Part shown: positions 1 through 64,000 of the stretch, one piece after another
How the letters are laid out: each line of letters starts with the position of its first letter
How positions within the stretch are numbered: the stretch's first letter is position 1
Assembly: GCA_902792515.1 (NCBI GenBank)
Contig: CADAZX010000001.1
Coordinates: 72,441-136,440, forward strand
DNA length: 64,000 bases
Source of the DNA: an uncultured Ruminococcus sp.
Lineage (GTDB): Bacteria > Bacillota > Clostridia > UBA1212
Direction: 5' to 3'
Program-made: the position numbers and the translations under genes
Notes under the pieces: model-generated
Databases searched by the model: none
Seen by the model: the letters and a program-made list of their open reading frames with translations, nothing else
Told to the model about the DNA's origin: nothing

Positions 1-1768
1 TGTACCCCGGGAGATACGGACTTTCCGGAATGAGAAGCAGACTGTAGCTTCTGCCCCTTACGGTGAGCTTTCCGTCTTCGGCGGTGCATTCGGGCAGCAG
101 ATCCTCCCAGATTATGTCAAACGACACGCGAGCTCTGTCAAGCGCCGCCGCGAGCTTTTGGAGCGTCTCGCATTTTCCGCCGCACCACTCAGCTTCCGCG
201 TTGTAGAGGACGGCAACACCGGCAGCAGGCTCACCCGCGGACAGAACGTGGCTCATGCCCGCCATGTATTTCATAAGCAGCCCGAAGGCCTCGAACTGGG
301 CGTTATTGCCGGCCGCGTAGAAGTGGGGCGGGCAGTCCGGATCAGGGAATTTGGGCGAGAACGCGTGCGGCACAAAGTGGTTTATGCCGCCGGCCAGCAT
401 CAGGTCGAGCATCTTCTTCATCATCGGAACGCCTTCCGCCCACCCGAACGCGCCGAATATCTCGCACATCGTCCGGCCTTTCATTTCAGGCGTGAGAGCG
501 GCCAGCGACCGCGGCAGGCTCTCGAGAAGGTGGTTGAAGAAGTCCGGGTCGGCCTCCCCTGCCCAGAGCGGCGCCGTGTGGGGCATTTCCGTCATTCCCG
601 GCACGTACTGCTGAAGAACGATATCGATTCCCGCCATCGCCATCGGTCCGACCGATCTGAAATAGTGCCCCGCGCCGGGTCCGAGCCGCTGGTGCGTGTT
701 CCCGTCCTCGATCACGTGGCCGATGTACTCCACGCCGTGCGCACGGCTCCAATCCGCCAGCATTTGGCTGAAATTGGCGGAAAACTGTCTCGTGGCGACG
801 TCCATGTAGGCGTTCCGGAGCGTTCTCGTCGCAGGATCATTTGCGTTGAGAAACAGCTTGGGGAGGTTTTTCCGCACCTCTCCGGCAGGCATTTCCGCTT
901 TTTCCGCCATCAACTCGCAGAGGTCGTCTCTGTACGGCAGCATCATTCCGCGCTTCCCGAGGATGCAGTCGTAGCCGGACCCGCAGTTCGAAAACGCCGG
1001 TTCGTCAGAGAAAAAGCCCGCGAACGTGTTCCCGAAAAACTCCCGGAAGTGTTCGTAGGTCGGTCCGTACACCGCCTCTATCATCGCTTTGCACGATTCC
1101 GGCGACATCATATCGATCCACTCCGGCTTCGCGGCGAGGTAAGGCGAAACGATTACGTAGCAGATTCTCGAGACGCCGTCGGGAATGTCCCACTCGATCC
1201 TTCCCAACCCGGTTTTCGTTTCTCCCGGAAACGTCAGCGCGCCGAGAAGATCCTCTCCGTCGCCTTCGATCGACACCGTCCTGTCTTCCGCGCATCCGAG
1301 TTTGTAGGCGGTCACCGACACGAACGACTCGCCCTCCCGGAGCGGAACGGTCTGAATCACCGCGTTTTTGCGCGGGCCGGCGAAGTCTCTGAATTCGATT
1401 CTGAGCTCGCGCCTCCTGAGTTCCGGATAAGTCCTCAGCCAGCCGTTCGCGAACCCGGACGGGAACTGCCTGTCGTCAAGCAGCCACACGCGCATCCCCT
1501 TCTCTCTCGCGTAGCGGAGGCAGAAGCCCATGTCGTCCCACCACTTTTCGCGCCCGAACTCCTCGTGAACGCGCGACTCGAGGCAGAACTCTCTTATGTT
1601 GGATGCGTAGATCGCGTCGATCTCCTCGCGCAGCTTTTCGTGCGGCTCCCCGTGCATCCACAGGAACGGGAAAATGTACTCGCCGGGAACGTTCCCGCTC
1701 ACCGCGTCGCGAACGCGGTCTTTTACCGTTTTGTACTCTCCTTGGCTATATTCCGTCTGTTTTTCCAT
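1..1768 (-). CDS. Large glycoside-hydrolase-like protein, 5'-complete and 3'-truncated by the window edge. It is a paralogue of the 3057..6281 protein.
   Basis: The minus-strand frame is open from ATG at 1766-1768 (RBS AAAGGAAAG upstream) to beyond position 1, so it is absent from the ORF track. Its N-terminus (FPFLWMHGE...FCLESR...GMRVWLLDDRQFPSG) parallels the N-terminus of the 3057..6281 protein (FWSWNGE...FMHSR...GMEPWLYDEDRWPSG). The plus-strand ORF 158..1828 is its antisense shadow. Confidence 0.6.
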   Translation of the reverse strand, partial: MEKQTEYSQGEYKTVKDRVRDAVSGNVPGEYIFPFLWMHGEPHEKLREEIDAIYASNIREFCLESRVHEEFGREKWWDDMGFCLRYAREKGMRVWLLDDRQFPSGFANGWLRTYPELRRRELRIEFRDFAGPRKNAVIQTVPLREGESFVSVTAYKLGCAEDRTVSIEGDGEDLLGALTFPGETKTGLGRIEWDIPDGVSRICYVIVSPYLAAKPEWIDMMSPESCKAMIEAVYGPTYEHFREFFGNTFAGFFSDEPAFSNCGSGYDCILGKRGMMLPYRDDLCELMAEKAEMPAGEVRKNLPKLFLNANDPATRTLRNAYMDVATRQFSANFSQMLADWSRAHGVEYIGHVIEDGNTHQRLGPGAGHYFRSVGPMAMAGIDIVLQQYVPGMTEMPHTAPLWAGEADPDFFNHLLESLPRSLAALTPEMKGRTMCEIFGAFGWAEGVPMMKKMLDLMLAGGINHFVPHAFSPKFPDPDCPPHFYAAGNNAQFEAFGLLMKYMAGMSHVLSAGEPAAGVAVLYNAEAEWCGGKCETLQKLAAALDRARVSFDIIWEDLLPECTAEDGKLTVRGRSYSLLLIPESPYLPGY

Positions 1769-1835
1769 AAGTCTTTCCTTTCGGGAACAGACGGCCGCCG
1801 TGAGCCGGCGGCCGTCTGTCCTTTATGAATTAATA

Positions 1836-2948
1836 TTACTGTTCGTCAACGAAAACCTTTTTGATCGCGTCCAGATAGCCGTAGCCGTATTTCGTGTCGG
1901 GCTCAAGGTAACTCGACTCGGTCCACTCGTTCCAGCTGTTCACGGTGATGAGTCTCGCCCTGTCCGGGTGGTCGTCAAGGTATTTTTTCGCCTTTCTGAG
2001 CATTTTTTCGATATTTTCCGGCGTGTTGTCGGTAAGCGTGCCGCGCTCGGTAGTTCTGAAGCGCGGGTCGTTGTTCCAGCCCACCGAAACGTGCGGGTAG
2101 TAGACGGCCGTCGAATTCCTGTCGATCTCCGCCCACTCGCGGTCGACGATATCGAACATGTCGTTGTAGCTTCTGTCTTTCCAGAGCGGCACGAAATGCA
2201 CGAACTGGTAGTGGGAAATGCTGTCGAACCCGAGCAGCCGCACCGCGTCGTATGCCGACCCTTCGTGATTCGCGTCGACCCCGCTGAGGTTCACGGACAT
2301 CGAGTTCCAGAACGTCATCTGCAGCTCCAGCCCCGGGAAGCCCGCCTTTTTCGTCTCCTCGCGGAACCACTCGAGCGCCTCGCACGTCTTGTCGATGCCG
2401 CCGAGACCCTTTATCAGATTGCCGACGTCGTAGATCATAAACACCGGCTTTCCGTCGATCAGATAGTACTCAGGCTGCGAAAAATAGTTGTCGATGATCC
2501 TGTGAACTACCGTTTCGAAATTCGCGCGGTCCTGAGAGCCCTGCCAGATTGTCGTGTCGACAGGCAGGTCGCTGTTCCTGCGGTCCCACGTGAGACCGAC
2601 GTCGTGGTTCGCCCACATAATGTAGAATCTCATTTTCGAGCGGTTGGCAGCCTTCAAAAAGCCGTTGTCGAGGCACTGCTCAAGGAACGGCAGCCTGTCG
2701 TACCAGTACCAGTCGTAAATGAAAACGTTGACGCCGTGCGAGACCGCCTCGTCGATCTGCTTTTCCATCACCTTCGGGTCGGCCTCTTCCTCGAATCCCC
2801 AGAGCGGAAGCGGTCTCTCCGGATGCTCCTCGTGGGATTTGCGTACCGTCTGCCACTCGCCGATGCCTTCCTCCCAGAATATTCTCGATCTGATCTCCGT
2901 CCCGGTGTAGGACGGCCAGATATACGCCGCTACGTCGTATTTTTGCAT
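1836..2948 (-). CDS. Glyco_tran_WbsX-like (GH99-like fold) carbohydrate-active protein
   Basis: The N-terminus AAYIWPSYTGTE...IFWEEGIGEWQTV resembles the WbsX-family signature (YxPQFH...WWGKGFTEWTNV). A C-terminal SWNEWTE motif is present. RBS AAGGAGA precedes the ATG. Confidence 0.55.
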   Translation of the reverse strand: MQKYDVAAYIWPSYTGTEIRSRIFWEEGIGEWQTVRKSHEEHPERPLPLWGFEEEADPKVMEKQIDEAVSHGVNVFIYDWYWYDRLPFLEQCLDNGFLKAANRSKMRFYIMWANHDVGLTWDRRNSDLPVDTTIWQGSQDRANFETVVHRIIDNYFSQPEYYLIDGKPVFMIYDVGNLIKGLGGIDKTCEALEWFREETKKAGFPGLELQMTFWNSMSVNLSGVDANHEGSAYDAVRLLGFDSISHYQFVHFVPLWKDRSYNDMFDIVDREWAEIDRNSTAVYYPHVSVGWNNDPRFRTTERGTLTDNTPENIEKMLRKAKKYLDDHPDRARLITVNSWNEWTESSYLEPDTKYGYGYLDAIKKVFVDEQ

Positions 2949-2965
2949 GTTTTTTCTCCTTTTCC

Positions 2966-3078
2966 CGCGAAGTTACACAACCGTTCTTGTTTGCGCGAAG
3001 TTACGCAACCGTTCTTGTTTGCGCGAAGTCAAACGACCGTTCTTGTTTGCGCGAAGTCAAACGACCGTCTCTATAAAG
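2966..3078. repeat. Tandem 28-bp direct repeat (cgcgaagtyamacraccgttcttgtttg), about 4 copies. The last copy is degenerate and overlaps the stop codon of the 3057..6281 gene.
   Basis: Read directly: unit copies at 2966-2993, 2994-3021, 3022-3049 and 3050-3078, with 2-4 substitutions between copies. Confidence 0.85.
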
Positions 3079-6000
3079 AACCGTCCGGGTGCGTTGTCAG
3101 CCAGCGCGTAGTCCTCCGTGAAGCTTCCGCCGCCTGTCACGAACGTGTCCGGTCCAACCGCGCCCGTTATCGCCGGCACCACGTGAAGCGGCCCGAAAAG
3201 GTTCTTGCGCGTGCACACCAGCGTCACGTTAAAGCCCGTCTTCAGCCACTCCGTAACGTCTGCCTCGTAGGGCTCCCATCCGAGGATCTGCTTCCCGGAG
3301 CCGTCCGGGCCTTCGACCGTCACCAAACTTCCCGCGAAATCCGCGCACCTCAGCACTGCTTTCTCCCCTGTGCGCAGGTCGACGCCGGCGAGCATTTCCG
3401 GCGTTATTTTGTACGTGACCGTGCCCGTATACGAGAGGAGGTTCTGCTCCGCGAGGTCCGCGGGCGTCAGCTTGTCCGGAAGCACCGTCATCTTTTTGTG
3501 ACGCGAGTAGAAGCTTCCGCGGTCGCCCGGCCGCCTTCCGGGGCCTTTTTCGATGAGCTCGGATCTGACTCCGAAATCGCCGACGATATACGCCGCCTCG
3601 ATGTTGGTGGTGCGTCTGAAATGGGTCAGCGCGGTGACGACGTTTTCGCCCACTTTGAGGAGGTCGCGGCTGACGGGAATGGTCTTCAGGCAGTTGTCGG
3701 TCCAGAAGCCGCCGTCGGGAACGAGTTTCTCGCCGTTGACGAAATACGTGATCTTTTCGGGCCTCTCGGCGCAGAGCAGCACGTCGCCCTCGGGAAGGGT
3801 CTCGATCTCAAACGTGTAGTTCAGCGCGATCTGGCCGTAGTCGCTGTCGGCGTACTTTTTCGCGTACCAGGGCTGGAGCATGCCGCCGCCCCTGTGTTCG
3901 ATGCCCACGAAATCGCGCACCGCGCGGTCGAGCTTCAGCACCTCCTGCTCCGGAAAATGCTTCACTGTGCCGTCGGTCGTTATCATGTTCGCGTCGGCAA
4001 AGTCGAGCACCATCGCGTTCTTTTCGCCGAGCTCATAGTCGAATTCGCCCGCGAGCTCCTTAGAAAAGATTACTTCGCGCTTCACGCGCCTTGAAACGCC
4101 GCTCTCCTCCGCGGTCTCCGGCAGCTCGCCGCCGAAGTAGAACACAAAGAAGCGCTCGCCCGCCGGCATAAAGTCTGTCGTGACCGACACCGCGCCGCCG
4201 TTGATCTCAAGCCCGCGCACGTTGTATTTTTTGCCGTCCTCGAGGCACCACTCGACGCATCCGGTGACACCCTCGAATCCGTTTAGAGTCAGTTTCACGT
4301 TTTCCGCTCCGCGCTCCCTGTCGGTGTTCACGACCGCCAGAATGACTATTCCGTCCTTTTCGCGGGCGTCGCGCACCTGGAAGTGAAGTTCGTCGCGTTC
4401 GATATTCTCCGCTGTGAGCGAGACCGAAGCGGCGGGTTTGACGCTTCTCACGACTGCCTCGGGCGTGAACTCGTCGCGCACGCATCCGATTCCGTCAAAC
4501 GCGTTGGAATCCCTCGCGTCGACCATGTAAGGCGCGTCGCCGAGCAGCACGATCCGGCCGCCCGCCTCCGAGAACTCTTTAAGAAGCGCAAGCGTCGTGC
4601 CTCTTACTGTCTTGAGACCGCTGACAACGACCGTCTTGTACTCCATCGAGCCGACCTTCAGGACAGGTCCGTCCTCCCTCTTTTCGACGCGGCCGTGCTT
4701 CGCCATGATCTCCTCTTCGCCGTAGTCGAAGTCGACGTGCGCCGCGCGCATGTAGGCGAAAAGCTTTCTGTAGTGGTCTTCCTGCGCGTTGACGTCCGGG
4801 TCTACCGGCTGTATCCAGCGCGCCCAACCGGCGTAAACGTCCGTCCAGACGCTCTCGATTGGGTTCATTACAAGCACGTCGCACGCCGGCACGCCCTCGG
4901 TCATCAGCACGTTGAACCTCGCGAAGTAGTCCTCCACATATTTATAGTATTTATAATAAGTCGCCTGGTGCAGAATGCTGGCCGGGTAGTCGCGCTTCGC
5001 CTCGCCCTCCATCGTATACCAGGAGAGGTGCGGGCATCTGACGTTGACGCCGTAGAGCGCCTGCCAGTCGCCGACCGCCTTGTGGCCCTTGAAGTTGAAC
5101 TGCCAGCCTGAGCAGCCGTAGAGCTCGGAGAGTATCCACTTTTTGTCGAGCTGCCGCGCCGCCGACTGGATCTGCTTGGCCGCCCAGAAAACGTTCGCGA
5201 ACTCGGACAGGTTGTCGATGCCAGGAACGCCCATGTGCTCGTAAAATCTCATCAGCGAGCCGTTCGGAACGGTCTGGTTGGCAAGGCTGTCCTCGTGGAG
5301 GACGTGGCCCGTAAAGTCGATTCCGTTTTCGACGCACCAGCGGTTGATCGGCTCCGCGAACCTCTCGATGAAGAGGTTGTTGCCGAGGTCGACGTAGTCG
5401 TGCTTGACCGCCCGCGAAGTCGGGAAATCAGGCGCCTTGTAGAAAAACTCCGGCAGCTTTTCCGTGATCGAGTAGCCGTACCTTTTTTCGAACTCGTCGA
5501 AAATGTCGTCCGTGTAGAAAACCGAGCACTTCAGGAAGCCGTTTTCGTCGCGCGTGGCGTTGTCGAGCATGTGTCCTCTGTGCGGTTCGTCGGTGAAAAT
5601 GCCGCGGATCGTCTTCCAGATCTTCCTGCCGGCGTGCTTTTTGTACGCCTCGTGGGTGATCCTGATGAACTCCTCCGTCGCCGCCAGCATCATCGTGTCG
5701 ATGTAGGTCGTCCCGTTGTAACCGCTGCTCGGCCTGTCGTATTCGACAAAAAATTTAAGCAGAACGTGCCTCTGCCCCTCCTGCGCCACGTAAAGCGCCC
5801 GCTCGTTGCTTTTGATCATACGGTAGCGGAGCAGGTTGCCGGTATCTTTCTCGAAAATCGCCTCAAACGTATACAAAAGGTTCTCGGGTTCAGTTCTGTC
5901 GTCCGGCGCCGACTCCTTTACCACAAGCGACTTCATTCTGTACTTCGGGTCGCGCGTGACGATTCCGCCCGCGCATCCGCTCGGCCAGCGGTCCTCGTCG

Positions 6001-6281
6001 TAAAGCCACGGTTCCATCCCGTTTTCGTCGCCGTAGACGGCGACCTTGTTGCAGAGGTCGAACCACTCCTCTCCGAGATACTCGGTAATGAGTCCCGCGC
6101 GGCTGTGCATAAAATACCCGCCGAAGCCCATCTCTTTAAGAACGTCGACCTGCCGCTTCAGTTCCTTCTCCTCGAGTTCGCCGTTCCACGACCAGAAAGG
6201 CTTGCCCCTGAACTCATGACCCGGTGCCGAAAATTCCTTTTCAAGCGCCCCGTAACCTCTGTTTAATATACTGTTATCCAT
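3057..6281 (-). CDS. Large multidomain glycoside-hydrolase-like protein (1074 aa)
   Basis: Long ORF with RBS GGAGGAA. The N-terminal region KPFWSWNGELEE...GYFMHSRAGL...GMEPWLYDEDRWPSG is typical of a TIM-barrel GH-like family and is paralogous to the truncated gene at 1..1768. Family assignment is not secure without a search. Confidence 0.6.
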   Translation of the reverse strand: MDNSILNRGYGALEKEFSAPGHEFRGKPFWSWNGELEEKELKRQVDVLKEMGFGGYFMHSRAGLITEYLGEEWFDLCNKVAVYGDENGMEPWLYDEDRWPSGCAGGIVTRDPKYRMKSLVVKESAPDDRTEPENLLYTFEAIFEKDTGNLLRYRMIKSNERALYVAQEGQRHVLLKFFVEYDRPSSGYNGTTYIDTMMLAATEEFIRITHEAYKKHAGRKIWKTIRGIFTDEPHRGHMLDNATRDENGFLKCSVFYTDDIFDEFEKRYGYSITEKLPEFFYKAPDFPTSRAVKHDYVDLGNNLFIERFAEPINRWCVENGIDFTGHVLHEDSLANQTVPNGSLMRFYEHMGVPGIDNLSEFANVFWAAKQIQSAARQLDKKWILSELYGCSGWQFNFKGHKAVGDWQALYGVNVRCPHLSWYTMEGEAKRDYPASILHQATYYKYYKYVEDYFARFNVLMTEGVPACDVLVMNPIESVWTDVYAGWARWIQPVDPDVNAQEDHYRKLFAYMRAAHVDFDYGEEEIMAKHGRVEKREDGPVLKVGSMEYKTVVVSGLKTVRGTTLALLKEFSEAGGRIVLLGDAPYMVDARDSNAFDGIGCVRDEFTPEAVVRSVKPAASVSLTAENIERDELHFQVRDAREKDGIVILAVVNTDRERGAENVKLTLNGFEGVTGCVEWCLEDGKKYNVRGLEINGGAVSVTTDFMPAGERFFVFYFGGELPETAEESGVSRRVKREVIFSKELAGEFDYELGEKNAMVLDFADANMITTDGTVKHFPEQEVLKLDRAVRDFVGIEHRGGGMLQPWYAKKYADSDYGQIALNYTFEIETLPEGDVLLCAERPEKITYFVNGEKLVPDGGFWTDNCLKTIPVSRDLLKVGENVVTALTHFRRTTNIEAAYIVGDFGVRSELIEKGPGRRPGDRGSFYSRHKKMTVLPDKLTPADLAEQNLLSYTGTVTYKITPEMLAGVDLRTGEKAVLRCADFAGSLVTVEGPDGSGKQILGWEPYEADVTEWLKTGFNVTLVCTRKNLFGPLHVVPAITGAVGPDTFVTGGGSFTEDYALADNAPGRFFIETVV

Positions 6282-6337
6282 AGATTCCTCCGGACGCGCC
6301 GCCTTGCCTTAGCGGCGCACACTTTTTTATTGCCTTA

Positions 6338-6365
6338 ATTATATCAAACGGGCGGCTTTTTTCAA
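6338..6365 (-). promoter_or_regulatory. Sigma70-type promoter (TTGAAA-N16-TATAAT) for the 3057..6281 gene
   Basis: Minus-strand read: cggTTGAAAaaagccgcccgtttgaTATAATtaagg, about 55 nt upstream of the ATG. Tandem GCAAAACG repeats lie just upstream (see findings). Confidence 0.55.
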
Positions 6366-6496
6366 CCGTTTTCGCCGTCGAAAAGATGCCCCGTGCCGCG
6401 TTTCGCACCGTTTTGCTTCGTTTTGCTCCGTTTTGCGGCTTTTGGCACTGTTTGCGTCTTTACGCACCGTTTGCGACCGCGGAAAGACGCAAAACG

Positions 6497-6530
6497 GCGG
6501 CGCTGCCATCGCAGCGCCGCCGCCCTTAAC
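6497..6530 (-). terminator. Rho-independent terminator after the 6567..8249 gene
   Basis: GC hairpin GGCGGCGCTGC-gatg-GCAGCGCCGCC followed on the minus strand by GTTTTGCGTCTTT. Confidence 0.55.
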
Positions 6531-6566
6531 TAAATAATTATTGTCCGGTTCGTCAACCGGAGTTCA

Positions 6567-8249
6567 TCAGAAAGCCTTCTTCTTGAGAACTACGAGAACG
6601 ATTGCCGCCGCCGCGACGATGAAGAGAACCATCGTCATATCGGATGTCTCGGTAGGAGTCTCGGGGGTCGTGTCGTCAGCGAGCTTCGCGAAGTCGCCGC
6701 CGTCGTTGAAGTTGACCAGGAATCTCCAAGCCTCATTGGCCTCGCTTCCGCCAAAGTAGTACGCAATGTACTCTTTGTCGTAGTTGCGGTCTTCAGCCTT
6801 CTTGGTGGAAGGAAGAACGATGTACGAACCTGCCGCGGCATCGTTTTCGACAACTACCACATACTGTCCCGCGGGAGCAGCTTCCTTAAGCTGGAATTTG
6901 AAGCCCTGGTTCTCGCCGTCGTAAGGAACGAGAGTTGCGTTGGTGCCTTCTGCAGAGAATCCCTTCTGGAGCTGGTTGTCACCCTCAACACCGCTGAGAG
7001 TAGCTTCCGCAACGGGAGTTCCCGCTACGGAGTCTGCGTACGTGCCCGCGAACTTGTAAAGCTTAACAATGATGTTCGCGTTCACAGTGCCGGTTCCGGC
7101 AACAGGGTTGCTTGCCCAGAACATGTGTGAAGAGATCGAAGTGAACGGCTTGTTCGCGTTGAAGACTGCGCCGTAATCCGGATAGTTGCCGTCAACGTCA
7201 CAACGTAGCCAAATGCCTTCTACGCCGCCCTGAGAAGCGCTTGCTCTCTCAACGGGCTCTGCGGGCTGCTCTACGGGCGGATCAACGGGAGTCTCGCCGC
7301 CGTCTTTGCCGTTCGGGTTGTGGAACGTGATGGACTTGATGGTGAGCTTGCCGCCGGGCTTAGCGCCGGGGAAGCGGACACCGGTGAGGAGCGTATCGGT
7401 CAAAAGGCTGAATTCGTCGCTGATGATGAACGTTCTCTCGGTCTTGCCGTCCATTGCCGGAGGCGCCCACGTTCCGCCTGTTGGGGAGTAGCCGGGGTTC
7501 TTCTCGGTGTCACGGAGATATACGTTGTTGCCGTGCATCTGGCCTTCGAGCTCGTAAACAACCGTGAACGAGGTGTAGTACTTTGTTTCGACTTCGTCGA
7601 GTTCGATCGAGAAGAAGGGGTCGCCCGCTCCGTCCTGAGTCTCGGCAGTGATCGATCCGTCGTCGTTTTCGGTAACGTCAACGCCGACGGTGTTGTTCGC
7701 ATCGGGAATGAGCTCTACTACAAGAGTCTTCGGAAGGTCGTTAGGCTGAGCCTGTTCTTCCTCCTCGGGTCCTACTACGAGAGTAAATTCGCTCTTAACG
7801 TCCGCTTCAGTGTCGTCGGCATACTTCGCGACGATAGCGACAGCATAAGTGCCGTTGTCGAGAGCGTCGACTCCGAGCATCTCCATGTAGCCGTCGTCCT
7901 TGCCGAAGCCGGCGTGAACGAAATCATCGGCTACCCAGCCTGCATTCGCGAAATTCTCGTTTTTCGCGATCTCGGTTCTGTCTCTGTAAACGTCGGAGCA
8001 CTCTTTCTCGGCGCCGTCAAGCGTCCAGTAGATCTTCTCGAGAGTCGTTCCCTGCTTTGCCATCCATCCGAGGATGAAAAGCTTGTCGCCCTTTTCGATA
8101 TTGACCTTGGCTTTGCCTGCCTCGCCGGCGATGTTCGATGAGTCAAGCGTGTTCGCGTTGATGTACAGCGAATCGAGTCCCGCGAACGAGCTGATGCAAA
8201 GTGCCGCGGTCAGTGCGAGAGCGACGATGATTGCAAATAACTTTTTCAT
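6567..8249 (-). CDS. Secreted cell-surface protein with an N-terminal signal peptide and a C-terminal TSDMT-TM-KKKAF anchor (paralogue family)
   Basis: N-terminus MKKLFAIIVALALTAALC (signal peptide). C-terminus ...PTETSDMTMVLFIVAAAAIVLVVLKKKAF. An internal ILGWMAKQGTTLEKIYWTLDG motif is shared with 8295..9335 and 63166..end. RBS GGAGGAG. Confidence 0.7.
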   Translation of the reverse strand: MKKLFAIIVALALTAALCISSFAGLDSLYINANTLDSSNIAGEAGKAKVNIEKGDKLFILGWMAKQGTTLEKIYWTLDGAEKECSDVYRDRTEIAKNENFANAGWVADDFVHAGFGKDDGYMEMLGVDALDNGTYAVAIVAKYADDTEADVKSEFTLVVGPEEEEQAQPNDLPKTLVVELIPDANNTVGVDVTENDDGSITAETQDGAGDPFFSIELDEVETKYYTSFTVVYELEGQMHGNNVYLRDTEKNPGYSPTGGTWAPPAMDGKTERTFIISDEFSLLTDTLLTGVRFPGAKPGGKLTIKSITFHNPNGKDGGETPVDPPVEQPAEPVERASASQGGVEGIWLRCDVDGNYPDYGAVFNANKPFTSISSHMFWASNPVAGTGTVNANIIVKLYKFAGTYADSVAGTPVAEATLSGVEGDNQLQKGFSAEGTNATLVPYDGENQGFKFQLKEAAPAGQYVVVVENDAAAGSYIVLPSTKKAEDRNYDKEYIAYYFGGSEANEAWRFLVNFNDGGDFAKLADDTTPETPTETSDMTMVLFIVAAAAIVLVVLKKKAF

Positions 8250-8294
8250 AATGGTTTCTCCTCCAAAATATCTAAAAATGTCTCTGTCAACAGT

Positions 8295-9335
8295 TTAGAA
8301 TGCTTTTTTTCTGAGAATTACGAGGACGATGGCAGCCGCCGCAACGATGAAGAGAACCATCGTGGCGTCTCCTGTTACGGGGGTCGGGTCGGTTCCGGGT
8401 TCTGTGCCGGGATCTGTGCCGGGATCGTCACCGGGAACGGTGCCGTTCGGGTTGCCGTTGATCGAGAACTCAAGCGGGAGCTCGACAACGGTGCCGTTGG
8501 TGAGCTTCGCGATAAGTCTCGCTTCTTTTCCGCCCTCAAAAACGGTCGGGACCCAGATGCGGAAACGCGTAGCGTACTGTCCGCCCGCTTTGATAACGTC
8601 CTGTCCTGTCTCGAGCTTGAAATCGCCGTACGTCTCGACGCCGTCGAGTTTGTATCCGAGCTTGTCGATCTCGCCCTTGAAGCCTACCCAGCCGTAGAAG
8701 CCGATCTTGCTGAGGTTTTCAGCCGCAGCGTCGATGACGCCGTCCGGATAGTTTTCGTTGAACCAGTTTTGTGCCATCGAGGAAACGACCGGCGTGTCGT
8801 TGAAGTGGATCTCGTCGAACGAGTATCCCTTCATCTCCGCCAGCGGATCGGCTACTTCGCCGCCTGCTACGATGGTGATATCGGCCTCGTAGAACTCGGC
8901 CTCCGCTCCGTTGTTGTCAACGAAAATGAACGTAAAAACGTATTCGCCCGCATCAAGTCCGGTAAGCGGAACCTCAATGTTAACGCCCGGGGTCGCGTTG
9001 AGCGCTCTGTCATATGCCGAGAATTGGCCGAAAACGTCGTCTCTCGAGCCCTGCTCCACGGCGATGTCTTTGGCGTCGCCCGCGTCAATGTAGTACTTGA
9101 AGCTCTTGGGTCCGAACTCGGAAAGGAGCCATCCGCGAATGGATACCGACTCGGTGCCGAGACCGACTTCGAACGAAGTCACCGCGAGCCTCGAGGGGTT
9201 GCCGTCGGGAATGCTGACCTTTCCGCCCTGGTCGATATAGCAGTTGAACTGGCCGACGTCACCGTCAGCGTGTACCGCGATAGCTCCCATGCAGATGATC
9301 GCAACCGCGAGCATTATCGAAAGTATCTTTTTCAT
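8295..9335 (-). CDS. Secreted cell-surface protein with a C-terminal PVTGDAT-TM-RKKAF anchor (paralogue family)
   Basis: Signal peptide MKKILSIMLAVAIICMGAIAVHA. An internal GFYGWVGFKGEIDKLGYKLDG...YGDFK motif is shared with 63166..end. A PGTDPGTEPGTDPTP linker precedes a C-terminal tail nearly identical to that of 6567..8249. Confidence 0.7.
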   Translation of the reverse strand: MKKILSIMLAVAIICMGAIAVHADGDVGQFNCYIDQGGKVSIPDGNPSRLAVTSFEVGLGTESVSIRGWLLSEFGPKSFKYYIDAGDAKDIAVEQGSRDDVFGQFSAYDRALNATPGVNIEVPLTGLDAGEYVFTFIFVDNNGAEAEFYEADITIVAGGEVADPLAEMKGYSFDEIHFNDTPVVSSMAQNWFNENYPDGVIDAAAENLSKIGFYGWVGFKGEIDKLGYKLDGVETYGDFKLETGQDVIKAGGQYATRFRIWVPTVFEGGKEARLIAKLTNGTVVELPLEFSINGNPNGTVPGDDPGTDPGTEPGTDPTPVTGDATMVLFIVAAAAIVLVILRKKAF

Positions 9336-9530
9336 AGTTAACCTCCTAAAATAAGGTGCCGGAAAGGCACTTACCTTTATACAGCTACGGGTATTTTAAC
9401 ATCTTTCCGCATCCGGTGCAACATTTTTTTACCGGTTTTCAGATTATTTCAGATTATTCTCGCGAATATTTTTCACCTATTTTTCAAAATTGCGCGCAAA
9501 AAGCCTTCAATCAGGCGTTAATCAGGCGTT

Positions 9531-9576
9531 TTGACGCTGTTCGTGTTGCATGTTTTGATGATTATGTGATAAAATA
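9531..9576 (+). promoter_or_regulatory. Candidate promoter for the 9613 gene (TTGACG / TTGCAT -35 candidates, extended -10 TGnTAAAAT)
   Basis: ttgacgctgttcgtgttgcatgttttgatgattatgtgataaaat lies 35-80 nt upstream of the ATG. A tandem aatcaggcgtt x2 sits just upstream at 9508-9530. Confidence 0.35.
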
Positions 9577-9612
9577 CCGGCATACGTTAATTGCGAAAAC
9601 GGGAGGCGCTAA

Positions 9613-10920
9613 ATGTCTGACTGTTGTTTTCTCGCCGGCGCGGCGAAAGCTGATATCACCCCGGAAGTCGGTACTCTTCTTTACGGTTACAGGCCGGACT
9701 CTGTAAGCACGTCCGTTCACGACCCGCTTGAGGCGACAGCCGTCATGTTCCGCCAGGGCGACTCGTCGGCCTTGTTCATTTCCCTATCCGTGGGAGATCT
9801 CGGCACCGCCCTTGCGGACGAATTGCGCGATATCGCGGGAAAAGCCGCCGGAACCGCGTCCGGAAACGTTGTCATTGCCGCCACTCACACCCACTCCGCC
9901 CCGAACGTCTCGGGAATGGAAGGCTGGGGCGACATCGACAGACCTTACGTCGACAGCATCCTTATCCCCGCCGTCAAAAAATGTTCCGCCGCGGCGCTCG
10001 CTTCGCTCGCGCCCGCCGAACTTGCCTTTTCGACTGTCCGCTCCGAAGTCGGCATCAACCGGCGGCAACAGTTCCCGGACGGCTTCATCGGCCTTGGCCA
10101 GAACCCCTGGGGCTGCTTCGACCCGACGCTCACACTCATCGCGATCAGGCGCAAAACCGACAAAAAAGGCATCGTCAACATGCTCCACTACGGCTGCCAC
10201 GGCACCGCGGCCGGCGACAACCGCGAGATAACGCGCGACTGGCCGGGGGTGATGACCGACAGGCTTGAGAAAGAAACAGGTGTTTTGACCGGCTTCTGGA
10301 ACGGAGCGATCGGCGACGTTGGCCCGAGGCTCAGCAACGGCCGGACCACCGGAAACATAAGCTACGTCGAAGAACTCGGCGCGATCGCGGGCGACGACGC
10401 CGTAAGAGCTTACAAGGCGCTCGGAGAATACTCCGACGGCCTCCTGAAAGTCATTCCGTGCCTCATTTCCCTTCCCCGCAAGCCGCTCCCGCCGTACGAA
10501 GACGCCCGTGCCGCTCTCGACTCGTACAAAGAGCCCGAAAAGCTGATCAACATAAGCCGCCTCACGTACGCATATTATAAAGCGGTCTGCGACGAGTACG
10601 CTGCCGGCTGCCCGGATTACGAGCGCGAATTCACTTATCCCGCCGCGGTCGTCGCCATAGGCGAAGCGGTGTTCGTCCCGTTCCCGTTCGAGATCTTTTC
10701 GGAGATATCGATGCGCCTTCGCGCGTATTCCCCGTTCCCGCACACGCTCTGCCTCTCGAACGCCAACGGCTACAACGCCTATCTGCCCTCACAGGACCAG
10801 TTCGTGCGCGGAGGCTACGAGGTCGCGTGCTTCAGGTTCAGCGACGCCCACCCGCTGGCGGACAACTCAGACCAGCTGCTTATAGACAGGAATCTGGAAA
10901 TCATTTCGAAAATGTTTTAA
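9613..10920 (+). CDS. Neutral/alkaline ceramidase-like hydrolase
   Basis: N-terminus GAAKADITPEVG..LYGY...VHDPLEATAV resembles the neutral ceramidase N-terminal domain. RBS GGGAGG. Confidence 0.5.
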   Translation: MSDCCFLAGAAKADITPEVGTLLYGYRPDSVSTSVHDPLEATAVMFRQGDSSALFISLSVGDLGTALADELRDIAGKAAGTASGNVVIAATHTHSAPNVSGMEGWGDIDRPYVDSILIPAVKKCSAAALASLAPAELAFSTVRSEVGINRRQQFPDGFIGLGQNPWGCFDPTLTLIAIRRKTDKKGIVNMLHYGCHGTAAGDNREITRDWPGVMTDRLEKETGVLTGFWNGAIGDVGPRLSNGRTTGNISYVEELGAIAGDDAVRAYKALGEYSDGLLKVIPCLISLPRKPLPPYEDARAALDSYKEPEKLINISRLTYAYYKAVCDEYAAGCPDYEREFTYPAAVVAIGEAVFVPFPFEIFSEISMRLRAYSPFPHTLCLSNANGYNAYLPSQDQFVRGGYEVACFRFSDAHPLADNSDQLLIDRNLEIISKMF

Positions 10921-10972
10921 AACCAAAACATCATTTCAGCGTTAACTTTGTTCATACCTTTAGGAGGAAAAC

Positions 10973-12145
10973 ATGTACAGAATAGGTCAGGAAGAAATCG
11001 ACGCCGTCGCGAGAGCGATAATGAGCCGGCAGTTTTTCAAGATCAACGCCGCCGGGCAGGAAGTTTACAACTTTGAGGAGGAGTGGAAAAAGCTCACCGG
11101 CTCCGGATATATGATAACGATGACGTCCGGTTTTGCGGCGCTCTCGTCCGCCCTTATCGGTCTCGGCATCGGCCCGGGCGACGAGGTAATCGTTCCCGCT
11201 TACACATACATCGCCTCCGCGCTCGCGGTAACATCCGTCGGCGCAATTCCTGTGATTGCTGACGTCGACGACACGCTGACGCTCGACATGGACGACGTCG
11301 AACGCAAGCTCTCGTCCCACACAAAAGCCGTCATGCCGGTCTACATTCAGGGCTTCCCCGCCGACCTCGACAGGCTCACCGCCCTCGCGAAAAAACACGG
11401 CTTCGCGATCGTTGAGGACGCCTGCCAGGCCGACGGAGGAATGTACAAGGGCCGCTATCTCGGCACGATCGGCGACGCCGGCGCCTACTCGTTCAACTAC
11501 TTCAAGGTCATCACCTCGGGCGAAGGCGGCGCTCTCGTCACCAACAAGCGCGAGGTCTACGAGCGGGCTCTCATCTACCACGACGCAAGCGCCGTCGCGT
11601 TTTTCGGCGACCAGTTAAGCGGCATCTCGCAGCCCCTTTTCGGCGGCACCGAGTTCAGAATTTCCGACATCACCGGCGCGATCCTCCGCGAGCAGCTCAA
11701 GAAAATGCCCGCCATTCTGGCCGATCTGAGGCGCAACCGCGACGCGCTCTCCGAGCTCGTGTGCGAAAACGGTCCCTTCACGCAGGCACCCTCCCACGAC
11801 ATCGAAGGCGACTGCGGCACCACGCTCGCTCTCCGCTTTGAGACGGCCGAAGAGTGCCGCGCGGTCCAGGCCCGCTGCCTCGAAAAAGGCCTCTGGCTGA
11901 CCGTCCCGATTGACACCGGCAAGCACATCTACACGAACTGGACCCAGATCATGGAAAAGCGCGGCGCCCTGCACCCCGCCATGGACCCGTTCCTCATGAA
12001 AGAAAACCAAGGTCTTCAGATGAACTACACCATGGACATGTGCCCGCGGACGCTCGACCTCCTCTCCAGAACCGTCTACGTCGGCATAAGCCCCGACTGG
12101 ACTCCCGCCGACATCGAGTCCACCGCAGCGATTCTCAAAGGCTGA
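10973..12145 (+). CDS. DegT/DnrJ/EryC1/StrS-family PLP-dependent (sugar) aminotransferase
   Basis: GDEVIVPAYTYIASA, AYSFNYFKVITSGEGGALVTN and the DegT-family lysine region. RBS AGGAGG. Confidence 0.8.
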   Translation: MYRIGQEEIDAVARAIMSRQFFKINAAGQEVYNFEEEWKKLTGSGYMITMTSGFAALSSALIGLGIGPGDEVIVPAYTYIASALAVTSVGAIPVIADVDDTLTLDMDDVERKLSSHTKAVMPVYIQGFPADLDRLTALAKKHGFAIVEDACQADGGMYKGRYLGTIGDAGAYSFNYFKVITSGEGGALVTNKREVYERALIYHDASAVAFFGDQLSGISQPLFGGTEFRISDITGAILREQLKKMPAILADLRRNRDALSELVCENGPFTQAPSHDIEGDCGTTLALRFETAEECRAVQARCLEKGLWLTVPIDTGKHIYTNWTQIMEKRGALHPAMDPFLMKENQGLQMNYTMDMCPRTLDLLSRTVYVGISPDWTPADIESTAAILKG

Positions 12146-12162
12146 AATCCCCTATAATTAGT

Positions 12163-12207
12163 AAAAAAGTGCGGGCGGAGCCACCGGCTCCGCCCGCACT
12201 TTTTTAC
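12163..12207. terminator. Bidirectional rho-independent terminator between the convergent genes 10973..12145 and 12251..13390
   Basis: aaaaaaGTGCGGGCGGAGCC-accg-GCTCCGCCCGCACtttttt: a perfect 15-bp stem flanked by an A-run and a T-run. Confidence 0.8.
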
Positions 12208-12250
12208 TGTACGATTTTCCCTTTTTAAAGAAGCATTTTTAACCGATACT

Positions 12251-13390
12251 TTAAGGAAGCATCTTTCCGAATACTCTGTCGAGCACCGCGCCGATCTGGC
12301 CCGCATCCGGGTCGACCGGATTTGCCGTCGTGCAGATATCCTCAAGCGCCGCCTGAATGATTCTGCTTCTGTGCTCGGTGTAGTTCGGCAGGTTCACGCC
12401 GGCCTGGAGAAGCGACGACGGAATCTGAAGCTCGTTGATTAGCTTGTTGATCTCGCGGACAAGATACTGAACGGAGAGTCTCGTTCCCGCCGCGGGCAGC
12501 CCTATTATTCTCGCGATCTCCGCGTACCTTTTCGCCGTGGGCGACTTGTCAGCGCCGAACGGCACGTTTAGAGCCGAGTTGAACGCGATCACGTGGGGCA
12601 GCGTTATCGCGTTTGCCTCGCCGTGAGGAATGTGGAACGCCGCGCCGACTGCGTGTGAGATCGAGTGGCAGATGCCGAGCCCCGCCTTCGTGAACGCCAG
12701 TCCCGCCAGGTACGAAGCCATCATCATATTTTCGCGGGCTGCATCGTCGTCACCGTTTTTGAACGCCTCGGGCAGCCACTCGAACGCGAGCTTGAGCGCC
12801 TTTTCGGCATACGCATCTGTAATCGGGTTCGCGCCCTTCGCGACGTACGCCTCGAACGCGTGTGTAATGACGTCCATTCCCGTGAAAGCGGTGACCTTGG
12901 GCGGCACCGTCTTCGTGAGCTTGTAGTCGAGGATCGCGAGGTCCGGGATCATCCTGTCGTCTGCGAGCGGAATCTTCCTGCCCGCGTCCTCGTCCCTGAT
13001 TACCGTGTAGTTCGTAACCTCCGAGCCCGTTCCGCTTGTCGTCGGAATCGCCACGAATTCCGGGTGAACGTTCATGCCGTCCAGCACCAGAATGACCGCC
13101 TTGGCCGTGTCGATCGCGCTTCCGCCTCCGAGCGCCACAATTACCTCCGCTCCCTTGTCCGTAACGAACTTCAGGCAGTCGGTCACGAGCGTCAGCGTCG
13201 GATCCGGCATAACCTTGTCGTAAACGCTCACGTTGCACGTCCTTAGAAGGTTCACGATCCTGTCGCAGATCCCGTTTTCCTTCATGACCGCGTCGGTAAT
13301 AACGGTCACGTTTTTCTTGCAGTACCTGCCGAGCGCGTCAGTCGCGCCCGCTCCGAATATTAAGTTTGAGCTGATTTGAAATTCCGTCAT
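12251..13390 (-). CDS. Iron-containing (group III) alcohol dehydrogenase, likely lactaldehyde/propanol oxidoreductase (FucO/PduQ-like)
   Basis: GGGSAIDTAKAV, the metal-binding HxxxH region and the Fe-ADH fold. It sits next to the DeoR regulator at the edge of the microcompartment locus. Confidence 0.8.
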   Translation of the reverse strand: MTEFQISSNLIFGAGATDALGRYCKKNVTVITDAVMKENGICDRIVNLLRTCNVSVYDKVMPDPTLTLVTDCLKFVTDKGAEVIVALGGGSAIDTAKAVILVLDGMNVHPEFVAIPTTSGTGSEVTNYTVIRDEDAGRKIPLADDRMIPDLAILDYKLTKTVPPKVTAFTGMDVITHAFEAYVAKGANPITDAYAEKALKLAFEWLPEAFKNGDDDAARENMMMASYLAGLAFTKAGLGICHSISHAVGAAFHIPHGEANAITLPHVIAFNSALNVPFGADKSPTAKRYAEIARIIGLPAAGTRLSVQYLVREINKLINELQIPSSLLQAGVNLPNYTEHRSRIIQAALEDICTTANPVDPDAGQIGAVLDRVFGKMLP

Positions 13391-13453
13391 AAAAAGCTCC
13401 GAAACTCTCTAAAATGTCGTTTTGTCTCCGCCGCGGCCCCTGCGCTTTTCCGC

Positions 13454-14227
13454 TCAGGCCTCCTGCAGCGGGTAGAGAAGCCCGATCTGCCTCTCCGCAA
13501 AAAACTCCGTCCACTCGATGCCCGGGTTCCTGTCCGTGACAACTATGTCCACGTCCTCGACCTTGCAGATTTCCACCAGCGACACCCGGTTGAACTTCGT
13601 ACTGTCGATCGCGAGAATTTTCGTCCTCGCCGCCCCGATTATCGCCTTTTTGATCTCCGCGTCCTCGTCGTTCGAGTCCGTCAGACCGTTGCGCATGTCG
13701 ATTCCCTTGCACGAAAATATCGCGTAGTCAACGTGGAACGACTTTATCGCCTCGACCGCCCGCGCCCCGACGAACGCGTAGCCGCCCTCCTTGAGCATGC
13801 CCCCTGTCGCGAAAACCCTCCAAAACGGCTTGTCGCACAGCTCGCAAACGATCTCGGACGAATTCGTGATGACCGTCAGGTTCTTCCTGACCTTGAGCGC
13901 CTTGATCACGAAAAGCGCCGTCGAGCTGCCGTCGAGCATCACGTTCGAGCTCTCGGGAATGATATCCCCGGTCACGTTCGCTATCGCCTGCTTGAGTTCC
14001 ACGTTCGACAGCTTTCTGACCGAATACGGCAGGTCGACGTCCGAGCTCTCCGCCAAAACCGCGCCGCCGTAGATTTTCCTCGCGACGCCCTCGTTTTCAA
14101 GCTTGAGAAGGTCTCTCCTGACGGTCTCCTCCGTAACGTCAAAATGCGTCGCAAGGTCGCTGACTATTACCTTTTTCTCTTTCTGAAGCAAGTCCTTAAT
14201 GTACTGCTTCCTCTCGATTGCCAGCAT
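13454..14227 (-). CDS. DeoR/GlpR-family transcriptional regulator
   Basis: N-terminal HTH (RKQYIKDLLQKEKKVIVSDLATHFDVTEETVRRDL) plus a C-terminal DeoR sugar-binding domain. Confidence 0.9.
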   Translation of the reverse strand: MLAIERKQYIKDLLQKEKKVIVSDLATHFDVTEETVRRDLLKLENEGVARKIYGGAVLAESSDVDLPYSVRKLSNVELKQAIANVTGDIIPESSNVMLDGSSTALFVIKALKVRKNLTVITNSSEIVCELCDKPFWRVFATGGMLKEGGYAFVGARAVEAIKSFHVDYAIFSCKGIDMRNGLTDSNDEDAEIKKAIIGAARTKILAIDSTKFNRVSLVEICKVEDVDIVVTDRNPGIEWTEFFAERQIGLLYPLQEA

Positions 14228-14266
14228 CTCTGAAACGCGCCTGCTCTTTCTTCTGTAAAATCCGAT

Positions 14267-14391
14267 GTGTCTCCGCTTGGTCTCCGGTTTAGCTGCCGCA
14301 CTTACCTTAATTCAACGACGCCGCAGCTTTATGTTGGCGGCATGAACGATTCCGCGAAGCGGTCAAGTGAAGGACGCAACTTAAAGTGCGG
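14267..14391. repeat. Intergenic modular repeat, copy A (block X 14267-14295 plus hairpin block Y 14320-14391)
   Basis: Block X is near-identical to 25857-25887. Block Y is near-identical to 25941-26012 and to the reverse complement of 47030-47107. Y has a long imperfect stem enclosing ccgc-gaa-gcgg. Confidence 0.8.
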
Positions 14392-14619
14392 CTGATAATT
14401 TTAGTTGTGTCTACAGCCGGAAATCTGCTGTCCCGAAAATCTGCGCTCTGGAAACTGCAAAGTCCGGAGCTATTTTTGCGTGCGGTCGTCCGAAGCTGTA
14501 CGAAGGTACTGCGAGCGGCGACCTCGCGCAAAGCAGTTTGCCGGGCAATCGCCATAGGCCCCTTATTTTTATATTACAATTCGGCAAACTGCGTAAAGAG
14601 CCCGGAATCTGCAGTTTCC

Positions 14620-15180
14620 TTAGACTATGGTTTCCCAGAGCTTCTTGTCCGGGCGAGGAATGATCGCGCTGTCGAGGCACATGCCTTCCTCCGCGACCGT
14701 CGCTATCGCCTTTTCCACCGCCGCCGTAACCGCCGCCACGTCGCCGGTAAAGAGTACGTACGACTTTCCGGCCATACCGTTCGCGAGCCTCAGCTCAACG
14801 AGCCGGACCTCCGCGGTTTTCGCCGCCACATCAGCCGCGACGATTGCGCCGGCTACCGAAAAAGTCTCAACGATTCCGAGCGCCTCGACCTCTCCGAACT
14901 CCGCGGCACCGAACATTGCCGAGAAGATCGACTCGTGCGGGTTGCCGAGCACGAAGCTGTCCACGAGCATTTCCGGGAAATTCGTTTTCGCCGCTTCGAT
15001 CGCGGCCTTCACGCTTCCGAGCCTTCCCGAGACGAGAATCACGTACTTTCCGGGGCAAACCGGGTGCGCGTCAAGCACCTCGACCTCGGCCGCCTTGATA
15101 AGGATATCGGCCGCTTTGAGACCCGTTGAAATCGTTCTGTATTCGACTAAGCCAATTGCACTGCTCATACCGGTTTTCAC
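14620..15180 (-). CDS. pduT: Tandem-domain BMC-T shell protein, PduT-like
   Basis: Two Pfam00936-type BMC domains. EMLVDSFVLGNPH, GIVETFSVAG and IPRPD motifs, and a Cys in the first domain (HPVCPGKY), match PduT. Confidence 0.8.
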   Translation of the reverse strand: MKTGMSSAIGLVEYRTISTGLKAADILIKAAEVEVLDAHPVCPGKYVILVSGRLGSVKAAIEAAKTNFPEMLVDSFVLGNPHESIFSAMFGAAEFGEVEALGIVETFSVAGAIVAADVAAKTAEVRLVELRLANGMAGKSYVLFTGDVAAVTAAVEKAIATVAEEGMCLDSAIIPRPDKKLWETIV

Positions 15181-15224
15181 CTTTCGTGTATTGCAAACAA
15201 ATCAAACCTCCGCCTTGCCGCTGT

Positions 15225-16562
15225 TTACTGACGGCGCGCGGTAATAACTATCTCTTTATCAGTTACGCTCTCGACTGTTCCGTCGATCGGAGAGTGGAGC
15301 GCGACGCCGAGGCTGGTTGCGGGGGTTGCCGCGATCAGCTGGTTTTTCGTCACCTCATCGCCCGCTTTAACGGAAGGAACGCACGGTACGCCGATGTGCT
15401 GCGAGAGCTTCAGGCGCAGGCGCGTGTATTTCGTTCCTGTCTCGGTGAGGGGCGCGGGAATGTCGTACCTGGAAAGTCCGAGCCTCGCGGTAAGCCTCTC
15501 CTTAGAGAGCATTCTGTGCGGTCTCGTCGCGGAAACGGGCTTCAGCTCCGCCTGTCCGGCCATCGCCACGCCGTGCTTTCTGAGACCTGCCTTGTACTCG
15601 TTGATGAGCGTTTTCGGCGAGAGGCCCTGAGGGCAGGCGTACATCTCGCATACGCCGCAGCCGCAGCAGTAAAGCGTCCCGAGGAACGGTTTCACGTTGT
15701 CCGATCTGAGGCTGACGCCGGCGGTCATAAAGTCGGCCGGTGATATCGGCTCGCCGAGAAGGTGGCGCGGGCAGAGATCCGAACACATGTGGCAGTTGCA
15801 GCAGACGGCTTTCGCCCTTCTGAACTGGAGCTTGATGTTCGGTCTGTGGTGCGTTACCACGTAGGAGTTGTCCGGGAGCAGAATGATGCTGCTCGTCGTC
15901 TTCGTCACAACTCCGTCGGGTCCGGTGAGCGTGCCCATCATCGGTCCGCCGCAGAGGTAGACCGGATTTTCGATCGTCGCGCCGCCGGCTGCCTCAACGA
16001 GCTCCGCGAAAGTAACTCCGAGCGGAACCTTGAGCGTGACGGGGTTCCTGACCTCGCCGCAAACGGTCACGAACTTTTCGGTGACAGGCGTGTCCGCGTG
16101 GATCGCGTTATATATGTTGAGCATCGTCTCGACGTTGTAAACAACGCACCCCACCGCGATCGGAATGCTTCCGGGCGGCACGACTCTGCCTGTTGTCTCG
16201 TAAATCGTCACAACCTCGTCGCCTGCCGGGTAGATCTCGGGCAGAAGGCCGATCTTGATGTGGCGGAACGACGAAAGATTCGCCGTGATCGCCTCCACAG
16301 CGCGTCCGTACGACTGCTTGATTGCGATAATGACATTCGAAACTTCAAGCGCATCTGCGACGTCCTCGAGCGCGGTCATGATCTCGTAAGCGTACTTTTC
16401 CATGACCTGGCGGTGCAGCTTGAGAAGAGGCTCGCACTCGGCGCAGTTAAGAATAACCGTGTCGGCAGACTTGTTGAGTTTGGCGTGCGAAGGGAATCCC
16501 GCTCCGCCGCAGCCGACGATGCCGTTGTTCCGCAATATTTCGATAAGCCTTGACAGTTCCAT
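15225..16562 (-). CDS. pduS: RnfC/NuoF-like Fe-S flavoprotein, PduS-like (cobalamin reductase / electron-transfer protein of microcompartments)
   Basis: GCGGAGFP NADH-binding motif, two 4Fe-4S Cys clusters (CCNCHMCSDLCP; CCGCGVCEMYACP), ~445 aa. Confidence 0.75.
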   Translation of the reverse strand: MELSRLIEILRNNGIVGCGGAGFPSHAKLNKSADTVILNCAECEPLLKLHRQVMEKYAYEIMTALEDVADALEVSNVIIAIKQSYGRAVEAITANLSSFRHIKIGLLPEIYPAGDEVVTIYETTGRVVPPGSIPIAVGCVVYNVETMLNIYNAIHADTPVTEKFVTVCGEVRNPVTLKVPLGVTFAELVEAAGGATIENPVYLCGGPMMGTLTGPDGVVTKTTSSIILLPDNSYVVTHHRPNIKLQFRRAKAVCCNCHMCSDLCPRHLLGEPISPADFMTAGVSLRSDNVKPFLGTLYCCGCGVCEMYACPQGLSPKTLINEYKAGLRKHGVAMAGQAELKPVSATRPHRMLSKERLTARLGLSRYDIPAPLTETGTKYTRLRLKLSQHIGVPCVPSVKAGDEVTKNQLIAATPATSLGVALHSPIDGTVESVTDKEIVITARRQ

Positions 16563-16881
16563 AAATCAATGTCTCTTTCCACCGTGATGCAAAGGCCGTC
16601 CCGCCCTTCCGGTTTTTCACCTTCAAATAGGCGAAAATCGCACGCGCAGCCTCTGCGGTAAAAGTTATTCGTTCGCGCCGCCTCCGCCTTAAGTCTTACC
16701 GTATTTCCGGGAAATATCCCGCGAAGGCAAAACCGCATCGCTCCACTAAGTGGCAGAGCTTTCCGCGGCGCGTTGTTATCCTGTTCAGCCCGTGCGGAAA
16801 GCCTTCCGCAACAGGATCAAAGGTTCCGTTTGCGGCCGCCCCGCTTGTTTTTAAAAGGCGGGGCGGCCTTCAGCGGACCTT

Positions 16882-17145
16882 TTACTCGAGTCCTATGCTG
16901 TCGTCGACGATACCCACAATCGCGGCGTCGATGGGACAGTTGACAAGACCGCAGCCGATTCTGGCCGCGCTTCCTTCGGCGACAAGCACGATTTCGCCTA
17001 TGCCGGCGCCGACGTTGTCGATGGCAACAATTCGCTTTTTGTCGGCCATGCTCTCCATGGGCTCGATGATCATGAACTTATTGCCTATAAGATTTTCGTT
17101 TTTTCTCGTGGCAACGACGCTGCCAACCACTCTTCCTACCAGCAT
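16882..17145 (-). CDS. pduN: BMC vertex (pentamer) protein, EutN/PduN/CcmL family
   Basis: 87 aa. MLVGRVVGSVVAT...KFMIIEP is typical of Pfam03319. Confidence 0.9.
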   Translation of the reverse strand: MLVGRVVGSVVATRKNENLIGNKFMIIEPMESMADKKRIVAIDNVGAGIGEIVLVAEGSAARIGCGLVNCPIDAAIVGIVDDSIGLE

Positions 17146-17197
17146 AAAACCACCCGCTTTATCTGCTTTGCTTGATTAATCTTATTAACCCTTTTCT

Positions 17198-17833
17198 TTA
17201 CTTGACGATCATACCGATGTCGCCGGTCTTGATCTGCGAAGCGTTCGCCTCGTCGGTGTCGATGTGCATCTCGAGCGAGAACGAAGGGTCGACGCGAATC
17301 GCGACGTTGTTGAAAATCGTTCCTCTGTCGTTGTTGAACTTCACAGAAACGACGTCTCCGTCCTTGACTCCCGCCATTTCAGCGTCGTGAGGCGTCATAT
17401 GAATGTGACGCGCCGCGACGATGCAGCCCTCGTCGAGTTGCACCATTCCGCAAGGTCCGACAAGGTTGATCGGAGCGCTTCCGGCAATGTGACCCGAAAG
17501 TCTGACCGGCGCCGGAACGCCGAGCGTGCGGGCATCCGTAAGCGATACTTCAACCTGGGTCTTGCTTCTGCAAGGTCCGAGGATCCTCACGTTCGCTATC
17601 GGGCGAAGTTTGAGGCCGACGATCATAACCTGCTCGTTGCAGGCGTACTGTCCGCCCATGAGGTCCTTCTTCTTGGTCAGATGGTAGCCCTTGCCGAAGA
17701 GTTTCTCAACGTCTTCCTGCGTCAGATGGATGTGTCTCGCGGACACGCCCACGGGCACCTGAAACCCGGTTTCGGACTGCTTTTGGATCACCTCAAGCAC
17801 AGCTCTTGTGATTTCTTCTATCGACTGATTCAT
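17198..17833 (-). CDS. pduL: Phosphate propanoyltransferase PduL
   Basis: Duplicated PduL/EutD-type domains (ARHIHLT...; AARHIHMTPHDA), ~211 aa. Confidence 0.9.
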   Translation of the reverse strand: MNQSIEEITRAVLEVIQKQSETGFQVPVGVSARHIHLTQEDVEKLFGKGYHLTKKKDLMGGQYACNEQVMIVGLKLRPIANVRILGPCRSKTQVEVSLTDARTLGVPAPVRLSGHIAGSAPINLVGPCGMVQLDEGCIVAARHIHMTPHDAEMAGVKDGDVVSVKFNNDRGTIFNNVAIRVDPSFSLEMHIDTDEANASQIKTGDIGMIVK

Positions 17834-18074
17834 TTTCTTCCGCCTTTATTTCTTCCGTTCTTTCCGCCCGGGCGCCTTTCCTTCCTTTAAGAAGGCGGTA
17901 CGCTTTTTTGCAAGCGCTCCGGCGCCCGCGGCATAAAAACTCAACGTTTCCCGGGCAATACTTCAAAGCGCGATACGTCGATTTGATACGTCAATTCGAT
18001 AAGTCAACGCAATGCGTCAACGCGATACCGCAATGATATCCCGCACCGTCCGGGAATTATAAATACGGGGATAA

Positions 18075-18353
18075 TTACTTCAGTACGGGAAGAATTCTCT
18101 CGACGTCGTTGTGAGGTCTGGGGATCACGTGGGTGGCTACGAGTTCGCCGAGCTTGGCAGCGTTTGCGCCGCCGGCTTCAACAGCGGATTTAACGGCGCC
18201 GACGTCGCCTCTTACCATAACGGTAACGAGTCCGGAACCGATCTTCTCGGTGCCGACAAGTTCAACGTTAGCAGCTTTGAGCATTGCATCGGCCGCTTCG
18301 ATCGCAGCTGTAAGTCCTCTTGTTTCAACCATTCCTAAAGCCTGTTGTACCAT
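18075..18353 (-). CDS. BMC-H shell protein (PduA/PduJ-like). The start was probably miscalled in the ORF track, which gives an upstream Lys-rich extension to 18494.
   Basis: [30 protein letters not shown]...IPRPH. A strong RBS AAGGAGG lies immediately upstream of the internal ATG at 18351-18353. Confidence 0.85.
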
Positions 18354-18498
18354 TTTCTTTTCCTCCTTAATTGTTTCAACATTTCCGCTTCCCGCGGATT
18401 CAGTTTTGATTTCTTTTACATTCGGAGCCGCCGGCTTCTTTACGTCAGCCTTCGGCTTTCCGGTGTTTGCCGGTGTTTTCTTAGTTTCTGCCATAATG

Positions 18499-18819
18499 TC
18501 ACACCTTCTTGAGTCTGCTGGCGCTTATAGCAACCATTCTGGCGGTCTCCTCGTGGGGGTTCGCGATCACGGCGTGCGCGCAGGGTTTGACAAGGCTTCG
18601 CGCCAGCGCGGCTTCCACAGCTTCGGTAACGGCCGAGACCGTTCCCTCTATTACGATTGTGACAAGCCAGCCGCCGAGTCTGCGTTCCCACGTGACGAAC
18701 CTGACGTCTGCGGTTTTGCACATTATGTCAAGCGCGTCGATCGCGGCCGTAACGCCTCTGACCTCGATAAATCCCAATGACTCCATTTTCTGCCGTTCCT
18801 CCCTGAGAAACTTTTTCAA
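18499..18819 (-). CDS. BMC-domain shell protein (106 aa)
   Basis: [30 protein letters not shown]...[20 protein letters not shown] is a single BMC domain. Confidence 0.8.
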
Positions 18820-18950
18820 GTTTTCGAGCTTCCGCCCTTTTCAAAATCCGACCGTAACGTAACGCGACGGTTCCGTCCTCTGACGTCTCGTGAGGCGCCG
18901 TTTTAACGTTCTTTACGTCAAGAACACTAAATCAGCGTTTTCCGATTATT

Positions 18951-19229
18951 TTATTTCGCCTGGGGAAGGATCTTCTCCACGTCGTTGTGCGGTCTCGGAA
19001 TAACATGAACCGCTATGAGCTCGCCGAGTTTGCCTGCGTTTGCGGCGCCGACTTCGGTAGCCGCCTTAACAGCCGCGACGTCGCCTCTTACCATAACGGT
19101 AACGAGTCCGGAGCCGATCTTCTCGGTGCCGATGAGGGTGACCTCTGCCGCTTTAACCATTGCGTCGGCCGCTTCGATAGCCGCTGTAAGACCTCTGGTC
19201 TCAACCATGCCCAATGCTTCCTGTACCAT
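18951..19229 (-). CDS. BMC-H shell protein (PduA/PduJ-like), paralogue of 18075..18353
   Basis: [30 protein letters not shown]...IPRPH. RBS GGAGG lies before the ATG at 19227-19229. The track ORF extends upstream, probably spuriously. Confidence 0.85.
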
Positions 19230-19377
19230 AACATTTACCTCCATTAGAATTTCAAGTTGTTTCACTCTGCCGGGTCTTGCGCTCCGTCTGCGTTCCGCGT
19301 CGCTTTTCGCACCGGAAACGTCATTTTCGCGCATGCCCGAAAATAATTACATTGCCGTTCCGCCGCCCGCCTCAAGG

Positions 19378-19692
19378 TCAGCTCTTGTCGAGTCCACTCA
19401 GCTTCAGCATCTTTTCGGTTCCGGGTTCCGGGTTCGCTATTATATAAGACGTAACCACTCCCGAGACCTTTTCGGCCGCCTCTACTGCCGCCTCGACCGC
19501 AGCCTGAACCGCGGCGACGTCCCCCCGGAATTTCACCAAAACGATAAGAGGCACCTTCAGCTTTTCCGGGTGAGCCGGTTTGTTTCTGTCGAAAACCTCC
19601 ATATGTACGTTGGCCGCCTTGCATCCGGCGTCTCCCGCAACGAACGCCGCGACCAGTCCGTATACTTCCACAAATCCAACTGCTTCTGCCAT
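19378..19692 (-). CDS. BMC-domain shell protein (104 aa)
   Basis: AVGFVEVYGLVAAFVAGDAGCKAANV...FRGDVAAVQAAVEAA, then IIANPEP. Confidence 0.75.
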   Translation of the reverse strand: MAEAVGFVEVYGLVAAFVAGDAGCKAANVHMEVFDRNKPAHPEKLKVPLIVLVKFRGDVAAVQAAVEAAVEAAEKVSGVVTSYIIANPEPGTEKMLKLSGLDKS

Positions 19693-19927
19693 TTTCGTAA
19701 AATTCTCCGGGTTTTAATCTTTTCCTCCCCGCGGCAGTCCGCCGTTTTTAGGAAGGACGTTATTTTCTGCAGCGGGCATTCTCGAAAATCCTCAAACCGG
19801 GAATCCGGGAACGCTCTGCCGCTCATTCAAAGTCAGCCGGTCTTTTTAAGGGAATGCGCTCTTACGCTTGACATCAAATATTCGCCGCTTGCGTAAAGAG
19901 CATTAAATCTCTGCATTTCCGTGCCGG

Positions 19928-21148
19928 TCACTTGTTGACGATCGCGATCTTGAGACCTTCCTGTCTCAGGTTCACGCCCATCGCCTCGTTGATCTGGTCA
20001 AGCGGGAACTTGTGGGTGATGAGCTCTTTGATCGGGAGCCCGATGCCCTGCGCCCTCTTGAGGAAGTCGAACGTCGTCGCGTAGTCCCTGAGAGTGTAGA
20101 CCCAGGAGCCGACGATCGTGATCTCCTTCGAGCAGATGTCGAAGTGCGGGTTGATTGTCGCGTCGCCGCCGTTGATGAAGAAGCCCAGCTCGCAAAGACC
20201 GCCGCCGTTGCGGATGAACTTGTAGATGTTGGAATGTCCGCCGGGAGCGCCGGTGCACTGGAATCCGAAGTCCGCAAGATGTCCGCCGAACGCGTCCTTG
20301 ACCGCCTCTGTGAGAGCCTCGATGCCCTTGATCTCTCTGTAGTTGACAGAACCCATGGCGCCCATTCTCTTCGCGAATTCAAGTCTCTTCGGGTTTCCGT
20401 CGACCGCCACGATGTTCTGGACGCCGAGCGTTCTCAGAACCGCGATGCAGATGAGTCCGATCGGTCCGCATCCCTGTACAACAACTCTGGAGTTGAATCT
20501 GAGGATGTTCGTGCTCTTCGCTCTCTCGACAGCGTGAACGAGTACCGCGCAGGGCTCGATGAGGATTCTGGAGTCGAGGTCAAGGTCGCTCACGTTGAAG
20601 AACGTGGAGCCGAGCTTGCCGCGAATCAGAATGTAGTCCGAGAACCATCCGTTGAGGTGCACGTCGTCGTCCGGAAGAAGTCCGTAGACGTCCGCACCGC
20701 CGACGTTCTGCTTGTTGAGGTCGAACATCGTGATTTCGGGGTTGTCTTTAAATATCATGCAGGTGACGATCTTGTCTCCGAGGCCCACCGGCTTGCCGGC
20801 GCTGTCGACCTTGACGTTTTTGCCGATCTTCACGATCTCGCCGGTTCCCTCGTGTCCGAGAGCGACCGGGATAAGACTGAACGGGTCTTTTCTGAATTCG
20901 TGAGCGTCGGTTCCGCAAATGCCGCAGCCTTCGACCTTGACGAGAATGTCGTCGTCGCCGACCTCAGGGATCGGATATTCCCTGATTTCGAATTTTTCAA
21001 GAGCGGTAAGGAACGCTACGTGGGCCGTCTTCGGGATCGAGCCGCTCTGTCCTCCCGCGGTATAACCGGAGGCGGGGCGTACCGGAGAGCTGTTCATGGC
21101 CTCAAGCACTTTCCTGACAATCTCTTGAATGTCACGTTGGTTGTCCAT
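19928..21148 (-). CDS. Zinc-dependent (MDR-family) alcohol dehydrogenase with an N-terminal encapsulation-peptide-like amphipathic helix
   Basis: GHEGTGEIV and GCGPIGL Rossmann motifs, plus a structural-zinc Cys region. N-terminus MDNQRDIQEIVRKVLEAMNS, then a ~25-aa G/S/P-rich linker. Confidence 0.75.
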   Translation of the reverse strand: MDNQRDIQEIVRKVLEAMNSSPVRPASGYTAGGQSGSIPKTAHVAFLTALEKFEIREYPIPEVGDDDILVKVEGCGICGTDAHEFRKDPFSLIPVALGHEGTGEIVKIGKNVKVDSAGKPVGLGDKIVTCMIFKDNPEITMFDLNKQNVGGADVYGLLPDDDVHLNGWFSDYILIRGKLGSTFFNVSDLDLDSRILIEPCAVLVHAVERAKSTNILRFNSRVVVQGCGPIGLICIAVLRTLGVQNIVAVDGNPKRLEFAKRMGAMGSVNYREIKGIEALTEAVKDAFGGHLADFGFQCTGAPGGHSNIYKFIRNGGGLCELGFFINGGDATINPHFDICSKEITIVGSWVYTLRDYATTFDFLKRAQGIGLPIKELITHKFPLDQINEAMGVNLRQEGLKIAIVNK

Positions 21149-21162
21149 TTGTTTTTCCTCCC

Positions 21163-22548
21163 TTATCTGATGCAGAGACTGTCTGACATGATGCAGTGTC
21201 TGCGCTTTGTGAATGTCTGAGCGGAAGTGAGTCCCTCACCTGTGCGGCTCGCGATCGTAAACGTGCAGTAGCCTTCGCCGCCGAATCCGAGCGCCGCGTA
21301 GGAAGGCGCGTTCTTGACCAGGATCGCGGTGTCTATCGCCTTGCCGTACTTGGTGATGTTGTCGATGTTCTTCGAGTGGATGTGGGCCGAATGGCGGTTG
21401 CCGTGCTCGAGCCACACCGCTTTCTCGATCGCGTCGTCAATGTCCTTCGCCCTTACGATACCGAGGATCGGCATCATGAGCTCGGTGGCGATGAGCGGGT
21501 GTTCCTTCTCGCCCTCGAAAATGATGCAGCGCACGTTCGACGGAACGTCGACGCCTATCATCTTCATAAGGGTCTTCGCGTCTCTTCCGACGCACTTGCG
21601 GTTGAGCGCGCCCTTCGGCGTGATAACGGTCTCGACGAGCTTCTGAATCTCTTCGGGAGTTGCCTCGTAGCAGCCGTTTTCAAGCAGATGGTACTTGAGC
21701 TCGTCCGCGATCGACTCGACGGCGACAATTTCCTTCTCCGCGATGCACGGGAGGTTGTTGTCGAACGTGCAGCCGTTCACGATGTCTCTCGCCGCCTTCG
21801 GGATGTCGGCCGTGTCGTCAACGAGTGCCGGCGGGTTGCCCGCGCCTGCGCCGATGCCCCTGCGTCCCGACGAGAGAACCGTGGTTACAACGCCCGGTCC
21901 GCCTGTCGCGGCGATGAGCTGGATGGCCTTGTGGGACATCATGATCTTGGACGTATCCAAAGTGGGTTTGACAACGGAAGTCGCGACGTTGTTCGGGCCG
22001 CCCGCCTCGATCGAAGCTCTGTTCACGAGCTCGATCGCGAACTGGGAGGTTTTGATTGCCGCCGGGTGCGGGTTGAAAACGACTGTGTTGCCGCCCGCGA
22101 TCATTCCGATGCTGTTGCAGAGGATCGTCTCGCTGGGGTTGGTCGTGGGCGTGATGGCGCCGATAACGCCGAACGGGCCCATTTCGACAAGGGTAAGTCC
22201 CCTGTCGCCCGACCAAACGCGCGTGGTGATGTCCTCGGTTCCGGGCGTCTTTTCGGCGAGAAGCTTGTGCTTCAAAATCTTGTCGCCTACGTTGCCCATT
22301 CCCGTCTCCTCAACGCCCATTCTCGCGAGGAGTTCCGCATTTTCAATAGTAAGTCTTCTGATGTTGGAGATAATTTTCTCCCTGAAATCCATAGGCATTT
22401 TCTGCATGACCTTTTGGGCCTCGATTGCAGCCGCTATGGCATCGTTCATGTCCTCAAAAATACCGAGTCTTTTTTCTGCCGGCGTATCGTGGAGCTGCAT
22501 GCTTGCCACAACCTGCGCTACGATTGCCTGAATATCGTTCTCGTTCAT
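21163..22548 (-). CDS. pduP: CoA-acylating aldehyde dehydrogenase (PduP/EutE family) with an N-terminal encapsulation peptide
   Basis: ALDH fold with catalytic Cys context (NNLPCIAEKE). N-terminus MNENDIQAIVAQVVASMQ resembles known encapsulation peptides. It overlaps the next gene by 4 nt, which suggests operon coupling. Confidence 0.85.
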   Translation of the reverse strand: MNENDIQAIVAQVVASMQLHDTPAEKRLGIFEDMNDAIAAAIEAQKVMQKMPMDFREKIISNIRRLTIENAELLARMGVEETGMGNVGDKILKHKLLAEKTPGTEDITTRVWSGDRGLTLVEMGPFGVIGAITPTTNPSETILCNSIGMIAGGNTVVFNPHPAAIKTSQFAIELVNRASIEAGGPNNVATSVVKPTLDTSKIMMSHKAIQLIAATGGPGVVTTVLSSGRRGIGAGAGNPPALVDDTADIPKAARDIVNGCTFDNNLPCIAEKEIVAVESIADELKYHLLENGCYEATPEEIQKLVETVITPKGALNRKCVGRDAKTLMKMIGVDVPSNVRCIIFEGEKEHPLIATELMMPILGIVRAKDIDDAIEKAVWLEHGNRHSAHIHSKNIDNITKYGKAIDTAILVKNAPSYAALGFGGEGYCTFTIASRTGEGLTSAQTFTKRRHCIMSDSLCIR

Positions 22549-23084
22549 TTTTTCGCGATCGCCTCCTTAAATAATTTTAGTCCGTATTCTGCCAAAAAAG
22601 TGTCCTGTTCCTCCGTGCCGCCGCTGACGCCTATGCCGCCGATCACCGTTCCGCCGCACTCAAACGGTTCCCCGCCTCCGAAAATCACTATTCTCTGATT
22701 GTTCGTAAACTGGATCCCGTAGAGCGGCTTCCCGGGCTGGGCGAGCTTTTTGAGCGTCGAGGTGGACATCTTGAGCGCCGCCACCGTGAAAGCCTTGTCA
22801 AAAGCGATGCCGTAGCTCGCTATGTAAGAGCCGTCCATACAGTGGACCGCCACCGGATTCGCGCCCCTGTTCGAGATCGCCACGACCGCGTTGACTCCGA
22901 TTTCGGCCGCCTTCTTCTCCACGCCTTCGATGATCTCGAGCGCGAGCGCGAGCGTCATATCGGAGTAGGAGTTTCCCGGCGTTTCCGGAGCAGGTTTTAC
23001 CGTCTGCGGCCGGCCGCCCTCAAGGGATGCGACTACGTCACGCACTATCTGTTCGATTGCCGCGTCCGAAAGTTTCCGGTCCAT
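22545..23084 (-). CDS. GlcG / DUF336 (PduO C-terminal domain-like, haem-binding) protein with an encapsulation-peptide-like N-terminus
   Basis: AAIEQIVRDVVASLEGG N-terminal helix. The C-terminal region ...VIGGIGVSGGTEEQD is typical of DUF336. Confidence 0.65.
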   Translation of the reverse strand: MDRKLSDAAIEQIVRDVVASLEGGRPQTVKPAPETPGNSYSDMTLALALEIIEGVEKKAAEIGVNAVVAISNRGANPVAVHCMDGSYIASYGIAFDKAFTVAALKMSTSTLKKLAQPGKPLYGIQFTNNQRIVIFGGGEPFECGGTVIGGIGVSGGTEEQDTFLAEYGLKLFKEAIAKK

Positions 23085-23209
23085 AACACTTTCCGTTTCT
23101 TTTTGTTTCTTTTTTCCGGGTCTCCCGTACGCCGGCTTTTCGAAAAAGCCGCTTCGGGAATATCCCGGTCTGTTTTTAATAAATTCTCATTTAGATTTTA
23201 AGGCGTCGC

Positions 23210-24022
23210 TTATTTGCCGAGCTGCGCCATAACCTTCTTTGTGATTTCGGCGATCAGAGCGTCGTCGGAGCTGCTCGAAGAGGAGGTGTGATGACCCGAG
23301 CATGAACCGCCGCAGTTGTGGCAGCTGGGCTTGCCTTCAAGCGTGTTCGGGCAGAGGTTCGCGGGATGGCGTCCGGGCATACCGAACTTTCTCCTGATCT
23401 CGTAGAGGTCCTCAACCTGCTGGGGAGTGAACTCCTTCGGGCCGCCGAGCATTTTCGACTGGTAGAGGAGCCGGGCGTAGAACTCGGTGGATTCCATCTT
23501 GTAGTACGCGTTGAGGAGCGTGTTCGAATACGTGAGAGCGCCGTGGTTCTCAAGCAGAACGGCGTCGAAATACTGAACGTACTCGGAAACCGCGTCCGGA
23601 ATCTCCTCGGTGGAAGGACGTCCGTACTTCGCGATCGGAACGCAGCCGAGAGCGATGACCGCCTCAGGCATAATGGGCTGAGTCAGCGGAATTCCCGCGA
23701 TCGCGAACGAGGTCGCGTACAGCGGGTGTGCGTGTACGACCGCGTTGACGTCCGGTCTCTCTTTATAGACGCGCATGTGCATTTTGATTTCGGAGGACGG
23801 TTTGAATCCGGCGTTCGCCTGGATGACCTTTCCTTCTCTGTCAACTTTGCAGATGAAGTCGGGCGTCATAAAGCCCTTACTCACACCTGTAGGTGTGCAA
23901 AGGAACTCGTTGTCGTTCAGCTTTACGGAGATGTTGCCGTCGTTGGCGGCGACCATTCCCCTGTCGTAAATACGACGGCCGATGTCGCAGATTTCCTTTT
24001 TGATCTCATACTCTGATTTCAT
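23210..24022 (-). CDS. Class II aldolase (L-fuculose-/rhamnulose-1-phosphate aldolase family) with a Cys/His-rich C-terminal linker and a terminal encapsulation-peptide-like helix
   Basis: The aldolase_II core carries metal-ligand His residues (HAHPLYAT). The C-terminal ~70 aa is an extra: ...CPNTLEGKPSCHNCGGSCSGHHTSSSSSSDDALIAEITKKVMAQLGK. Confidence 0.75.
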   Translation of the reverse strand: MKSEYEIKKEICDIGRRIYDRGMVAANDGNISVKLNDNEFLCTPTGVSKGFMTPDFICKVDREGKVIQANAGFKPSSEIKMHMRVYKERPDVNAVVHAHPLYATSFAIAGIPLTQPIMPEAVIALGCVPIAKYGRPSTEEIPDAVSEYVQYFDAVLLENHGALTYSNTLLNAYYKMESTEFYARLLYQSKMLGGPKEFTPQQVEDLYEIRRKFGMPGRHPANLCPNTLEGKPSCHNCGGSCSGHHTSSSSSSDDALIAEITKKVMAQLGK

Positions 24023-24119
24023 TGAAAAAGCCTCCTGTAAAAAAGTATGTTTATCTGTGGTATTTTTTGCCGGCCCCGCGGCCGTTTGTTTTCGTATTTC
24101 CCGGAAATAATATTGAATA

Positions 24120-24554
24120 TTATTCGCGGCTCAGGTACTCCCTGATTTTTTCCACTCCCTGGCCGGCCACCGAGTCGACGAGGAAGATCTTTTGCGGTTC
24201 GACCCCCATTATGTCCATCCAGTTCATCACCATCGGCACGTTCGCGTCAGGATCGTTTATCTTGGTGATGATCCCTATCACGTCCCTGTTGCAGAACGCG
24301 GTGCTGCCCGGGTCGAAAAGGCAGTACGTCTCGTTCGCGGCTATCAGGAATCCGACCACGTCGGCTTCGTAGGTGTAGAGCCCTATGGCCCTCGCGAACT
24401 CTCTGCTCTGTATGTACTCGCCCGGGGTGTCGATGACGTCGTCGTCGTAGTTGACGTACTGCGTCTTGTGGTAGTGTATCTCCTCGCCCCTGAGCGCCTG
24501 CGTTAAAGTCGTCTTGCCGGCCTCGCTGCGGCCGATCAGAATGATTTTTCTCAT
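24120..24554 (-). CDS. EutP/PduV-family small GTPase
   Basis: P-loop GRSEAGKTTL, ~144 aa, in the microcompartment operon. Confidence 0.85.
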   Translation of the reverse strand: MRKIILIGRSEAGKTTLTQALRGEEIHYHKTQYVNYDDDVIDTPGEYIQSREFARAIGLYTYEADVVGFLIAANETYCLFDPGSTAFCNRDVIGIITKINDPDANVPMVMNWMDIMGVEPQKIFLVDSVAGQGVEKIREYLSRE

Positions 24555-24576
24555 GACGGCCGTCCGCCTTTCCGCG

Positions 24577-24960
24577 TCACGTCTTGGTGATTGCGACCAC
24601 GGTGAACTTGAGCGTTTCCCTCAAGTAGTCCACGACCGCGTGCACCGCCGCCTCGACCTCTGAAACCGTGCCTGTCATTATGAGCGTTCCGCTGAACCTG
24701 TCCACGAATCCGATCTCCGCGCCGGAGGCCTTCATCGCTATGTCGCCCGCGATTATCGACGTCTCCGCCGGCGTCATCGTCATGATTCCGATCGAACTGT
24801 TTGAGTAGTCGACCGACGGGTTGAGTCCCATCTTCCTGTACAGGATCGGCTCAGGGTTCGCGATAATGTGCGCCAGCGTCACCTGCTTGCCGGGAACGAG
24901 CTCCTGCACGATCCTCATTTTCGTGTCGTCGGACTGTTTGATTAATCCCTGAAGATCCAT
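24577..24960 (-). CDS. pduU: Circularly permuted BMC shell protein, PduU/EutS-type
   Basis: GFVDRFSGTLIMTGTVSEVEAAV and an N-terminal beta-barrel-forming segment, ~127 aa. Confidence 0.8.
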   Translation of the reverse strand: MDLQGLIKQSDDTKMRIVQELVPGKQVTLAHIIANPEPILYRKMGLNPSVDYSNSSIGIMTMTPAETSIIAGDIAMKASGAEIGFVDRFSGTLIMTGTVSEVEAAVHAVVDYLRETLKFTVVAITKT

Positions 24961-24961
24961 T

Positions 24962-25753
24962 TTATCCTCCGATCTGGCATCTCAGGCCGCTCTTTTTCGC
25001 GACCTCCAGAAGCGATTCCATGTACGACTGCGACATCGGCTCGATTCCGTCCAGAAGGTATTCCCTGCCGAGTCCCGTGTACTTGTCCTGCCCGAGCCTG
25101 TGGTACGGAAGCAGGTGGAGCTGCTCAACGCCGGGAAGCGAGGCCGCGAACGTCGCGATCTGCCTTATCTCCTCGGGCGTGTTGTTGAACGTCGGGATGA
25201 CCGGCACCCTTATAATAAGCTCGACGTCGCTCTCCGCGACCTTGCGCGCGTTTTCGAGAATGCGCGTGTTCGGCTTCCCGGTGAACTCCTCGTGCTTTCT
25301 CGGGTCCATGTGCTTGATGTCCATCAAATAAGTGTCGAGGTAAGGGAGAAGCTTTTGGATGTTTTCGAACGGCAGCGTCGCGGCCGACTCGATCGCGGTG
25401 TTGATTCCGTTCTCCTTGGCAGCCCTCAGAAGCGCCGCCGCGAAGTCCGGCTGGCAGAGGCACTCGCCTCCGGAAAGCGTCAGACCTCCGTTCGAGTTCC
25501 GGTAGTAGTCGCCGTCCTTCATGACCTCTTCCATGACTTCAGCCACGGTGACGTCCCTGCCGATTATTTTTTTCTTGCCGGCTACGGTCATCTCCTGGAT
25601 CTTGTACTCCTGGGACTCCGGGTTGCAGCACCATCTGCATCTCAAGACGCAGCCCTTCAAAAAGACTATCGTCCTGATGCCGGTGCCGTCGTGGATCGAA
25701 TATCTCTGGATGTCGAAAATCCTTCCGGTCTGCTGCATGTAGTTGTCGTTCAT
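24962..25753 (-). CDS. Glycyl-radical-enzyme activating enzyme (radical SAM, PflA family)
   Basis: CxxxCxxC radical-SAM motif (CVLRCRWCCNP), glycine-rich SAM motif (LTLSGGECL), ~263 aa. It lies 289 nt downstream of the glycyl radical enzyme. Confidence 0.9.
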   Translation of the reverse strand: MNDNYMQQTGRIFDIQRYSIHDGTGIRTIVFLKGCVLRCRWCCNPESQEYKIQEMTVAGKKKIIGRDVTVAEVMEEVMKDGDYYRNSNGGLTLSGGECLCQPDFAAALLRAAKENGINTAIESAATLPFENIQKLLPYLDTYLMDIKHMDPRKHEEFTGKPNTRILENARKVAESDVELIIRVPVIPTFNNTPEEIRQIATFAASLPGVEQLHLLPYHRLGQDKYTGLGREYLLDGIEPMSQSYMESLLEVAKKSGLRCQIGG

Positions 25754-25829
25754 TGTCGGTTGATTTTTCCTTGAGTTTCAGTGTTTTCCGCTGCTTTGGA
25801 AGCAGTTGTTCGTTGAAATCGCCAGGTTT

Positions 25830-26027
25830 CGAGCTATTTTCGCGTGCGCGGACCCGCGTGTGTCTCCGCTTGGTCTCCGGTTTAGCTGGCGCTAAAAGTC
25901 GCCCTCGCGCGAGACGCACGCGATTCTACCTTATAAACGTCGACGCAGCTTGATATTGCGACATGAACGATTCCGCGTTAGCGGTCAAGTGAGGGACGCA
26001 ACATAAAGTGCGGACTGCGTAAAGAGC
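25830..26027. repeat. Intergenic modular repeat, copy B (blocks Z, X, Y, W), lying between the glycyl radical enzyme and its activase
   Basis: Z 25830-25851, X 25857-25887, Y 25941-26012, W (ctgcgtaaagagc) 26015-26027. The blocks match copies at 14267-14600. Confidence 0.8.
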
Positions 26028-26042
26028 CGAAAGCCGGCGATT

Positions 26043-28571
26043 TTAGAAATTGTTAGCCTGAGTCGTCCTCGAAATAATGTCGTCCTGGAGGGATCTGGAA
26101 AGCGTCGTGAACAGCGCGCTGTATCCCGCGACCCTTACCACGAGCGCTTTGTACTTCTCGGGGTGCTGCTGAGCGTCGAGCAGCGTCTCGCGGCTGACCA
26201 CGTTGAACTGCACGTGCATGCCCTTTCTGTTGAAGTACGTTCTCAGGTAGGTGATGAAGTCGTTGATGCCCTTCGGGCCCGAGAGCGCCGACGGGTGGAA
26301 CTTCTGGTTGTAGAGAGTTCCGTTGGAGGCGATCAGGTGGTCGATCTTCGCGACCGAGTTTGCCGCCGCCGTGGGTCCGAGCTTGTCCCTGCCCTGTGCG
26401 GGGCCGATGCCGTCCGCGATAGGAGCCTGCGAAAGTCTGCCGTCGGGAGTCGCGCACGACTGGGCGCCGAGCGGAACGTTCGCGGAGACCGGATAGAGGC
26501 CCGCCTGGAAGATGCCGCCGCGAGGATTCCTGAACGTCTCAAGCGGCTTTGTGTATGTGTACGCGACGTCTCTCGCGAAAAGGTCGATCTCGTCGATGTC
26601 GTTGCCGTACTTGGGAAGCGCCTCGATGTCGTCGAGCATCTTTTCGTAGAAATCGACACGCTCTTTGGGGAGCTGCTTGGATGCCGCCGCGCTCGCGTAT
26701 ACCGCCTTGATGACTTCGGGGGTGATCTCCCTGCCGTCCTTGGCGAGCTTAGCGCAGACCGTCTTCACGATGTGCTCCATATCGAGCGGCGTGAGCCCTT
26801 TTCCGAAGTTGTCCGCCATAGCCTGCTTGAAATCGGCCATCGTGTACTTTTTCTCCTCGAAAACGAGCTTTTTGATCGCGAACAGGCCGTCCGCGACGTT
26901 GGCGATACCGAAGCCTTGAGGGCCGGTGAAGTTGTAGATCGCTCCGCCCTCTTCCACGCACTTGCCGGATTCGAAGCACCCGTCTGTGAGGCAGGACTCG
27001 AACGGAAGCGGGCTTCTCTGAGCGTGGGCGTAATCTATCGCGTTGATTGCGTTTACCATCAGCGCGATGGAGGTTGTCATCTGCTTCTTGTAGGCGTTGT
27101 AGAGCTCGTCGAACGTAGTCATCTTGAGCACGTCGCCCGTCTCGACAGTTACAAGCTCGCCGTCCTCCCAGCCGTTCGTGAACGTGAGCTCGAGAGGTCT
27201 GAGCATGTTGAAGAACGCCGCGTCGTGCCAGCCGTCGGTCTTGCCCGGAACCTGGGGCTCCACGCAGCCGATAATGTTGTACTCGCGCGCCTCTTCAAGC
27301 GGAATTCCGCGGTTCATGAGGGCGGGAATGATGACCTCGTCGTTGTAGTAAGCCGGGAGGCCGATACCGGTTCTGGTGAGCTCGACCGCCTTCACAAGGA
27401 TCTCGTGGGGCGTTCCGTTCCAGATCCTGATGGAAAGAGAAGGCATCGGCAGTCCGGTGTGCATGGAAGCTTCGATGCACATCGCGGAAAGGTCGTTCGT
27501 GACGTCCTTGCCGTCCCTGTCCTGGCCGCTTACGATCAGGTTCTGGAAGAGGCTGTAGCCGGCGAATCCCTCCGCGGAAGCGGCGTCGCGGCACTTGTTG
27601 AGGTCGTTCAGCTTGATCCAGATGCAGTCGAGAAGCTCCTGCGCGGACTCTCTCGTGATCGTACCTGCGTCGAGGTCCTTTTTATAATAAGGATACATAT
27701 ACTGGTCGAATCTTCCGGGCGAGATCGAGTGGCCGCTCGACTCAAGCTGGAGGAGCTGCTGCACGAACCAGAAAGCCTGGCACGCCTCGTGGAACGACTT
27801 GGCCGGATTCTCGGGAACGTTGCGGCACACCTGCGCGATCTTAAGCAGGTCGGTGCGCCTCTCGCCGCTCGCGGACTGAGCCATTTTCTCAGCCAGATCA
27901 GCGTATCTGTTGGCATATCTGATGACCGCCTTGCAGCTTCTGATGACCGCCTCATAGAAGATCCTGCGCTTGCACGCGTCTGCCTTGCCTACGCACATCT
28001 CCGCCATTTCCTTTTCGGCTCTCGCGATGACGCCCTTGAGGCCCTCGCCGAGAACGGTCCAGTATGTGACCGTGATGTGGCCGATGCCGTTGTAGAAATA
28101 GTTGCCCGGCGTGAAAATGTTGTGGTTAATCGCCCTGAGAGCTCTCGGGTCCATAAACGCCGTCGCGAGCTCGCTTGTAGTCTTGTTCTTCCAGTACTTG
28201 TCCGCCTCCGCGATCCTGCGCTTGGCGTCTTCGCTGATATTGAACGGGTCCGCCTTTCTGTCGGCGACGGTGTCGAACTCCGCCTCGAGCCACTCGTACG
28301 AGAACTCCGGATAAGTCTGGCAGCCTCTCATTTTAATCGTGGTGCTGCCGACGATGAGTTCGTCGTCGCGGATGACGATCGGAATGTTGTCCAGAATGTG
28401 CTCGAACGCCCTCGATTTCCTCTCCACCTCGGGAAGGTTCTCGGTAGCTTTGTACGACTCTGTAATAAGTTCAGCCCTCGCCGGCTCAATCTCCGGTTTA
28501 GCATTATAAAAGGCGTCAAGGAGTCTGTCGATTCTGGCGGTCTTTTTGATTGGGCTCGTATCGAAATTCAT
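26043..28571 (-). CDS. Glycyl radical enzyme, probable B12-independent 1,2-propanediol dehydratase (PFL2/glycerol-dehydratase class)
   Basis: 842 aa. Glycine-radical motif RVAGYSALF near the C-terminus. Eliminase-type active-site loop GCVEP. N-terminal region (ELITESYKATE...AFEHIL...IRDDELIVGSTT) and the internal WFVQQLLQLESSGHSISPGRFDQYMYPYY block match remembered diol-dehydratase sequences. Confidence 0.7.
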   Translation of the reverse strand: MNFDTSPIKKTARIDRLLDAFYNAKPEIEPARAELITESYKATENLPEVERKSRAFEHILDNIPIVIRDDELIVGSTTIKMRGCQTYPEFSYEWLEAEFDTVADRKADPFNISEDAKRRIAEADKYWKNKTTSELATAFMDPRALRAINHNIFTPGNYFYNGIGHITVTYWTVLGEGLKGVIARAEKEMAEMCVGKADACKRRIFYEAVIRSCKAVIRYANRYADLAEKMAQSASGERRTDLLKIAQVCRNVPENPAKSFHEACQAFWFVQQLLQLESSGHSISPGRFDQYMYPYYKKDLDAGTITRESAQELLDCIWIKLNDLNKCRDAASAEGFAGYSLFQNLIVSGQDRDGKDVTNDLSAMCIEASMHTGLPMPSLSIRIWNGTPHEILVKAVELTRTGIGLPAYYNDEVIIPALMNRGIPLEEAREYNIIGCVEPQVPGKTDGWHDAAFFNMLRPLELTFTNGWEDGELVTVETGDVLKMTTFDELYNAYKKQMTTSIALMVNAINAIDYAHAQRSPLPFESCLTDGCFESGKCVEEGGAIYNFTGPQGFGIANVADGLFAIKKLVFEEKKYTMADFKQAMADNFGKGLTPLDMEHIVKTVCAKLAKDGREITPEVIKAVYASAAASKQLPKERVDFYEKMLDDIEALPKYGNDIDEIDLFARDVAYTYTKPLETFRNPRGGIFQAGLYPVSANVPLGAQSCATPDGRLSQAPIADGIGPAQGRDKLGPTAAANSVAKIDHLIASNGTLYNQKFHPSALSGPKGINDFITYLRTYFNRKGMHVQFNVVSRETLLDAQQHPEKYKALVVRVAGYSALFTTLSRSLQDDIISRTTQANNF

Positions 28572-28796
28572 GTCATTCCTCCGTACTTTTCCTTCAAGGG
28601 CGCGTTTTCCGCCCCCTGTCTCAGCTATATATCGTTTTAAAAACGCTTTTCATCTTTAGAAAGCTCTAATTTAACGGCAAACTGCGATAACAAGTATATT
28701 GTAACCCGTTTGCCGCTTGCGCAAAGAGCATTTAATCGGCGTTTCCTTCGGAAAATACCGCAAGGCATAGTAAGGCCTATTACGGAAACTACATAT

Positions 28797-28825
28797 AGTA
28801 TACCACCCGTTTCCCGCACCGTCAA
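28797..28825 (-). promoter_or_regulatory. Sigma70 promoter of the microcompartment operon (TTGACG-N17-TATACT) with an upstream A-tract UP-like region
   Basis: Minus-strand read: gcggTTGACGgtgcgggaaacgggtggTATACTatatg, about 215 nt upstream of the glycyl-radical-enzyme ATG. An A-rich (aacaacaaaaaa)n region lies at 28835-28900. Confidence 0.6.
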
Positions 28826-28998
28826 CCGCTTTTTGAACTTTTTTGTTGTTTTTGAGAAATAATTATAGAATTTTTTGTTGTTTTTTGTTGTTTTCACACA
28901 TTGTTATGACTGATTCCACAACAGCATCCCACATCGCAGTCAAATAATGACGTATTTCAACCGAAACAAGAATCAATTTGCGGGCACTACAGATTGTA

Positions 28999-29032
28999 AA
29001 AACAAAAACCGCCCCGGGGGGCGGCTGAGTTT
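28999..29032 (-). terminator. Rho-independent terminator after the 29106..29894 gene
   Basis: Minus-strand read: CCGCCCCCCGGGGCGG hairpin followed by tttttgttttt. Confidence 0.7.
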
Positions 29033-29105
29033 AATGTATCAATTAAGGGGCCGGAATTACGGCTGAAATTACGGCAGCGCCTCTCCCGCCGGGAAAACCC
29101 GTCTT

Positions 29106-29894
29106 CTATTTCCGCAGTTTTTCCCAGAACAACTCCCAGTCGACGGGAGACGCGTTCGGATCGTTTTTGCGACGTTCGTTCCACCGCTTTCTCGCCCGTT
29201 TGAACTCCAGGGGAATACCGACAGCGACCGTGGCAATCACCCCCAAAACAACGGCCAAAACCGCATAATCAATGATCAACTGCGGCGTATTCGCGTCGTA
29301 CAGTACCGTTTCGACGCCCTCCGGGTTTCTTGAAACAAGCTTGGAATATGACGACGAAAAGATATTAAACAGGCCCTTCTCGTTTTTCGCGGTATATTCG
29401 GTGTCGCCGGCAGTCCGCTTGTCTGCCCAAACGTTTTCGTCCCAGTATTCTCTGTTTGCGGGCGTTTCCTGAATTCTGAGTATGTCGACGATATTCCCGT
29501 CCGGGTCCACGGTTATTGCGAGGTCGCTGCGAACGGAATATATGTCGATGCAGCCGCCGTTGAACGCGACGCCGAAAGACCCCTCTTCGCGGTACGTGAA
29601 CCCGTACTTGAAATTGCCGCCGGCGTCGTACACGCATATGTTGGCGCGGGTGAGCATTTTGGTCCCGATGACTACGTTGCCTTCACCGTCGACGTCAAAA
29701 CTGCGAATGCCCATGATTTGGCGCGGTTCTTCCGCCAAAGCACGCAAGGAAATGTTGCCGGCTATGTTCTTCTTGGACTTCTCCGGCAGTTCTACTGTGG
29801 AAAAGCCGGCAGGGCCCGCAAGCACCGCGGTGCCGAAGCAGGCTGAGACCAGCAAGAATACAAAAAGCGGGAGCAGCAAATATCTTTTCTTCAA
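29106..29894 (-). CDS. Hypothetical secreted/membrane protein (signal peptide plus C-terminal TM helix)
   Basis: MKKRYLLLPLFVFLLVSAC at the N-terminus. A hydrophobic helix AVLAVVLGVIATVAVGIP lies near the C-terminus, followed by a basic tail. Confidence 0.5.
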   Translation of the reverse strand: MKKRYLLLPLFVFLLVSACFGTAVLAGPAGFSTVELPEKSKKNIAGNISLRALAEEPRQIMGIRSFDVDGEGNVVIGTKMLTRANICVYDAGGNFKYGFTYREEGSFGVAFNGGCIDIYSVRSDLAITVDPDGNIVDILRIQETPANREYWDENVWADKRTAGDTEYTAKNEKGLFNIFSSSYSKLVSRNPEGVETVLYDANTPQLIIDYAVLAVVLGVIATVAVGIPLEFKRARKRWNERRKNDPNASPVDWELFWEKLRK

Positions 29895-29949
29895 TGTTCC
29901 CGCCTCCTTATCTAATAATATGTATTGAAACCGTCAAATCAACTTTCCG

Positions 29950-30729
29950 CTATTTCAAGCCAAGCGCGATGTTCCTGATTGTACGGATCACGTCGGACGT
30001 CACGAATTCCGCGATGTCCTCCCTGTCGGCGGCGCTCCCCTCGATCGCGAACGAAAAGTCGACGGCTTTAAGCATGCCGAAATCGTTCACGCCGTCGCCG
30101 AACGCCATCGCCTCAGTGCGCGTGACGCCGAATTTTTCCATCACCACGCCAAGCGCGAACCCCTTGTCGGTGCCGGCCGAGACGAACTCGCACCACTTCC
30201 CGTTCCTGAAAACGCAGTTGAGGTACGGTGCCCAGTCCGCGGCGAGATACTCATAATCGGACGGATTCTCCGAAAAAACCGAGATCTTGTACACCGGTTC
30301 GCGGATCTCCGCGACTGACGCGACCTTTTTGAGATGGCCCCTCATTGTGTCGTCGGCCGCGAGCTGTTTTTCCGCGCGGAGACCGTTTCCGACCGTGAAG
30401 CAGTCGGTCGCGCCGTAGTAGATGACGTCGCACCCGGCTTTCAGCTTTTCGGGAAATCCGTCCGCGAAGGCCCTGACAATGTTCACGTCGACAGGCCTGT
30501 CGGAGATCACCGCGCCGTTAAAAAGGACAAGCGCGCCGTCGTACGCGGCAATCACCGTGCTCTTCCCGGCACCCGGGAAAAGTCTTAAAACGTCGGTAAC
30601 GGGCCGCCCCGTCGCGATCATCGGCAGAATTCCGGTATTGTCAAGCACCCCCGGGAAGCCTTTTCCCGAAGCGGGGTCGTTTTTGTGAAGTAAAGTGTTG
30701 TCGATGTCGCAGCAGACAAGTTTTATCAT
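29950..30729 (-). CDS. HAD-superfamily hydrolase, Cof-type (subfamily IIB)
   Basis: CCDIDNTLL motif I and a C-terminal GDGVND motif. Confidence 0.85.
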   Translation of the reverse strand: MIKLVCCDIDNTLLHKNDPASGKGFPGVLDNTGILPMIATGRPVTDVLRLFPGAGKSTVIAAYDGALVLFNGAVISDRPVDVNIVRAFADGFPEKLKAGCDVIYYGATDCFTVGNGLRAEKQLAADDTMRGHLKKVASVAEIREPVYKISVFSENPSDYEYLAADWAPYLNCVFRNGKWCEFVSAGTDKGFALGVVMEKFGVTRTEAMAFGDGVNDFGMLKAVDFSFAIEGSAADREDIAEFVTSDVIRTIRNIALGLK

Positions 30730-30875
30730 GTCGCCCTCCGTTTTTAATGCTTCCGCCTTTTATTGTACGTCTCCGCGTTTAGAATTGCAAGCGCCGCATG
30801 CTCCCGGGTTCTGCTCCCGGCACGCTGCTTTTCTTGACACATTCTTATTACGGTCACCGGGAATTGCTTTAAAGA

Positions 30876-31949
30876 TCAGTCTTTAAAACACAACCACATC
30901 GCGGGTCGGACACCGGTATCGAGTTGTTGCAGTAAGCCGCCGTATGCCGGCATAACGCCCGCCGGGTCAACGACTGCCATGCCCGAGGTCTTCTGCGGGG
31001 GGGCGAAAGGATTCGTCTGTTCCATGGCGTGCGCCGGATTGCGGGTCCACCAGTAGCTCGCGAGTTCACCGTCCGTGGTCTTATCATATTCCGCTACGTA
31101 CAGTCCCTTTGACTTAGCGTAAGGAGTCCCCGCGCACCTCCTTGCCTCGTATGAATTGAAATATGTTTCGACTTCGAGCATGCTCAGGAGAAATAACCGG
31201 TCGTATGTACTGTTTCCCGGGTCGAGATTGGGATCATCGGGATTTTCGGTATTCTTGTCCGCCGGAACATGCGAAAGTTGTATCGACGACCGCTCTTCCG
31301 GAGTGAACGCACCGTTGAGGAACGTACTGCTTAGCCACTCGCGCAGGTCGCACGTCTCCCATTTCTGCTTATCCTTGTCCGAGCCGGTGTTGACAGGCTG
31401 ACAATCGAGTATGTATTTGCTTACAAGAAGCGCCTTGTTGTCAGCTTTCTTCAAAACCAGCCATTCGATTTTTTCTTTCCCGTTGCCGGCGTTGTTGTCC
31501 TGCTCGTACGATCCGAATTTGATAATGTCGCCGGCCTTTAAATTTTTGTACACTGATAGTGACAGAGGATTAGGCGTCGGCGTAGGAGTAGGCGTGGGAG
31601 TCGGTGTCGGCGTGGGCGTCGGTGTCGGCGTAGGAGTAGGGGTAGGCGTGGGCGTCGGCGTCGGTGTCGGTGTAGGCGTGGGCGTCGGCGTACACTCTGT
31701 GGGGGCAATATCAAGCCAAGATCCTGTAGACGCAGGCGTCGGTTTCGAAGTAATCTCCGGCGTTATCTCCGGCGTGACTCCCTCCGTAACCTCCGGCAGC
31801 TTTGTGGCACCTGGCGTATTCAAAGCCGCAACCTCTTCGGTGTTCTGCGGCGGCGTGAAAGGCAGACAGCCCGCGAGCATTATAACGGCCAGAAGAAGAA
31901 CAGCCGGCAGTATTGCACGTTTCCGCCTCATATTCGTGGTGTTAAACAT
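30876..31949 (-). CDS. Lipoprotein with a (TP)n linker and a C-terminal DUF6273-like domain
   Basis: Start reassigned to MFNTTNMRRKRAILPAVLLLAVIMLAGC (RBS AAAGGAGG, lipobox LAGC). A (TP)30-type linker and a C-terminal GDIIKFGSYEQDN...IEWLVL...YWWTRNP...VRPAMWL domain follow. The upstream part of track ORF 30876..32123 is non-coding repeat DNA. Confidence 0.65.
   Translation of the reverse strand: MFNTTNMRRKRAILPAVLLLAVIMLAGCLPFTPPQNTEEVAALNTPGATKLPEVTEGVTPEITPEITSKPTPASTGSWLDIAPTECTPTPTPTPTPTPTPTPTPTPTPTPTPTPTPTPTPTPTPTPNPLSLSVYKNLKAGDIIKFGSYEQDNNAGNGKEKIEWLVLKKADNKALLVSKYILDCQPVNTGSDKDKQKWETCDLREWLSSTFLNGAFTPEERSSIQLSHVPADKNTENPDDPNLDPGNSTYDRLFLLSMLEVETYFNSYEARRCAGTPYAKSKGLYVAEYDKTTDGELASYWWTRNPAHAMEQTNPFAPPQKTSGMAVVDPAGVMPAYGGLLQQLDTGVRPAMWLCFKD
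31561..31700. repeat. Coding hexanucleotide microsatellite (GGCGTN)n encoding the (TP)n linker
   Basis: About 23 tandem units ggcgtc/ggcgta/ggagta/ggtgtc, read directly. Confidence 0.85.
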
Positions 31950-31975
31950 GTGATCGCCTCCTTTAAAATCATCAG

Positions 31976-32035
31976 TTTGGGAAGTATCAGTCTGAGAAGT
32001 ATCAGTTTGAGAAGTATCAGTCCGAAAAGTATTCG
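31976..32035. repeat. 15-bp tandem direct repeat (gaagtatcagtytga), about 3.5 copies, upstream of the lipoprotein gene
   Basis: ttgggaagtatcagtctgagaagtatcagtttgagaagtatcagtccgaaaagtattcg. Confidence 0.8.
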
Positions 32036-32041
32036 CGAACC

Positions 32042-32524
32042 TCAGCCGCGAACCATTCTTATCACGGTCACGGGGGTCCCGATCACGAGCTCCTGCTCGA
32101 ATCCGTCCCTCACGAAGCCGCACTTTTCATAAAATCTGATTGCGCGCGCGTTGTTTTTCAGCACCCTTACGAACGCGCGCTTCCCTTCAAGCTTTTCAAG
32201 TCCGGCGTCCATCAGCGCCATGCCGATGCCGGTCCCATAGTACTCCGGAAGAACATACAATGCATAAATTTCCCCCGCGCCGGGAAGGTCTTCGACTCTG
32301 CCCTCCCCGTAGGCGCAAAAGCCTGCGACCTTTTCGCCGACCTTGGCGACAAGAGTGTTTTCTGGGTATTTGAACGCCGCCGCGGTGCACTTTTCGAGCG
32401 TCAGCGCTTCAAGGTACGATGCGTCGACGAGCCCCCTGTACGCCTCCTGCCACGATTTCCAGTGCACGTACGCCTTCCCGGCGATCTCGCCGTCCGTCTC
32501 CATTTTTTTGATCTCGAATTCCAC
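32042..32524 (-). CDS. GNAT-family N-acetyltransferase
   Basis: Acetyl-CoA binding motif (YVLPEYYGTGIGMAL), ~160 aa. Confidence 0.85.
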   Translation of the reverse strand: MEFEIKKMETDGEIAGKAYVHWKSWQEAYRGLVDASYLEALTLEKCTAAAFKYPENTLVAKVGEKVAGFCAYGEGRVEDLPGAGEIYALYVLPEYYGTGIGMALMDAGLEKLEGKRAFVRVLKNNARAIRFYEKCGFVRDGFEQELVIGTPVTVIRMVRG

Positions 32525-32575
32525 GGCTGCTCTCCTTAAATTTCACCTGAAAATAGGTTGACACAAAGTTTATGA

Positions 32576-34903
32576 TCACGCGTCGATATCCACCGATACG
32601 TAAACTCCGCGCTCGTTTCTCATGAGCGGAACGGCGTCTTTTTCGTTGAAAACGTTCATCAGCCCGATCAGCGCGTCAACGTCCGCGCTCACCGCCGCAA
32701 ACCGCCAGAAATACCTGTCGTCGATCTTCGGGACAGCCGTGCGGGTGACCCTCATGACTTCGGCGTCAAACCCCGTCTCCGCGTCCTTCAGGGCGGCTTC
32801 GATTTTACCCCTGAACGCCGCCGCGGTGTCGTAAACGTGCCTGTCGTTTTTGCCTGACACCGTCACGAACGCGATCGCCGAAAAAGGCGGGAACCCGACC
32901 GACTCCCTGAAAGCGATCTCCCGTTTGTAGAACGAGTCGTAGTCCTGCGCGCACGCGTCCGCGACAAGGCTTGAATTGGGCTCAAGAGTCTGCAGCACGC
33001 ACCTTCCCGGCTTTTCGGCGGTCCTTCCCGCCCTGCCGAAAACCTGCGTAAGCAGCTGGAACGCGCGCTCCGAGGCGTTGTATTCGCTCATATTCGCGAG
33101 AGAGTCCGCGTTGATAACGCCCACAAGCGTCACGTTCGGGAAGTCGAGTCCCTTGGCGACCATCTGCGTGCCGACGAGCACCGGTACCTTTTCATTTTCG
33201 AAGCGCTCGATTATCTTTCTGTGGCCGTCGACCGAACGCGTGGTGTCGTTGTCCATTCTAAGGACCGGCACGCCCGGGAAGAGCGCCGAGATTTCCTCCG
33301 CGACAGCCTCGGTTCCGTAGGTTTTGCCTGTGATGCTTCTCGAACCGCAGTTCGGGCACACGGAAGGCACCGGCGCGGTCGTGCCGCAGTAGTGGCAGAT
33401 GAGCCTTCCCGCGGACTTGTGGTACGTGACGGGAATGTGACAGTATCTGCACCCGATGGTCTTGCCGCACGCAAGGCACACAAGCCTCGCAGAGTGGCCT
33501 CTCCGCGGTATAAAAATGATAGTCTGCTCGCCCGCCTCAATATTCTTCGCGATCTCCGCGGCGAGTGCGGGCGATACGGGCGAGCGAAGTCCGTTTGCGA
33601 TCTCGGCCTTCATGTCGACCGTGATCACCTCCGGAAGCGCGCCGCTCTGCGCCCTTTTCGACAAATAAGCGTACCCGATCCGGCCCTGCAGCGCTTTATA
33701 ATATGTTGTCACGCGCGGCGTCGCGGAGCCGTAAACGACCGTTCCGCCGGCGATCTTCATGCGCATTGCCGCGACCTCTGTAGCGTTGTAGTACGGCCTC
33801 TGTTCGAACGACTTGTAGGACGGCTCCTGCTCCTCGTCGACTATTATCAGCCCCAAATCCTTGACCGGCGCGAAAACGGCCGACCTGACGCCGAGAACGA
33901 TCTTCGCCTCGCCCGCGAGCATTCTCTCATACTCGCACGCGCGCTGCTTGTCTCCAAGCCTGGAGTGAATTATCGCCACGCCGTCGCCGAACCTTCCCCT
34001 CACGCGCCTTATCATCTGCTCTGTGAGCGCGATTTCGGGAACGAGCAGTATCGCTCCCTTACCTCTCTCTGTCGCGTGTTCGATAACGTCGAAATAGACC
34101 TCCGTTTTGCCGCTTCCGGTGACGCCCCTTAAAAGGAACTCCCCGAACTCTCCGGAGTCCACAATATCTTTTATTTTCCGCGCCGCGCCGCTCTGCTCCT
34201 GTGAAAGGTCCACACGCTTTGCGTACCTGTCGGCGCCGTCCCCTGCCGGAACTGACTTTTTTTCCGCATATTTCCGGGAAATCTCGTCAAGGTCGTCGCC
34301 CGCAAGGCGGCTCACCTTTTCGATCTCGCGCACGATTATTCCCGCGCCGGTCAGCCTTTTCATATCCGCCGGCCCTGTATCGCAAAGGTTCACGGCCTCC
34401 GCCTCTTCCACGCCCTCCGGGTTTTCCGCGAGCAGCTTCACGAGGTCGTACGCCTGTTTTTTCTTTTTCGGAGTGCCGTCGACGAAAGCGACCGCGTCCT
34501 CGTAGGGCACCGCGAGCCGGAGTTTTTTCACCCTTTCGGTCACCTGGACGCGTTTTTGCGCGACGGTTTTATATACCTCCGCCGCCGTGCAGACGTAGCG
34601 TTTCGCCATGACGTCGCAAAGGGCCAGAAGCTCCCTGCCGAGCGGAATGTAGCGGAGGTTTATGCCGGCGATCTCCTTCACGTTCACGGTTCTGCCGCTT
34701 TCCAGGGCCTTCACACGCTCCCCGTTTCCGCCGCCGTCCTTAAGCGACGTCACGATGCCGAGCTCCGTCTTGTCGCCCGCCCCGAAAGGCACATCGACAA
34801 AAACACCCACGTCGAGTCCTTGTTTCAGTTTGTCGGGAACAACGTAGGTGTAATTAATGTCGTATGAGCTGTTGGATCTGATTATGCGAACGTCTGCAAG
34901 CAC
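32576..34903 (-). CDS. priA: Primosomal protein N' (PriA replication-restart helicase)
   Basis: Walker A GVTGSGKTEVY, DEAH-like DEEQE, and a Cys-rich zinc-binding insert (CLACG...CHYCG...CPNCG). 775 aa. Confidence 0.95.
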   Translation of the reverse strand: MLADVRIIRSNSSYDINYTYVVPDKLKQGLDVGVFVDVPFGAGDKTELGIVTSLKDGGGNGERVKALESGRTVNVKEIAGINLRYIPLGRELLALCDVMAKRYVCTAAEVYKTVAQKRVQVTERVKKLRLAVPYEDAVAFVDGTPKKKKQAYDLVKLLAENPEGVEEAEAVNLCDTGPADMKRLTGAGIIVREIEKVSRLAGDDLDEISRKYAEKKSVPAGDGADRYAKRVDLSQEQSGAARKIKDIVDSGEFGEFLLRGVTGSGKTEVYFDVIEHATERGKGAILLVPEIALTEQMIRRVRGRFGDGVAIIHSRLGDKQRACEYERMLAGEAKIVLGVRSAVFAPVKDLGLIIVDEEQEPSYKSFEQRPYYNATEVAAMRMKIAGGTVVYGSATPRVTTYYKALQGRIGYAYLSKRAQSGALPEVITVDMKAEIANGLRSPVSPALAAEIAKNIEAGEQTIIFIPRRGHSARLVCLACGKTIGCRYCHIPVTYHKSAGRLICHYCGTTAPVPSVCPNCGSRSITGKTYGTEAVAEEISALFPGVPVLRMDNDTTRSVDGHRKIIERFENEKVPVLVGTQMVAKGLDFPNVTLVGVINADSLANMSEYNASERAFQLLTQVFGRAGRTAEKPGRCVLQTLEPNSSLVADACAQDYDSFYKREIAFRESVGFPPFSAIAFVTVSGKNDRHVYDTAAAFRGKIEAALKDAETGFDAEVMRVTRTAVPKIDDRYFWRFAAVSADVDALIGLMNVFNEKDAVPLMRNERGVYVSVDIDA

Positions 34904-34971
34904 TTTTCAACGCTCCCGCCAATAATAGATGTGTCCGGTATTCCGGTGTCCGCCGGCACCCGCGGCATAAA

Positions 34972-35373
34972 TCAGACGAATTCCGCGATATACTCGGGAA
35001 TGTTATTCTCGTCGCCGTTGATGCTGATGAAGAAGTCGAGGCAGTTGTCCTTGTTGATGACCTTGAGCCCGTCGAAAAAGGCTTTAAGGTCTGTGTCGCC
35101 GACAATGTAGTTGAGTCCGTCGATAAAGATCGTCTCGATGTCGTAGTTCTGCGACGCGACTCCGCAGATAAAGCCCAAAAAAGAATCGGCGCCCTGCACG
35201 GGGTAGTCCTTGACGTTCACGAATCTGATCTCGCGTGCCAGTTTCATCATCTGTTCGTTGCTGTCGTCTATATAAACAACGTTGCCCTTCGCGTTGACAA
35301 CGATTCCGTTCGCGTTTTCAAGCATGTGCTTCGTCTTGCCGGTACCTTTTTTGCCGTAAAAAACTTTTATCAT
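34972..35373 (-). CDS. Small P-loop NTPase-like hypothetical protein
   Basis: Start reassigned to MIKVFYGKKGTGKTKHML (RBS AACGGAGGA). The Walker A-like motif is GKKGTGKT. Confidence 0.45.
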   Translation of the reverse strand: MIKVFYGKKGTGKTKHMLENANGIVVNAKGNVVYIDDSNEQMMKLAREIRFVNVKDYPVQGADSFLGFICGVASQNYDIETIFIDGLNYIVGDTDLKAFFDGLKVINKDNCLDFFISINGDENNIPEYIAEFV

Positions 35374-35565
35374 GTCGAAGTCCTCCGTTTCTGACAGGCC
35401 GTCCGCCCGCACTTTTATCTTACCACGAATATCGTCCGCTGTCAAGTTGAACGGGGCGGGTTTAAGCGGGTTTAAGCGGGTTTTTAAGCGGCCCCGGGAA
35501 GGCGTTTTACCGCGTAAAATCCGGGCAAAATCGAGGCGCAAAATCGAGGCGGGCCGCGCGGACTC

Positions 35566-35594
35566 TCGACAAACCGGCGGAAATGCGGTATAAT
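35566..35594 (+). promoter_or_regulatory. Sigma70 promoter TCGACA-N17-TATAAT for the 35632 gene
   Basis: ctcTCGACAaaccggcggaaatgcggTATAATccg, 38 nt upstream of the ATG. Confidence 0.6.
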
Positions 35595-35631
35595 CCGTTC
35601 ATGACATTAAACCGGAATCCGGGAGAACCGT

Positions 35632-36882
35632 ATGGATTTGCGAAAAGAGGACCGCGAGACGCTGCGGACGCTTGCCGAAAAGTATATGGGCTACGCGCTG
35701 TCGTACAAAAACGCGGAAAGCCGTACGCTGTGGCGCTCGCTGAACAACGGAATCATGCGAAAACCGATGGTCGCAATCGACCAGATGCCGTGGAACGAAC
35801 TCGACGTCGACGGCTCTCTTGTGTGCGCCGTCGACGATCCGTATTTCAGGAGGATCGAATGGACACTCCGCTCCGAGATCTACAAGTGGGAGCACCTGCG
35901 GGTCGACATGGTCCTCAATCCGTATATTCTTCTGCCGCGTCCGGTCGGAAACACCGGCTACGGGCTGAGGCCGCTTCACGAGGCTCTCGCGGTGACCGAC
36001 GCCGCCAACGACGTCGTTTCCCAGAGGTTTGTCAACCAGATTCGCGGGCCGGAGGACGTCGAAAAGATCATGACGCCGGTCATTACGGTCGACCGCGACG
36101 CCGAAGCGCGGATTCGCGCTGAGGCGGAGCGCGTTTTCGAAGGGATCGCCCCTGTCAGAATGCAGGGAATGATTATGCACCTCGGGTTCTGGGACTGGAT
36201 TGCGCAGTGGATGGGCGCCGAAAACTGCTACATCGAACTCATGGACCGGCCTGAGATGATGCACGCCGTGATGGAAAAGCTCACGGAAGCGACTCTCTCG
36301 GTCATCGATCAGGTCAACAGCCTCGGGCTTTACGATATTAACTCCAACATGTGCCACTGCTCGTACACTTTTTCCGACTCTCTGCCCTCCAAAGACTGCG
36401 ATCCGGACAATCCGGCCACGGGCGACGGTTGGGCTTTCGGAATGGCGCAGATATTCACGTCCGTGTCCCCGAAAACCACCGAGGAGTTCGAGGTCCGGTA
36501 CATGAGCCGGATTTTCGGCCGTTTCGGAGCAATCTACTACGGCTGCTGCGACAGACTCGACGACCGGCTCGACATTATCACGAAAATGCCGAACATCCGC
36601 AAGATCTCGTGCAGCCCGTGGAGCGACCGCGAGAAATTCGCCGCCAACCTGCCGCAGAAATATATTATGTCGAACAAGCCGGGCCCCGCGCTCCTCGCCC
36701 ACCCGACATTTGACGAAGAGGCTGTAAGGGCGGATCTGCGCCGCACTATCGCCGCCGCAAAAAGTAACGGGCTCAGGCTGGAGATGCTTCTCAAGGACAT
36801 CAGCACCGTAAAATACGAGCCCGAAAGGCTGTGGCGGTGGGCAGAGATTGCGGAGGAGGAGACGCTTCGCGCCGCGCTCTGA
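35632..36882 (+). CDS. Hypothetical protein, no confident family assignment (possibly a URO-D-like TIM-barrel protein)
   Basis: 416-aa ORF with RBS GGGAGAA and coding-like composition. Confidence 0.45.
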   Translation: MDLRKEDRETLRTLAEKYMGYALSYKNAESRTLWRSLNNGIMRKPMVAIDQMPWNELDVDGSLVCAVDDPYFRRIEWTLRSEIYKWEHLRVDMVLNPYILLPRPVGNTGYGLRPLHEALAVTDAANDVVSQRFVNQIRGPEDVEKIMTPVITVDRDAEARIRAEAERVFEGIAPVRMQGMIMHLGFWDWIAQWMGAENCYIELMDRPEMMHAVMEKLTEATLSVIDQVNSLGLYDINSNMCHCSYTFSDSLPSKDCDPDNPATGDGWAFGMAQIFTSVSPKTTEEFEVRYMSRIFGRFGAIYYGCCDRLDDRLDIITKMPNIRKISCSPWSDREKFAANLPQKYIMSNKPGPALLAHPTFDEEAVRADLRRTIAAAKSNGLRLEMLLKDISTVKYEPERLWRWAEIAEEETLRAAL

Positions 36883-36984
36883 CCGGGTTCCGTTTCAAGG
36901 ATCCGCGTCTTCGACGGCTGCATAGGCGTTGAACAGTCGCTTTTCGCGAGCGAGTTTGTTAAGGAATAATTTCCATGCTGTAAT

Positions 36985-37032
36985 AACGCGGAAACGCGGA
37001 GCCGGCTGCCGGCTCCGCGTTTCCGCGTTTTC
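36985..37032. terminator. Bidirectional terminator between the convergent genes 35632..36882 and 37063..38637
   Basis: GCGGAAACGCGGAGCCGGC-tgcc-GGCTCCGCGTTTCCGCG hairpin followed by ttttcc. Confidence 0.75.
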
Positions 37033-37062
37033 CAATATAATTTCCGCTTTTCGAAACGTTTT

Positions 37063-38637
37063 CTATTCGGCGACCCTGAGGCTCCCCAGTCCGAAAAACG
37101 CCGCGGTCACGATGTTCGAAAACGTCTCCGTATTCCCGTCAACGTCGCCGTGTACAAGCTCCTCCGGATACGAAGAGAGCTTTTCGACGACAGCGTCCGT
37201 GCCGTCCGGCAGCTCATCAAGATACTTTTCCCGCGCGCTCATCTCCTCGTCGTATTTCGACGCCTCTCCCGTCGTGAGCGTGAACGCCGCCTTCACCGAC
37301 AACGGCTCAAGCGAAAACCTCGCGCCGCCGGCTTCGTTTTCGCTCACTCTGCACATTCCGACGCACCCGACAACGAACACCGCCGCCATTAGCGCCGCGA
37401 AAACACGCGCAGCCCTCGGTCTCGACGCGATCTCCTCGCACGCCTCGCCGAAGCGCGACCCGGCCTGTCCTCCGAAAAATTCCTTGAAACGGCCGTCCAC
37501 GATTCCGCGCCGCACCCAGCCAAGGAAGTAGCACAGATTAAATGCTACCAGCAGGTACGCGTTGAAGTAGATTATGTTGCTCATACGGGGCGGCATTCTG
37601 ATTCCTCGCGCGTAAAAGAGCGCTGTGCCCTGCGAGCAGTACATTCCGAAAGTGAGTATAAGCACCAAAAACGGGTGTTTGAACCTGTACGACGTCCTTC
37701 CGGTGAGCGAAAAGAGAAGCGGCGTCAGACCCGCCCACAGAGCGATGACCGGCACGTCGAGACTGTCCGCGAGCGAATAGCCGCCGTACGCGAACGAGTA
37801 TAAAAGCGCCTTGAAAACGCCCGCGCTCTCGCCCGAGGCATCCTGCCTTACCGCCGTTCCCGGCGCGAAAACGCTGAGAAGCAGCGCGCCGATCCCCACC
37901 AGCGCGACAACGAGCACCGGCCACGCGGCGCGGTTCTTTTTGATAAACAGGAACACACAAAGCACGACTGTCAGCACCGACGTGTAGAGCGCAGTCGAGT
38001 AGTTCCCCAGCCCGACGATAAACGCGAGCACGGCCGCTCCAACCGTCGCCGCGATCTTCGCTCCGGTCTTTTCGGCCTTGACTACGGTTATCACCAGCCC
38101 GTAAAGGAAAAGGCTGAGCGAGAAGAAAAAAGTGTAGTAAATGCCGCCGTTGTACCAGTAAAAGGCGTCCGACGGCTTGTACGTGAACTGTACCGCGCAG
38201 AACGTTATCAGCGCCGCGACCGTCCACGCGACAGCCCTTTCCGCGTTAAGCAGCCTTCGCAGCGCGTTCGTAAAAAAGTACATCATCGCGAGCACGAACG
38301 ACGTCAGCAGCAGCACGGGCGCGACCGGATACCATTTGGCGCCGAAAACAGCCGGCTGCAGACACATCAAAAACAGCGCCGCCGAGTTCCCCTGCCACGT
38401 GTTGTACGATTCGCGCGTCACGCTCCACGCCTCTTTGAGCACCGCGACGAAGCTGTGCGTTTCCCGCCAGACCTCGCCCGTTTTCACGCCGTAGAGATAG
38501 TCGTCGGCGCACGGGTGCGCTTTCATCCCCAGCGCGTAAAGCGGTATCAGCGACAGCACAAGGAGCCCTATCGCGACCGCGAGCGCTGCTTTGTAATTAA
38601 CTTGATTCCGCGCGACTGTTTTCATAGCCTTCCGCAT
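37063..38637 (-). CDS. Polytopic integral membrane protein, possibly a GT-C-type glycosyltransferase
   Basis: More than 10 predicted TM segments. An N-terminal periplasmic-loop motif AHPCADDYLYG is reminiscent of GT-C/DUF6056-like membrane glycosyltransferases. Confidence 0.4.
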   Translation of the reverse strand: MRKAMKTVARNQVNYKAALAVAIGLLVLSLIPLYALGMKAHPCADDYLYGVKTGEVWRETHSFVAVLKEAWSVTRESYNTWQGNSAALFLMCLQPAVFGAKWYPVAPVLLLTSFVLAMMYFFTNALRRLLNAERAVAWTVAALITFCAVQFTYKPSDAFYWYNGGIYYTFFFSLSLFLYGLVITVVKAEKTGAKIAATVGAAVLAFIVGLGNYSTALYTSVLTVVLCVFLFIKKNRAAWPVLVVALVGIGALLLSVFAPGTAVRQDASGESAGVFKALLYSFAYGGYSLADSLDVPVIALWAGLTPLLFSLTGRTSYRFKHPFLVLILTFGMYCSQGTALFYARGIRMPPRMSNIIYFNAYLLVAFNLCYFLGWVRRGIVDGRFKEFFGGQAGSRFGEACEEIASRPRAARVFAALMAAVFVVGCVGMCRVSENEAGGARFSLEPLSVKAAFTLTTGEASKYDEEMSAREKYLDELPDGTDAVVEKLSSYPEELVHGDVDGNTETFSNIVTAAFFGLGSLRVAE

Positions 38638-38991
38638 CCTCCGCGGCGCGGGTTTCTCCGCCCTGCCGCTCTCCTTTCAGGCGCACCGGCGCCCGTTTTT
38701 TCCGCAAATCAAACGATTGTTCCGCCTTTTCATTGTAAGTGAAACACGCGCGAAAATCAAGAGGTTTCCGGGGCCCGGCGGGTCGCATTGTCGCATGGCG
38801 TCATTTAACCGCTCACGAAGGCGTTAACAGGCTTGTACGGCGGCATGTTTTGAGAGAAAAACGCGAAAAAAGCCTCAATTTGGGACAAATTGCGCAAAAC
38901 CTATTGAAATCACTTTAAGTATATTTTATAATAAAACGTATAGGAAAAGGGGCAATGAACCGACCGCCTGAAGCGCCGGATCATTCCGCTT

Positions 38992-39043
38992 AAAAAAAGC
39001 TTAAACCCGCCGTAAAGCAGGCGGCTTTAAGCTTTTTTTGATA
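38992..39043 (-). terminator. Rho-independent terminator after the 39057..41624 gene
   Basis: AAGCTTAAACCCGCC-gtaaagca-GGCGGCTTTAAGCTT flanked by an A-run and a T-run. Confidence 0.75.
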
Positions 39044-39056
39044 TCGAAGAACCGTT

Positions 39057-41624
39057 TTATCCGGCGGTCTTATCCTGATTTTCCTTCTTTTTCTTTGCGA
39101 CGGCTATGCCTGCCGCAACGCCGGCCGCAACCGCGACAGCAGCCGCAGCCGCGCCGCCCGCAATAGCCGCCACAGCGCCTGCCGGGAGAGAGTTTCCCGA
39201 ATGATTCGAAACAGCCCTTTTGTCTGAGAGTTCGCTCCACTCCGAAGGCCACCCCGGGACGGTCTCTTTGCCGTCGCCGTAAACGACCGCGACGCGCTGC
39301 TCTTCTCCGTTCTTAGATGCGCATTCGACCCAGACCCACGCGCTGTCGCCGGAAACAGTCTTTTCGCACGGAACGTCCTGCCCGTTGATCTGCGCCGCAG
39401 CGAACTTGGTTTCAGCCGGGAACGGCCCGAGCCGGAGCTTCACGGAGCCGAGTCCTTCCGTATCCTTCAGCCTGAACTGAGCCGTCTGAACGCCGTCCGA
39501 CGGGTACGTCACCTTCAGGTCAACGAGTCCTTTAGTATTCGTGAGCGGCATCGCGTAGACCTCCTCGGTCCAGCCCTTCGGGAGACGCGGCATAATTTTC
39601 AGCACGTCTCCGTAAACAGGCGAAACGCCCATAGCGATCGAGTAGCATTTCAGAGCCTCGGCCTGCTGAACAAGATTTCCGAGGTCGCCCTGGCGGCGCA
39701 TGATCCCCTCCTCCGCGAGCACCGAAACGCCCTCCGGCACCATGTACGGTTCGGGAAGCCCCGGCGCGTAGCAGATGCGGGAAAGGTTCTCCATAAGCAC
39801 CGTCGCGTCGGCCATGTTGTCGCAGAGCAGCGCGTTCTGGACGAGCATCGAATGGTGGTAGCCTATGCCGCCCGCGCCGTACCAGAAGTATTCGCCTGCC
39901 TTGCCCGTGTCGTTCCCGTACGTCTTGAACGAGAGCTCCGCGAGTTCCCCGTCCATATCGGAAACGTCGTACCCATACACGTCCGACATCATCGTCAGGA
40001 CCGGATCGTGGAAAAAGCCGAACGATTTTACCTTCCAGCCGTCTTTTCCGGAGAGGTTTTCGATCATCGCCTTGCGGAGGCCGTCCGCCAGCGAGTTCCA
40101 TTTTTCCGCCTCTTCGGTGTGTCCGGCTGCGAGCGCCATCTCCGCGTAGCCCTTAAGACCAAGGTAGCACGGAACGTTGCAGTAGAGCGTGTAGTCCTTC
40201 ATTCCCGCCTCCGATTCGGCGTAGAGAAGGCCCTTTTTCACGAGCGAAATGTCCGGATGCTCGAAGCACCAGCCGATCCATTTCGCGCCTTCGTTTATGT
40301 ATTCCCAGTTTTCCTCGACCCACGACGCGGAGCTGCCGTTCGCGCGCCACACGCTAAAGACTGCCATCATAAGAAGGCCGTGACCGTCGGTCTCCTGGTT
40401 GCCGAGGTTTTTGTAGTCGTCGCCGAAGTCCTTTTGGGTGTACGCCGTCGGCCAGTGCGCGACCGGGACAAGCACCTCCTGGTACGTCATCGGCTTGTTG
40501 ATCATGACCGTAAAGTGGCCGGGAACGTCAAAGCCGTTGAATTTTATGCGGTTTTCCGGGAAATACATCAGGCAGCGGTTCGCGTAGCCTGCGGCCGCGG
40601 CTGCTTCTTTAACGTAGCCGTACGGGATAAGTGACATAATCGCCCTGCCGCCGTCTCGGGAATAGTACGCGTCGTAGTAGGAGTTGGCATTTTCGACCCA
40701 CACGCCGAAGCCGTCGTAGCGCCAGGAAGGCGCGTCCTTGTATGACGTGTGGAAAAAGCCGTCCTCGTCGACGCGGCTCGCGAGATTCACGACGTTGGTG
40801 TAGACGGCGCCCGTCGCGATGCGCGCAAACTGATTTCCGGAAAATGTCACCGCGGGACCGCCGAACTCCGCGGGTATTTCAAACACGGGAGCCTCTTCGT
40901 ACTCTTCCTCGTACGTGTAGAGCGCGCGGCGGATCTTTTCGAGGTTCCGCTTTACCTCCTCCGGGTACGGGTCGTCCGGGTCGACTGCCTTCCCTTCAAA
41001 AAACGCGTCGCCGGTGCTGAACGCCGTTTCGCCTTTGGAGAGCGTTTTCACGCCGCCGTCGGTCAGGAACGCGGACTTGAAGACGGGCGAGCCGTCTTTG
41101 TCCTTATTGTCGGCGATAGATATCTTTTTTACCGGCTTTGCGCGAAGCTTCACCTTCAGAACGCACGCCTCGCTGCCCTCGTACGCGCCAAAAAGCGCAA
41201 GCGAGTTCTTGAGCGCGGCGATCAGCTCCGGGTCGGAGTTGCCGTCCTTTAGCGGGGCGACGTTTTCGAGCCAGTGTGCGCGGAACCACATCGTGTATCC
41301 GAAAACGAGCGGAATCCTGTCGGAAGTTCCGTCGGCGTACTCGACGTTCAGCGTGCCCATCTCGTCGCCTATCATCCTGATGTCTTTGCTGTCTGCCGTT
41401 CCCCACGCGGGGCAGCCGCTGTCGATCGAATGGTAGCCGCCGATCACGTACAGTTCCTGCCACACTCTGCCGTCGGGCGAGGTGTACGGAAGCCGTATGC
41501 TCACCGGGTCGCCTCCCGCCGCCAAAGCGCCACGGCCGTTACGTTCCGCGCCTGTCACTCCCAGTGCGCCGCAAATGACGCCCAAAAGTGCCGCAATCAC
41601 CGGAATTCTGTGATTTTTTCTCAT
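39057..41624 (-). CDS. Large secreted, C-terminally membrane-anchored protein, possibly an (alpha/alpha)6 glycoside-hydrolase-like fold
   Basis: Start reassigned to MRKNHRIPVIAALLGVICGALG (signal peptide). An Ala-rich TM helix and a KKKK tail lie at the C-terminus. A central GHGLLMMAVFSVWRANG region is suggestive of a toroidal GH fold. The call is weak. Confidence 0.4.
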   Translation of the reverse strand: MRKNHRIPVIAALLGVICGALGVTGAERNGRGALAAGGDPVSIRLPYTSPDGRVWQELYVIGGYHSIDSGCPAWGTADSKDIRMIGDEMGTLNVEYADGTSDRIPLVFGYTMWFRAHWLENVAPLKDGNSDPELIAALKNSLALFGAYEGSEACVLKVKLRAKPVKKISIADNKDKDGSPVFKSAFLTDGGVKTLSKGETAFSTGDAFFEGKAVDPDDPYPEEVKRNLEKIRRALYTYEEEYEEAPVFEIPAEFGGPAVTFSGNQFARIATGAVYTNVVNLASRVDEDGFFHTSYKDAPSWRYDGFGVWVENANSYYDAYYSRDGGRAIMSLIPYGYVKEAAAAAGYANRCLMYFPENRIKFNGFDVPGHFTVMINKPMTYQEVLVPVAHWPTAYTQKDFGDDYKNLGNQETDGHGLLMMAVFSVWRANGSSASWVEENWEYINEGAKWIGWCFEHPDISLVKKGLLYAESEAGMKDYTLYCNVPCYLGLKGYAEMALAAGHTEEAEKWNSLADGLRKAMIENLSGKDGWKVKSFGFFHDPVLTMMSDVYGYDVSDMDGELAELSFKTYGNDTGKAGEYFWYGAGGIGYHHSMLVQNALLCDNMADATVLMENLSRICYAPGLPEPYMVPEGVSVLAEEGIMRRQGDLGNLVQQAEALKCYSIAMGVSPVYGDVLKIMPRLPKGWTEEVYAMPLTNTKGLVDLKVTYPSDGVQTAQFRLKDTEGLGSVKLRLGPFPAETKFAAAQINGQDVPCEKTVSGDSAWVWVECASKNGEEQRVAVVYGDGKETVPGWPSEWSELSDKRAVSNHSGNSLPAGAVAAIAGGAAAAAVAVAAGVAAGIAVAKKKKENQDKTAG

Positions 41625-41982
41625 TTTCGATCGTTCCCTTCCGGTTTTTGTCATTTTAAACCGTTTTAGTCATACAAAAATCTATTCCCGGCGGCAGGCT
41701 GGCCGCCTCAAACCTCTCAACTCTCAAAGCGCGCTGTTCGCGGCAAGGCTTTAAATGATCTCCTTTGGAGTCGCGTTTTCGCTCATATTATATTTCCCCG
41801 TGTCTTTCTCTGTTCCGACGCCCGGACGCCCACAATCATTTTCAAGTGTGATTATATAAGCCGAGGCGCGCGATGTCAACCGGAAACGGCCGCGCGGAAC
41901 ATGATCGAAACCGCGCGGCCGTCCTTTTTTATATGCATTTACAACCCGGGCAAGGCAGCCGCCGCCCGCAACTTTTATGAAA

Positions 41983-43704
41983 TCATTCCTCCCTGAACTG
42001 GAGCGAGTAAAGGGCACTGTACGTGCCGCCGAGAGCCATCAGTTCCTCGTGCGTGCCGCGTTCGGTAACTCTGCCCTCGCTGACGACAGCGATCTCGTCG
42101 GCGTTGCGTATGGTGGAGAGACGGTGCGCCACAACGAGCGTCGTTCTGCCCTTGCACAGTTCGTCGAGCGACTGCTGGATCAGGACCTCGGTGGTGTTGT
42201 CGAGCGCGCTCGTGGCCTCGTCCAGAATGAGGATCGCGGGGTCCTTCAGGAAGACGCGCGCGATGCTGATGCGCTGCTTCTGGCCGCCCGATAGCTTCAC
42301 GCCGCGCTCACCGATCTCGGTGTCGTAGCCGTCTTCGAGTGTCATCACGTAGTCGTGGATGTTGGCGCGTTTCGCAGCCTCGATCATTTCCGCCTCGGTG
42401 GCGTCGGGTTTGCCGTAGAGGATGTTGTCGCGGACCGTTCCCGCGAACAGGAACACGTCCTGCTGAACGATGCCGATGCTCCTTCTGACCGATTCGAGCG
42501 TGAGCGTGCGGATGTCCTTGCCGTCGATCATGATCGTGCCGTCCTCCGGCCCCAGCTTGTAGAAATTCGGAAGCAGGTGGCAGAGCGTCGTCTTGCCGCC
42601 GCCGGAGGGACCGACGAGGGCGAGCTTTTGGCCTTTTTCGATGTGGAGCGTGACGTCGTGGAGCACCTCTTTCGACGTGTCGTACGCGTACGTGACGTTT
42701 TTGAAGTCGATAACGCCCTCCACGTCCTTAAGCTCCTCCGCGCCGGGTGCGTCGGTCTCAGGCTTTTCGTCCATGATCTCGATGAAGCGCTTGAAGCCGG
42801 ACGCGCCGTTCTGATACTGCTCCATAAAGTTGATAAGCGTGTTCACGGGGCTTATGAAAAGGTTCACGGACACGATAAACGTCGAGTAGTCGCCGAACGA
42901 GATCCGCCCCGCGTAAAGGAACAGACCGCCCGCGATCAGGATGATCACGTTGAAAACGTCGGTAACGAACGACGTCGAAGAGAAAAACTTCGCCATCGCC
43001 TTGTACGCGCGGCTGGAGGCGCTTACAAACTCCTCGTCTCCCTTTTTGAACTTTTCGACCTCGCGCGCCGAGTTCGTGTACGCCTTTGTGACGCGGATGC
43101 CGGTGATGCTGCTCTCGACCGCCGCGTTGATCGTCGCGTTGCTCTTGCGCCGGTCTTCGAACGCCTGCCGCATCCGCTTCCTGAAGTGAAGCGTCACCCC
43201 CACGAGGATCGGAACGCACGCGAAAACGATCAGTGTCAGCAGCGGCTCGATGCTCATCAGGTACGAGAACGACAGAATTATCATCACCGAGCTGATCAGA
43301 AGGTTTTCGGGACCGTGGTGGGCCAGCTCGCACACCTCGAAAAGGTCGCTCGTGATGCGCGTCATCAGCCGCCCCGTCTCGTTGTTGTCGTAAAAATCGA
43401 ACGGCAGCTTCTGCAGGTGGTTGAAAAGGTCGGTGCGCATTTTCGACTGCATTTTGACGCCGATCACGTGGCCGTAGTACTGAACGAAGTACCTGAGCAG
43501 CATCCTGATCACGTAGAGAACGAGCACGGTTGCGCCGGCGATCACGATGGCGGTGTACATTTTTTCAGGAATGTATTTGTTGAGCATTTTGTTCGTGACG
43601 ACCGGGTAGACCATTCCGATGAGCGAGATCAGGAACGACGCGAGCAGGTCGAGCGCGAGCATCTTTTTGTGCGGTTTGTAGTACGAAATGAATCTTTTGA
43701 GCAT
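41983..43704 (-). CDS. ABC transporter ATP-binding/permease fusion (MsbA-like exporter)
   Basis: Six N-terminal TM helices, Walker A GPSGGGKTT, ABC signature LSGGQKQRISIARV, Walker B ILILDEATSALD. Confidence 0.95.
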   Translation of the reverse strand: MLKRFISYYKPHKKMLALDLLASFLISLIGMVYPVVTNKMLNKYIPEKMYTAIVIAGATVLVLYVIRMLLRYFVQYYGHVIGVKMQSKMRTDLFNHLQKLPFDFYDNNETGRLMTRITSDLFEVCELAHHGPENLLISSVMIILSFSYLMSIEPLLTLIVFACVPILVGVTLHFRKRMRQAFEDRRKSNATINAAVESSITGIRVTKAYTNSAREVEKFKKGDEEFVSASSRAYKAMAKFFSSTSFVTDVFNVIILIAGGLFLYAGRISFGDYSTFIVSVNLFISPVNTLINFMEQYQNGASGFKRFIEIMDEKPETDAPGAEELKDVEGVIDFKNVTYAYDTSKEVLHDVTLHIEKGQKLALVGPSGGGKTTLCHLLPNFYKLGPEDGTIMIDGKDIRTLTLESVRRSIGIVQQDVFLFAGTVRDNILYGKPDATEAEMIEAAKRANIHDYVMTLEDGYDTEIGERGVKLSGGQKQRISIARVFLKDPAILILDEATSALDNTTEVLIQQSLDELCKGRTTLVVAHRLSTIRNADEIAVVSEGRVTERGTHEELMALGGTYSALYSLQFREE

Positions 43705-43990
43705 CTCCGGTCTCTTTCCTTTGATGAGCCGCGGCGCGAAAAGCGTGGCAGCCCCCTACGCTTGGCGTCCGTTTTTTAGTCGCTTTAATGGTAGCATACT
43801 TGACGTGTTTCGTCCACCGGTAAAACGCCTGGAAAACGCCGTAATAACGCTGTCCCGGCGCGGAAAGCGTTTTTTTCTTGAATAAAAAGTGCGCGCATTG
43901 TATAATAAATCACACGGCGTAAAACGGTTTGCGGCCGGTTTTCAGATTTCAGACAACGTGTTTTCACACTCGAAAGAGAGGTGCCGCGAT

Positions 43991-44932
43991 TTGAACAAAA
44001 AATATATCACGACAATTATTGTGCTGCTGCTTCTGCTGCCGCTTTGCGCGTGCGGGCTGTTCACGAATTCCGGGAACAAAACCGGCGCGGGGGACGCTCA
44101 CGTGAAGCTGTTGAAAGAGGCGGAAGAGCTCGCGGACGCCGCCGAAAATCAGTACGCGGTGGGGCTGACGTTTCAGAGCGAGTACGTTTTCGGGCTCGCC
44201 CAGGCCGAGGTTTCGTCGCTGCGCCTCGCGGTCGACACCGTGCTCTGGCTGAAAGGCGAAGGCGCGGGCCTTGCAGAGGTCATCGGGGATTCTCCCTACA
44301 AAACCTGGGACGAGATCACCGGCGCGTGCCCCGGAAGCCCGGTGCCCTTCTACTTCGAGGGACTTCTTTACCGGTTTCAGGGCGAAAAGGCCGCGTCCGA
44401 GGAGTGCTTCAGGCGCGCGAAGTTCAACCCGCTTTATGAGGAGCGCGATTTTTACTACCTCCGCCATATGGACACGAAAGAGCTTTACGAGCTGAAAGCG
44501 GCCGCGAGCGGTCTCGAGACGAGAATTTACGAACAGTACACGCCGCGGACGGCGCTGATGGCCGCAAGGACCGGCGCCGAGTTTTCGCCCGCATACCACC
44601 TCGCGATGGCGTCGGAAAACGCCGGAAACCCTGAGGCGGCCGCTCAGTGCGCTCTGAACGCCCTCCTCTCGAGTCCGATGACGCCCTCCCTTTACGCCAC
44701 CGCCGCAGCGTATGAATTGAAAGCCGGCAACGCGGAGCTCGCCCTCGAAATAGTCAACGAAGGCCTGTTCCTGGCTCCGGAGGACGCATCGGTCAACTAT
44801 ATCGCGGCGTCGCTTTCGTATTCGGCCGGCGACGCCGCCTCCGCGAAGGCTTATTTGGAAACCGCGAAAAAGACCGCCTCGGGCAGCCTTCTCGATGAAG
44901 TCAACGCGCTTTACGCGCAGATAGGAGGGTAA
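43991..44932 (+). CDS. TPR-like repeat lipoprotein (hypothetical)
   Basis: A TTG start is proposed (RBS GAGAGGTG). Signal/lipobox LLLLLPLCAC. Helical repeat region resembles TPR. Confidence 0.45.
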   Translation: MNKKYITTIIVLLLLLPLCACGLFTNSGNKTGAGDAHVKLLKEAEELADAAENQYAVGLTFQSEYVFGLAQAEVSSLRLAVDTVLWLKGEGAGLAEVIGDSPYKTWDEITGACPGSPVPFYFEGLLYRFQGEKAASEECFRRAKFNPLYEERDFYYLRHMDTKELYELKAAASGLETRIYEQYTPRTALMAARTGAEFSPAYHLAMASENAGNPEAAAQCALNALLSSPMTPSLYATAAAYELKAGNAELALEIVNEGLFLAPEDASVNYIAASLSYSAGDAASAKAYLETAKKTASGSLLDEVNALYAQIGG

Positions 44933-44936
44933 AAAG

Positions 44937-46340
44937 ATGAAAAAGTTCGTTAAACCCGCCGTATTCGTATTGATTCTGTGCGTCGTCGCGTCGCTTTTCT
45001 GCACGCGTTCCGCCACGCCCCTGTCCGCGAACGCGATCAGCCTTCAGGAACAGTCCTGGCTCTCGCACCTGCGTCCGACAAGCATTCCCGGGCCCCGCGG
45101 CAGAGACTCCTACCCCGCCGAACTTCTCGTTTCCGTCTCGAATCAGAAAGAAATCAAGCTGAAGGGCACCTGCTCCCTCGAGGGCAAGCTCACCGACGAG
45201 GACATTCTCGACGCAATCAAAAAAGCCGCCTCCGAAGCGGGCTACAAGAGCCCCGAGAACGCGGTCGACGACAAGCTGAAAATTGATTCCCTTAAAAGCA
45301 AGCTCTCCTTCACACCGGAGGAGCAGGAGCGCATCATCAAAAACTGGCTGGCACTCGTCGGCATGGACAAGGTCGCGGACCTTCTGCAGGGGCAGCTTCC
45401 CTCCTACGGCGGTTCGGACGCGGTCACGACTGTTGTCGGCATGATCTCGTCGGGCGAGCTTCCCGGCGCGTCCACGCTCTCTCCCGTCCCGACCGACGTC
45501 GGCGGCTTCGCCCAGGGAATGGTCATCAACGGCGTCTTTCTGACGTTCGACCAGTTCAAGCGCGATCAGGAAAAGTACAAAAACATCGTCGAGCTCAGTG
45601 AAGCGAACGCACGTTTCCGCGAGTTCAGCGCACGCCTCAATTCGATCATCAGGGACGAGACGCGCAAGAAGACCGCCTGGACAATCCGCATTCAGGACCA
45701 GGTTGTCGAAACGCAGCTCTACCGCGGCGCCCCCGACATCAACGCGCCGTACATCTACACGTCGGATATCGTTCTCAAGAAAAACGACGGCAACTTCGAT
45801 TCCCCCGCCGGCACCTATCAGGGCAGCTTCGAGCTCAAGGTCGACGTCTCGCTTGAGGACCACGACAGGAATTTCGCGAAACTGCTGGCGGAGTATTACA
45901 ACAATAAGCTCAAGGAGACCATGGGGAACGTGCCGGCTTCGATGTACTGGACCGTAGTCTCGCAGACCGTCAACAGGCCGTCCGTGAACGAGACGACTCT
46001 CAGCGGCGGGAACGTTTACGTGACCCTCGACAGGTCCGGATCGCTGGGCGGCGTTTTCGAGCTGAAACTGAACACGATGGCGCTTGACGTGACCCGCAAC
46101 AGAGTCCTTCACGATTACGTGAGCGTGCTGCAGCAAAAAGGCGAAGCCGCGACGGAAACGCTTACGTGGACCGACATTACCGATTCCGAGACAGGCACCG
46201 CGTACCACCAGGACCACTCTATTGTCGTGACGATCAACGGAGAGACTTTCGAGTCGACAAACACGGACGACGACCCCTACCCGAACATCGACGTGCGCGG
46301 CTACATCGGACTGACGCTCGTCGTCGACATGGCTGAGTAA
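44937..46340 (+). CDS. Secreted hypothetical protein
   Basis: N-terminal signal peptide MKKFVKPAVFVLILCVVASLFC. 467 aa. Second gene of a three-gene plus-strand operon. Confidence 0.5.
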   Translation: MKKFVKPAVFVLILCVVASLFCTRSATPLSANAISLQEQSWLSHLRPTSIPGPRGRDSYPAELLVSVSNQKEIKLKGTCSLEGKLTDEDILDAIKKAASEAGYKSPENAVDDKLKIDSLKSKLSFTPEEQERIIKNWLALVGMDKVADLLQGQLPSYGGSDAVTTVVGMISSGELPGASTLSPVPTDVGGFAQGMVINGVFLTFDQFKRDQEKYKNIVELSEANARFREFSARLNSIIRDETRKKTAWTIRIQDQVVETQLYRGAPDINAPYIYTSDIVLKKNDGNFDSPAGTYQGSFELKVDVSLEDHDRNFAKLLAEYYNNKLKETMGNVPASMYWTVVSQTVNRPSVNETTLSGGNVYVTLDRSGSLGGVFELKLNTMALDVTRNRVLHDYVSVLQQKGEAATETLTWTDITDSETGTAYHQDHSIVVTINGETFESTNTDDDPYPNIDVRGYIGLTLVVDMAE

Positions 46341-46355
46341 GAGAGGAGAAGCATC

Positions 46356-46892
46356 ATGAAAAAAACTCTCTTGATTATTAATGCTCTCGCGCTCGTTCTT
46401 CTTTTGGCGGTCACACTCACCGGCTGTTCTTTCCTGTCGCACCTGTCCGGCCTCGACAACGACGCGCCCCTCACGAGGAAGGACGGCACCGGCAACGCCT
46501 ACGTTACCGGCGGCAAGTCGCTCAACCCGCCCACGGCAGCGCCCGACGACGGTTCATCTGAGGATCCGTACCAGATACCCCAGATCGGAGGAGCGGAGTG
46601 GCCCGACAACGAATACACGAAGCAGGTTCCGAAGCCGGACTTCAAGCTGCTGGCGGTGTCTCTCGACGAAGAGGACGAATCGTTCACGGCGGCGTTCATG
46701 AACGCAACGGCTGAGGAGGTCAAGGCATACGCCGAGAAGGTCAAGGAGGCCGGCTTCACCGTCGACCCCGAGCTTCAGGACGAAACCGTCATGGGCATGA
46801 CGATCTACAGCTACACCGCCTCGAACGGGAACGGCTACACCGTCACCGTCAGCTTCACCGCCTCGACAGGCGCTTTGAAGATTTCGAAATAA
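46356..46892 (+). CDS. Lipoprotein (hypothetical)
   Basis: Signal peptide with lipobox LTGC. 178 aa. The next feature is a terminator. Confidence 0.55.
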   Translation: MKKTLLIINALALVLLLAVTLTGCSFLSHLSGLDNDAPLTRKDGTGNAYVTGGKSLNPPTAAPDDGSSEDPYQIPQIGGAEWPDNEYTKQVPKPDFKLLAVSLDEEDESFTAAFMNATAEEVKAYAEKVKEAGFTVDPELQDETVMGMTIYSYTASNGNGYTVTVSFTASTGALKISK

Positions 46893-46913
46893 GACTTGTA
46901 ACAATATGAGTTA

Positions 46914-46962
46914 GGGCGGCTCCCGCAACTGTTTCGGTTGCGCGGGGCCGCCCTTCTTTTCG
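46914..46962 (+). terminator. Rho-independent terminator of the 43991-46892 operon
   Basis: GGGCGGCTCCCGC...GCGGGGCCGCCC hairpin followed by ttcttttcgttt. Confidence 0.75.
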
Positions 46963-47029
46963 TTTATTCCGTTTTTTCAACTCAGGTAAACGCTGAGTTA
47001 ATAGCTATTTTTTCGAGCGCGACCCCGAA

Positions 47030-47107
47030 GCCGCATTTTATGTTGCGGCCCTCACTTGACCGCTTCGCGGAATCGTTCATGCCGCCAACATAAAACTGTA
47101 CGCGGCT
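47030..47107. repeat. Intergenic modular repeat, copy C (block Y in inverted orientation)
   Basis: The reverse complement of 47030-47107 aligns with 14320-14391 and 25941-26012. The W block (ccgcttgcgtaaagagcatttaatc) lies at 47238-47262. Confidence 0.8.
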
Positions 47108-47261
47108 CTACTGCGAAAGGGGAGCTCTCGAAAAGCAAGCGGCCAGCAATCGTCACAAGACACATTATTCTCTCTGGAGATAGTCGAAGTTAACGAACTA
47201 CGGTCAAATACGCCCATACGCTGGCTGTCAGATCTTCGCCGCTTGCGTAAAGAGCATTTAA

Positions 47262-47846
47262 TCAGCGTTTACACACGAAAAGCCCGTGCCTGTTGCAGTA
47301 CACGAAAAAGTACCTTGTCCCGTTTATGCCAAACCTCGCCTCGGCGGGTCCCTCGGGGTATAGTTTCTTCATCTCGCAGCAGTCGTCGCGAACCGCCGCG
47401 ATGAACGAAACGTAGTGGTTTTTCGTCATTTCATGGCCGGCCGTGACGAAATACTCGTCCTCGATCCGCTGAACCGCGACCGCATGGCCTTCGTCCGGGT
47501 CCGACGCCTCAAGCGGCGGAAGAGTGATCCCGCAGCAGCTGACCACCGCCTCGCCGACGCTTGTAATGACGTTCCCGCACACCGGGCACACGTAGAATTT
47601 CATTTTCAGCAGGTTGAAAGCCCTGTTTTTGTTGACAACGCCGCACCCCTTGAAGAGTTCGATGACCGACACTCCGAGCGCCGCCGCGAGCGGTTCCAGA
47701 AGCGTAATGTCCGGGTAGCCGCGTCCTGTCTCCCACTTGGAAACGGTTTTGTCGCTGACGAAAATCCTCTCCGCGAGCTGCGCCTGCGTCATCCCGCGCT
47801 CTTCCCTGAGGCGCTTGATCATAGTTCCGGTAACGTACTGATCCAT
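47262..47846 (-). CDS. XRE-family HTH domain fused to a desulfoferrodoxin-like (superoxide reductase) module
   Basis: Start reassigned to MDQYVTG (RBS AAGGAGGG). The N-terminus has a Cro/C1 HTH (MTQAQLAERIFVSDKTVSKWETG). The C-terminus carries a desulforedoxin-like CPVCGNVI...SCCG motif and a neelaredoxin-like HxxH...H...YCNRHGLF iron site. Confidence 0.6.
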   Translation of the reverse strand: MDQYVTGTMIKRLREERGMTQAQLAERIFVSDKTVSKWETGRGYPDITLLEPLAAALGVSVIELFKGCGVVNKNRAFNLLKMKFYVCPVCGNVITSVGEAVVSCCGITLPPLEASDPDEGHAVAVQRIEDEYFVTAGHEMTKNHYVSFIAAVRDDCCEMKKLYPEGPAEARFGINGTRYFFVYCNRHGLFVCKR

Positions 47847-47957
47847 AGCCGTCCCTCCTTTCGGAAACATGATACAACGCGCGCGAAAACGGCGCAACCT
47901 GCGCTTCGTAGAGTTCGCGAACCGGAAGTTAAAAAGCCGGAAGTTTTCAACGTGTTT

Positions 47958-48365
47958 TCAAATATCCGGAAAACCGTCTGCGTCCTCCGGGTCTTCATCC
48001 GCCCCGTCCTCAGCCGCCTCATCCTCATCCTCCAAAGCCTCATCCTCCGGAGCCTCGTCCGCCGCCGAAAACAGCCCCTCGACGATCGTTTCCGCGTCCC
48101 CGAGCCGGCTGAAAAACACGTAAAACCGCACTCTTTCGCTCATCATGCCGGTCTTGAACGCCAGCCCCGCGCCGAGAACGTTCCGCTCGACAAACTCGAT
48201 TCCGTTCTGTTTGAGAACGTCCGCCAGAAGACCGCTCCAGATAACGTTCTGCTCCGTCAAATAGCAAAGGTCGTCGTCTTTTGCCTCGCGGCATTTTTTG
48301 CGCCCGCACGAGGGGCACCGCTCTCCTTCAAAAGCCAAAAAACAGTTATCGCAATAAAGAGGCAT
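47958..48365 (-). CDS. Small zinc-ribbon / DUF2007-like protein with an acidic C-terminal tail
   Basis: Start reassigned to MPLYCDNCFLAFEGERCPSCG (RBS AAAGGTGG). Two CxxC pairs. The C-terminal ~45 aa are Asp/Glu-rich. Confidence 0.45.
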   Translation of the reverse strand: MPLYCDNCFLAFEGERCPSCGRKKCREAKDDDLCYLTEQNVIWSGLLADVLKQNGIEFVERNVLGAGLAFKTGMMSERVRFYVFFSRLGDAETIVEGLFSAADEAPEDEALEDEDEAAEDGADEDPEDADGFPDI

Positions 48366-48437
48366 ATCAAAACCACCTTTCCCGGTCAAAAACACCGGAA
48401 CGCCCTTTCACGTTCAAAAAAACGTTCAATCCGTGGA

Positions 48438-48965
48438 TCACTCCACGAAATAGATCCTTCCTTCTCTTCTCTTAACCGGCTTCGGCGCCTCTCCGTCAAT
48501 AAAGCCGACAGCGCAGTGGCCGATTCCCTCCCACTCGCCTTCGATCCCGAGGTCCTTCAAAAACCGCTTATACTCCGGCATTTCGAACTCCTCCTTCGCC
48601 CTGTGGATCCAAATGCTGCCGAGACCGAGCGAGTGCGCCGCGAGCATCAGGTTGCCCATGACGAGGCTGCCGTCGTACTTGTACGTCGGGTGGTTTTTGT
48701 CGGCGAGCACGACTATGATGACCGGCGCTCCGTAGAACGGGTCGAAGCCCTCCGGCCAGCCGCCTATCTTCCTGTTTGCGTCGGAAAGCCTGTCGCGCGC
48801 CTCCTTGTTTGTGATCGCCACCGTGATAACGGGCTGTCTGCCCATTCCGCTCGCGGCGTAAAGACCCGCGTCCAGAATCTCTTCAATATCCTCTTTGGCC
48901 GGCATATCCGGCTTGAATTTTCGAACGCTCCTGCGCTCCCTGATCGCTTTCAATACTTCGTTCAT
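48438..48965 (-). CDS. Nitroreductase-family protein
   Basis: RRSVRKF FMN-binding N-terminal motif, ~175 aa. Confidence 0.85.
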   Translation of the reverse strand: MNEVLKAIRERRSVRKFKPDMPAKEDIEEILDAGLYAASGMGRQPVITVAITNKEARDRLSDANRKIGGWPEGFDPFYGAPVIIVVLADKNHPTYKYDGSLVMGNLMLAAHSLGLGSIWIHRAKEEFEMPEYKRFLKDLGIEGEWEGIGHCAVGFIDGEAPKPVKRREGRIYFVE

Positions 48966-49023
48966 TTCGTCATCCCCTTATAAAAATCCAATTCGGTCAA
49001 AATCAAGTCAAAACCCGCCGTTT

Positions 49024-49590
49024 TTACGCGCCTGTTCCGGTCAGCTCGATGTCCGCGGCGTAGGGCTTCATTCCCTCGATGCAGATCTCCGCGAGCGTCG
49101 CGACGTCCATCCCGAGCATCCCGCACCCGCGCTGAATCAGCTCCCTGTCGCACTTCGCGGCAAACTTTTTGTCCTTGAACTTCTTCATAAAGCTCTTCAC
49201 CTCGAGGTCGGAAATACCGTTCGGCCGCATTCTCGCGCACGCCTGAATGATTCCCGTCAGCTCGTCGACGGCGAAAAGGCTCTTTTCCATATCGGTAACG
49301 GGCTCCACGTCGCTGCAGATCCCGTACCCGTGGCTCATAATAGCCCGGACGTCGTCCGCGTCGACGCCCTCCGCCAGAAGCTCCTTTTCGGTGTGTTTGA
49401 GGTGCTCGTCCGGATATTTTTCGTAGTCGTAGTCGTGAAGGTAGCCGACCGCCATCCAGTGTTCGCGGTCCTCTCCAAAATGGTCCGCCATCGCGCCCAT
49501 CGCGTACATAACGTTTTTCGCGTGGATCACGAGGTGATGTTCCGTCACCTCGCGGTCGTTAAGCTCCTTCGCGCGTTCAAGTGTAAGCAT
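49024..49590 (-). CDS. HD-domain phosphohydrolase
   Basis: Start reassigned to MLTLERAKEL (RBS GAGAGGGGAAG). HD motif H...HD in (VIHAKNVMY...YLHDYDYEKY). Confidence 0.75.
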   Translation of the reverse strand: MLTLERAKELNDREVTEHHLVIHAKNVMYAMGAMADHFGEDREHWMAVGYLHDYDYEKYPDEHLKHTEKELLAEGVDADDVRAIMSHGYGICSDVEPVTDMEKSLFAVDELTGIIQACARMRPNGISDLEVKSFMKKFKDKKFAAKCDRELIQRGCGMLGMDVATLAEICIEGMKPYAADIELTGTGA

Positions 49591-49626
49591 CACACACTTC
49601 CCCTCTCTAATTACAAAAATCAAAAG

Positions 49627-50112
49627 TTATCTCTTGCGGCCGCCCGCAGGCCCGCCGCTTAAAACAGAAGTCAGAAGCCCCTCGCACCCCTCAGAAATGT
49701 CGTCCCACGCCTCGTCAAAATTCCCGGTGTACCACGGGTCGGCGACCTCCTGCCCTTTCCGGCCTGTAAAATCGAGCAGCAGAACAATCTTGCCCTCCGG
49801 GTCGCCGCCCGCGATTGCGGTCGCGTTCCTGACGTTGGCGCGGTCCATGCAGACGATGAGGTCGTAATAATCGTAGTCCTGTCTTGTCATCCTCCGTGCG
49901 TGATGACCCGCACAGCCAATTCCGTTTTCGGCAAGCTTGCGCCTCGCGGGGGGATAGACCGGATTCCCGATTTCCTCATAACTTGTCGCCGCCGACGCAA
50001 TCTCGAACCGCGCCTCACACCGGCGGCGTTTTACAAGATCCTTCATCAAAAACTCCGCCATCGGGCTTCTGCAGATGTTGCCGTGGCAGACGAACAGTAT
50101 TTTTAATGACAT
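49627..50112 (-). CDS. Low-molecular-weight protein-tyrosine phosphatase
   Basis: The CHGNICRSP P-loop (CX5R) is at the N-terminus and a DPWY loop lies further on. Its first 10 codons are duplicated at 51798-51827. Confidence 0.9.
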   Translation of the reverse strand: MSLKILFVCHGNICRSPMAEFLMKDLVKRRRCEARFEIASAATSYEEIGNPVYPPARRKLAENGIGCAGHHARRMTRQDYDYYDLIVCMDRANVRNATAIAGGDPEGKIVLLLDFTGRKGQEVADPWYTGNFDEAWDDISEGCEGLLTSVLSGGPAGGRKR

Positions 50113-50135
50113 TTTTCTCTCTCTTTATTCTTTTA

Positions 50136-51467
50136 TCATTTACTGCGCAAATAGTCTTTTAAGAGAAACACAAGATAATGAGGGAATGATCGTATATTAC
50201 CTTCCACACCGATATTACCATCAATCAATTTGATGCCAAAGTGAATATCCGGATATGAATCACTCTTAATCAATGTACGGAGCGATTTACTATTTCCGTT
50301 TCTGGCCTTAACCTCTACCGGAATAAGGGTTTCAGTATTACGAACAAAGAAATCTTCTTCTAAAGTAGAGTTTTCTTTTGAATAATAATACAGGTCAAAC
50401 CCTGCCTTAACCAGCATATCTCCTACTATATTTTCATATAGTCCCCCTCGATAGGTTCCTATGTTTTTGCGGCTTCTCAGATCCTCCTGAGTTTCATCGT
50501 CAAGCATTGCAATCAGCAAACCGGTATCTGCCATATAAATCTTGTATTTTGTTTCATCATAGTTCCCCTTAAGGGGAAGTTCAGGGTAATTCAAGCAATA
50601 ACACACATTGATGATCCCGGCATTTGACAGCCACTCTATTGCCCCTCTGTAGTCCTTAAACCTGGCGCCTGAAGCAACTTTACTGATCTGGAATTTTTTG
50701 TTTTCTTTTGCTAACTGAACCGGTATATGTCTGAATACATTAAGAATTCGGCTTTGGTCCAATCCTTCCGCATATTTTGTAATATCCTCCTCATAGTCGG
50801 ACAATAGTTGCCTTTGAAGCTCCAATGTATTTGAAAACATACCGTTTCTGACATATTCCAAAACTACTGCCGGCATTCCTCCAACTATTACATAATCCAA
50901 AAAAGCTTCCGCCATAACCTGTACCAATGAAGCCTGTAGCGGAGTTCCGTCCTGCATTGCTTTAAAAAGATCTGCCTTCAATCCGTCATCATAACCTTTG
51001 GCCCATAAAAACTCTTCAAAATCCAACGATCTCAAAGTGTAATCGGTTTTATATCCAACACTATTGCTCTCAATCTTCTTGTAATAAACTCCAAGCAACG
51101 AGCCGCTGCAAATCACATCATAACGCCTGTCAATGCAGTATGCCTTTAGTGTGGTTGCAATGTCCGGATGATCTTGTATTTCATCAAAAAAAATCAGAGT
51201 TTTTCCCTCAATAAATTTCTTAGAAGGATCTATCCGGCTGATTGCTTTATTGACTGTCTCCACAGTGTATCCATCTTCGGTGATTACGCAATATTTCTTC
51301 TCCAATGCAAAATTGATATATATGATGTTGTCATAAAAACCTTTAGCGAAACGCATTATACTTTCGGTCTTCCCAACCTGTCTGGCACCTTTAATGATCA
51401 ATGGCTTTCGGTTCGGGTTTTCATGCCACTCACTTAAGATTTTATCCACCTTACGCTTTAAGTACAT
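50136..51467 (-). CDS. AAA+ ATPase with a DUF4143-type C-terminal domain (AAA_14/DUF4143 family)
   Basis: Start reassigned to MYLKRKVDKI (RBS GAGGAGG). Walker A GARQVGKTE and Walker B IFFDEIQ. Low GC. Confidence 0.75.
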   Translation of the reverse strand: MYLKRKVDKILSEWHENPNRKPLIIKGARQVGKTESIMRFAKGFYDNIIYINFALEKKYCVITEDGYTVETVNKAISRIDPSKKFIEGKTLIFFDEIQDHPDIATTLKAYCIDRRYDVICSGSLLGVYYKKIESNSVGYKTDYTLRSLDFEEFLWAKGYDDGLKADLFKAMQDGTPLQASLVQVMAEAFLDYVIVGGMPAVVLEYVRNGMFSNTLELQRQLLSDYEEDITKYAEGLDQSRILNVFRHIPVQLAKENKKFQISKVASGARFKDYRGAIEWLSNAGIINVCYCLNYPELPLKGNYDETKYKIYMADTGLLIAMLDDETQEDLRSRKNIGTYRGGLYENIVGDMLVKAGFDLYYYSKENSTLEEDFFVRNTETLIPVEVKARNGNSKSLRTLIKSDSYPDIHFGIKLIDGNIGVEGNIRSFPHYLVFLLKDYLRSK

Positions 51468-51896
51468 AATAGGACCTCCTCTCAATCTAAATAGTATTAT
51501 AGAGCAACAGCGATAATTTTTCAACTATTTTATGAGCGAGTTAGTCGCGGGTTTTGCATTTTTATGAGCGTGTTTTTATGTTCCCACACCTTTTTATGTC
51601 AAAAAAGGCCTCGCCGCATCACAGCATCACAGCAAAGTCCTAAAAACCGCTTGTATAAAATTTAATGTATATAAAAAATGTTGTATTGGAGTCCGTATTG
51701 ATTGGTTACTTAAGGGTGCAATTAAGGTGCAAACTCACGATCAAAACAGCTCTCAAAGCTTGATATTTAAGGCTTTTCACCGCTCGGTTGGTAGAGTGCC
51801 GTGGCAGACGAACAGTATCTTAATCATATCGTTTTCATGTTTTATCGGGGTTTGGATGCCTTTCTATACCCGGATTCCTGCATTATTAATTATCGT

Positions 51897-53195
51897 TTAT
51901 CTTAATACTGCCCATTTCCCGGTTTTATTTCCACCACGACGTTCAATCACCTTTTTCCTCTTTAATGCTGCAAGTATTTTTCTTATATATCCGTCAGAGT
52001 ATCCACTTGCAGCAACCATTTCCTTTATCGTGATACCGGAATTATGACTTATATAATCGATAACTCGCCGCTCCGCATCATTAATACTGATTTTATTATC
52101 AGGCTCAGTTACACTATTGTCATTTTTCTCATAATTAAACGGAATAGTTACATTAACAAAGTTCTCCGTAATATCAAAAGCCTGCTTTCCATAATTACTA
52201 ATTATAAGAGGAACGCCATGACCTGTTTGTTCCACGTATCCCAATTGACCGAATATCTTTTGAAGTTTGGAATTAACCGGCTTACTTATTCCTTTGAAAA
52301 ACTCTTCCTTATTTAAATCTACAGGTAATCCTCCCGTAGAAATGATTTCTATTCTATCTGAAAAAACGTAAACCGCCGGTGGATTCCCTTTTATCCATTT
52401 CGTATGAATACATGCATTTTGCCAAGCTTCTTTAAAACTGGCCATGTCAAAAAGTCTTTCTTCTATTCGTCTGTGATTGCCCATCGTGACCATAGTTTCA
52501 TTAACGGATTCCATGTAATCCAACACTCTATCCATAGCGGTAACGAGACATGTTCCTCCGTATTCGTTTCTCTTTATTAGAACTGTCTTATCTTTTCCTG
52601 CAAAAGTAACCACTTTGATTGAGATGTCATTTTCGTCAGCAAGCAAAAAAGCCATTAGATTATACTTCCCATCGCTGTTTTTCAGCCCGGTATTATCTTC
52701 GAAAGTTGTTTGGTCGACTGTCAGCCCCGCCGTTACAAAAGCAATTTTGAGTTTATTAAAAGTAAGCGTCTGAACAGGCGCCGGAACCAAAGTCAAAACA
52801 TCTGATGATGCTTGTCTGTCTATTAACTCCTTTAATGCTGTCGGACTCAATTCTCTATCTTCATCCGCAGATCGCATATAATAGCGTCCATATGCCGAGT
52901 ATGGTTTTTCAGAGCCACGTACTTCAATCTTAATTACGTTTTTATCATCTATCAATCCATGTTCTATAATTGGTATAATCTGCGGTTTAATGAAATTTGC
53001 TATTGCCTGGGATATTTCTCTAAGCGTTCTATCACCCATTTGTTGACCAACTACGTCCCCATTGTCCTTAACCCCAAAATACAGAATTCCATATCCATTC
53101 TTGTTGAGCATAGAAGCCAATGAAGTGATTCCTTCCCGGAGTTCTCCCGTTGTCCTCTTAAACTCTATTTTTTCAGTCTCCACTCCTATATTCAC
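51897..53195 (-). CDS. AlbA_2 / Schlafen-like divergent AAA domain protein with a C-terminal wHTH (putative ATP-dependent DNA-binding regulator)
   Basis: Probable GTG start (RBS AGGAGG) giving MNIGVETEKIEFKRTTGEL. The N-terminal AlbA_2-type motif (ESE.IEFK) and the C-terminal GYIRKILAALKRKKVIERRG HTH-like segment are present. Low GC. Confidence 0.65.
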   Translation of the reverse strand: MNIGVETEKIEFKRTTGELREGITSLASMLNKNGYGILYFGVKDNGDVVGQQMGDRTLREISQAIANFIKPQIIPIIEHGLIDDKNVIKIEVRGSEKPYSAYGRYYMRSADEDRELSPTALKELIDRQASSDVLTLVPAPVQTLTFNKLKIAFVTAGLTVDQTTFEDNTGLKNSDGKYNLMAFLLADENDISIKVVTFAGKDKTVLIKRNEYGGTCLVTAMDRVLDYMESVNETMVTMGNHRRIEERLFDMASFKEAWQNACIHTKWIKGNPPAVYVFSDRIEIISTGGLPVDLNKEEFFKGISKPVNSKLQKIFGQLGYVEQTGHGVPLIISNYGKQAFDITENFVNVTIPFNYEKNDNSVTEPDNKISINDAERRVIDYISHNSGITIKEMVAASGYSDGYIRKILAALKRKKVIERRGGNKTGKWAVLR

Positions 53196-53512
53196 TGCTC
53201 CACGCCTCCTAAACATCAATTGTTGGATTTGAACAGTTTTTCGCTTGCTTGGTCAGCTAACTGCTCTCCGCTATTTTGAATTATACTCCATTTGCTTTCT
53301 TTTTGCTACTCTTTTTTGCCACTTTATTTGCTACTTTATTTGCCACTTTAATTACTACCAACCCGGGTTTCTTTTCAACATCTGCTGCCGTTGCCATAAA
53401 AGAAACTAACCAAATAAGTACCGTTTCTTAAATACCCGGCTTTATATCGCCGCAGGTATAAAGAAACAGCAGCCGGAACGAACAGAACCCTCATCATAGA
53501 ATCAAATTCCTA

Positions 53513-53953
53513 TCAATCAAGCTTCGCGAGCTCCTCCGGATCGTCCTTCGGCTGGCAGAGGTGGATTATTTTCGCGTCCGGGTACTCTTTTCTCAAACGT
53601 TTGTCGGCGTTTTTCGCGAAGCCGCTGGCGCTGTAAAGAACGAACGTCAGCTTTTTCCCGGAAAAATCCGTGTCCCTGAGGACCGTGTTAACGGGGCTCG
53701 CGAGACGCGCGTTCCAGACAGGTGCGCCGACCCAGACCTCGTCGTAGCCGCTTACGTCGCTGTCGTAGCCCTTGAGCTTCGGTTTCTGTCCGATTCCCGC
53801 CGAGAAACCGCCCTTCAGCAACTGCGGAAGCAGCTTTTTGCTGAGCGTGAACTCCGATTCGACTTTGCGGAGCTCGAAACCTTTTTCGGCGAGTTTTGCG
53901 GCGACCGCGTCACCGTTTCCGCTGAAACTGTAGTAAACGAACAACTTTGCCAT
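53513..53953 (-). CDS. Flavodoxin-family protein
   Basis: MAKLFVYYSFSGNGDAVAAKLAEKG N-terminal FMN-binding loop, ~146 aa. Confidence 0.75.
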   Translation of the reverse strand: MAKLFVYYSFSGNGDAVAAKLAEKGFELRKVESEFTLSKKLLPQLLKGGFSAGIGQKPKLKGYDSDVSGYDEVWVGAPVWNARLASPVNTVLRDTDFSGKKLTFVLYSASGFAKNADKRLRKEYPDAKIIHLCQPKDDPEELAKLD

Positions 53954-54149
53954 GGTATATTGCCCCTTTCCTCAGGCTGAAATCATTTTTGAACCCTTTC
54001 CGTTCATATCTAATTGTATAAGTTTTCCGGTGTTTGTCAATATCCCACGCGACGTTCACGCGACGTTCACGGCCTAAAAAGCTGTTCCAAAAAGCGCTCG
54101 AATGTGATATCATTGGCTCATCCATCAAAAACCGGGAGGAGACCTTCAG

Positions 54150-55493
54150 ATGAGTATGCAGACCGGGGCGGAGACCTTGAAAGTTAAAGTTGATTTTTCC
54201 GAAAAGAAAGGGCCCGTGAAGCCCCTGCACGGTGTGGGACAGCCGCCGTTTTACGGCCTCGACTTCTCGATGTTCCGCTACCTGACCGATGCGGGGATTC
54301 CGTTTTCGCGTCTTCACGACGTTGGCGGGTGGTTCGGCGGGTCGATGTTCGTCGACATTCCGAACCTGTTCCCGGATTTCGGTAAGGACCCGGCCGACCC
54401 GGCATCGTACGATTTCACGTTCACGGACATGCTCATTTCCGCGCTCACGGAAGCGTCCGTCGAGCCCGTTTTCAGGCTTGGCGTCTCGATCGAAAACTTC
54501 GTCGAGATCAAGGCGTACCGCGTGTTCCCGCCGGCAGACAATCTAAAATGGGCGAAGATCTGCGAGGGCGTCATCCGCCACTACACCGAAGGCTGGGCAG
54601 ACGGCTTTTACCACAAAATCCGCTACTGGGAGATCTGGAACGAGCCCGACAACGAGGAGGACCCCCTCAAAAATCCGATGTGGCGCGGCACGATGGAGCA
54701 GTATTTCGAGCTTTACGGCACCGCTTCCCGCTACCTCAAAAACCGCTTTCCGCACCTGAAAATAGGCGGATACGCGTCCTGCGGCTTCTACGCGATAGCC
54801 GGTATCGAGACCGACCCGAACGCGAAGGCAACCGCGCGTGAAGAGTATTTTGTCGAGTACTTCGAAAAGTTCCTGGAGTACGTCAAGACAAACGGCTGCC
54901 CGCTCGACTTTTTCTCGTGGCACAGCTACGCCTCGATCGAAAACACCGCGATCTTCGCGCGGTACGCGCGCAAAATGCTTGACGGATACGGCTTCACGGA
55001 GACCGAGACGATGTGCAACGAGTGGAACTGCGAGGTCTTCCACCGCGGGACCGCCCACCACGCCGCCGTGACCGCCGCGATGATGCTCTCGTTCCAGCAC
55101 CTGCCGGTCGATTCGGCAATGTTCTACGACGCGCAGCTCAGCCCGAGCGTTTACGGCTCGCTTTTCAACCCGTTGACTCGCGAACCCCTTCCCTCTTACG
55201 AGGCGTTCCTCGCGTTCAACGAGCTGTACAAGCGCGGAACTGAGACCGGACTCACTTTTGAAGGCGCCGCCGCGGGAATTTACGGAGCGGCATCATTCGA
55301 CGAAGAAAAAGGCGGCGCGATAGTAATCGCGAACGTCTCGCCGTCGGAGAAGCGCCTTGAGTACTGTTCCGGCGGGAGAAACATTGTTTCGTACCGCCTC
55401 CTGACAGAAGAAGGCCTCCGTGCGGAAGCCCCATGCTCAGGCCTTCCCGCCACGCTCCCCGGTAACTCGATTTTGACGGTCATAACGGAATGA
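54150..55493 (+). CDS. Clan GH-A glycoside hydrolase, GH39-like (beta-xylosidase family)
   Basis: The YWEIWNEPDN motif carries the acid/base Glu. It has a (beta/alpha)8 organisation and no signal peptide. Confidence 0.55.
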   Translation: MSMQTGAETLKVKVDFSEKKGPVKPLHGVGQPPFYGLDFSMFRYLTDAGIPFSRLHDVGGWFGGSMFVDIPNLFPDFGKDPADPASYDFTFTDMLISALTEASVEPVFRLGVSIENFVEIKAYRVFPPADNLKWAKICEGVIRHYTEGWADGFYHKIRYWEIWNEPDNEEDPLKNPMWRGTMEQYFELYGTASRYLKNRFPHLKIGGYASCGFYAIAGIETDPNAKATAREEYFVEYFEKFLEYVKTNGCPLDFFSWHSYASIENTAIFARYARKMLDGYGFTETETMCNEWNCEVFHRGTAHHAAVTAAMMLSFQHLPVDSAMFYDAQLSPSVYGSLFNPLTREPLPSYEAFLAFNELYKRGTETGLTFEGAAAGIYGAASFDEEKGGAIVIANVSPSEKRLEYCSGGRNIVSYRLLTEEGLRAEAPCSGLPATLPGNSILTVITE

Positions 55494-55509
55494 TCTGTTT
55501 ATACGCGAA

Positions 55510-55557
55510 GCGCGCCTGCCCCGGCCGGGGCAGGCGCGCCGTTTTTACCTAAACAAA
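55510..55557. terminator. Bidirectional terminator between the convergent genes 54150..55493 and 55566..56630
   Basis: GCGCGCCTGCCCCGGCCGGGGCAGGCGCGC palindrome followed by cgtttttacc. Confidence 0.75.
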
Positions 55558-55565
55558 GGCAAAAT

Positions 55566-56630
55566 TTATTCAAGAACAATTTCTTTTCCCGCAGCAGATG
55601 AGTCGTACATCGCCTGCATCATTTTCGCGGTGATTATCACGGTATCGATATGCGACGGCTGCTTTTCGCCCGTTCTGACGGCGCGCACAAACGAGTCGAT
55701 CTCCTCCTGGAACATGTCGTTCGGTTTGAACTCCGGTTTGTAGCTCACGAGCTTTCCGCCGCCGGTGGTGTAAAACGTGAAATCCGAGCCGTAGTTCAAG
55801 CGGATGCCGCCCTTCGTGCCGAGGAAGTCGATAAAGGACTCGCCGACGCCGATGTTCTGTGCCCAGGCGCCGTTAAACGTTACGGTCGGGCCGGACGTAC
55901 GCACGAAGCCCGTCACAAAATCGTCCACGTCGTACGTTCCGTTCAAGTCTTTTGTGTTCTCCGCCCACATGCCCTCGTATACGTAGTTTTTCATATCGAC
56001 TCCGAGCTTGCAGAACGCCTTCGCGGAAACGGTCTCCGGCCGCGGGTCGCCCGTGCAGAACATCATGATGTCAAGATAGTGAACGCCCCAGTCGATCAGG
56101 ACGCCGCCGCCCGATATCGCGTTCGTCGTAAACGCGCCGCCAAGGCCGGGAATCGAGCGCTGCTGGCGAAAGCTCACGTAGACGTGGTAGACCTCGCCAA
56201 GGTCGCCGTTCGAGATCATTTCCCGGATCTTGCGGACCGCGGAGCTGAAACGGTTCACGACGCCGATGTTCAGAGTCTTTCCGTATTTGTGCTGCGCCTC
56301 CTGCATTTTGAGCGCGTCCGCGTACGTCCTCGCGGCGGGCTTTTCGCACAAAACGTGCTTCCCCGCGGCGAGCGCGTCGCAGGTGATCGTCATGTGCATT
56401 CTGTTCGGGGTGCATACGGACACAGCGTCGATTTCGGGGTCGTTTATCACGTCGTGATAGTCGGTGCAGGCGGTGCCGCAGCCGTACTTTTCGACCGCCC
56501 CGAACGCTTTTTCGGGAATGATGTCGCAAAAATACTTGATCCGAACGTCCGGATTTTTGAGATACGCGGGAATGTGCGCGCTGTTGGCGATCGTGCCGCA
56601 TCCGATGATTCCGATTACCGTTTTTTCCAT
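55566..56630 (-). CDS. Gfo/Idh/MocA-family NAD(P)-dependent oxidoreductase
   Basis: Start reassigned to MEKTVIGIIGCGTIANSAH (RBS AAAGAGGGA). Rossmann GxGxxA and the EKP motif (LCEKPAA). Confidence 0.85.
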   Translation of the reverse strand: MEKTVIGIIGCGTIANSAHIPAYLKNPDVRIKYFCDIIPEKAFGAVEKYGCGTACTDYHDVINDPEIDAVSVCTPNRMHMTITCDALAAGKHVLCEKPAARTYADALKMQEAQHKYGKTLNIGVVNRFSSAVRKIREMISNGDLGEVYHVYVSFRQQRSIPGLGGAFTTNAISGGGVLIDWGVHYLDIMMFCTGDPRPETVSAKAFCKLGVDMKNYVYEGMWAENTKDLNGTYDVDDFVTGFVRTSGPTVTFNGAWAQNIGVGESFIDFLGTKGGIRLNYGSDFTFYTTGGGKLVSYKPEFKPNDMFQEEIDSFVRAVRTGEKQPSHIDTVIITAKMMQAMYDSSAAGKEIVLE

Positions 56631-56704
56631 TTTCCGTCCCTCTTTCAAACTTTTAGCAAAAATTACCGTATTTTCAAGCCTTTTGCCTAAAACCGCGTGC
56701 GTTT

Positions 56705-57556
56705 CTACCTGTCGTACCTGCTGTGGTCGTCTTCATCACAGGTGCCTTTGCCGTCCGGTCCCGTGAGGAAAGGCCGGTACATCATGATCGCGGAATTCGC
56801 GACCACAAACTCCTCGCGCACAAACTCTCCGTCTCGGGTGTAAACCTCCCTGTAGAGCTCGTTGTGCCTCGAGTAGCCGCCCCAGAACTCCTGCCGCATC
56901 TCGTGGTTGTTTTCGACGATCTCGTACTTGAACAGCGGCGGTTCGACCGACCTCCACTCGCCGGTGAGATACTCCTCGCCGACGTTCACCAGAAGCTGGA
57001 ACGGTATGTCAGTGTCGTTCCGGATCATCAGGTCGAGGTGCGGGTAGTAGCAGGTGGCGCCGCTTGCGAAAGGCTGCGTGCGGTTGGAGTCCGGGAAGAC
57101 GTCGTAGCCGTGGCGGTAGCGTTCGGTAACGGTGAGCGGAGTGTGGAGCGTCATCCAGTAGATCAGGTTCGTCATCTGGCAGAGCCCGCCGCCGATGCCC
57201 TTCCCGACCGTTCCGTTGCTGAGGACGAGCCCCTCTTTGTAGCCTTTTTTGGCGGACGTTTTGCCCACGAGGTACCAGAAGCTGAACGTCTGGCCGGGCT
57301 TCACGACGACGCCGTTTATCTTCGCGGCCGCGAGCTTAAGGTTGGTGATCTTGTTGTACTGGAGGTACATGTCGACGTCCTTGAGCTTTCTGAGGAGCGG
57401 CGTTTTGTGCGTGAACTGAAGCTCGGGAAGCGGCTCCGTACTGCGTTCGGTAGCGAACCTTTTCCGCATCCTCAGCCAGAGGAGCTTCCGCTTTGTCTTG
57501 TAATAAAGCATGCCGCACGCGGCGCGAATTTTTGATCTTTTTATAGGCTTTTTCAT
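56705..57556 (-). CDS. VanW-family protein
   Basis: GQTFSFWYLVG...GYKEG core typical of Pfam VanW, ~283 aa. Confidence 0.7.
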   Translation of the reverse strand: MKKPIKRSKIRAACGMLYYKTKRKLLWLRMRKRFATERSTEPLPELQFTHKTPLLRKLKDVDMYLQYNKITNLKLAAAKINGVVVKPGQTFSFWYLVGKTSAKKGYKEGLVLSNGTVGKGIGGGLCQMTNLIYWMTLHTPLTVTERYRHGYDVFPDSNRTQPFASGATCYYPHLDLMIRNDTDIPFQLLVNVGEEYLTGEWRSVEPPLFKYEIVENNHEMRQEFWGGYSRHNELYREVYTRDGEFVREEFVVANSAIMMYRPFLTGPDGKGTCDEDDHSRYDR

Positions 57557-57597
57557 TGTTTGACACCTCCCGTTTACGTACGGACGTTTCCTTTCTT

Positions 57598-58692
57598 TTA
57601 TTTTACGAGAAGAGTTTTAACGTTCTTTCCCGCGATGGCATCGTCGAAGGCGCGGTTCACGTCGGAAACCTTGTAGCACGTCGCGAGCGACTTCACCGCC
57701 GGCTGAAGTTCCGGGCGGTTCTTCAGGAACTCCAGGTAGATTCTTACGTCCTTGATAGAATACTGGGACGAGCCGATGAACCTGAGCGCCTTGAACGTGA
57801 TCGTCTGCGGGTCGATTTTGACGGAGCCGCTGTCGCTGTACTGGCCGGGAATTATGTAGACGCCGCGGTTCCGCAGGATGTCCATGCCGAGGGGGACGGC
57901 CGAAGGCGCGCCTGAGCACTCGATGCAGACGTCCGCGCCGAGGCCGCCGTTTTCCGCGAGGATCTTGGCCTTGATCGCGTTTTCGCCGTCCTTTTCGAGG
58001 CTCAAAACCTCGTCGGCGCCGAGCTTTTTCAAAAGTCCGGTGCGTTCCGGCTTGCTGCGGGCGCCTATCGCAAAGAGCTTTTTCACGCCGAGCGCTTTAA
58101 GATACATGACCGCGAAGCAGCCGACCGGGCCGAGTCCCTGCACGACCGCGACCGTCTCACCGCCGATCGTGTAACCCGCCTGTTCCGCGAGCCGCACGCC
58201 GTGAATGACAGTCGGCCCGGGGCACGCGAAAACAGCCGTCGCAACCGGGTCGACGCCTTCGGGAATCTTCAGAAGGTTCGTAAGAGGCGTGTAGTTTACC
58301 TCCGCGTAGCCGCCGTAGAGGTAGGGAGGGACTGTGATGTCGCCTTCGTTCGTGACGCCCATGTTGACGCAGTTGGCGTCGTCGCCCGTTCTGCAAAGGA
58401 GGCATTTCCCGCACGGAACCGCGATGTCCGCGATAACGTTGTCGCCCTCTTTAAGACCGAACCGCGCGGCCTCTTCCGGGTCGCAGCCCGTGAGTTTTCC
58501 GACGAACTCGTGTCCGATTATCGACGGCGCGCCCATCGCGAGCCTGCCCTTGAAAATGTGAACGTCCGTGCCGCACACGCCGCTTGCTATGAGCTCGCTC
58601 TTTCCGTAGCCCTTCGGCACGTCCGTGATTTCAAATTCCCTGACGCTGAACGGAACGTTCGCGCCCTCAAATACAGCCGCTTTTGCTTTCAT
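57598..58692 (-). CDS. Zinc-dependent MDR alcohol/polyol dehydrogenase (sorbitol/threonine dehydrogenase-like)
   Basis: GVCGTDVH, GHEFVG and the structural-zinc Cys cluster CGKCLLC. The start is taken at MKAKAAV. Confidence 0.8.
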   Translation of the reverse strand: MKAKAAVFEGANVPFSVREFEITDVPKGYGKSELIASGVCGTDVHIFKGRLAMGAPSIIGHEFVGKLTGCDPEEAARFGLKEGDNVIADIAVPCGKCLLCRTGDDANCVNMGVTNEGDITVPPYLYGGYAEVNYTPLTNLLKIPEGVDPVATAVFACPGPTVIHGVRLAEQAGYTIGGETVAVVQGLGPVGCFAVMYLKALGVKKLFAIGARSKPERTGLLKKLGADEVLSLEKDGENAIKAKILAENGGLGADVCIECSGAPSAVPLGMDILRNRGVYIIPGQYSDSGSVKIDPQTITFKALRFIGSSQYSIKDVRIYLEFLKNRPELQPAVKSLATCYKVSDVNRAFDDAIAGKNVKTLLVK

Positions 58693-58796
58693 TTTGCACA
58701 CATGCCTTTCCCGCTGTTTTTAGCTAAATTTAGTAAAATTTGTCATTTTCTCCCGCCGGAGTCTCCCGACGGAGCCTGCCGGCTGTTCCGGCCTTT

Positions 58797-59951
58797 TTAG
58801 TCCTCCCATTCCGGGACGTCTATTCTCACCCATTCCGGCAGCGGTTCTCCGAGAACCGGAAAGTTCCGCTTGTCGAATTTGATTCTCTGTATATACGCGT
58901 AGCGCCCCTCGACACCCGCGTCCGGGGTGCTCATTCCGTGGTACGCGATCCACGTCTCCTCGCCGTCCGGCGACGTGAAGAACGAGCAGTGGCCGACGCC
59001 GTAAACGCAGTTTGCCTTTTCGAAAACGGGCTTTTTGCTCTTTTTCCAGTTGGCCGGGTTCAAAAAATTCTGCCGCGAGGTGTCCTTTCCGGTGTAGTGG
59101 AGCAGGCCGAGCGAGTAGAATTCGCTCCAGCAGCCGCTCGCGGAGTAGATCAAAAATATCTCGCCGTTGTGAGTGATGAACACCGGGCCCTCGTTCACCC
59201 TGCCGTCGTTGGTGCCGTCGGAACCGCGCTTTTCCCAGTCGTACTCCGGGTACGTCGCCGTGACACGCTCCTCTCCGACAGTCCACGGGTTGTCCATCGC
59301 CGCGAGCATCACGACCTGCCCCTTGTCGGTGAAATCGCAGTACGCGGTGTAGAGCTCGCCGCTCGCCTCGTCGTAGTAGACGGTCTGGTCGATGCATATC
59401 TTTCCGTCAAGCGTAATTCCCTTGAACGTGTAGTTGCCGAACGGGTCGCCGCCGTCCGATTCGAGGCAGAACATACGCATGTCGCCGAAGTCAAAGCTTC
59501 CGATCGTCGAGCACGAGTAGGCGTACCACCTGCCGGTCACCGGGTAGTAGTGGAGCTCGGGCGCCCAAATATTGCCGCCCATGGTCCTGCCGCCCCCTAT
59601 GGCGTCGCCTGTTTTAACCAGGTCCTTGCTCTCGCCTTTCGTGAATAGATCCTCCACGGTCTTGTTTTTGTACAGTCTGACCTGAAACGCCTCCGTGGCG
59701 AGACCGTAAAAATATCCTTCGTGGTAGAAAATGAAAGGGTCGGGCATCGATTTTGTTGAAATCGGGTTGTAAAACGTTCTCAAGCCTTCCGTCCCCTTTC
59801 CGTGGCGGGCCCAGTTTTCGTCAAAGGCTTCCTTTTTCGCGCATCCCGCCGGCCCCGCGCAAAAAACGGTCGCGCACAGCAGAAGTACCGCGATAGCCGC
59901 AAATGCCGCAGGCCGCGCCGCTTTTTTTCTCATACTCATAACCGTGTCCAT
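58797..59951 (-). CDS. GH43-family glycoside hydrolase (beta-xylosidase/arabinofuranosidase-like), lipoprotein or secreted
   Basis: DPFIFYHEGYFY N-terminal GH43 motif (catalytic Asp). Five-bladed propeller repeats. Signal peptide with Cys (LLLCATVFCAG). Confidence 0.8.
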   Translation of the reverse strand: MDTVMSMRKKAARPAAFAAIAVLLLCATVFCAGPAGCAKKEAFDENWARHGKGTEGLRTFYNPISTKSMPDPFIFYHEGYFYGLATEAFQVRLYKNKTVEDLFTKGESKDLVKTGDAIGGGRTMGGNIWAPELHYYPVTGRWYAYSCSTIGSFDFGDMRMFCLESDGGDPFGNYTFKGITLDGKICIDQTVYYDEASGELYTAYCDFTDKGQVVMLAAMDNPWTVGEERVTATYPEYDWEKRGSDGTNDGRVNEGPVFITHNGEIFLIYSASGCWSEFYSLGLLHYTGKDTSRQNFLNPANWKKSKKPVFEKANCVYGVGHCSFFTSPDGEETWIAYHGMSTPDAGVEGRYAYIQRIKFDKRNFPVLGEPLPEWVRIDVPEWED

Positions 59952-60050
59952 TTCCGTGTCTGTCTTAATGTCCGTCCCGGTTGTCCGTCTAAACCGTCTG
60001 TCATAATTGTCTGTATAAACCGTCTGCCCCGGTTTTTGCCGGCCGGCGGT

Positions 60051-60821
60051 CTATTCAATGCCTGTCTCGATATATTTTCCGAGCATTTCCCCGGCTCTCG
60101 CGACCTCCTCCGCCGCCGGCGGAGACGTTTTCGCGAAAACGTACTCGCGCCCCATGGCCTTGTACTTCGCGCTGCCCAGGCGGTGGAACGGTATCAGGTC
60201 CGCGTGTTTTACGCCGGCTTCGAGCAGCGTCGAGAGGATCAGCCGGAGCTCCCCGTCCGACGTGTTGACGCCGGGAATGAACGGAATCCGCGCCGTCACG
60301 TTCGCGCCGCATGCAACGAGCTTTTTGAGGTTCGAAACGATCAGGTCGAAGTCGCCGCCCGTGACCGAGGCGTACTTTTCGCGCGAACCCGCTTTAATAT
60401 CGTAGTAAAAAGCGTTCACGCTGCCGAGCACCACCTCGAAATTCCGCCACGGAACGCACCCGGCCGTATCGACAAGCGTGCTTATCCCGCGCTCTTTCAG
60501 GATCGCCGCGAGCTCCGCGACGCCCTCGTACTGGAGCATCGGCTCGCCGCCGCTCACGGTGACGCCGCCTCCTCCCGCATTGTAAAAATCCGCGTCCTCC
60601 GACACGTCGTCTGCGACCTCCAACGGCGTCATAAGTTTTCCGTAGGTGACCGTTTTGCCGGCCGCCGCGAAAACGAGCGTCTCGGGCTTCGCGGAGATGT
60701 TTTCCGGGTTGTGGCACCACGGGCAGCGCAGGTTGCAGCCTTTCAGGAAAACGGTCGTCCTGATGCCGGGGCCGTCGCCCGTCGAGAACCGCTGTATGTT
60801 GCTGACGTTCAGAACTGCCAT
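60051..60821 (-). CDS. Second glycyl-radical-enzyme activating enzyme (radical SAM)
   Basis: CNLRCPWCHNPE radical-SAM motif and VTVSGGEP SAM motif. Its start lies 3 nt from the stop of the upstream short glycyl radical enzyme. Confidence 0.9.
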   Translation of the reverse strand: MAVLNVSNIQRFSTGDGPGIRTTVFLKGCNLRCPWCHNPENISAKPETLVFAAAGKTVTYGKLMTPLEVADDVSEDADFYNAGGGGVTVSGGEPMLQYEGVAELAAILKERGISTLVDTAGCVPWRNFEVVLGSVNAFYYDIKAGSREKYASVTGGDFDLIVSNLKKLVACGANVTARIPFIPGVNTSDGELRLILSTLLEAGVKHADLIPFHRLGSAKYKAMGREYVFAKTSPPAAEEVARAGEMLGKYIETGIE

Positions 60822-60824
60822 GGT

Positions 60825-62960
60825 TTAAACTTCTTCATGCTGGGTGCGGCTCAGAATGTCCTCCTGCACCTCGTCCGCTAGCGTCACGTACAGCGCCGAA
60901 AAGCCGGAAACGCGCACCACGAGCGACTGATAGTTCTCGGGGTGGATCCTGGCGTCCTGAAGCACCTCGCGCGACGTGGAGTTGATCTGGATCTCCTGGC
61001 CGCCGCGGGAAAAATACACCCTTATCAGCTGCGCGAGCTTTTCGCGCTTGCCGTCCTTGAAAGCGGAGGGTGAAAACTTCTGGTTGACGACGGAGCCGCA
61101 GGCGCAGCGCGTGTAGTCGGGTTTGGAGACGCTCAGAAGCGTCGACGTGACGCCTTTTACGTCGCAGCCGTACGTCGGCGAGGCGGCGTCGGAAAGAGGC
61201 CTTCCGGCGAGCCTTCCGTCGGGTGTGGCGCCGAGTCCGTGGCCTGCGTAAATGTTCGACACGTTGGCCGCCTGTGCCGTGTAGACAGGTCCGCCGTCAA
61301 GAGTCGTGTACCTGTCGAACATGTCGGAAAGCGTGCTCGTGTACCACACCGCGTACTTGTCGACGAACGCGTCGTTGTTCCCGTACTTCGGCGCGGCCAG
61401 CACCGTCTCTCTGATGTCCCCGTAGCCTTCATAATTGGCCTTAATTGCCGCCGCGAGCGTCGAGAGGGGTATTTTCCTGTCCTCGAACACAACGCGCTCT
61501 ATGGCTGCGAGAGAGTCGCTGACGGTGCCTATGCCCATAAGCGCCGCGCCGTGCGCCGACGGATACTTCGCGCCTCCCATGTTAATGTCGCGTCCCCTCT
61601 CGATGCAGCATTGGCAGAAGCACGACAAAAAAGGTGCCGTCATGTTTTCCGGCTCGGCCACGAACTGGCCTCGCCTCATCCACTCAATATAATTTTCAAC
61701 GCCCTCTTTGAGCCGCTCCTCGTAGATCCTCATGAACGCGTCCATCGACTCTATCGAATCGAGTTCCTCCGCGGTTTTACCCACGAGAATCGCCTCAAGA
61801 TAGTTGATCGGGTCGAACCTGCCGTCCGACCACGGGGGCTGCATGCCGGTGATGAAATTCTCGATGCAGCCAACCATGCAGTAGTTTCTGACGTCCTTAA
61901 GCTCGTAGCCCTTTCTGAGAAGCGCCGCCATATTGACCGTGTCGTTCATCAGAGCCGGGTATCCGAGACCCGTGCCGATGACCTTCAGGCACTCGTCCAG
62001 GAATTCGTCCGGACAGTCCGGAGTGATCCTCGCGGAAAGGTTCGGTCCGGGAAGGTTCACGTCTCTCACCGCGCGCAGAACGCAGTACGACAGCCCGTTC
62101 ACCGAGCACACGCCCTCTTCGTCGACGCCGCCGATGCAGATGTTGACAACGTCGTCGCAGCCCCTGTACCTGAACTCGCAGATCTTCGCGAACGTGTTGG
62201 CGACAAGCTCCTCGCAGCGTTCGTCCGTAAGCGTTCCGTTCGCGATATCCTTCAAATAGAGCGGATAAAGGTAGCGGTCGATCCTTCCGAGAGCCATCGC
62301 GTACCTGCCCTCGAGCACGAAGCAGTTGTGGATCATCCACACAAGCTGAAGCCCCTGCGCGAACGTCCCCGGCGCACCCTCAAGAAGCGCCCGCATGTTG
62401 CCCGCGATAAAATCGAGCTTCTCCGCGTCGTACCCCTCCGCGCCTTTCAGCGATTCGGCCTTTTCCGCGTAGTTTTCGATGCGCTTCAAAAGTCCCTCGA
62501 GCGTCCGCTTCATCGCCTTCAAAAAGCCTGTCGCCTCCGCGTCGCCCGCGTGCTTCTCCGCCGAAGCGTCGATGTCGCGAATCATTCCCGGGATGCCCTT
62601 TTCGACAGCCGTGAAATAGTCTGCCGCGTAGTGGTCGGTGTTGCACGAAAACGTGCGTTCCGGGTATTTTGCGAAAACCGCCGCCGCGCGCCCGCGCTCG
62701 TCGTCAGGCACCTCGAGAATTACGTCTCTGAGGCTGCCCGCGATCAGGTCGTTTTTATAAATATGCGGCTCCGGCATGGCGAAAAGCGCGTAAAGCCCGT
62801 CCGCGCGAACGTTCGCGTTAATTGTATTTGCACTCTCCGAAAGGCCGCGCGCCCTGAATATCTCAGGGCAGAAAACCCCCTTCGGGAAGCTCAGAATCTC
62901 ACTTTTCAGTTCGGAAATATTACTCACAGTGTGCTCCGTTTCCGCGCGGCTTGCGCGCAT
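60825..62960 (-). CDS. Second, unusually short (~700 aa) glycyl radical enzyme of the eliminase/dehydratase class, substrate unknown
   Basis: C-terminal glycine-radical motif RVSGFSALYVTL. Thiyl-loop GCIENF (Cys-x-Glu, as in dehydratases/lyases). The N-terminus is ~100-140 aa shorter than typical members. A GTG start with RBS GGAG is possible, which would give MSNISELKSE. Confidence 0.75.
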   Translation of the reverse strand: MRASRAETEHTVSNISELKSEILSFPKGVFCPEIFRARGLSESANTINANVRADGLYALFAMPEPHIYKNDLIAGSLRDVILEVPDDERGRAAAVFAKYPERTFSCNTDHYAADYFTAVEKGIPGMIRDIDASAEKHAGDAEATGFLKAMKRTLEGLLKRIENYAEKAESLKGAEGYDAEKLDFIAGNMRALLEGAPGTFAQGLQLVWMIHNCFVLEGRYAMALGRIDRYLYPLYLKDIANGTLTDERCEELVANTFAKICEFRYRGCDDVVNICIGGVDEEGVCSVNGLSYCVLRAVRDVNLPGPNLSARITPDCPDEFLDECLKVIGTGLGYPALMNDTVNMAALLRKGYELKDVRNYCMVGCIENFITGMQPPWSDGRFDPINYLEAILVGKTAEELDSIESMDAFMRIYEERLKEGVENYIEWMRRGQFVAEPENMTAPFLSCFCQCCIERGRDINMGGAKYPSAHGAALMGIGTVSDSLAAIERVVFEDRKIPLSTLAAAIKANYEGYGDIRETVLAAPKYGNNDAFVDKYAVWYTSTLSDMFDRYTTLDGGPVYTAQAANVSNIYAGHGLGATPDGRLAGRPLSDAASPTYGCDVKGVTSTLLSVSKPDYTRCACGSVVNQKFSPSAFKDGKREKLAQLIRVYFSRGGQEIQINSTSREVLQDARIHPENYQSLVVRVSGFSALYVTLADEVQEDILSRTQHEEV

Positions 62961-63093
62961 GCATAATTCTAACGGTATTATACCACGTCCGCGCAGGGTT
63001 TTAAAGCCCGCGAAAAGAATTTAAGCATGATTCCGGCACCGCCCACGGCAGTCTTTTTCCGCCCGTTTTCGCTCCTTTTAACACCCGGAAGCC

Positions 63094-63130
63094 AAAAAAA
63101 TCCGGACCCGAAGGTCCGGACCTTTTTAAT
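63094..63130 (-). terminator. Rho-independent terminator after the 63166..end surface-protein gene
   Basis: aaaaaaaTCCGGACC-cgaa-GGTCCGGAccttttt. Confidence 0.75.
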
Positions 63131-63165
63131 TATTTAAGATTCGGCACGCCTGAGCGCGCTTTGTC

Positions 63166-64000
63166 TCAATAGGATTTCCTGCGGATGAAAACGAACGCAG
63201 CGCTCATAGCGAGAACAACGATAACCGCGAACATCGCAACGGTTGCGTCGCCCGTCGTAGGCTGAGGAACTTCGCCGCCGGGCTCTTCACCGGGAACACC
63301 GATGAACGTGAAGCTGGTGTTGGCACCGCCGTAGTTGGCGTCCATAAGAACGGGCTCCTCACGGTTGAGCAGTTTGACAACCACGACAACGTTCTTCTCA
63401 CCCTTGATGGTCGTAGCGTCGATCTCGATCGCGAATCTGGAGGCAAGAGGTCCGCCGGCGCCGAGCACGCCCGCTTCGGTGGTCGTCTTGAAGTCGCCGT
63501 AAACAGGAGCGGCGTCGCCGATCTTGTAACCGAACGATTCAATCTCGTCAGCAAAGCCTACCCAGCCGCGGATAACCAACTTGGTAACGCTGCCGTCGGA
63601 GCCGTCAACGGTTCTGTCATGTTTGTCGAGCTTGCCGGAAGCACCGCCGTCGCCCTCGCCGAAGTTGATGACGTCGTTAACATAGAACGTGTCGAAAGAG
63701 CTGCCAACAACAGTTGCCGGATCCGGAGTGTCGGTGATCTCGGGCAGAGCGCCGTAGATGGCGTCCTTCTCGAAGGATCTGACGCCGAAGTTGAAGGTCT
63801 GAGTGCCGTCGTCAACGTTGGTCGCGTAAATAGCCTTTTCAGTGTTTCCTTTGACCGGGATTACGAAGTAGCCTCCGTTCTCCTGGCTGAGCAGACGGAT
63901 CGCGAACACGTACTGACCCTTCGGAAGAGCCTCGAATTCCATAGCGTCTCCGCCGGCGTGGTCACCGTCGGGAGAGTATTCCTGTCTTACCAGAGGAGTC
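63166..64000 (-). CDS. Cell-surface protein, third paralogue with a PTTGDAT-TM-RRKSY tail. Its 5' end lies outside the window.
   Basis: The reading frame stays open upstream of the Met at 63942, through to the window edge. The IRGWVGFADEIESFGYKIGD...YGDFK motif and the C-terminal ...PQPTTGDATVAMFAVIVVLAMSAAFVFIRRKSY match the paralogues at 6567 and 8295. Confidence 0.65.
   Translation of the reverse strand, partial: TPLVRQEYSPDGDHAGGDAMEFEALPKGQYVFAIRLLSQENGGYFVIPVKGNTEKAIYATNVDDGTQTFNFGVRSFEKDAIYGALPEITDTPDPATVVGSSFDTFYVNDVINFGEGDGGASGKLDKHDRTVDGSDGSVTKLVIRGWVGFADEIESFGYKIGDAAPVYGDFKTTTEAGVLGAGGPLASRFAIEIDATTIKGEKNVVVVVKLLNREEPVLMDANYGGANTSFTFIGVPGEEPGGEVPQPTTGDATVAMFAVIVVLAMSAAFVFIRRKSY

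Follow-up and report, generated by a model that had tools for sequence, protein, structure and literature searches.

The window (the whole 64-kb stretch of DNA that was analysed) contains an operon which, judged by its gene content, is of the glycyl-radical-enzyme microcompartment type and resembles the fucose/rhamnose (GRM5) systems. The operon lies on the minus strand. The following genes were assigned by Pfam matches and are listed from upstream to downstream.

26043-28571, minus strand: glycyl radical enzyme (GRE)
24962-25753, minus strand: activase (AE)
24120-24554, minus strand: PduV
23210-24022, minus strand: class II aldolase
21163-22548, minus strand: aldehyde dehydrogenase
19928-21148, minus strand: Zn-ADH
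several, minus strand: BMC shell genes
17198-17833, minus strand: PduL
16882-17145, minus strand: eutN/pduN, BMC vertex protein of 87 aa (PF03319, E 7.9e-29), the cistron upstream of the spacer described here
15225-16562, minus strand: pduS, flavin/FeS protein of 445 aa (PF01512, SLBB, Fer4_17, RnfC_N), the cistron downstream of the spacer
14620-15180, minus strand: PduT, next after pduS
13454-14227, minus strand: DeoR regulator
12251-13390, minus strand: Fe-ADH

The GRM5 subtype comprises a GRE with its activase, a class II (fuculose-phosphate-type) aldolase, an alcohol dehydrogenase, PduS and PduT, and the last two are constant members of the fucose/rhamnose systems (PMC6325248). The window has this gene set on its minus strand, as GRE, activase, class II aldolase, PduL, EutN, PduS, PduT, DeoR and Fe-ADH; the enzyme specificities are read from Pfam family membership only. 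The gene content is that of GRM5 and differs from the B12-dependent Pdu system.

The eutN and pduS genes are separated by exactly 319 nt (16563-16881, sense strand minus), as the initial annotation had it. The gap had been set against all other junctions of the operon, which were given as 4-60 nt. By ORF coordinates eight other junctions measure 97-392 nt, and independent gene calls on an identical contig give 235, 164, 241 and 435 nt for four of these eight; the GRE to AE gap is 289 nt and falls outside that contig. The premise that eutN-pduS is the sole long junction was therefore wrong. Among the operon's spacers, the one between eutN and pduS is nonetheless the most strongly structured (z -5.3), the next having z-scores of -3.5, -3.2 and -2.75. 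Folded by itself it has a minimum free energy (MFE) of -138.4 kcal/mol on the sense strand (z -5.5, no shuffled sequence being as stable) and of -120.3 kcal/mol on the antisense strand (z -4.7, again reached by no shuffle).

The gap had also been described as containing no ORF. It is indeed non-coding, with no conserved ORF or Pfam match, but mechanical ORFs do overlap it, one of 120 aa on the minus strand and three of 56, 34 and 30 aa on the plus strand. All four lack a Pfam match, and three of them are located or start in sequence that is missing from a closely related lineage (lineage B, below). No gene lies between eutN and pduS in about 150 related loci. A decayed or small gene in the gap was rejected on the lack of a Pfam match and of an intervening gene in those loci. 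No tandem repeats were found within the gap. The spacer is thus real, non-coding and unusually hairpin-rich, and its parts are as follows.

16563-16881, minus strand: whole eutN-pduS intercistronic spacer, 319 nt, non-coding (ORF coordinates, folding, Rfam, Pfam)
16820-16881, minus strand: extended hairpin 1, with an imperfect lower stem AAGGUCCG / CGGAACCUU and a 5/5-nt internal loop (folding)
16834-16868, minus strand: hairpin 1 core, an 11-bp perfect all-G-C stem with a 13-nt A/U-rich loop (-27.1 kcal/mol, z -4.3)
16778-16817, minus strand: hairpin 2, AUCCUGUUGCGGAA-GGCU-UUCCGCA...AACAGGAU (folding; inside the lineage-A-only block)
16690-16840, minus strand: block of about 151 nt present in lineage A only (alignment of A and B spacers)
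16674-16772, minus strand: central three-way-junction domain, an 8-bp GC closing helix and two hairpins (folding)
16652-16667, minus strand: 16-nt box UAACUUUUACCGCAGA, identical in lineages A and B and invariant within A
16563-16579, minus strand: the 17 nt preceding the pduS AUG, GAAAGAGACAUUGAUUU, with a weak Shine-Dalgarno-like (SD) AAGAG, identical in all A and B variants

The stem of hairpin 1 begins 13 nt past the eutN TAA. Its arms, GGCCGCCCCGC (16868-16858) and GCGGGGCGGCC (16844-16834), enclose the 13-nt loop CUUUUAAAAACAA. A perfect 13-bp GC hairpin had been reported at this place; the hairpin is real, but its stem has 11 bp, the earlier 3' arm being one G too long. Extended by the lower stem (sense positions 1-62) it reaches -38.5 kcal/mol (z -6.1). 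The hairpin that follows eutN is the strongest among 18 post-stop regions, with -36.6 kcal/mol where the others have -9 to -27. The reported absence of a U-tract holds on both strands, the stem being followed by GCAAACGG on the sense strand and by UUCAGCGG on the antisense strand. T-tracts do follow the genuine terminators of the window. Hairpin 1 has the G+C-rich stem of a canonical intrinsic terminator (11 bp, all G-C, -27.1 kcal/mol), and lacks the short loop (3-8 nt) and the U-tract, its loop being 13 nt long.

A protein identical to EutN is found in 141 blocks of the assembly index, and the contigs with exactly the same EutN split into two lineages, A and B. Lineage A consists of the window and identical or near-identical contigs and has a spacer of 318-319 nt. 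Lineage B, which includes UBA1212, has a shorter spacer, of 167-192 nt, in which a 22-25-nt tandem unit is present one to three times. The spacers of the two lineages are largely unalignable despite the closeness of the flanking genes (EutN 100% and PduS 97% identical, flanking third-codon identity 85-89%). They have only three pieces in common, namely the all-GC stem-loop after the stop codon, the 16-nt box and the last 17 nt. Set against a background identity of about 87%, the conservation of islands of 16 and 17 nt counts as weak evidence for the reading favoured below. The block of about 151 nt is flanked by an imperfect direct repeat, UUAA...GCGG[G/A]GGCGGC, which points to a single insertion or deletion relative to lineage B; its boundaries are approximate since the flanks are low-complexity GC.

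The lineage B counterpart of hairpin 1 is an all-GC stem, CGCCGCCCGCCC/GGGCGGGCGGCG, with a 13-nt loop (-36.9 kcal/mol, z -5.6), so that both lineages carry an 11-12-bp perfect all-GC stem with equal loop length right after the stop. A reading of the two hairpins as compensatory versions of one stem was considered and withdrawn. They are not counted as covariation because a single deletion or other indel between similar GC-rich arms explains both equally well. A strong hairpin 1 is absent or insignificant in sister species, and any function of it would therefore be young and lineage-specific.

The number of distinct A-type spacers is six, after a second look-up with PduL. Spacer identity within lineage A is about 97%, equal to the third-codon identity of pduS (97-98%), with a diversity of 1-3%; the spacer thus appears to evolve at about the neutral rate. 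Among the 98 pairs of the window MFE, the six variants show both-sided changes in none, one-sided wobble-compatible changes in four and broken pairs in eight. The broken pairs map to the lower stem of hairpin 1, which is disrupted in two of the six variants (CCUUU to CAAU), to hairpin 2 and to the 3' module. The hairpin 1 core and the helix between the box and the SD region show no variation at all in the six variants, unlike the neighbouring helices.

Hairpin 2 corresponds to the second stem, TGCGGAA/TTCCGCA, of the initial annotation; this stem is real, with the correction that its loop is GGCU. It is missing from lineage B, and three of its pairs are broken without compensation in other A variants, the pair 69/100 being intact in the window only. 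The central domain has a stability of -46.4 kcal/mol on the sense strand (z -2.9) and of -35.1 kcal/mol on the antisense strand (z -1.5). All eight of its polymorphic sites among lineage A variants are unpaired or wobble-compatible, a pattern that gives a weak hint of RNA-level constraint (p about 0.01-0.04, a rough estimate). The domain is mostly missing in lineage B, and a covariance model built from it recovered only itself in the window and 33 loci. A palindrome, UAUUUCCCGGAAAUA, lies inside the domain at 16702-16716. Palindromes of the form TATTTCC(C/G)GGAAATA (15-16 nt) occur in two spacers of the operon, at 16702-16716 and 24095-24109.

At the 3' end of the spacer, the CUUUU-A-CCG of the box can pair with CGG-NN-GAAAG just upstream of the pduS start, and this helix is found in the MFE structures of both lineages. 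A box-like sequence, GAGUAACUUUUA, immediately precedes the AUG in loci L006 and L091, and from this resemblance the box may be a relic of an ancestral pre-AUG sequence. The SD window of pduS is paired with a mean probability of about 0.6, a value not above that of relatives, and the SD-like sequences of pduS are weak across the whole clade.

Conservation of the spacer in relatives had been set beforehand as a test of the element, and the spacer proved largely not conserved. The further stems beyond hairpin 1 do not form a conserved element, since they sit in the 151-nt block that lineage B lacks, and their broken pairs are uncompensated. A riboswitch or conserved cis-regulatory RNA fails on three counts: no compensatory changes, 151 nt missing in lineage B and unalignable spacers in the sister clades. 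On this comparison the spacer is a recent, strain-variable expansion and not a conserved RNA element.

PduL (17198-17833, compared with L001 and L086) is 75% identical between lineages A and B, with 211 and 213 aa and a DNA identity of about 78%. The much higher identities of EutN (100%) and PduS (97%) suggest that a recombination breakpoint lies close to the pduL/eutN junction. Contigs with identical EutN (L081-L090) differ in the length of the PduT-DeoR spacer (14228-14619 in the window), which lies between 53 and about 660 nt, and other junctions of the operon are thus length-polymorphic as well.

A scan of genomes with PduS returned 80 species-level loci, of which the nearest is from a Mageeibacillus sp. 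UBA1212 MAG (PduS 97%); a metagenome scan with EutN gave one close relative among the matches listed. The eutN-pduS junction is 15 nt or less, typically 4 nt, in 57 of the 89 loci of the first two fetches in which both genes were placed, and mostly 4-9 nt in the metagenome loci added later. The 57 short junctions indicate that a tight, probably translationally coupled spacing is the norm. In a sister group with PduS identities of 75-78%, five genomes (L002, L003, L005, L006 and L091) have spacers of 63-74 nt without significant structure (z -0.6 to -0.9). Another sister clade (PduS 71-75%) has junctions of 71, 79, 146 and 292 nt, which are mutually unalignable, the longer ones being GC-rich and hairpin-rich. 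The inserts of 146 and 292 nt in that clade (L181 1355-1500; spacers of L004 and L182) are GC-rich and unrelated, with MFEs of -59 and -130 kcal/mol; independent expansion of the junction has therefore taken place more than once. No lineage intermediate between A/B and the sister species is present in the protein collection, where PduS identity jumps from 97% to 78%. Across these loci the eutN-pduS junction is, by sequence comparison, hypervariable in these rumen Clostridia and leaves almost no gap in most other operons of this kind.

An Rfam covariance-model scan, which the initial annotation had proposed as a check, matched no family at gathering thresholds in the whole window. At E values up to 10 the region 16400-17000 gave only chance-level matches (Spot_42, MIR7510 and RNaseP-T), the Spot_42 match being on the plus strand with 19.8 bits (gathering score 80) and E 0.26. 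Blastn found no second copy of the spacer either in the window (64 kb) or among 170 related loci, and the phage and plasmid collections contain no match. Four other spacer types, searched by blastn in the window and in every locus, gave matches at orthologous positions only. A dispersed repeat of the REP or MITE kind was rejected, there being no further copy in the window, the 170 loci or the phage and plasmid collections. Within the gap no terminator-like site was called, no promoter-like (sigma-70-like) site was called on the sense strand, and no promoter-plus-terminator pair was found on either strand.

Stem-loops 3' of cistrons set transcript ratios in the cip-cel operon, as has been studied experimentally in Clostridium (PMC4423207). 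The spacer resembles the SRPS of that operon (PMC4423207) in several ways. Each has a stable stem-loop 3' of a cistron in a long multi-subunit operon of Clostridia, in each the intergenic sequences lengthen and related species differ by gains and losses of stem-loops, and the proposed outcome is in each case subunit stoichiometry. Assuming co-transcription, hairpin 1 is a stable stem-loop just downstream of a cistron, as expected of the 3' stem-loop of an SRPS. An orthologous stem-loop in related genomes also belongs to the definition; here a stem-loop is present in lineages A and B and absent or insignificant in the sister species. The validated cip-cel stem-loops have -14 to -24 kcal/mol and hairpin 1 has -27 to -38. 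Unlike them, hairpin 1 is confined to one species-level group.

In cellulolytic Clostridia, ABC-importer operons carry partial intrinsic terminators at internal sites, the Type IV stem-loops; they have long GC stems, an unpaired region in mid-stem and a U-poor tail, and stems stripped of their U-rich tails gave no termination in the same Clostridium study (PMC9045158). Hairpin 1 is similar in its long GC-rich stem, the unpaired region in mid-stem and the paired, U-poor 3' strand (CCUUU), and it is also sited just after the cistron expected to be more abundant. It differs in its 13-nt loop and in its short U run, which is lost in two of the six lineage A variants.

REP/BIME intercistronic palindromes stabilise upstream mRNA by shielding it from 3' exonucleases, for example in E. 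coli malE-malF, and belong to dispersed families of hundreds of copies. Hairpin 1 is likewise a GC-rich palindrome without a U-tract between cistrons, but it has no second copy in the 64-kb window or the 170 related loci. In the eut operon of Enterococcus and Clostridium, the terminators controlled by ANTAR (EutV) are canonical, are overlapped by paired hexaloop hairpins and need an ANTAR regulator. The likeness here is that of RNA hairpins in intergenic regions of a Firmicutes microcompartment operon. The window spacer differs in having no U-tract, and the only regulator among the scanned operon genes is of the DeoR type. No dual hexaloop motif was seen by eye in the spacer. An intercistronic stem-loop in a fast-evolving spacer is an ordinary kind of feature, here in a new place.

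The reading that we tentatively favour, and to which we give slightly less than an even chance, is that of a transcribed non-coding spacer, built by recent indels, which uncouples pduS-pduT translation from eutN and in which hairpin 1 acts as a 3' barrier or leaky attenuator. The anatomy, the fold statistics and the comparative pattern are established; co-transcription and any effects on RNA stability, termination and translation are inferred. Recent insertions, deletions and duplications of GC-rich, hairpin-forming sequence would have built the spacer, most of whose 319 nt, including the 151-nt block, would be dispensable filler evolving at the neutral rate. The pieces that appear to be maintained are the all-GC stem-loop after the stop, the 16-nt box and the 17 nt that precede the pduS AUG. 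Through its length the spacer would put an end to the coupling of pduS translation to eutN, for which the usual junction of 0-9 nt leaves room. By analogy with the Clostridium operons above (PMC4423207 and PMC9045158), hairpin 1 could block 3'-to-5' exonucleases, serve as a leaky attenuator or combine the two roles, so that the message of the upstream shell and enzyme genes would outlast or outnumber that of pduS-pduT. Pairing of the box with the weak ribosome-binding region of pduS may dampen initiation further. The net outcome would be lower PduS and PduT relative to the upstream products, and hairpin 1 may, at most, lower the expression of downstream genes. Counting against this reading are the missing U-tract and the 13-nt loop of hairpin 1, the T-tracts of genuine terminators in the window, the lack of a strong hairpin in sister species, the single deletion that may relate the A and B hairpins, and an SD pairing probability that does not exceed that of relatives. 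The initial annotation had proposed an internal attenuator, RNA-processing or stability element for the stems of the gap as a whole; a stability or attenuation role is plausible for hairpin 1 only, which is very stable, lies right after the stop and has a counterpart in lineage B, while the further stems are unconserved.

It is rather unlikely, yet deserves serious weight, that the spacer is neutral junk at a mutational hot spot (slippage, quasi-palindrome extension, indels), with its length unselected and its hairpins inert; the hairpins would persist as deletions between similar GC-rich arms regenerate palindromes. Such a history would account for spacers that cannot be aligned between sub-lineages (71, 79, 146 and 292 nt in one, 63-74 nt in another), for the 151-nt indel at a direct repeat that separates A from B, for the one to three tandem 22-25-nt units of B, for a substitution rate close to the synonymous rate and for the absence of compensatory changes beside eight broken pairs. 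It accounts less well for the post-stop hairpin, which is an extreme outlier in stability and of which A and B both keep an 11-12-bp all-GC stem with the same loop length in the same place, or for a hairpin 1 core and box/SD helix that are invariant in six variants when neighbouring helices are not. These last observations also speak for the barrier or attenuator reading.

The spacer could instead be internal regulatory DNA that divides the operon into two transcription units, with a promoter or operator for pduS-pduT such as the palindrome TATTTCCCGGAAATA bound by a transcription factor. A near-identical 16-nt palindrome in a second operon spacer (24095-24109), the over-representation of its 13-mer core in the window (15 strand matches, 2.1 expected) and the operator-like repeat arrays in other operon spacers are in keeping with this. 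We regard it as improbable, however, as no sense-strand sigma-70-like promoter was called in the gap, the palindrome is missing from lineage B and mutated at outer positions in two of six A variants, and the 13-mer otherwise occurs mostly within long ORFs, where codon usage may explain the enrichment. Still less probable is a lineage-specific structured cis-regulatory RNA in which the central three-way junction (16674-16772) binds a ligand or protein and controls pduS-pduT. The stability of the domain is sense-specific owing to G-U pairs, and its eight polymorphisms are all unpaired or wobble-compatible where the flanking helices are disrupted, which has a chance of about 0.01-0.04. Most of the domain is nevertheless deleted in the widespread lineage B, no Rfam match at E up to 10 and no other covariance-model copy were found, and there is no true covariation at a diversity of only 1-3%. 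The bolder form of this proposal is an equally long shot: that the domain of about 100 nt is newly evolved and tunes electron transfer by PduS/PduT, and that the recurrent expansion of the junction reflects selection for control apart from the shell. Close to refuted, finally, is an independent small RNA, antisense transcript or small protein gene in the gap. The weak Spot 42-like match on the plus strand (19.8 bits) is far under threshold and neither strand has a promoter-plus-terminator pair. The mechanical ORFs of 30-120 aa that overlap the gap have no Pfam match, with three of the four located or starting in the block that lineage B lacks. Nothing points to a separate transcript of the kind that the initial annotation had offered as an unannotated small RNA, and the gap matches no Rfam family.

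The role of the accessory FeS module in glycyl-radical microcompartments is still open (PMC6325248). If hairpin 1 lowers pduS-pduT relative to the upstream genes, the locus would illustrate how stoichiometry in a microcompartment operon is controlled in nature at the RNA level, and the control would concern this module. It would also show that a single species-level lineage can acquire such control when a junction that is normally translationally coupled undergoes junk-like expansion. The junction provides a natural series of three types, the A-type of 319 nt, the B-type of 167-192 nt and the ancestral type of 0-9 nt. If the spacer is neutral, it offers a caution only, namely that a strong fold z-score does not make a conserved RNA of intergenic DNA that is GC-rich.

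Several repeats occur elsewhere in the window. A 12-nt motif, GCUCUUUACGCA, usually within GAUUAAAUGCUCUUUACGCAAGCGGCGAA, has five copies where 0.3 are expected, all on the minus strand (14590-14601, 19890-19901, 26016-26027, 28718-28729 and 47244-47255). The copies are all sense-strand and intergenic, being found downstream of GRE, Zn-ADH and PduT, and also ahead of GRE. They are kept at the same places in contigs of lineages A and B and are absent from sister species; the motif could be a regulatory or processing signal. A 70-nt element with 93-94% identity is present in the PduT-DeoR and GRE-activase spacers and inverted near 47 kb (14324-14393, 25980-26013 and 47029-47098). The 82-aa ORF 14307-14555, which covers one copy of this element, has no Pfam match. 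The same two spacers share an exact 28-nt repeat, AGCUAAACCGGAGACCAAGCGGAGACAC (14267-14294 and 25860-25887).

The spacer between a BMC gene and pduL (241 nt, z -3.5) contains about 3-4 tandem 13-nt units TTGACGyATCnnn at 17971-18020, which from their sequence look like an operator or iteron array. At 2966-3068 there are 3.7 tandem copies of the 28-nt unit CGCGAAGTTACACAACCGTTCTTGTTTG (93% matches), which are intergenic and directly upstream of a 1074-aa minus-strand ORF (3057-6281). The minus-strand ORF 30876-32123 contains about 20 copies of TAGGCG hexamer repeats at 31566-31692 and 15-nt tandem repeats at 31971-32032; these probably encode a low-complexity linker region of the protein.

Follow-up and report, generated by a model that had tools for sequence, protein, structure and literature searches.

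The microcompartment locus in this DNA raises the question of which alcohol dehydrogenase works inside the shell and which aldehyde it reduces. The window, i.e., the whole 64,000-nucleotide stretch analyzed here, comes from an uncultured Ruminococcus sp. and encodes both a zinc-type MDR alcohol dehydrogenase (Zn-ADH), whose gene lies between those for an acylating aldehyde dehydrogenase (AldDH) and four shell (BMC-H) proteins, and an iron-type alcohol dehydrogenase (Fe-ADH), whose gene lies beyond the regulator. PduQ and EutG, the group III Fe-ADHs of Pdu, Eut, and GRM1-4 compartments, have the proposed role of re-oxidizing NADH in the lumen for the acylating AldDH. The same role is proposed for Zn-ADH, although the two kinds of enzyme are unrelated in fold and metal site (PF00465 versus MDR). 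We consider it highly probable that the Zn-ADH gene encodes the alcohol dehydrogenase of a GRM5-type microcompartment, belonging to the Cphy_1179 orthologue family, and that the enzyme is targeted by an N-terminal helix to the lumen, where it would catalyze NADH-dependent aldehyde reduction.

From position 28571 down to position 12251, all on the minus strand, the locus encodes in order a glycyl radical enzyme (GRE), its activase, a PduU-like BMC protein, PduV/EutP, a class II aldolase, a DUF336/HbpS-like protein, AldDH, Zn-ADH, the four BMC-H proteins, PduL, EutN, a PduS-like protein, a tandem-BMC PduT-like protein, a DeoR regulator, and Fe-ADH (Table 1). Seven shell genes are present, six with PF00936 and one of the EutN kind; shell genes occupy positions 24577-24960 as well as the block of 14620-19692. 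GRM5 loci are recognized by a GRE and a radical-SAM activase next to shell genes, a class II aldolase with a C-terminal encapsulation peptide (EP), a dehydrogenase with PF00107 and PF08240, PduS and PduT homologues, a DeoR regulator, and a DUF336 protein, all of which are present here. The activase has matches to Radical_SAM and Fer4_12 only and, as expected for GRM5, is without the ~70-amino-acid ferredoxin-like insertion. Since a GRE microcompartment locus with a class II aldolase points to the published GRM5 fucose/rhamnose type, the gene content assigns the locus to that type (Axen 2014, PMC4207490; Ferlez 2019, PMC6325248).

Table 1. Features of the microcompartment locus and of the Zn-ADH gene, in coordinates of the window
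Feature	Position	Strand	Basis
Zn-type MDR alcohol dehydrogenase/putative lactaldehyde reductase (Zn-ADH), 406 aa	19928-21148	-	Pfam ADH_N + ADH_zinc_N
Shine-Dalgarno sequence GGGAGG of Zn-ADH	21157-21162	-	8 nt upstream of ATG 21148-21146, from sequence
Predicted EP helix, Zn-ADH residues 4-20 (QRDIQEIVRKVLEAMNS)	21089-21139	-	AF2, hydrophobic moment, conservation, published EP HMM
Predicted flexible linker, Zn-ADH residues 21-40 (SPVRPASGYTAGGQSGSIPK)	21029-21088	-	pLDDT <50, orthologue comparison
MDR catalytic and NAD-binding domains, Zn-ADH residues 41-406	19931-21028	-	1vj0 and TDH alignment, motifs
Degenerate structural-zinc lobe of Zn-ADH (CMIFKDNPEITMFDLNKQNVGGADVY)	20684-20761	-	1 Cys versus 5 in sister clades
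Glycyl radical enzyme	26043-28571	-	PFL-like + Gly_radical (PF02901 + PF01228)
GRE activase, 263 aa	24962-25753	-	Radical_SAM + Fer4_12
Class II (fuculose/rhamnulose-phosphate-type) aldolase, 270 aa, C-terminal EP DDALIAEITKKVMAQLGK	23210-24022	-	Aldolase_II (PF00596) 10-186
DUF336/HbpS-like (PduO C-terminal-like) protein, 42-aa N-terminal helix and linker	22545-23084	-	Pfam domain 43-169
Acylating aldehyde dehydrogenase (PduP/EutE-like), N-terminal EP MNENDIQAIVAQVVASM	21163-22548	-	Pfam Aldedh
Shell/core block: four BMC-H, PduL, EutN, PduS-like, PduT-like	14620-19692	-	BMC, PTAC, EutN_CcmL, Complex1_51K
PduS-like protein	15225-16562	-	
Tandem-BMC PduT-like protein	14620-15180	-	
DeoR regulator	13454-14227	-	Pfam
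Fe-ADH without N-terminal extension	12251-13390	-	PF00465/PF25137

A zinc enzyme at this place has precedent. In C. phytofermentans and R. inulinivorans, the dehydrogenase of the BMC locus was described as unrelated to PduQ and as a zinc-dependent MDR (Petit 2013). Axen 2014 (PMC4207490) reported the Zn-for-Fe difference in GRM5, treating the alcohol dehydrogenase as a core component with a different Pfam domain and the core components as plastic, and GRM5 was later defined by its aldolase together with a "lactaldehyde reductase (pfam00107 and pfam08240)," which was called encapsulated (Ferlez 2019, PMC6325248). GRM5 loci number 57 in Ferlez 2019 (PMC6325248) and 216 in Sutter 2021. The Zn-for-Fe difference, the enzyme, and its targeting peptide had thus already been described or catalogued for GRM5, and the statement of the first-pass annotation that the dehydrogenase differs in type from the Fe-ADH that Pdu/GRM loci normally have agrees both with Pfam and with Petit 2013 and Axen 2014 (PMC4207490). 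Like the GRM5 AlcDh of C. phytofermentans (Cphy_1179) and R. inulinivorans (ABC25529), Zn-ADH combines PF08240 with PF00107 and is encoded between AldDH and BMC-H genes, and GRM5 and the window locus have in common a GRE, a short activase, PduU-like and PduV proteins, a class II aldolase, a DUF336 protein, PduL, EutN, PduS, PduT, and DeoR. Taking Cphy_1179 by its description, we see nothing of substance that differs between the GRM5 AlcDh and the present copy, whose source is an uncultured Clostridia lineage of the rumen/gut.

Pfam places ADH_N at residues 64 to 174 and ADH_zinc_N at residues 229 to 364 of Zn-ADH; the same search found neither of the group III Fe-ADH domains (PF00465 and PF25137) in the protein and no match within residues 1 to 40. 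The best PDB match is a zinc alcohol dehydrogenase from Thermotoga maritima (1vj0; E = 2e-34), and no PDB match starts before query residue 34 (range of starts, 34 to 57). The catalytic-zinc ligands are C78 (CGTD), H99-E100 (GHEG), and E198; in an alignment to 1vj0 and TDH, C78 falls within the canonical CG[ST]D motif and H99-E100 within GHEG, and 80/81 orthologues keep these motifs. A Rossmann motif, GxGxxG, spans residues 226 to 231 (G226-x-G228-x-x-G231) and is accompanied by D250, a residue typical of NAD preference. These motifs mark Zn-ADH as an enzyme of the MDR fold whose catalytic-zinc ligands are intact and whose Rossmann motif is of the NAD type.

The residues ahead of this fold, beginning MDNQRDIQEIVRKVLEAMNSSPVRPASGYTAGGQSGSIPKTAHVAFL, are encoded at the 5' end of the reading frame (positions 20980-21148 hold the codons for residues 1 to 56). 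The gene starts directly after the AldDH stop codon, and a miscalled start was ruled out by the strong Shine-Dalgarno sequence, the 14-nucleotide gap to that stop codon, and the conservation of the N termini in 80 orthologues. In an AlphaFold2 (AF2) model, run on a 61-sequence alignment, residues 4 to 20 form a helix (with a pLDDT of only about 55), pLDDT falls below 50 over residues 20 to 35, regular structure is absent as far as residue 40, and the MDR fold begins at residue 41. The N-terminal 11-mer RDIQEIVRKVL (residues 5 to 15) has a hydrophobic moment of 0.93, which is the 99.7th percentile within Zn-ADH and was equalled by 2 of 2,000 shuffles of the first 30 residues. Its hydrophobic positions (i, i+3, i+4, i+7, i+8, and i+11) are nearly invariant across orthologues. 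Among 79 orthologues, the helix core N-I-E-x-I-V-[KR]-Q-V-L-x-x-M is conserved, and the linkers run to 10 to 25 amino acids (median, 15), are 70% A/S/G/P, and comprise 76 distinct sequences. EPs are defined as amphipathic alpha-helices of 15 to 20 residues at a protein terminus (Kinney/Aussignargues), a form that the Zn-ADH N terminus has, and its helix with a variable linker corresponds, at the level of sequence, to the defining EP pattern. As a sole EP criterion, the hydrophobic moment was rejected, with the AldDH peptide (0.42) and the aldolase C terminus (0.47) scoring no better than the N termini of DeoR or PduS. Because the moment does not discriminate EPs from other termini, profile searches and conservation were used in its place.

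Residues 1 to 19 of E. coli EutC target GFP to Eut shells. EutC and Zn-ADH have a common motif and architecture (MDQKQIEEIVRSVMASM followed by AAPAPS in EutC of E. coli K-12 and MDNQRDIQEIVRKVLEAM followed by SSPVRPAS in Zn-ADH), although the EutC peptide sits on another enzyme in another type of compartment. EutC is among the N-terminal EPs in Aussignargues 2015. That survey did not detect an EP on any BMC alcohol dehydrogenase; a canonical one is absent from PduQ/EutG, whereas Zn-ADH has a clear one. By analogy with other EPs, the helix probably places Zn-ADH in the shell lumen.

The published EP profile for the GRM5 enzyme, HMM00107alcdh_1_grm5.GRM5, comprises 197 sequences and has the consensus dmNnIEeIVKQVLesMlgg followed by an Ala-rich linker (Sutter 2021, Supplementary Data 5); the same source holds a GRM5like version of it and, for the DUF336 protein, HMM03928Haemd_2_grm.GRM5. 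We rebuilt the AlcDh profile from the supplement text and applied it with hmmsearch to all 354 ORFs in the six frames of the window. The top match was Zn-ADH residues 6 to 28 (16.3 bits; E = 2.2e-4), and the N termini of AldDH (residues 4 to 18) and the DUF336 protein (each with E = 2.3e-3) were the only others above the inclusion threshold. With a separate EP HMM built in this analysis, the DUF336 protein and PduL were not significant (E of about 1). AldDH is also a full-length match to NCBIfam PRK15398, and its N terminus is a standard PduP/EutE-type EP. The helix-like N terminus of the DUF336 protein recurs, as judged by eye and without a count, at the corresponding place in most orthologous loci, and PduL starts with an EP-like helix, MNQSIEEITRAVLEVIQ. 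The C-terminal EP-like motif of the aldolase occurs in 72/73 orthologues, and an EP at this terminus has been described before (Aussignargues 2015); between its catalytic domain and that EP, the aldolase also has a conserved Cys/His motif, HPANLCPN...CHxCGGxC. The first-pass annotation had read the alcohol dehydrogenase of the BMC locus as a zinc MDR with an EP-like N terminus and had ascribed similar N termini to the DUF336 protein and the PduP-like AldDH. Pfam, the predicted helix, its moment, and the published profile bear out this reading: the Zn-ADH N terminus is predicted to be helical and strongly amphipathic rather than disordered, it resembles EutC, and all three proteins match a known EP profile. 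Reading the sequence alone can thus be enough to recognize EPs.

Zn-ADH has more than 7,000 homologues, the 120 best sharing at least 79% identity with it at a length of about 400 amino acids. When each GTDB species was represented by one genome, at least 584 species genomes had a relative, as befits an ordinary part of a well-described locus type. The best 80 of these at least 584 relatives, chosen by similarity to Zn-ADH, are 77 to 92% identical to it (88 to 92% in the nearest species genomes), and all 80 carry the helix-plus-linker extension. A shell gene is adjacent in 79 of the 80 loci, and an aldolase gene lies within the available flank in 73. The idea that Zn-ADH is an unusually conserved protein of the locus (77 to 81% identity versus 60 to 65% for the GRE) was rejected, as the 80 loci had been selected by Zn-ADH similarity. 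When 1.84 billion representatives were searched exhaustively with a profile, the full-length Zn-ADH family formed a single 50%-identity cluster, and ordinary MDRs aligned to Zn-ADH only from query residue 40 to 55.

The next clade, ~60% identical and 366 to 376 amino acids long, begins MQQTARAAVLT, i.e., at the catalytic domain. Its members ("zinc-dependent alcohol dehydrogenase") come from PVC bacteria (Akkermansia glycaniphila, Lentisphaeria, and Victivallales) and share with Zn-ADH the catalytic domain and its ligands, but they have no helix or linker and keep a four-Cys structural-zinc lobe. No BMC gene was present within 10 kb in any of the six genomic places examined, and in two of these the gene directly follows an aldolase gene. 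EP-bearing members were found in Caloramator sp. E03 and on a Caldanaerobius-like contig. They are 64 to 67% identical to the EP-less query, and their loci have the same backbone of aldolase, AldDH, ZnADH, shell genes, PduL, EutN, PduS, and PduT, with B12-dependent PduCDE/GH in place of the GRE. Since Zn-ADH occurs in this aldolase backbone with either a GRE or PduCDE/GH, the enzyme follows the class II aldolase and not the type of dehydratase. Altogether, all of the shell-locus members examined (82/82) have the helix, and the sister clade lacks it in each of its non-BMC places (6/6), so that within the close Zn-ADH family the extension tracks shell-gene loci. According to the first-pass annotation, the same N terminus on homologues outside microcompartment loci would speak against its reading; the nearest such homologues start at the catalytic domain.

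Once made, Zn-ADH would be brought in by its helix, which may bind the lumen face of the shell or co-aggregate with the EP-bearing cargo (AldDH, PduL, the DUF336 protein, and the aldolase). In the lumen, the enzyme would use NADH from the acylating AldDH to reduce an aldehyde, most likely L-lactaldehyde from the encapsulated class II aldolase, yielding 1,2-propanediol for the glycyl radical dehydratase, and it may also reduce propionaldehyde to 1-propanol. Unlike PduQ/EutG, Zn-ADH would then probably act upstream of the dehydratase as well. Each NADH oxidized in reducing lactaldehyde would be matched by one formed from NAD+ in oxidizing propionaldehyde (a ratio of 1:1), so that no Fe-type PduQ would be needed for the cofactor to cycle within the shell. 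Ferlez 2019 (PMC6325248) likewise viewed the lactaldehyde reductase as an added upstream step that also re-oxidizes NADH, a refinement that we favor because Zn-ADH goes with the class II aldolase whichever type of dehydratase is present. The "swapped cofactor-recycling module" of the first-pass annotation accords with the view of Axen 2014 (PMC4207490) insofar as the enzyme type has changed; its sense of a one-for-one PduQ substitute gives way to the later refinement to a lactaldehyde reductase (Ferlez 2019, PMC6325248). From gene context and the literature, we infer that lactaldehyde is the main substrate, and we put this no more strongly because of the propanol dehydrogenase assignment in Petit 2013 and the production of propanol by C. 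phytofermentans. Tracking of the aldolase in both GRE-type and B12-type compartments, together with EP-less relatives that are cytosolic and sometimes aldolase linked, supports the lactaldehyde reductase assignment, and the same comparative pattern supports the idea that NAD+ and NADH cycle 1:1 in a closed loop within the organelle. Microcompartment engineers may also find the enzyme and its EP of interest.

It is conceivable, although we think it rather unlikely, that Zn-ADH purely replaces PduQ, converting propionaldehyde to 1-propanol and regenerating lumen NAD+, with lactaldehyde being reduced by another enzyme, for example, Fe-ADH or PduS. Cphy_1179 was annotated as a propanol dehydrogenase, propanol and propionate were the products, and PduS was proposed for lactaldehyde reduction (Petit 2013); the treatment of the enzyme as a core alcohol dehydrogenase with a different Pfam domain (Axen 2014, PMC4207490) fits the same reading, on whose side we also count the 270 bits of Fe-ADH against the lactaldehyde reductase model TIGR02638, far under the 523-bit cutoff. 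Against a purely PduQ-like role, Zn-ADH co-occurs with the class II aldolase whether the locus is of the GRE or the B12 type, while Pdu/GRM loci without an aldolase use Fe-ADH (Axen 2014, PMC4207490). The EP-less sister enzymes adjoin aldolase genes outside any BMC, and Fe-ADH is near only 17/80 of the related loci. The PduQ-like and lactaldehyde reductase roles are not mutually exclusive.

Cytosolic Zn-ADH with a helix that serves oligomerization, solubility, or regulation rather than targeting is very unlikely. The low confidence of the modeled helix would suit such a role, as would the near-identical helix MDLKIDDIVKQVLSEV on MDR paralogues that lack the zinc ligands and are encoded in loci without shell genes. 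Against it stand the EP pattern of helix plus variable linker, the match of the motif to E. coli EutC, the consistent separation of shell-locus members from the non-BMC sister clade, and the presence of the same kind of peptide on four neighboring cargo enzymes. Targeting to the lumen therefore remains the reading that we adopt for the helix.

Fe-ADH lies downstream of the regulator, 63 bp after DeoR and on the same strand. Its Pfam match starts at residue 9, and its residue 4 aligns to residue 24 of E. coli EutG, to which it is 36% identical; from these two alignments we conclude that Fe-ADH has no N-terminal extension, as the first-pass annotation had maintained in placing it outside the shell block without a targeting peptide. 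PduQ-type alcohol dehydrogenases have no obvious EP and are thought to enter the shell by binding PduP (Aussignargues 2015), so the missing EP is no proof that Fe-ADH is cytosolic. That Fe-ADH is the real recycler of lumen NAD+, piggybacking on AldDH, with Zn-ADH as an accessory, would fit such co-encapsulation and its closeness to DeoR on the same strand but is extremely unlikely, given that its gene is outside the shell block and beyond the regulator, that just 17 of the 80 related loci have a homologue within 10 kb, with identity above 60% confined to the three closest, and that GRM5 descriptions name no Fe-ADH among the components (Axen 2014, PMC4207490; Ferlez 2019, PMC6325248). Promoter and terminator consensus scans around DeoR and Fe-ADH gave nothing above shuffle expectation.

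Zn-ADH also departs from its sister clades in the structural-zinc lobe. The lobe has one Cys in 80 of the 81 GRE-linked orthologues and two in the other one, and the structural-zinc Cys cluster is retained by none of the 81, whereas five lobe Cys are kept in both sister clades (P0339, P0370, P0271, and P0279). Parts of the lobe (residues 133 to 135, 140 to 142, and 148 to 153) have AF2 pLDDT below 50, with block means of 49 to 50 for residues 131 to 150. The structural zinc site is missing from some bona fide MDRs as well, e.g., sorbitol dehydrogenases. A degenerate, Cys-poor lobe therefore predicts one Zn per Zn-ADH subunit and is still compatible with membership in the Zn-MDR family.

Distant MDR paralogues (P0143/P0393; 39% identity), in which the catalytic Cys and His are replaced, carry the near-identical N-terminal helix mentioned above. 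Their genes lie in sugar-acid loci beside an EP-less PduL, and no shell gene occurs within 10 kb of them; the helix is thus not wholly restricted to loci with shell genes. One may speculate, with little probability attached, that the uniform replacement of the structural-zinc lobe by a conserved Cys-poor loop in the GRE-linked clade is an adaptation to the lumen (e.g., for cargo-cargo or shell contact) and that the spread of the helix to the paralogues without zinc ligands marks a trans-encoded cargo or scaffold that connects this same organelle with a second pathway producing lactaldehyde. The sugar-acid loci of these paralogues encode an enolase-superfamily dehydratase and a DHDPS-type aldolase.

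In Caloramator sp. E03 and a second genome, loci carrying relatives of the encapsulation peptide (EP)-tagged zinc-type alcohol dehydrogenase (Zn-ADH) have a common backbone of aldolase, acylating aldehyde dehydrogenase, EP-tagged Zn-ADH, four bacterial microcompartment (BMC) genes, PduL, EutN, PduS, and PduT, with the glycyl radical enzyme (GRE) replaced by B12-dependent PduCDE/PduGH. Therefore, the aldolase and Zn-ADH module pairs with either dehydratase type.

The GRE-linked Zn-ADHs have a Cys-poor loop (CMIFKDNPxITMFDLNKQNVGGADVY) in place of the structural-zinc lobe, conserved in 81/81 orthologues, and AlphaFold2 confidence is low over parts of this region. The Cys cluster of the lobe is kept in the B12-linked EP-bearing clade and in the EP-less sister clade from PVC bacteria. 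At two loci in PVC-type bacteria, the EP-less enzyme gene is directly preceded by an aldolase gene, which is of the class II Aldolase_II type and under an AraC regulator in one case and belongs to the F_bP_aldolase family in the other. The arrangement fits a cytosolic pair of aldolase and aldehyde reductase.

In two distant MDR paralogues (P0393 and P0143; ~39% identity), the catalytic Cys and His are missing, and the N terminus is EP-like, MDLKIDDIVKQVLSEV, and followed by a linker. Their gene neighbors encode an enolase-superfamily dehydratase, a GntP permease, IclR, a DHDPS-type aldolase, and DUF386, with a PduL lacking an EP nearby, and no shell gene was found within 10 kb. These proteins could be trans-encoded cargo or could have kept the helix after departure from a BMC locus.

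The PduL of the window, which was absent from the EP-like N termini listed in the first-pass annotation, also begins with an EP-like helix, and an EP-like motif is present in 48/60 orthologues. In the class II aldolase, a conserved Cys/His motif lies between the catalytic domain and the C-terminal EP, in a segment generally regarded as a linker of low conservation; at least four Cys residues occur within the final 75 residues of 70/73 orthologues. The motif may bind a metal or an Fe-S cluster as a small site.

Elsewhere in the window, two neighboring predicted secreted or surface proteins have a near-identical C-terminal membrane anchor, ATMVLFIVAAAAIVLV[VI]L[KR]KKAF.

Features of the window and of related loci (L085 to L090) in other genomes
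Feature	Sequence	Position	Strand	Detail
Predicted secreted or surface protein	Window	6567-8249	-	
Predicted secreted or surface protein	Window	8295-9335	-	
PduL	Window	17198-17833	-	N-terminal EP-like helix MNQSIEEITRAVLEVIQKQ
Cys-poor loop of Zn-ADH	Window	20684-20761	-	Residues 130-155
Cys/His motif of aldolase	Window	23300-23368	-	Residues 219-241; HPANLCPN-x7-SCHNCGGSC
ORF with long (Thr-Pro)n repeat	Window	30876-32123	-	
Aldolase gene and EP-less sister enzyme, PVC-type bacteria	L085	8615-11104		
Aldolase gene and EP-less sister enzyme, PVC-type bacteria	L087	6569-8566		
B12-type locus, Caloramator sp. E03	L086	1876-16795		
B12-type locus	L090	2857-15419		
MDR paralogue P0393	L088	10001-11152		
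MDR paralogue P0143	L089	10001-11152

Follow-up and report, generated by a model that had tools for sequence, protein, structure and literature searches.

The question raised by this locus is what fills the gap of 289 nt between a glycyl radical enzyme (GRE) gene and the gene for its activase, how the filling came to be there and whether it influences the expression of the two genes. The gap lies in a stretch of 64,000 nt of DNA, all of which was analysed in this study and is referred to here as the window. Our analysis showed that the spacer holds a non-coding copy of a mosaic, strongly folding intergenic repeat family from an uncultured Clostridia species complex. The reading preferred here, to which we give a probability of about 0.6, is that of a rearranged mosaic repeat copy whose effect, if any, falls on mRNA decay or processing and which is neither a terminator nor a promoter.

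The open reading frame listing together with Pfam searches defined positions 25754-26042 as the gap of exactly 289 nt between the two genes. The GRE gene (26043-28571, minus strand) codes for 842 amino acids with Pfam matches to PFL-like (E 7e-235) and Gly_radical (E 1e-35), and its stop codon, TAA, is at 26043-26045. The activase gene (24962-25753, minus strand) codes for a radical SAM protein of 263 amino acids with Pfam matches to Radical_SAM and Fer4_12; this protein is found with identical sequence in 22 public contigs. The minus strand carries all genes from 12 to 30 kb of the window. Genes for a BMC shell protein, PduV/EutP, a class II aldolase, a PduO-C-like protein, an aldehyde dehydrogenase and a zinc ADH are located 3' of the activase gene, followed farther along by shell genes and genes for a PduS-like protein, a tandem-BMC protein, a DeoR regulator and an Fe-ADH. 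Comparison with GRM5, the fucose/rhamnose microcompartment type defined in PMC6325248, revealed a GRE, an activase without a ferredoxin insert, a fuculose-phosphate aldolase (PF00596) and BMC shell genes, as well as a lactaldehyde reductase (PF08240 and PF00107) and a PduS-type protein. A candidate operon promoter, TTGACG-17-TATACT, was identified at 28825-28797 (minus strand) and the terminator of the gene upstream of GRE at 29026-29007. Based on these two signals GRE is the first gene of the operon, and the 289-nt gap is therefore its first intercistronic spacer.

A preliminary description of this locus proposed that the genes for GREs and their activases are usually adjacent and that the gap here is occupied by a repeat copy, named copy B. 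The first proposal holds in part: another GRE/activase pair in the window has a gap of 3 nt, but repeat-free orthologous loci have spacers of up to 141 nt. The second is confirmed, as about 80% of the gap (25814-26042) is a full-length family copy. Copy B as a whole extends over 25814-26045 on the plus strand and is full-length and rearranged. A covariance model built from the other copies (R1) found it by cmsearch with 50.3 bits and E 9e-13 over model positions 1-168, and nhmmer searches with other copies gave E values from 1e-13 to 1e-41. The element thus runs from the GRE stop codon to a point 60 nt short of the start codon of the activase gene. These 60 nt (25754-25813, minus strand) are the native activase leader and lie outside the repeat; they contain AAGGA at 25768-25772, 15-19 nt ahead of the ATG, and a small hairpin at 25790-25806.

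The Z-to-W strand of copy B is the plus strand, antisense to the operon, and on this strand the modules follow each other in the order Z-X-Y-W, as described earlier. The element begins with the Z-side arm of helix P1 (25817-25831, plus strand, GAAATCGCCAGGTTTCG), whose partner is at 26028-26042, and continues with the Z box (25832-25848, plus strand, AGCTATTTTCGCGTGCG). The Z box matches four places in the window with at most three mismatches, all on the plus strand, where shuffled sequences are expected to give 0.22. The X hairpin module (25856-25921, plus strand) includes a segment, 25859-25892, that is 97% identical to 14266-14299, with 30 of 30 nt identical (E 1.6e-11 within the window). 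The linker that follows (25922-25943, plus strand) contains the motif ACCTTAT, which on the mRNA strand reads UAAGGU and resembles a ribosome-binding sequence; the motif AATCG..GYC-N3-4-GRC..CCTTAT also occurs in hairpin P3 and in the linkers of other copies. After the Y hairpin module (25944-26013, plus strand), the element closes with the W box (26016-26027, plus strand, TGCGTAAAGAGC) and the W-side arm of P1 (26028-26045, plus strand), which abuts and overlaps the GRE stop codon. Five matches to the W box with at most one mismatch were found in the window, all on the plus strand (0.31 expected from shuffles).

Analysis of the Y module revealed a chimeric composition. Positions 25927-26013 are 86% identical to 14303-14391 (E 3e-19 within the window) and 87% identical, in inverted orientation, to 47098-47031 (E 1.7e-14 within the window); the Y and X modules of copy B together are 92% identical to those of two other family members (L011 and L012). 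One arm of the Y hairpin is of the TTTATGTTG type and the other of the CAATATCAA type. The stem is mismatched because its arms derive from different Y subtypes, while in L006, a contig with a variant of the same spacer, the arms are matched. As judged from these arm types, the chimera points to probable gene conversion from another copy. A coding role of Y was considered and rejected: the 17-codon open reading frame of copy A is frame-shifted in copy B by an indel in the loop. Copy B is decayed, as hairpins P2 and P3 of the family have been lost and Y is chimeric. Helix P1, which covaries in other copies, closes copy B in RNA folds of either strand; since the ends of the element pair, the whole element closes on itself in the folds of both strands. 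The fold of the mRNA strand (-97 kcal/mol, z = -2.47) is moderately better than that of shuffles, and the plus strand gave -100.5 kcal/mol (z = -0.82).

A total of five family sites are present in the window. Site A (14252-14625, plus strand) is between a BMC shell gene (14620-15180, minus strand) and the DeoR regulator gene (13454-14227, minus strand). Half an X module, together with Y, is found in it at 14266-14391, and an intact core scoring 186 bits at 14450-14619. Copy C (46985-47273, plus strand, 75.4 bits) belongs to a subtype with P1 = CGCTGATTTAAT and has Y nested within hairpin P2; its fold z-scores are -5.15 (plus strand) and -4.11 (minus strand). A gene for an HTH protein adjoins copy C. 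Two further sites are degenerate remnants on the plus strand. One (19775-19920, nhmmer E 3e-07, W box at 19890) is between the gene for a lactaldehyde-reductase-type ADH and shell genes and is conserved in L003, L004 and L005; the other (28671-28747, nhmmer E 8e-06 to 3e-05, W-like box at 28718) is in the predicted 5' untranslated region of GRE, between the candidate promoter and the GRE start. The microcompartment locus, which makes up 27% of the window, holds four of the five sites, a marginal enrichment (p about 0.02, binomial estimate).

Outside the window, an exact pattern scan for the Y core revealed one match among species-representative genomes, in a Mageeibacillus sp. UBA1212 MAG (L011), and eight matches in metagenome contigs; additional family copies were taken from strain variants of site A. 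The hosts are MAGs named 'Clostridia bacterium', and the label UBA1212 is Oscillospiraceae-related.

Comparison of the copies showed that the family core is a three-way junction of about 170 nt, in which the closing helix P1 with the Z and W boxes carries the branches P2 and P3. In the Z-to-W direction the scaffold consists of the 5' arm of P1, the Z box AGCTATTTTTGCGTGCG, P2, the junction CTCGCGCAAAGCAG, P3, the W box CTGCGTAAAGAGC and the 3' arm of P1. Hairpin P2 carries CCGAAG...CTGCGAG, and the loop of P3 contains AATCG, a 3-bp mini-hairpin (GYC-N3-4-GRC) and CCTTAT. Intact cores are found in the window at 14450-14619, in L018 at 3540-3709 and in L031 at 1871-2039. In a second subtype P1 is CGCTGATTTAAT, and P3 is longer. 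The core fold was obtained with RNAalifold from an unfitted MAFFT alignment of four cores, one of which (L017) was edited to drop a nested insertion. This fold has 55 pairs, 23 of them compensatory across the four sequences, with 97.7% of the alignment cells paired. For this set of four core sequences, one edited, shuffles gave 8.9 +/- 2.2 compensatory pairs, none of 500 shuffles reached the observed 23, and sliding the partners by one to three columns left 1-4 compensatory pairs. Compensatory changes were found in every core helix, the 3-bp mini-hairpin included. A covariance model of the four cores also finds copy C and the 239-nt allele of the spacer.

The same approach to the Y hairpin, with 11 copies, gave 20 consensus pairs with 4 compensatory, and the internal loops TCACTTGA and AATCGTTCATG are invariant across the 11 copies; in a diverged Y copy in L031 the apical stem has been swapped for a different stem. 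The position of Y varies. It is found in the P2 loop in copy C and L011-L016 and within the X loop in L027, L016 and L018, and it appears in both orientations relative to Z-to-W. X and Y are thus shown to be optional hairpins that nest as modules in the core. That pairing is under constraint is proven by the compensatory changes, which do not distinguish whether the constrained molecule is RNA or DNA. About 5 G-U and 4 A-C pairs were counted in Y, and about 6 and 2-3, respectively, in the core; the counts are balanced in Y and favour the Z-to-W strand no more than weakly in the core, where two conserved U-G pairs favour it.

Comparison of the GRE/activase gap among close relatives revealed six alleles, of 72, 96, 120, 150, 239 and 289 nt, in contigs with 92-100% nucleotide identity in the flanking genes. 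The contigs of one alignment (A1) are 97.5-100% identical in GRE and 99-100% identical downstream of it. The 289-nt allele is present in the window and in L001, L002 and L007, with a 98% variant in L006. The 239-nt allele (L003 and L010) keeps W, Y and Z with a different linker and is without X, which is missing from it in A1. The 120-nt allele (L004, L008 and L009) has the W-side arm alone left, and the 72-nt allele (L005) is without the element. Alleles of 150, 96 and 72 nt were found in two sister lineages with about 92% identity in the activase gene: seven contigs have the 150-nt allele with P1, W, a degenerate interior and a Z stub, three have the 96-nt allele with only a P1-like mini-hairpin (AATCGC...GCGATT), and seven have the same empty 72-nt allele as L005. 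All alleles come from short-read metagenome assemblies, in which repeats are possibly mis-joined, and most recur across independent samples and different assemblers; five of the six were found in at least two independent assemblies, and the 239-nt allele in two samples of one study. The leader at 25754-25813 is fully conserved in the 120-, 150-, 239- and 289-nt alleles, and the 72- and 96-nt alleles share it in the proximal 25-45 nt or so only, AAGGA included.

The preliminary description took the repeat to be an insertion, with the alternative that the same spacer in all relatives would mark an ancestral feature. Comparison of orthologous loci revealed that the relatives do not share one spacer. 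In addition to the six alleles among close strains, the syntenic GRM5 loci of other species (79-87% amino acid identity in the activase) have unrelated spacers of 19, about 104, 136 and 141 nt, and nhmmer found no similarity to the family anywhere in the fetched syntenic loci of those species. The content of the spacer is thus supported as an insertion and not as a fixed ancestral feature. AATCGC opens every non-empty allele, directly 3' of the GRE stop codon; therefore the site was occupied before the lineages split, and change has been confined to the interior. The alleles show that the interior of copy B has been repeatedly reshaped by deletion, by gain and loss of modules and by gene conversion from other copies.

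Differences between filled and empty alleles are not limited to the gap. Synonymous differences are also present in the last 40 nt or so of GRE, and in the flanking genes synonymous divergence reaches into the 3' ends; upstream of the spacer the 72-nt lineage shares 97.6% identity with the window, and downstream of it 94%. Because of these synonymous GRE differences and the split in identity at the spacer, it is concluded that strains exchange whole alleles by homologous recombination, with a breakpoint at the spacer. Site A is likewise variable. Strains with an identical DeoR protein have spacers of 195 nt (six contigs, no element), 386 nt (the window), 435 nt (L027) and 631 nt (L031), and the L027 contig is 100% identical to the window around site B yet has 435 nt at site A.

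Analysis of the position of the elements revealed a recurrent relation to stop codons. Measured along the genes, P1 begins with its W-side arm 0 nt from the stop codon in A2 (14619/14620) and L018b and 1 nt from it in L031a; P1 overlaps the stop codon in copy B (TAA), in L013 by 2 nt, in L017 (after an EF-P-like gene) and in copy C, and it is about 9 nt from the stop codon in L011. The reverse-orientation copies L012 and L014 end 20-30 nt ahead of the next start codon. The Z-to-W strand is the plus strand at all five window sites; this strand of the window is rich in C, with a GC skew of -0.06, and only 18% of the coding sequence is on it. Of the 10 elements that lie between co-directional genes in the whole set of loci, 8 are antisense to these genes.

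Such placement and uniform orientation would also fit elements that act at the DNA level, their single-stranded hairpins being recognised by a dedicated nuclease, transposase or recombinase or the element serving as a binding site for a nucleoid protein, with the stop codons reflecting target choice. As general background, REP is recognised by RAYT and attC by an integrase. This reading, which we consider rather unlikely, draws on the single strand shared by all five window sites and by 8 of the 10 elements between co-directional genes, on the nesting of modules (e.g. Y within the X loop), on asymmetric P1 mismatches and conserved Y internal loops that are kept in diverged copies, and on the symmetric G-U and A-C counts in Y, which are expected if both strands matter equally. 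Against it, no transposase, recombinase, integrase or RAYT gene was found among the 29 ORFs scanned in the 64 kb window, and no direct repeats that would represent a target-site duplication were visible at A2, B and L018b, where the boundaries were set by pairing and a few bases are uncertain. The empty alleles are too diverged to fix the exact insertion junction. Furthermore, conservation lies in the inner boxes and variation at the outer ends, whereas classic terminal inverted repeats show the reverse.

The preliminary description also suggested that the Y hairpin partially terminates transcription or that the element carries a promoter for the activase. Simple consensus scans of 25754-26042 gave no support to either suggestion. 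On the sense (minus) strand no hairpin followed by a U tract was found, so that an intrinsic terminator or attenuator was rejected, and no sigma-70 match with 16-18 nt spacing was found, so that a sigma-70 promoter for the activase was rejected as well. The same scan found no terminators or promoters at site A. Partial termination by the Y or X hairpin, or promotion of the activase gene by the element, is hence very unlikely, even with stable hairpins between the two genes and with promoters known from small repeats elsewhere (Correia; PMC3184786).

The sole promoter-like match in the spacer, TTGAAA-16-TATTTT at 25813-25840, is on the plus strand and points antisense into GRE. It is made by P1 and the Z box, and similar hexamers were seen by eye in A2 and L018b. 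The element might then be a small or antisense RNA gene on the plus strand (Z to W), with its CCUUAU loop pairing with ribosome-binding sites or its transcript antisense to the 3' end of GRE. The two conserved U-G pairs favour this strand, and the P3 loop resembles the anti-Shine-Dalgarno sequence of 16S rRNA. However, a transcript starting after the -10 hexamer would leave out the 5' arm of P1, and yet P1 covaries; W is without a terminator after it, site A is without a promoter in the same scan, and the second subtype lacks the -35 hexamer. We regard this explanation as highly improbable.

Folding of the GRE/activase junction, taken as the spacer plus 40 nt of each gene, gave -106.7, -82.9, -32.7 and -16.2 kcal/mol for the 289-, 239-, 120- and 72-nt alleles, respectively. 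The mean unpaired probability predicted for the ribosome-binding site region of the activase is 0.59-0.64 in those four alleles, and the activase leader is predicted to be mostly unpaired in all four. The predicted accessibility of the ribosome-binding site thus stays constant while the fold energy changes, and the element is therefore predicted to be a self-contained folded block that extends from the stop codon to an unchanged leader.

For the preferred reading, that of a rearranged repeat copy with its effect, if any, on mRNA decay or processing, these predictions suggest the following course of events. The element would be co-transcribed within the operon and fold as a closed multi-hairpin block, leaving the ribosome-binding site of the activase free. 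If the block has an effect, this would be exerted on the mRNA, by hindering decay in the 3'-to-5' direction or by serving as a site of processing. Ribosomes that terminate at the stop codon of GRE would cover the outer part of P1 and open it. How stable the GRE part of the mRNA is in comparison with the activase part may change as a result, in a direction and to an extent that are not predictable from sequence. By analogy with ERIC, REP and BOX repeats, an altered relative stability or altered processing of these two mRNA parts is the likeliest functional role and the best-supported guess. Stabilisation of the upstream transcript by the Y hairpin, proposed in the preliminary description, is regarded as plausible. 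A small or null effect is about as likely, because six alleles coexist and copy B is decayed; strains thrive with spacers of 72 to 289 nt, which speaks for an effect that is small or neutral, if there is one.

The coexistence of alleles from 72 to 289 nt in one species complex also bears on a neutral explanation, according to which the repeat is selfish or junk DNA that spreads and decays without consequence for GRE or activase expression. Here the fold would be kept by the mechanism of spread or by arm-to-arm correction in palindromes, and not by host selection. The degenerate state of copy B, the narrow distribution of the family (the Y core in one species-representative genome and eight metagenome contigs) and the equal predicted accessibility of the ribosome-binding site across four alleles agree with such neutrality. 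It is harder to reconcile with compensatory changes in all core helices, down to the 3-bp mini-hairpin, and with the recurrent exact placement at stop codons, which hints at constraint or specificity beyond drift. Neutrality is therefore considered a serious possibility, and one less probable than the preferred reading. Should it be correct, the junction would be one where large structured inserts are tolerated, with the spacer as a hot spot of recombination.

A stronger functional claim, that these elements are more than decaying selfish DNA and constitute a new class of structured element at the stop codons of operon genes, is speculative and unlikely. As an RNA switch sensitive to translation, or as a signal for processing, such an element would set the output of adjacent cistrons relative to each other. 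It would combine the three-way junction of about 170 nt with conserved internal loops, a loop similar to the anti-Shine-Dalgarno sequence of 16S rRNA or, on the other strand, to a ribosome-binding sequence, and the plug-in hairpins X and Y. If the claim were true, the GRE:activase ratio would be tuned at this junction and the shell:enzyme ratios across the operon with its four copies, and module swapping among strains would be a source of rapid variation in regulation.

In microcompartment operons the shell proteins, the signature enzyme and the activase are needed in very unequal amounts, and the means by which a single transcript provides them are poorly known. The structured inserts reported here, 72 to 289 nt at one cistron junction in near-identical strains, form a natural allelic series, which is suited to the study of intercistronic RNA structure in relation to relative expression. 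The family itself is a well-defined modular repeat with covariation, and it comes from uncultured Clostridia of the rumen type, for which essentially no such repeats have been described; its anchoring at stop codons is a clue to a mechanism of target choice or to a function linked to translation.

The repeat family is previously undescribed. Rfam 15 at the gathering score gave no matches in the whole window, the e-value mode around sites B, C and A gave chance-level matches only (E > 1), and a tRNA/tmRNA scan found none. A blastn search with the full element of L016 against plasmids and phages gave no match, and neither did two pattern scans of viral contigs for the family. Known classes of small repeat were considered in turn. 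The family is not a classic MITE, as its outermost 10 bp are variable and covarying, the Z and W boxes are internal and no target duplication is visible; filled and empty sites among close relatives (72-289 nt at B, 195-631 nt at A) are a trait shared with MITEs. It is not REP/BIME either, since Y (70 nt), X (66 nt) and the core (170 nt) compare with 20-40 nt and the GTAG tag is absent; CGTCG follows Y in many copies, in an arrangement that is not REP-like. Integron attC was rejected as well: the ends are AATCGCC, GGAAACTGC or CGCTGATTT and not RYYYAAC ... GTTRRRY, and an integrase is absent among the ORFs scanned.

Longer variants of ERIC arise through internal insertions. According to PMC2229807, ERIC (127 bp) is an imperfect palindrome of transcribed intergenic regions that is co-transcribed with its neighbours and influences, in an orientation-dependent way, how stable the mRNA upstream of it is, for which ribosome-induced unfolding is proposed. 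The family described here resembles ERIC as a palindromic intergenic repeat, with co-transcription presumed. It differs in belonging to another phylum, in having a core three-way junction with accessory hairpins and not a single hairpin, and in that a TA duplication was not seen. The Rfam e-value scans of the three stretches gave no ERIC match at E <= 10.

BOX is modular as well, being composed of boxA, variable boxB and boxC, with end modules that pair. In Streptococcus pneumoniae BOX is transcribed, modulates neighbouring genes and is thought to be a non-autonomous mobile element (PMC3184786). Both are module-built repeats from the same phylum. Unlike the linear A-Bn-C arrangement of BOX, the modules of this family are hairpins nested in a junction, and a mobilising IS was not identified. 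REP/BIME elements are palindromic mosaics found mostly downstream of coding regions, many of them transcribed and strain-variable (PMC3733652), and they affect mRNA stability (PMC3184786). The family shares with them the mosaic of palindromic units and the differences between strains. A REP unit has 20-40 nt, a stem of 8-9 bp and a GTAG/CGTC tag and is often linked to a RAYT, whereas the units of this family have 70-170 nt and are untagged; the REP survey in PMC3733652 does not mention Clostridia.

YPAL/RU-2 of Yersinia (about 168 bp) is not A+T-rich, has internal inverted repeats, is co-transcribed with upstream genes, targets places beside regions of dyad symmetry and shows filled and empty sites in close relatives (PMC2229807). 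YPAL and Correia repeats are both co-transcribed with their neighbours and alter mRNA stability, and Correia repeats are processed by RNase III (PMC2229807). The family is similar to YPAL in core size, in its internal inverted repeats, in not being A+T-rich and in its filled and empty sites, but YPAL has target duplications of 3-26 bp, none being visible here, and sequence and host are unrelated.

In attC, structure is kept over sequence, the site follows or overlaps the upstream stop codon, and orientation is uniform. The family likewise has an outer helix conserved in structure beyond its sequence, placement at stop codons and a shared orientation. Unlike attC, it is without cassette organisation, is far longer and has conserved internal boxes. 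Overall, our comparison suggests that the family may be filed with the small structured intergenic repeats ERIC, BOX, REP/BIME, YPAL and Correia; worth noting are its three-way-junction core, which covaries, the plug-in hairpins X and Y and the way in which copies are anchored at stop codons.

Copies of the repeat family start exactly at the upstream gene's stop codon or overlap that codon, and this was found at about six independent sites, at all of which the arm of the closing helix P1 adjoining the stop codon is the W-side arm. Within the window, the stop-codon-anchored copies are located at 14619/14620 and 26043-26045; the copies anchored in this way on other contigs are located at 3709/3710 in L018, 1869-1871 in L031, 1269-1271 in L013 and 983-985 in L017.

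Comparison of the spacer that separates the tandem-BMC shell gene from the DeoR regulator gene (14252-14625) among related strains (L026-L034) revealed lengths of 195, 386, 435 or 631 nt, and the DeoR protein is identical among those strains. The polymorphism of this spacer equals that of the reported spacer between the glycyl radical enzyme (GRE) gene and its activase gene. A 49-nt indel inside the repeat at this site separates the window from the contig carrying L027 and L001; around the GRE, that contig otherwise matches the window at 100% identity.

The window has five sites of the family, four of which lie within the microcompartment locus. Degenerate remnants of the family occur at 28671-28747, in the 5' UTR predicted for the GRE, and at 19775-19920, ahead of the shell genes. 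Both are fixed in L003, L004 and L005, the three conspecific strains that were compared, one of which has the empty GRE-activase spacer. The shell-gene region contains a 293-nt direct repeat (18087-18379 and 18963-19255, 78% identity), which probably represents paralogous BMC shell genes.

Other repeats and hairpins were observed in the window. A strong terminator-like hairpin followed by a T run (GGGCGGCTCCCGCAAC...GTTGCGCGGGGCCGCCC TTCTTTTCG) occurs at 46905-46960, 3' of the DUF6591 gene and directly ahead of family copy C. Between two minus-strand genes, at 2957-3068, a 28-nt unit (TCTTGTTTGCGCGAAGTTACGCAACCGT) is repeated four times head to tail; a CRISPR array was ruled out, since no spacers separate the copies. 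The gene for a DUF6273-domain protein (30876-32123) contains internal short-period repeats at 31548-31703 and 31971-32030, with periods of 12/18 nt and 15 nt, and its GC3 of 0.58 is below that of its neighbours. Very low GC3 values of 0.39 and 0.33, where about 0.75 is typical elsewhere, were found for two adjoining genes at 50136-53219, encoding an AAA_14/DUF4143 ATPase and a Schlafen AlbA_2/HATPase_c_4/wHTH protein; these genes were probably acquired horizontally.

A second GRE of 711 amino acids (60825-62960, minus strand) and its activase of 256 amino acids (60051-60821) form a compact arrangement in the same window, with a gap of only 3 nt. The two activase genes of the window share 73% identity over 97 nt in their N-terminal regions. 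In related species without the family, the GRE-activase spacer is 136 nt (L020, 3865-4000) and 141 nt (L023, 3860-4000), with its own hairpins or G/C-tract motifs unrelated to the family; hence a long GRE-activase spacer is not unusual in GRM5 loci.
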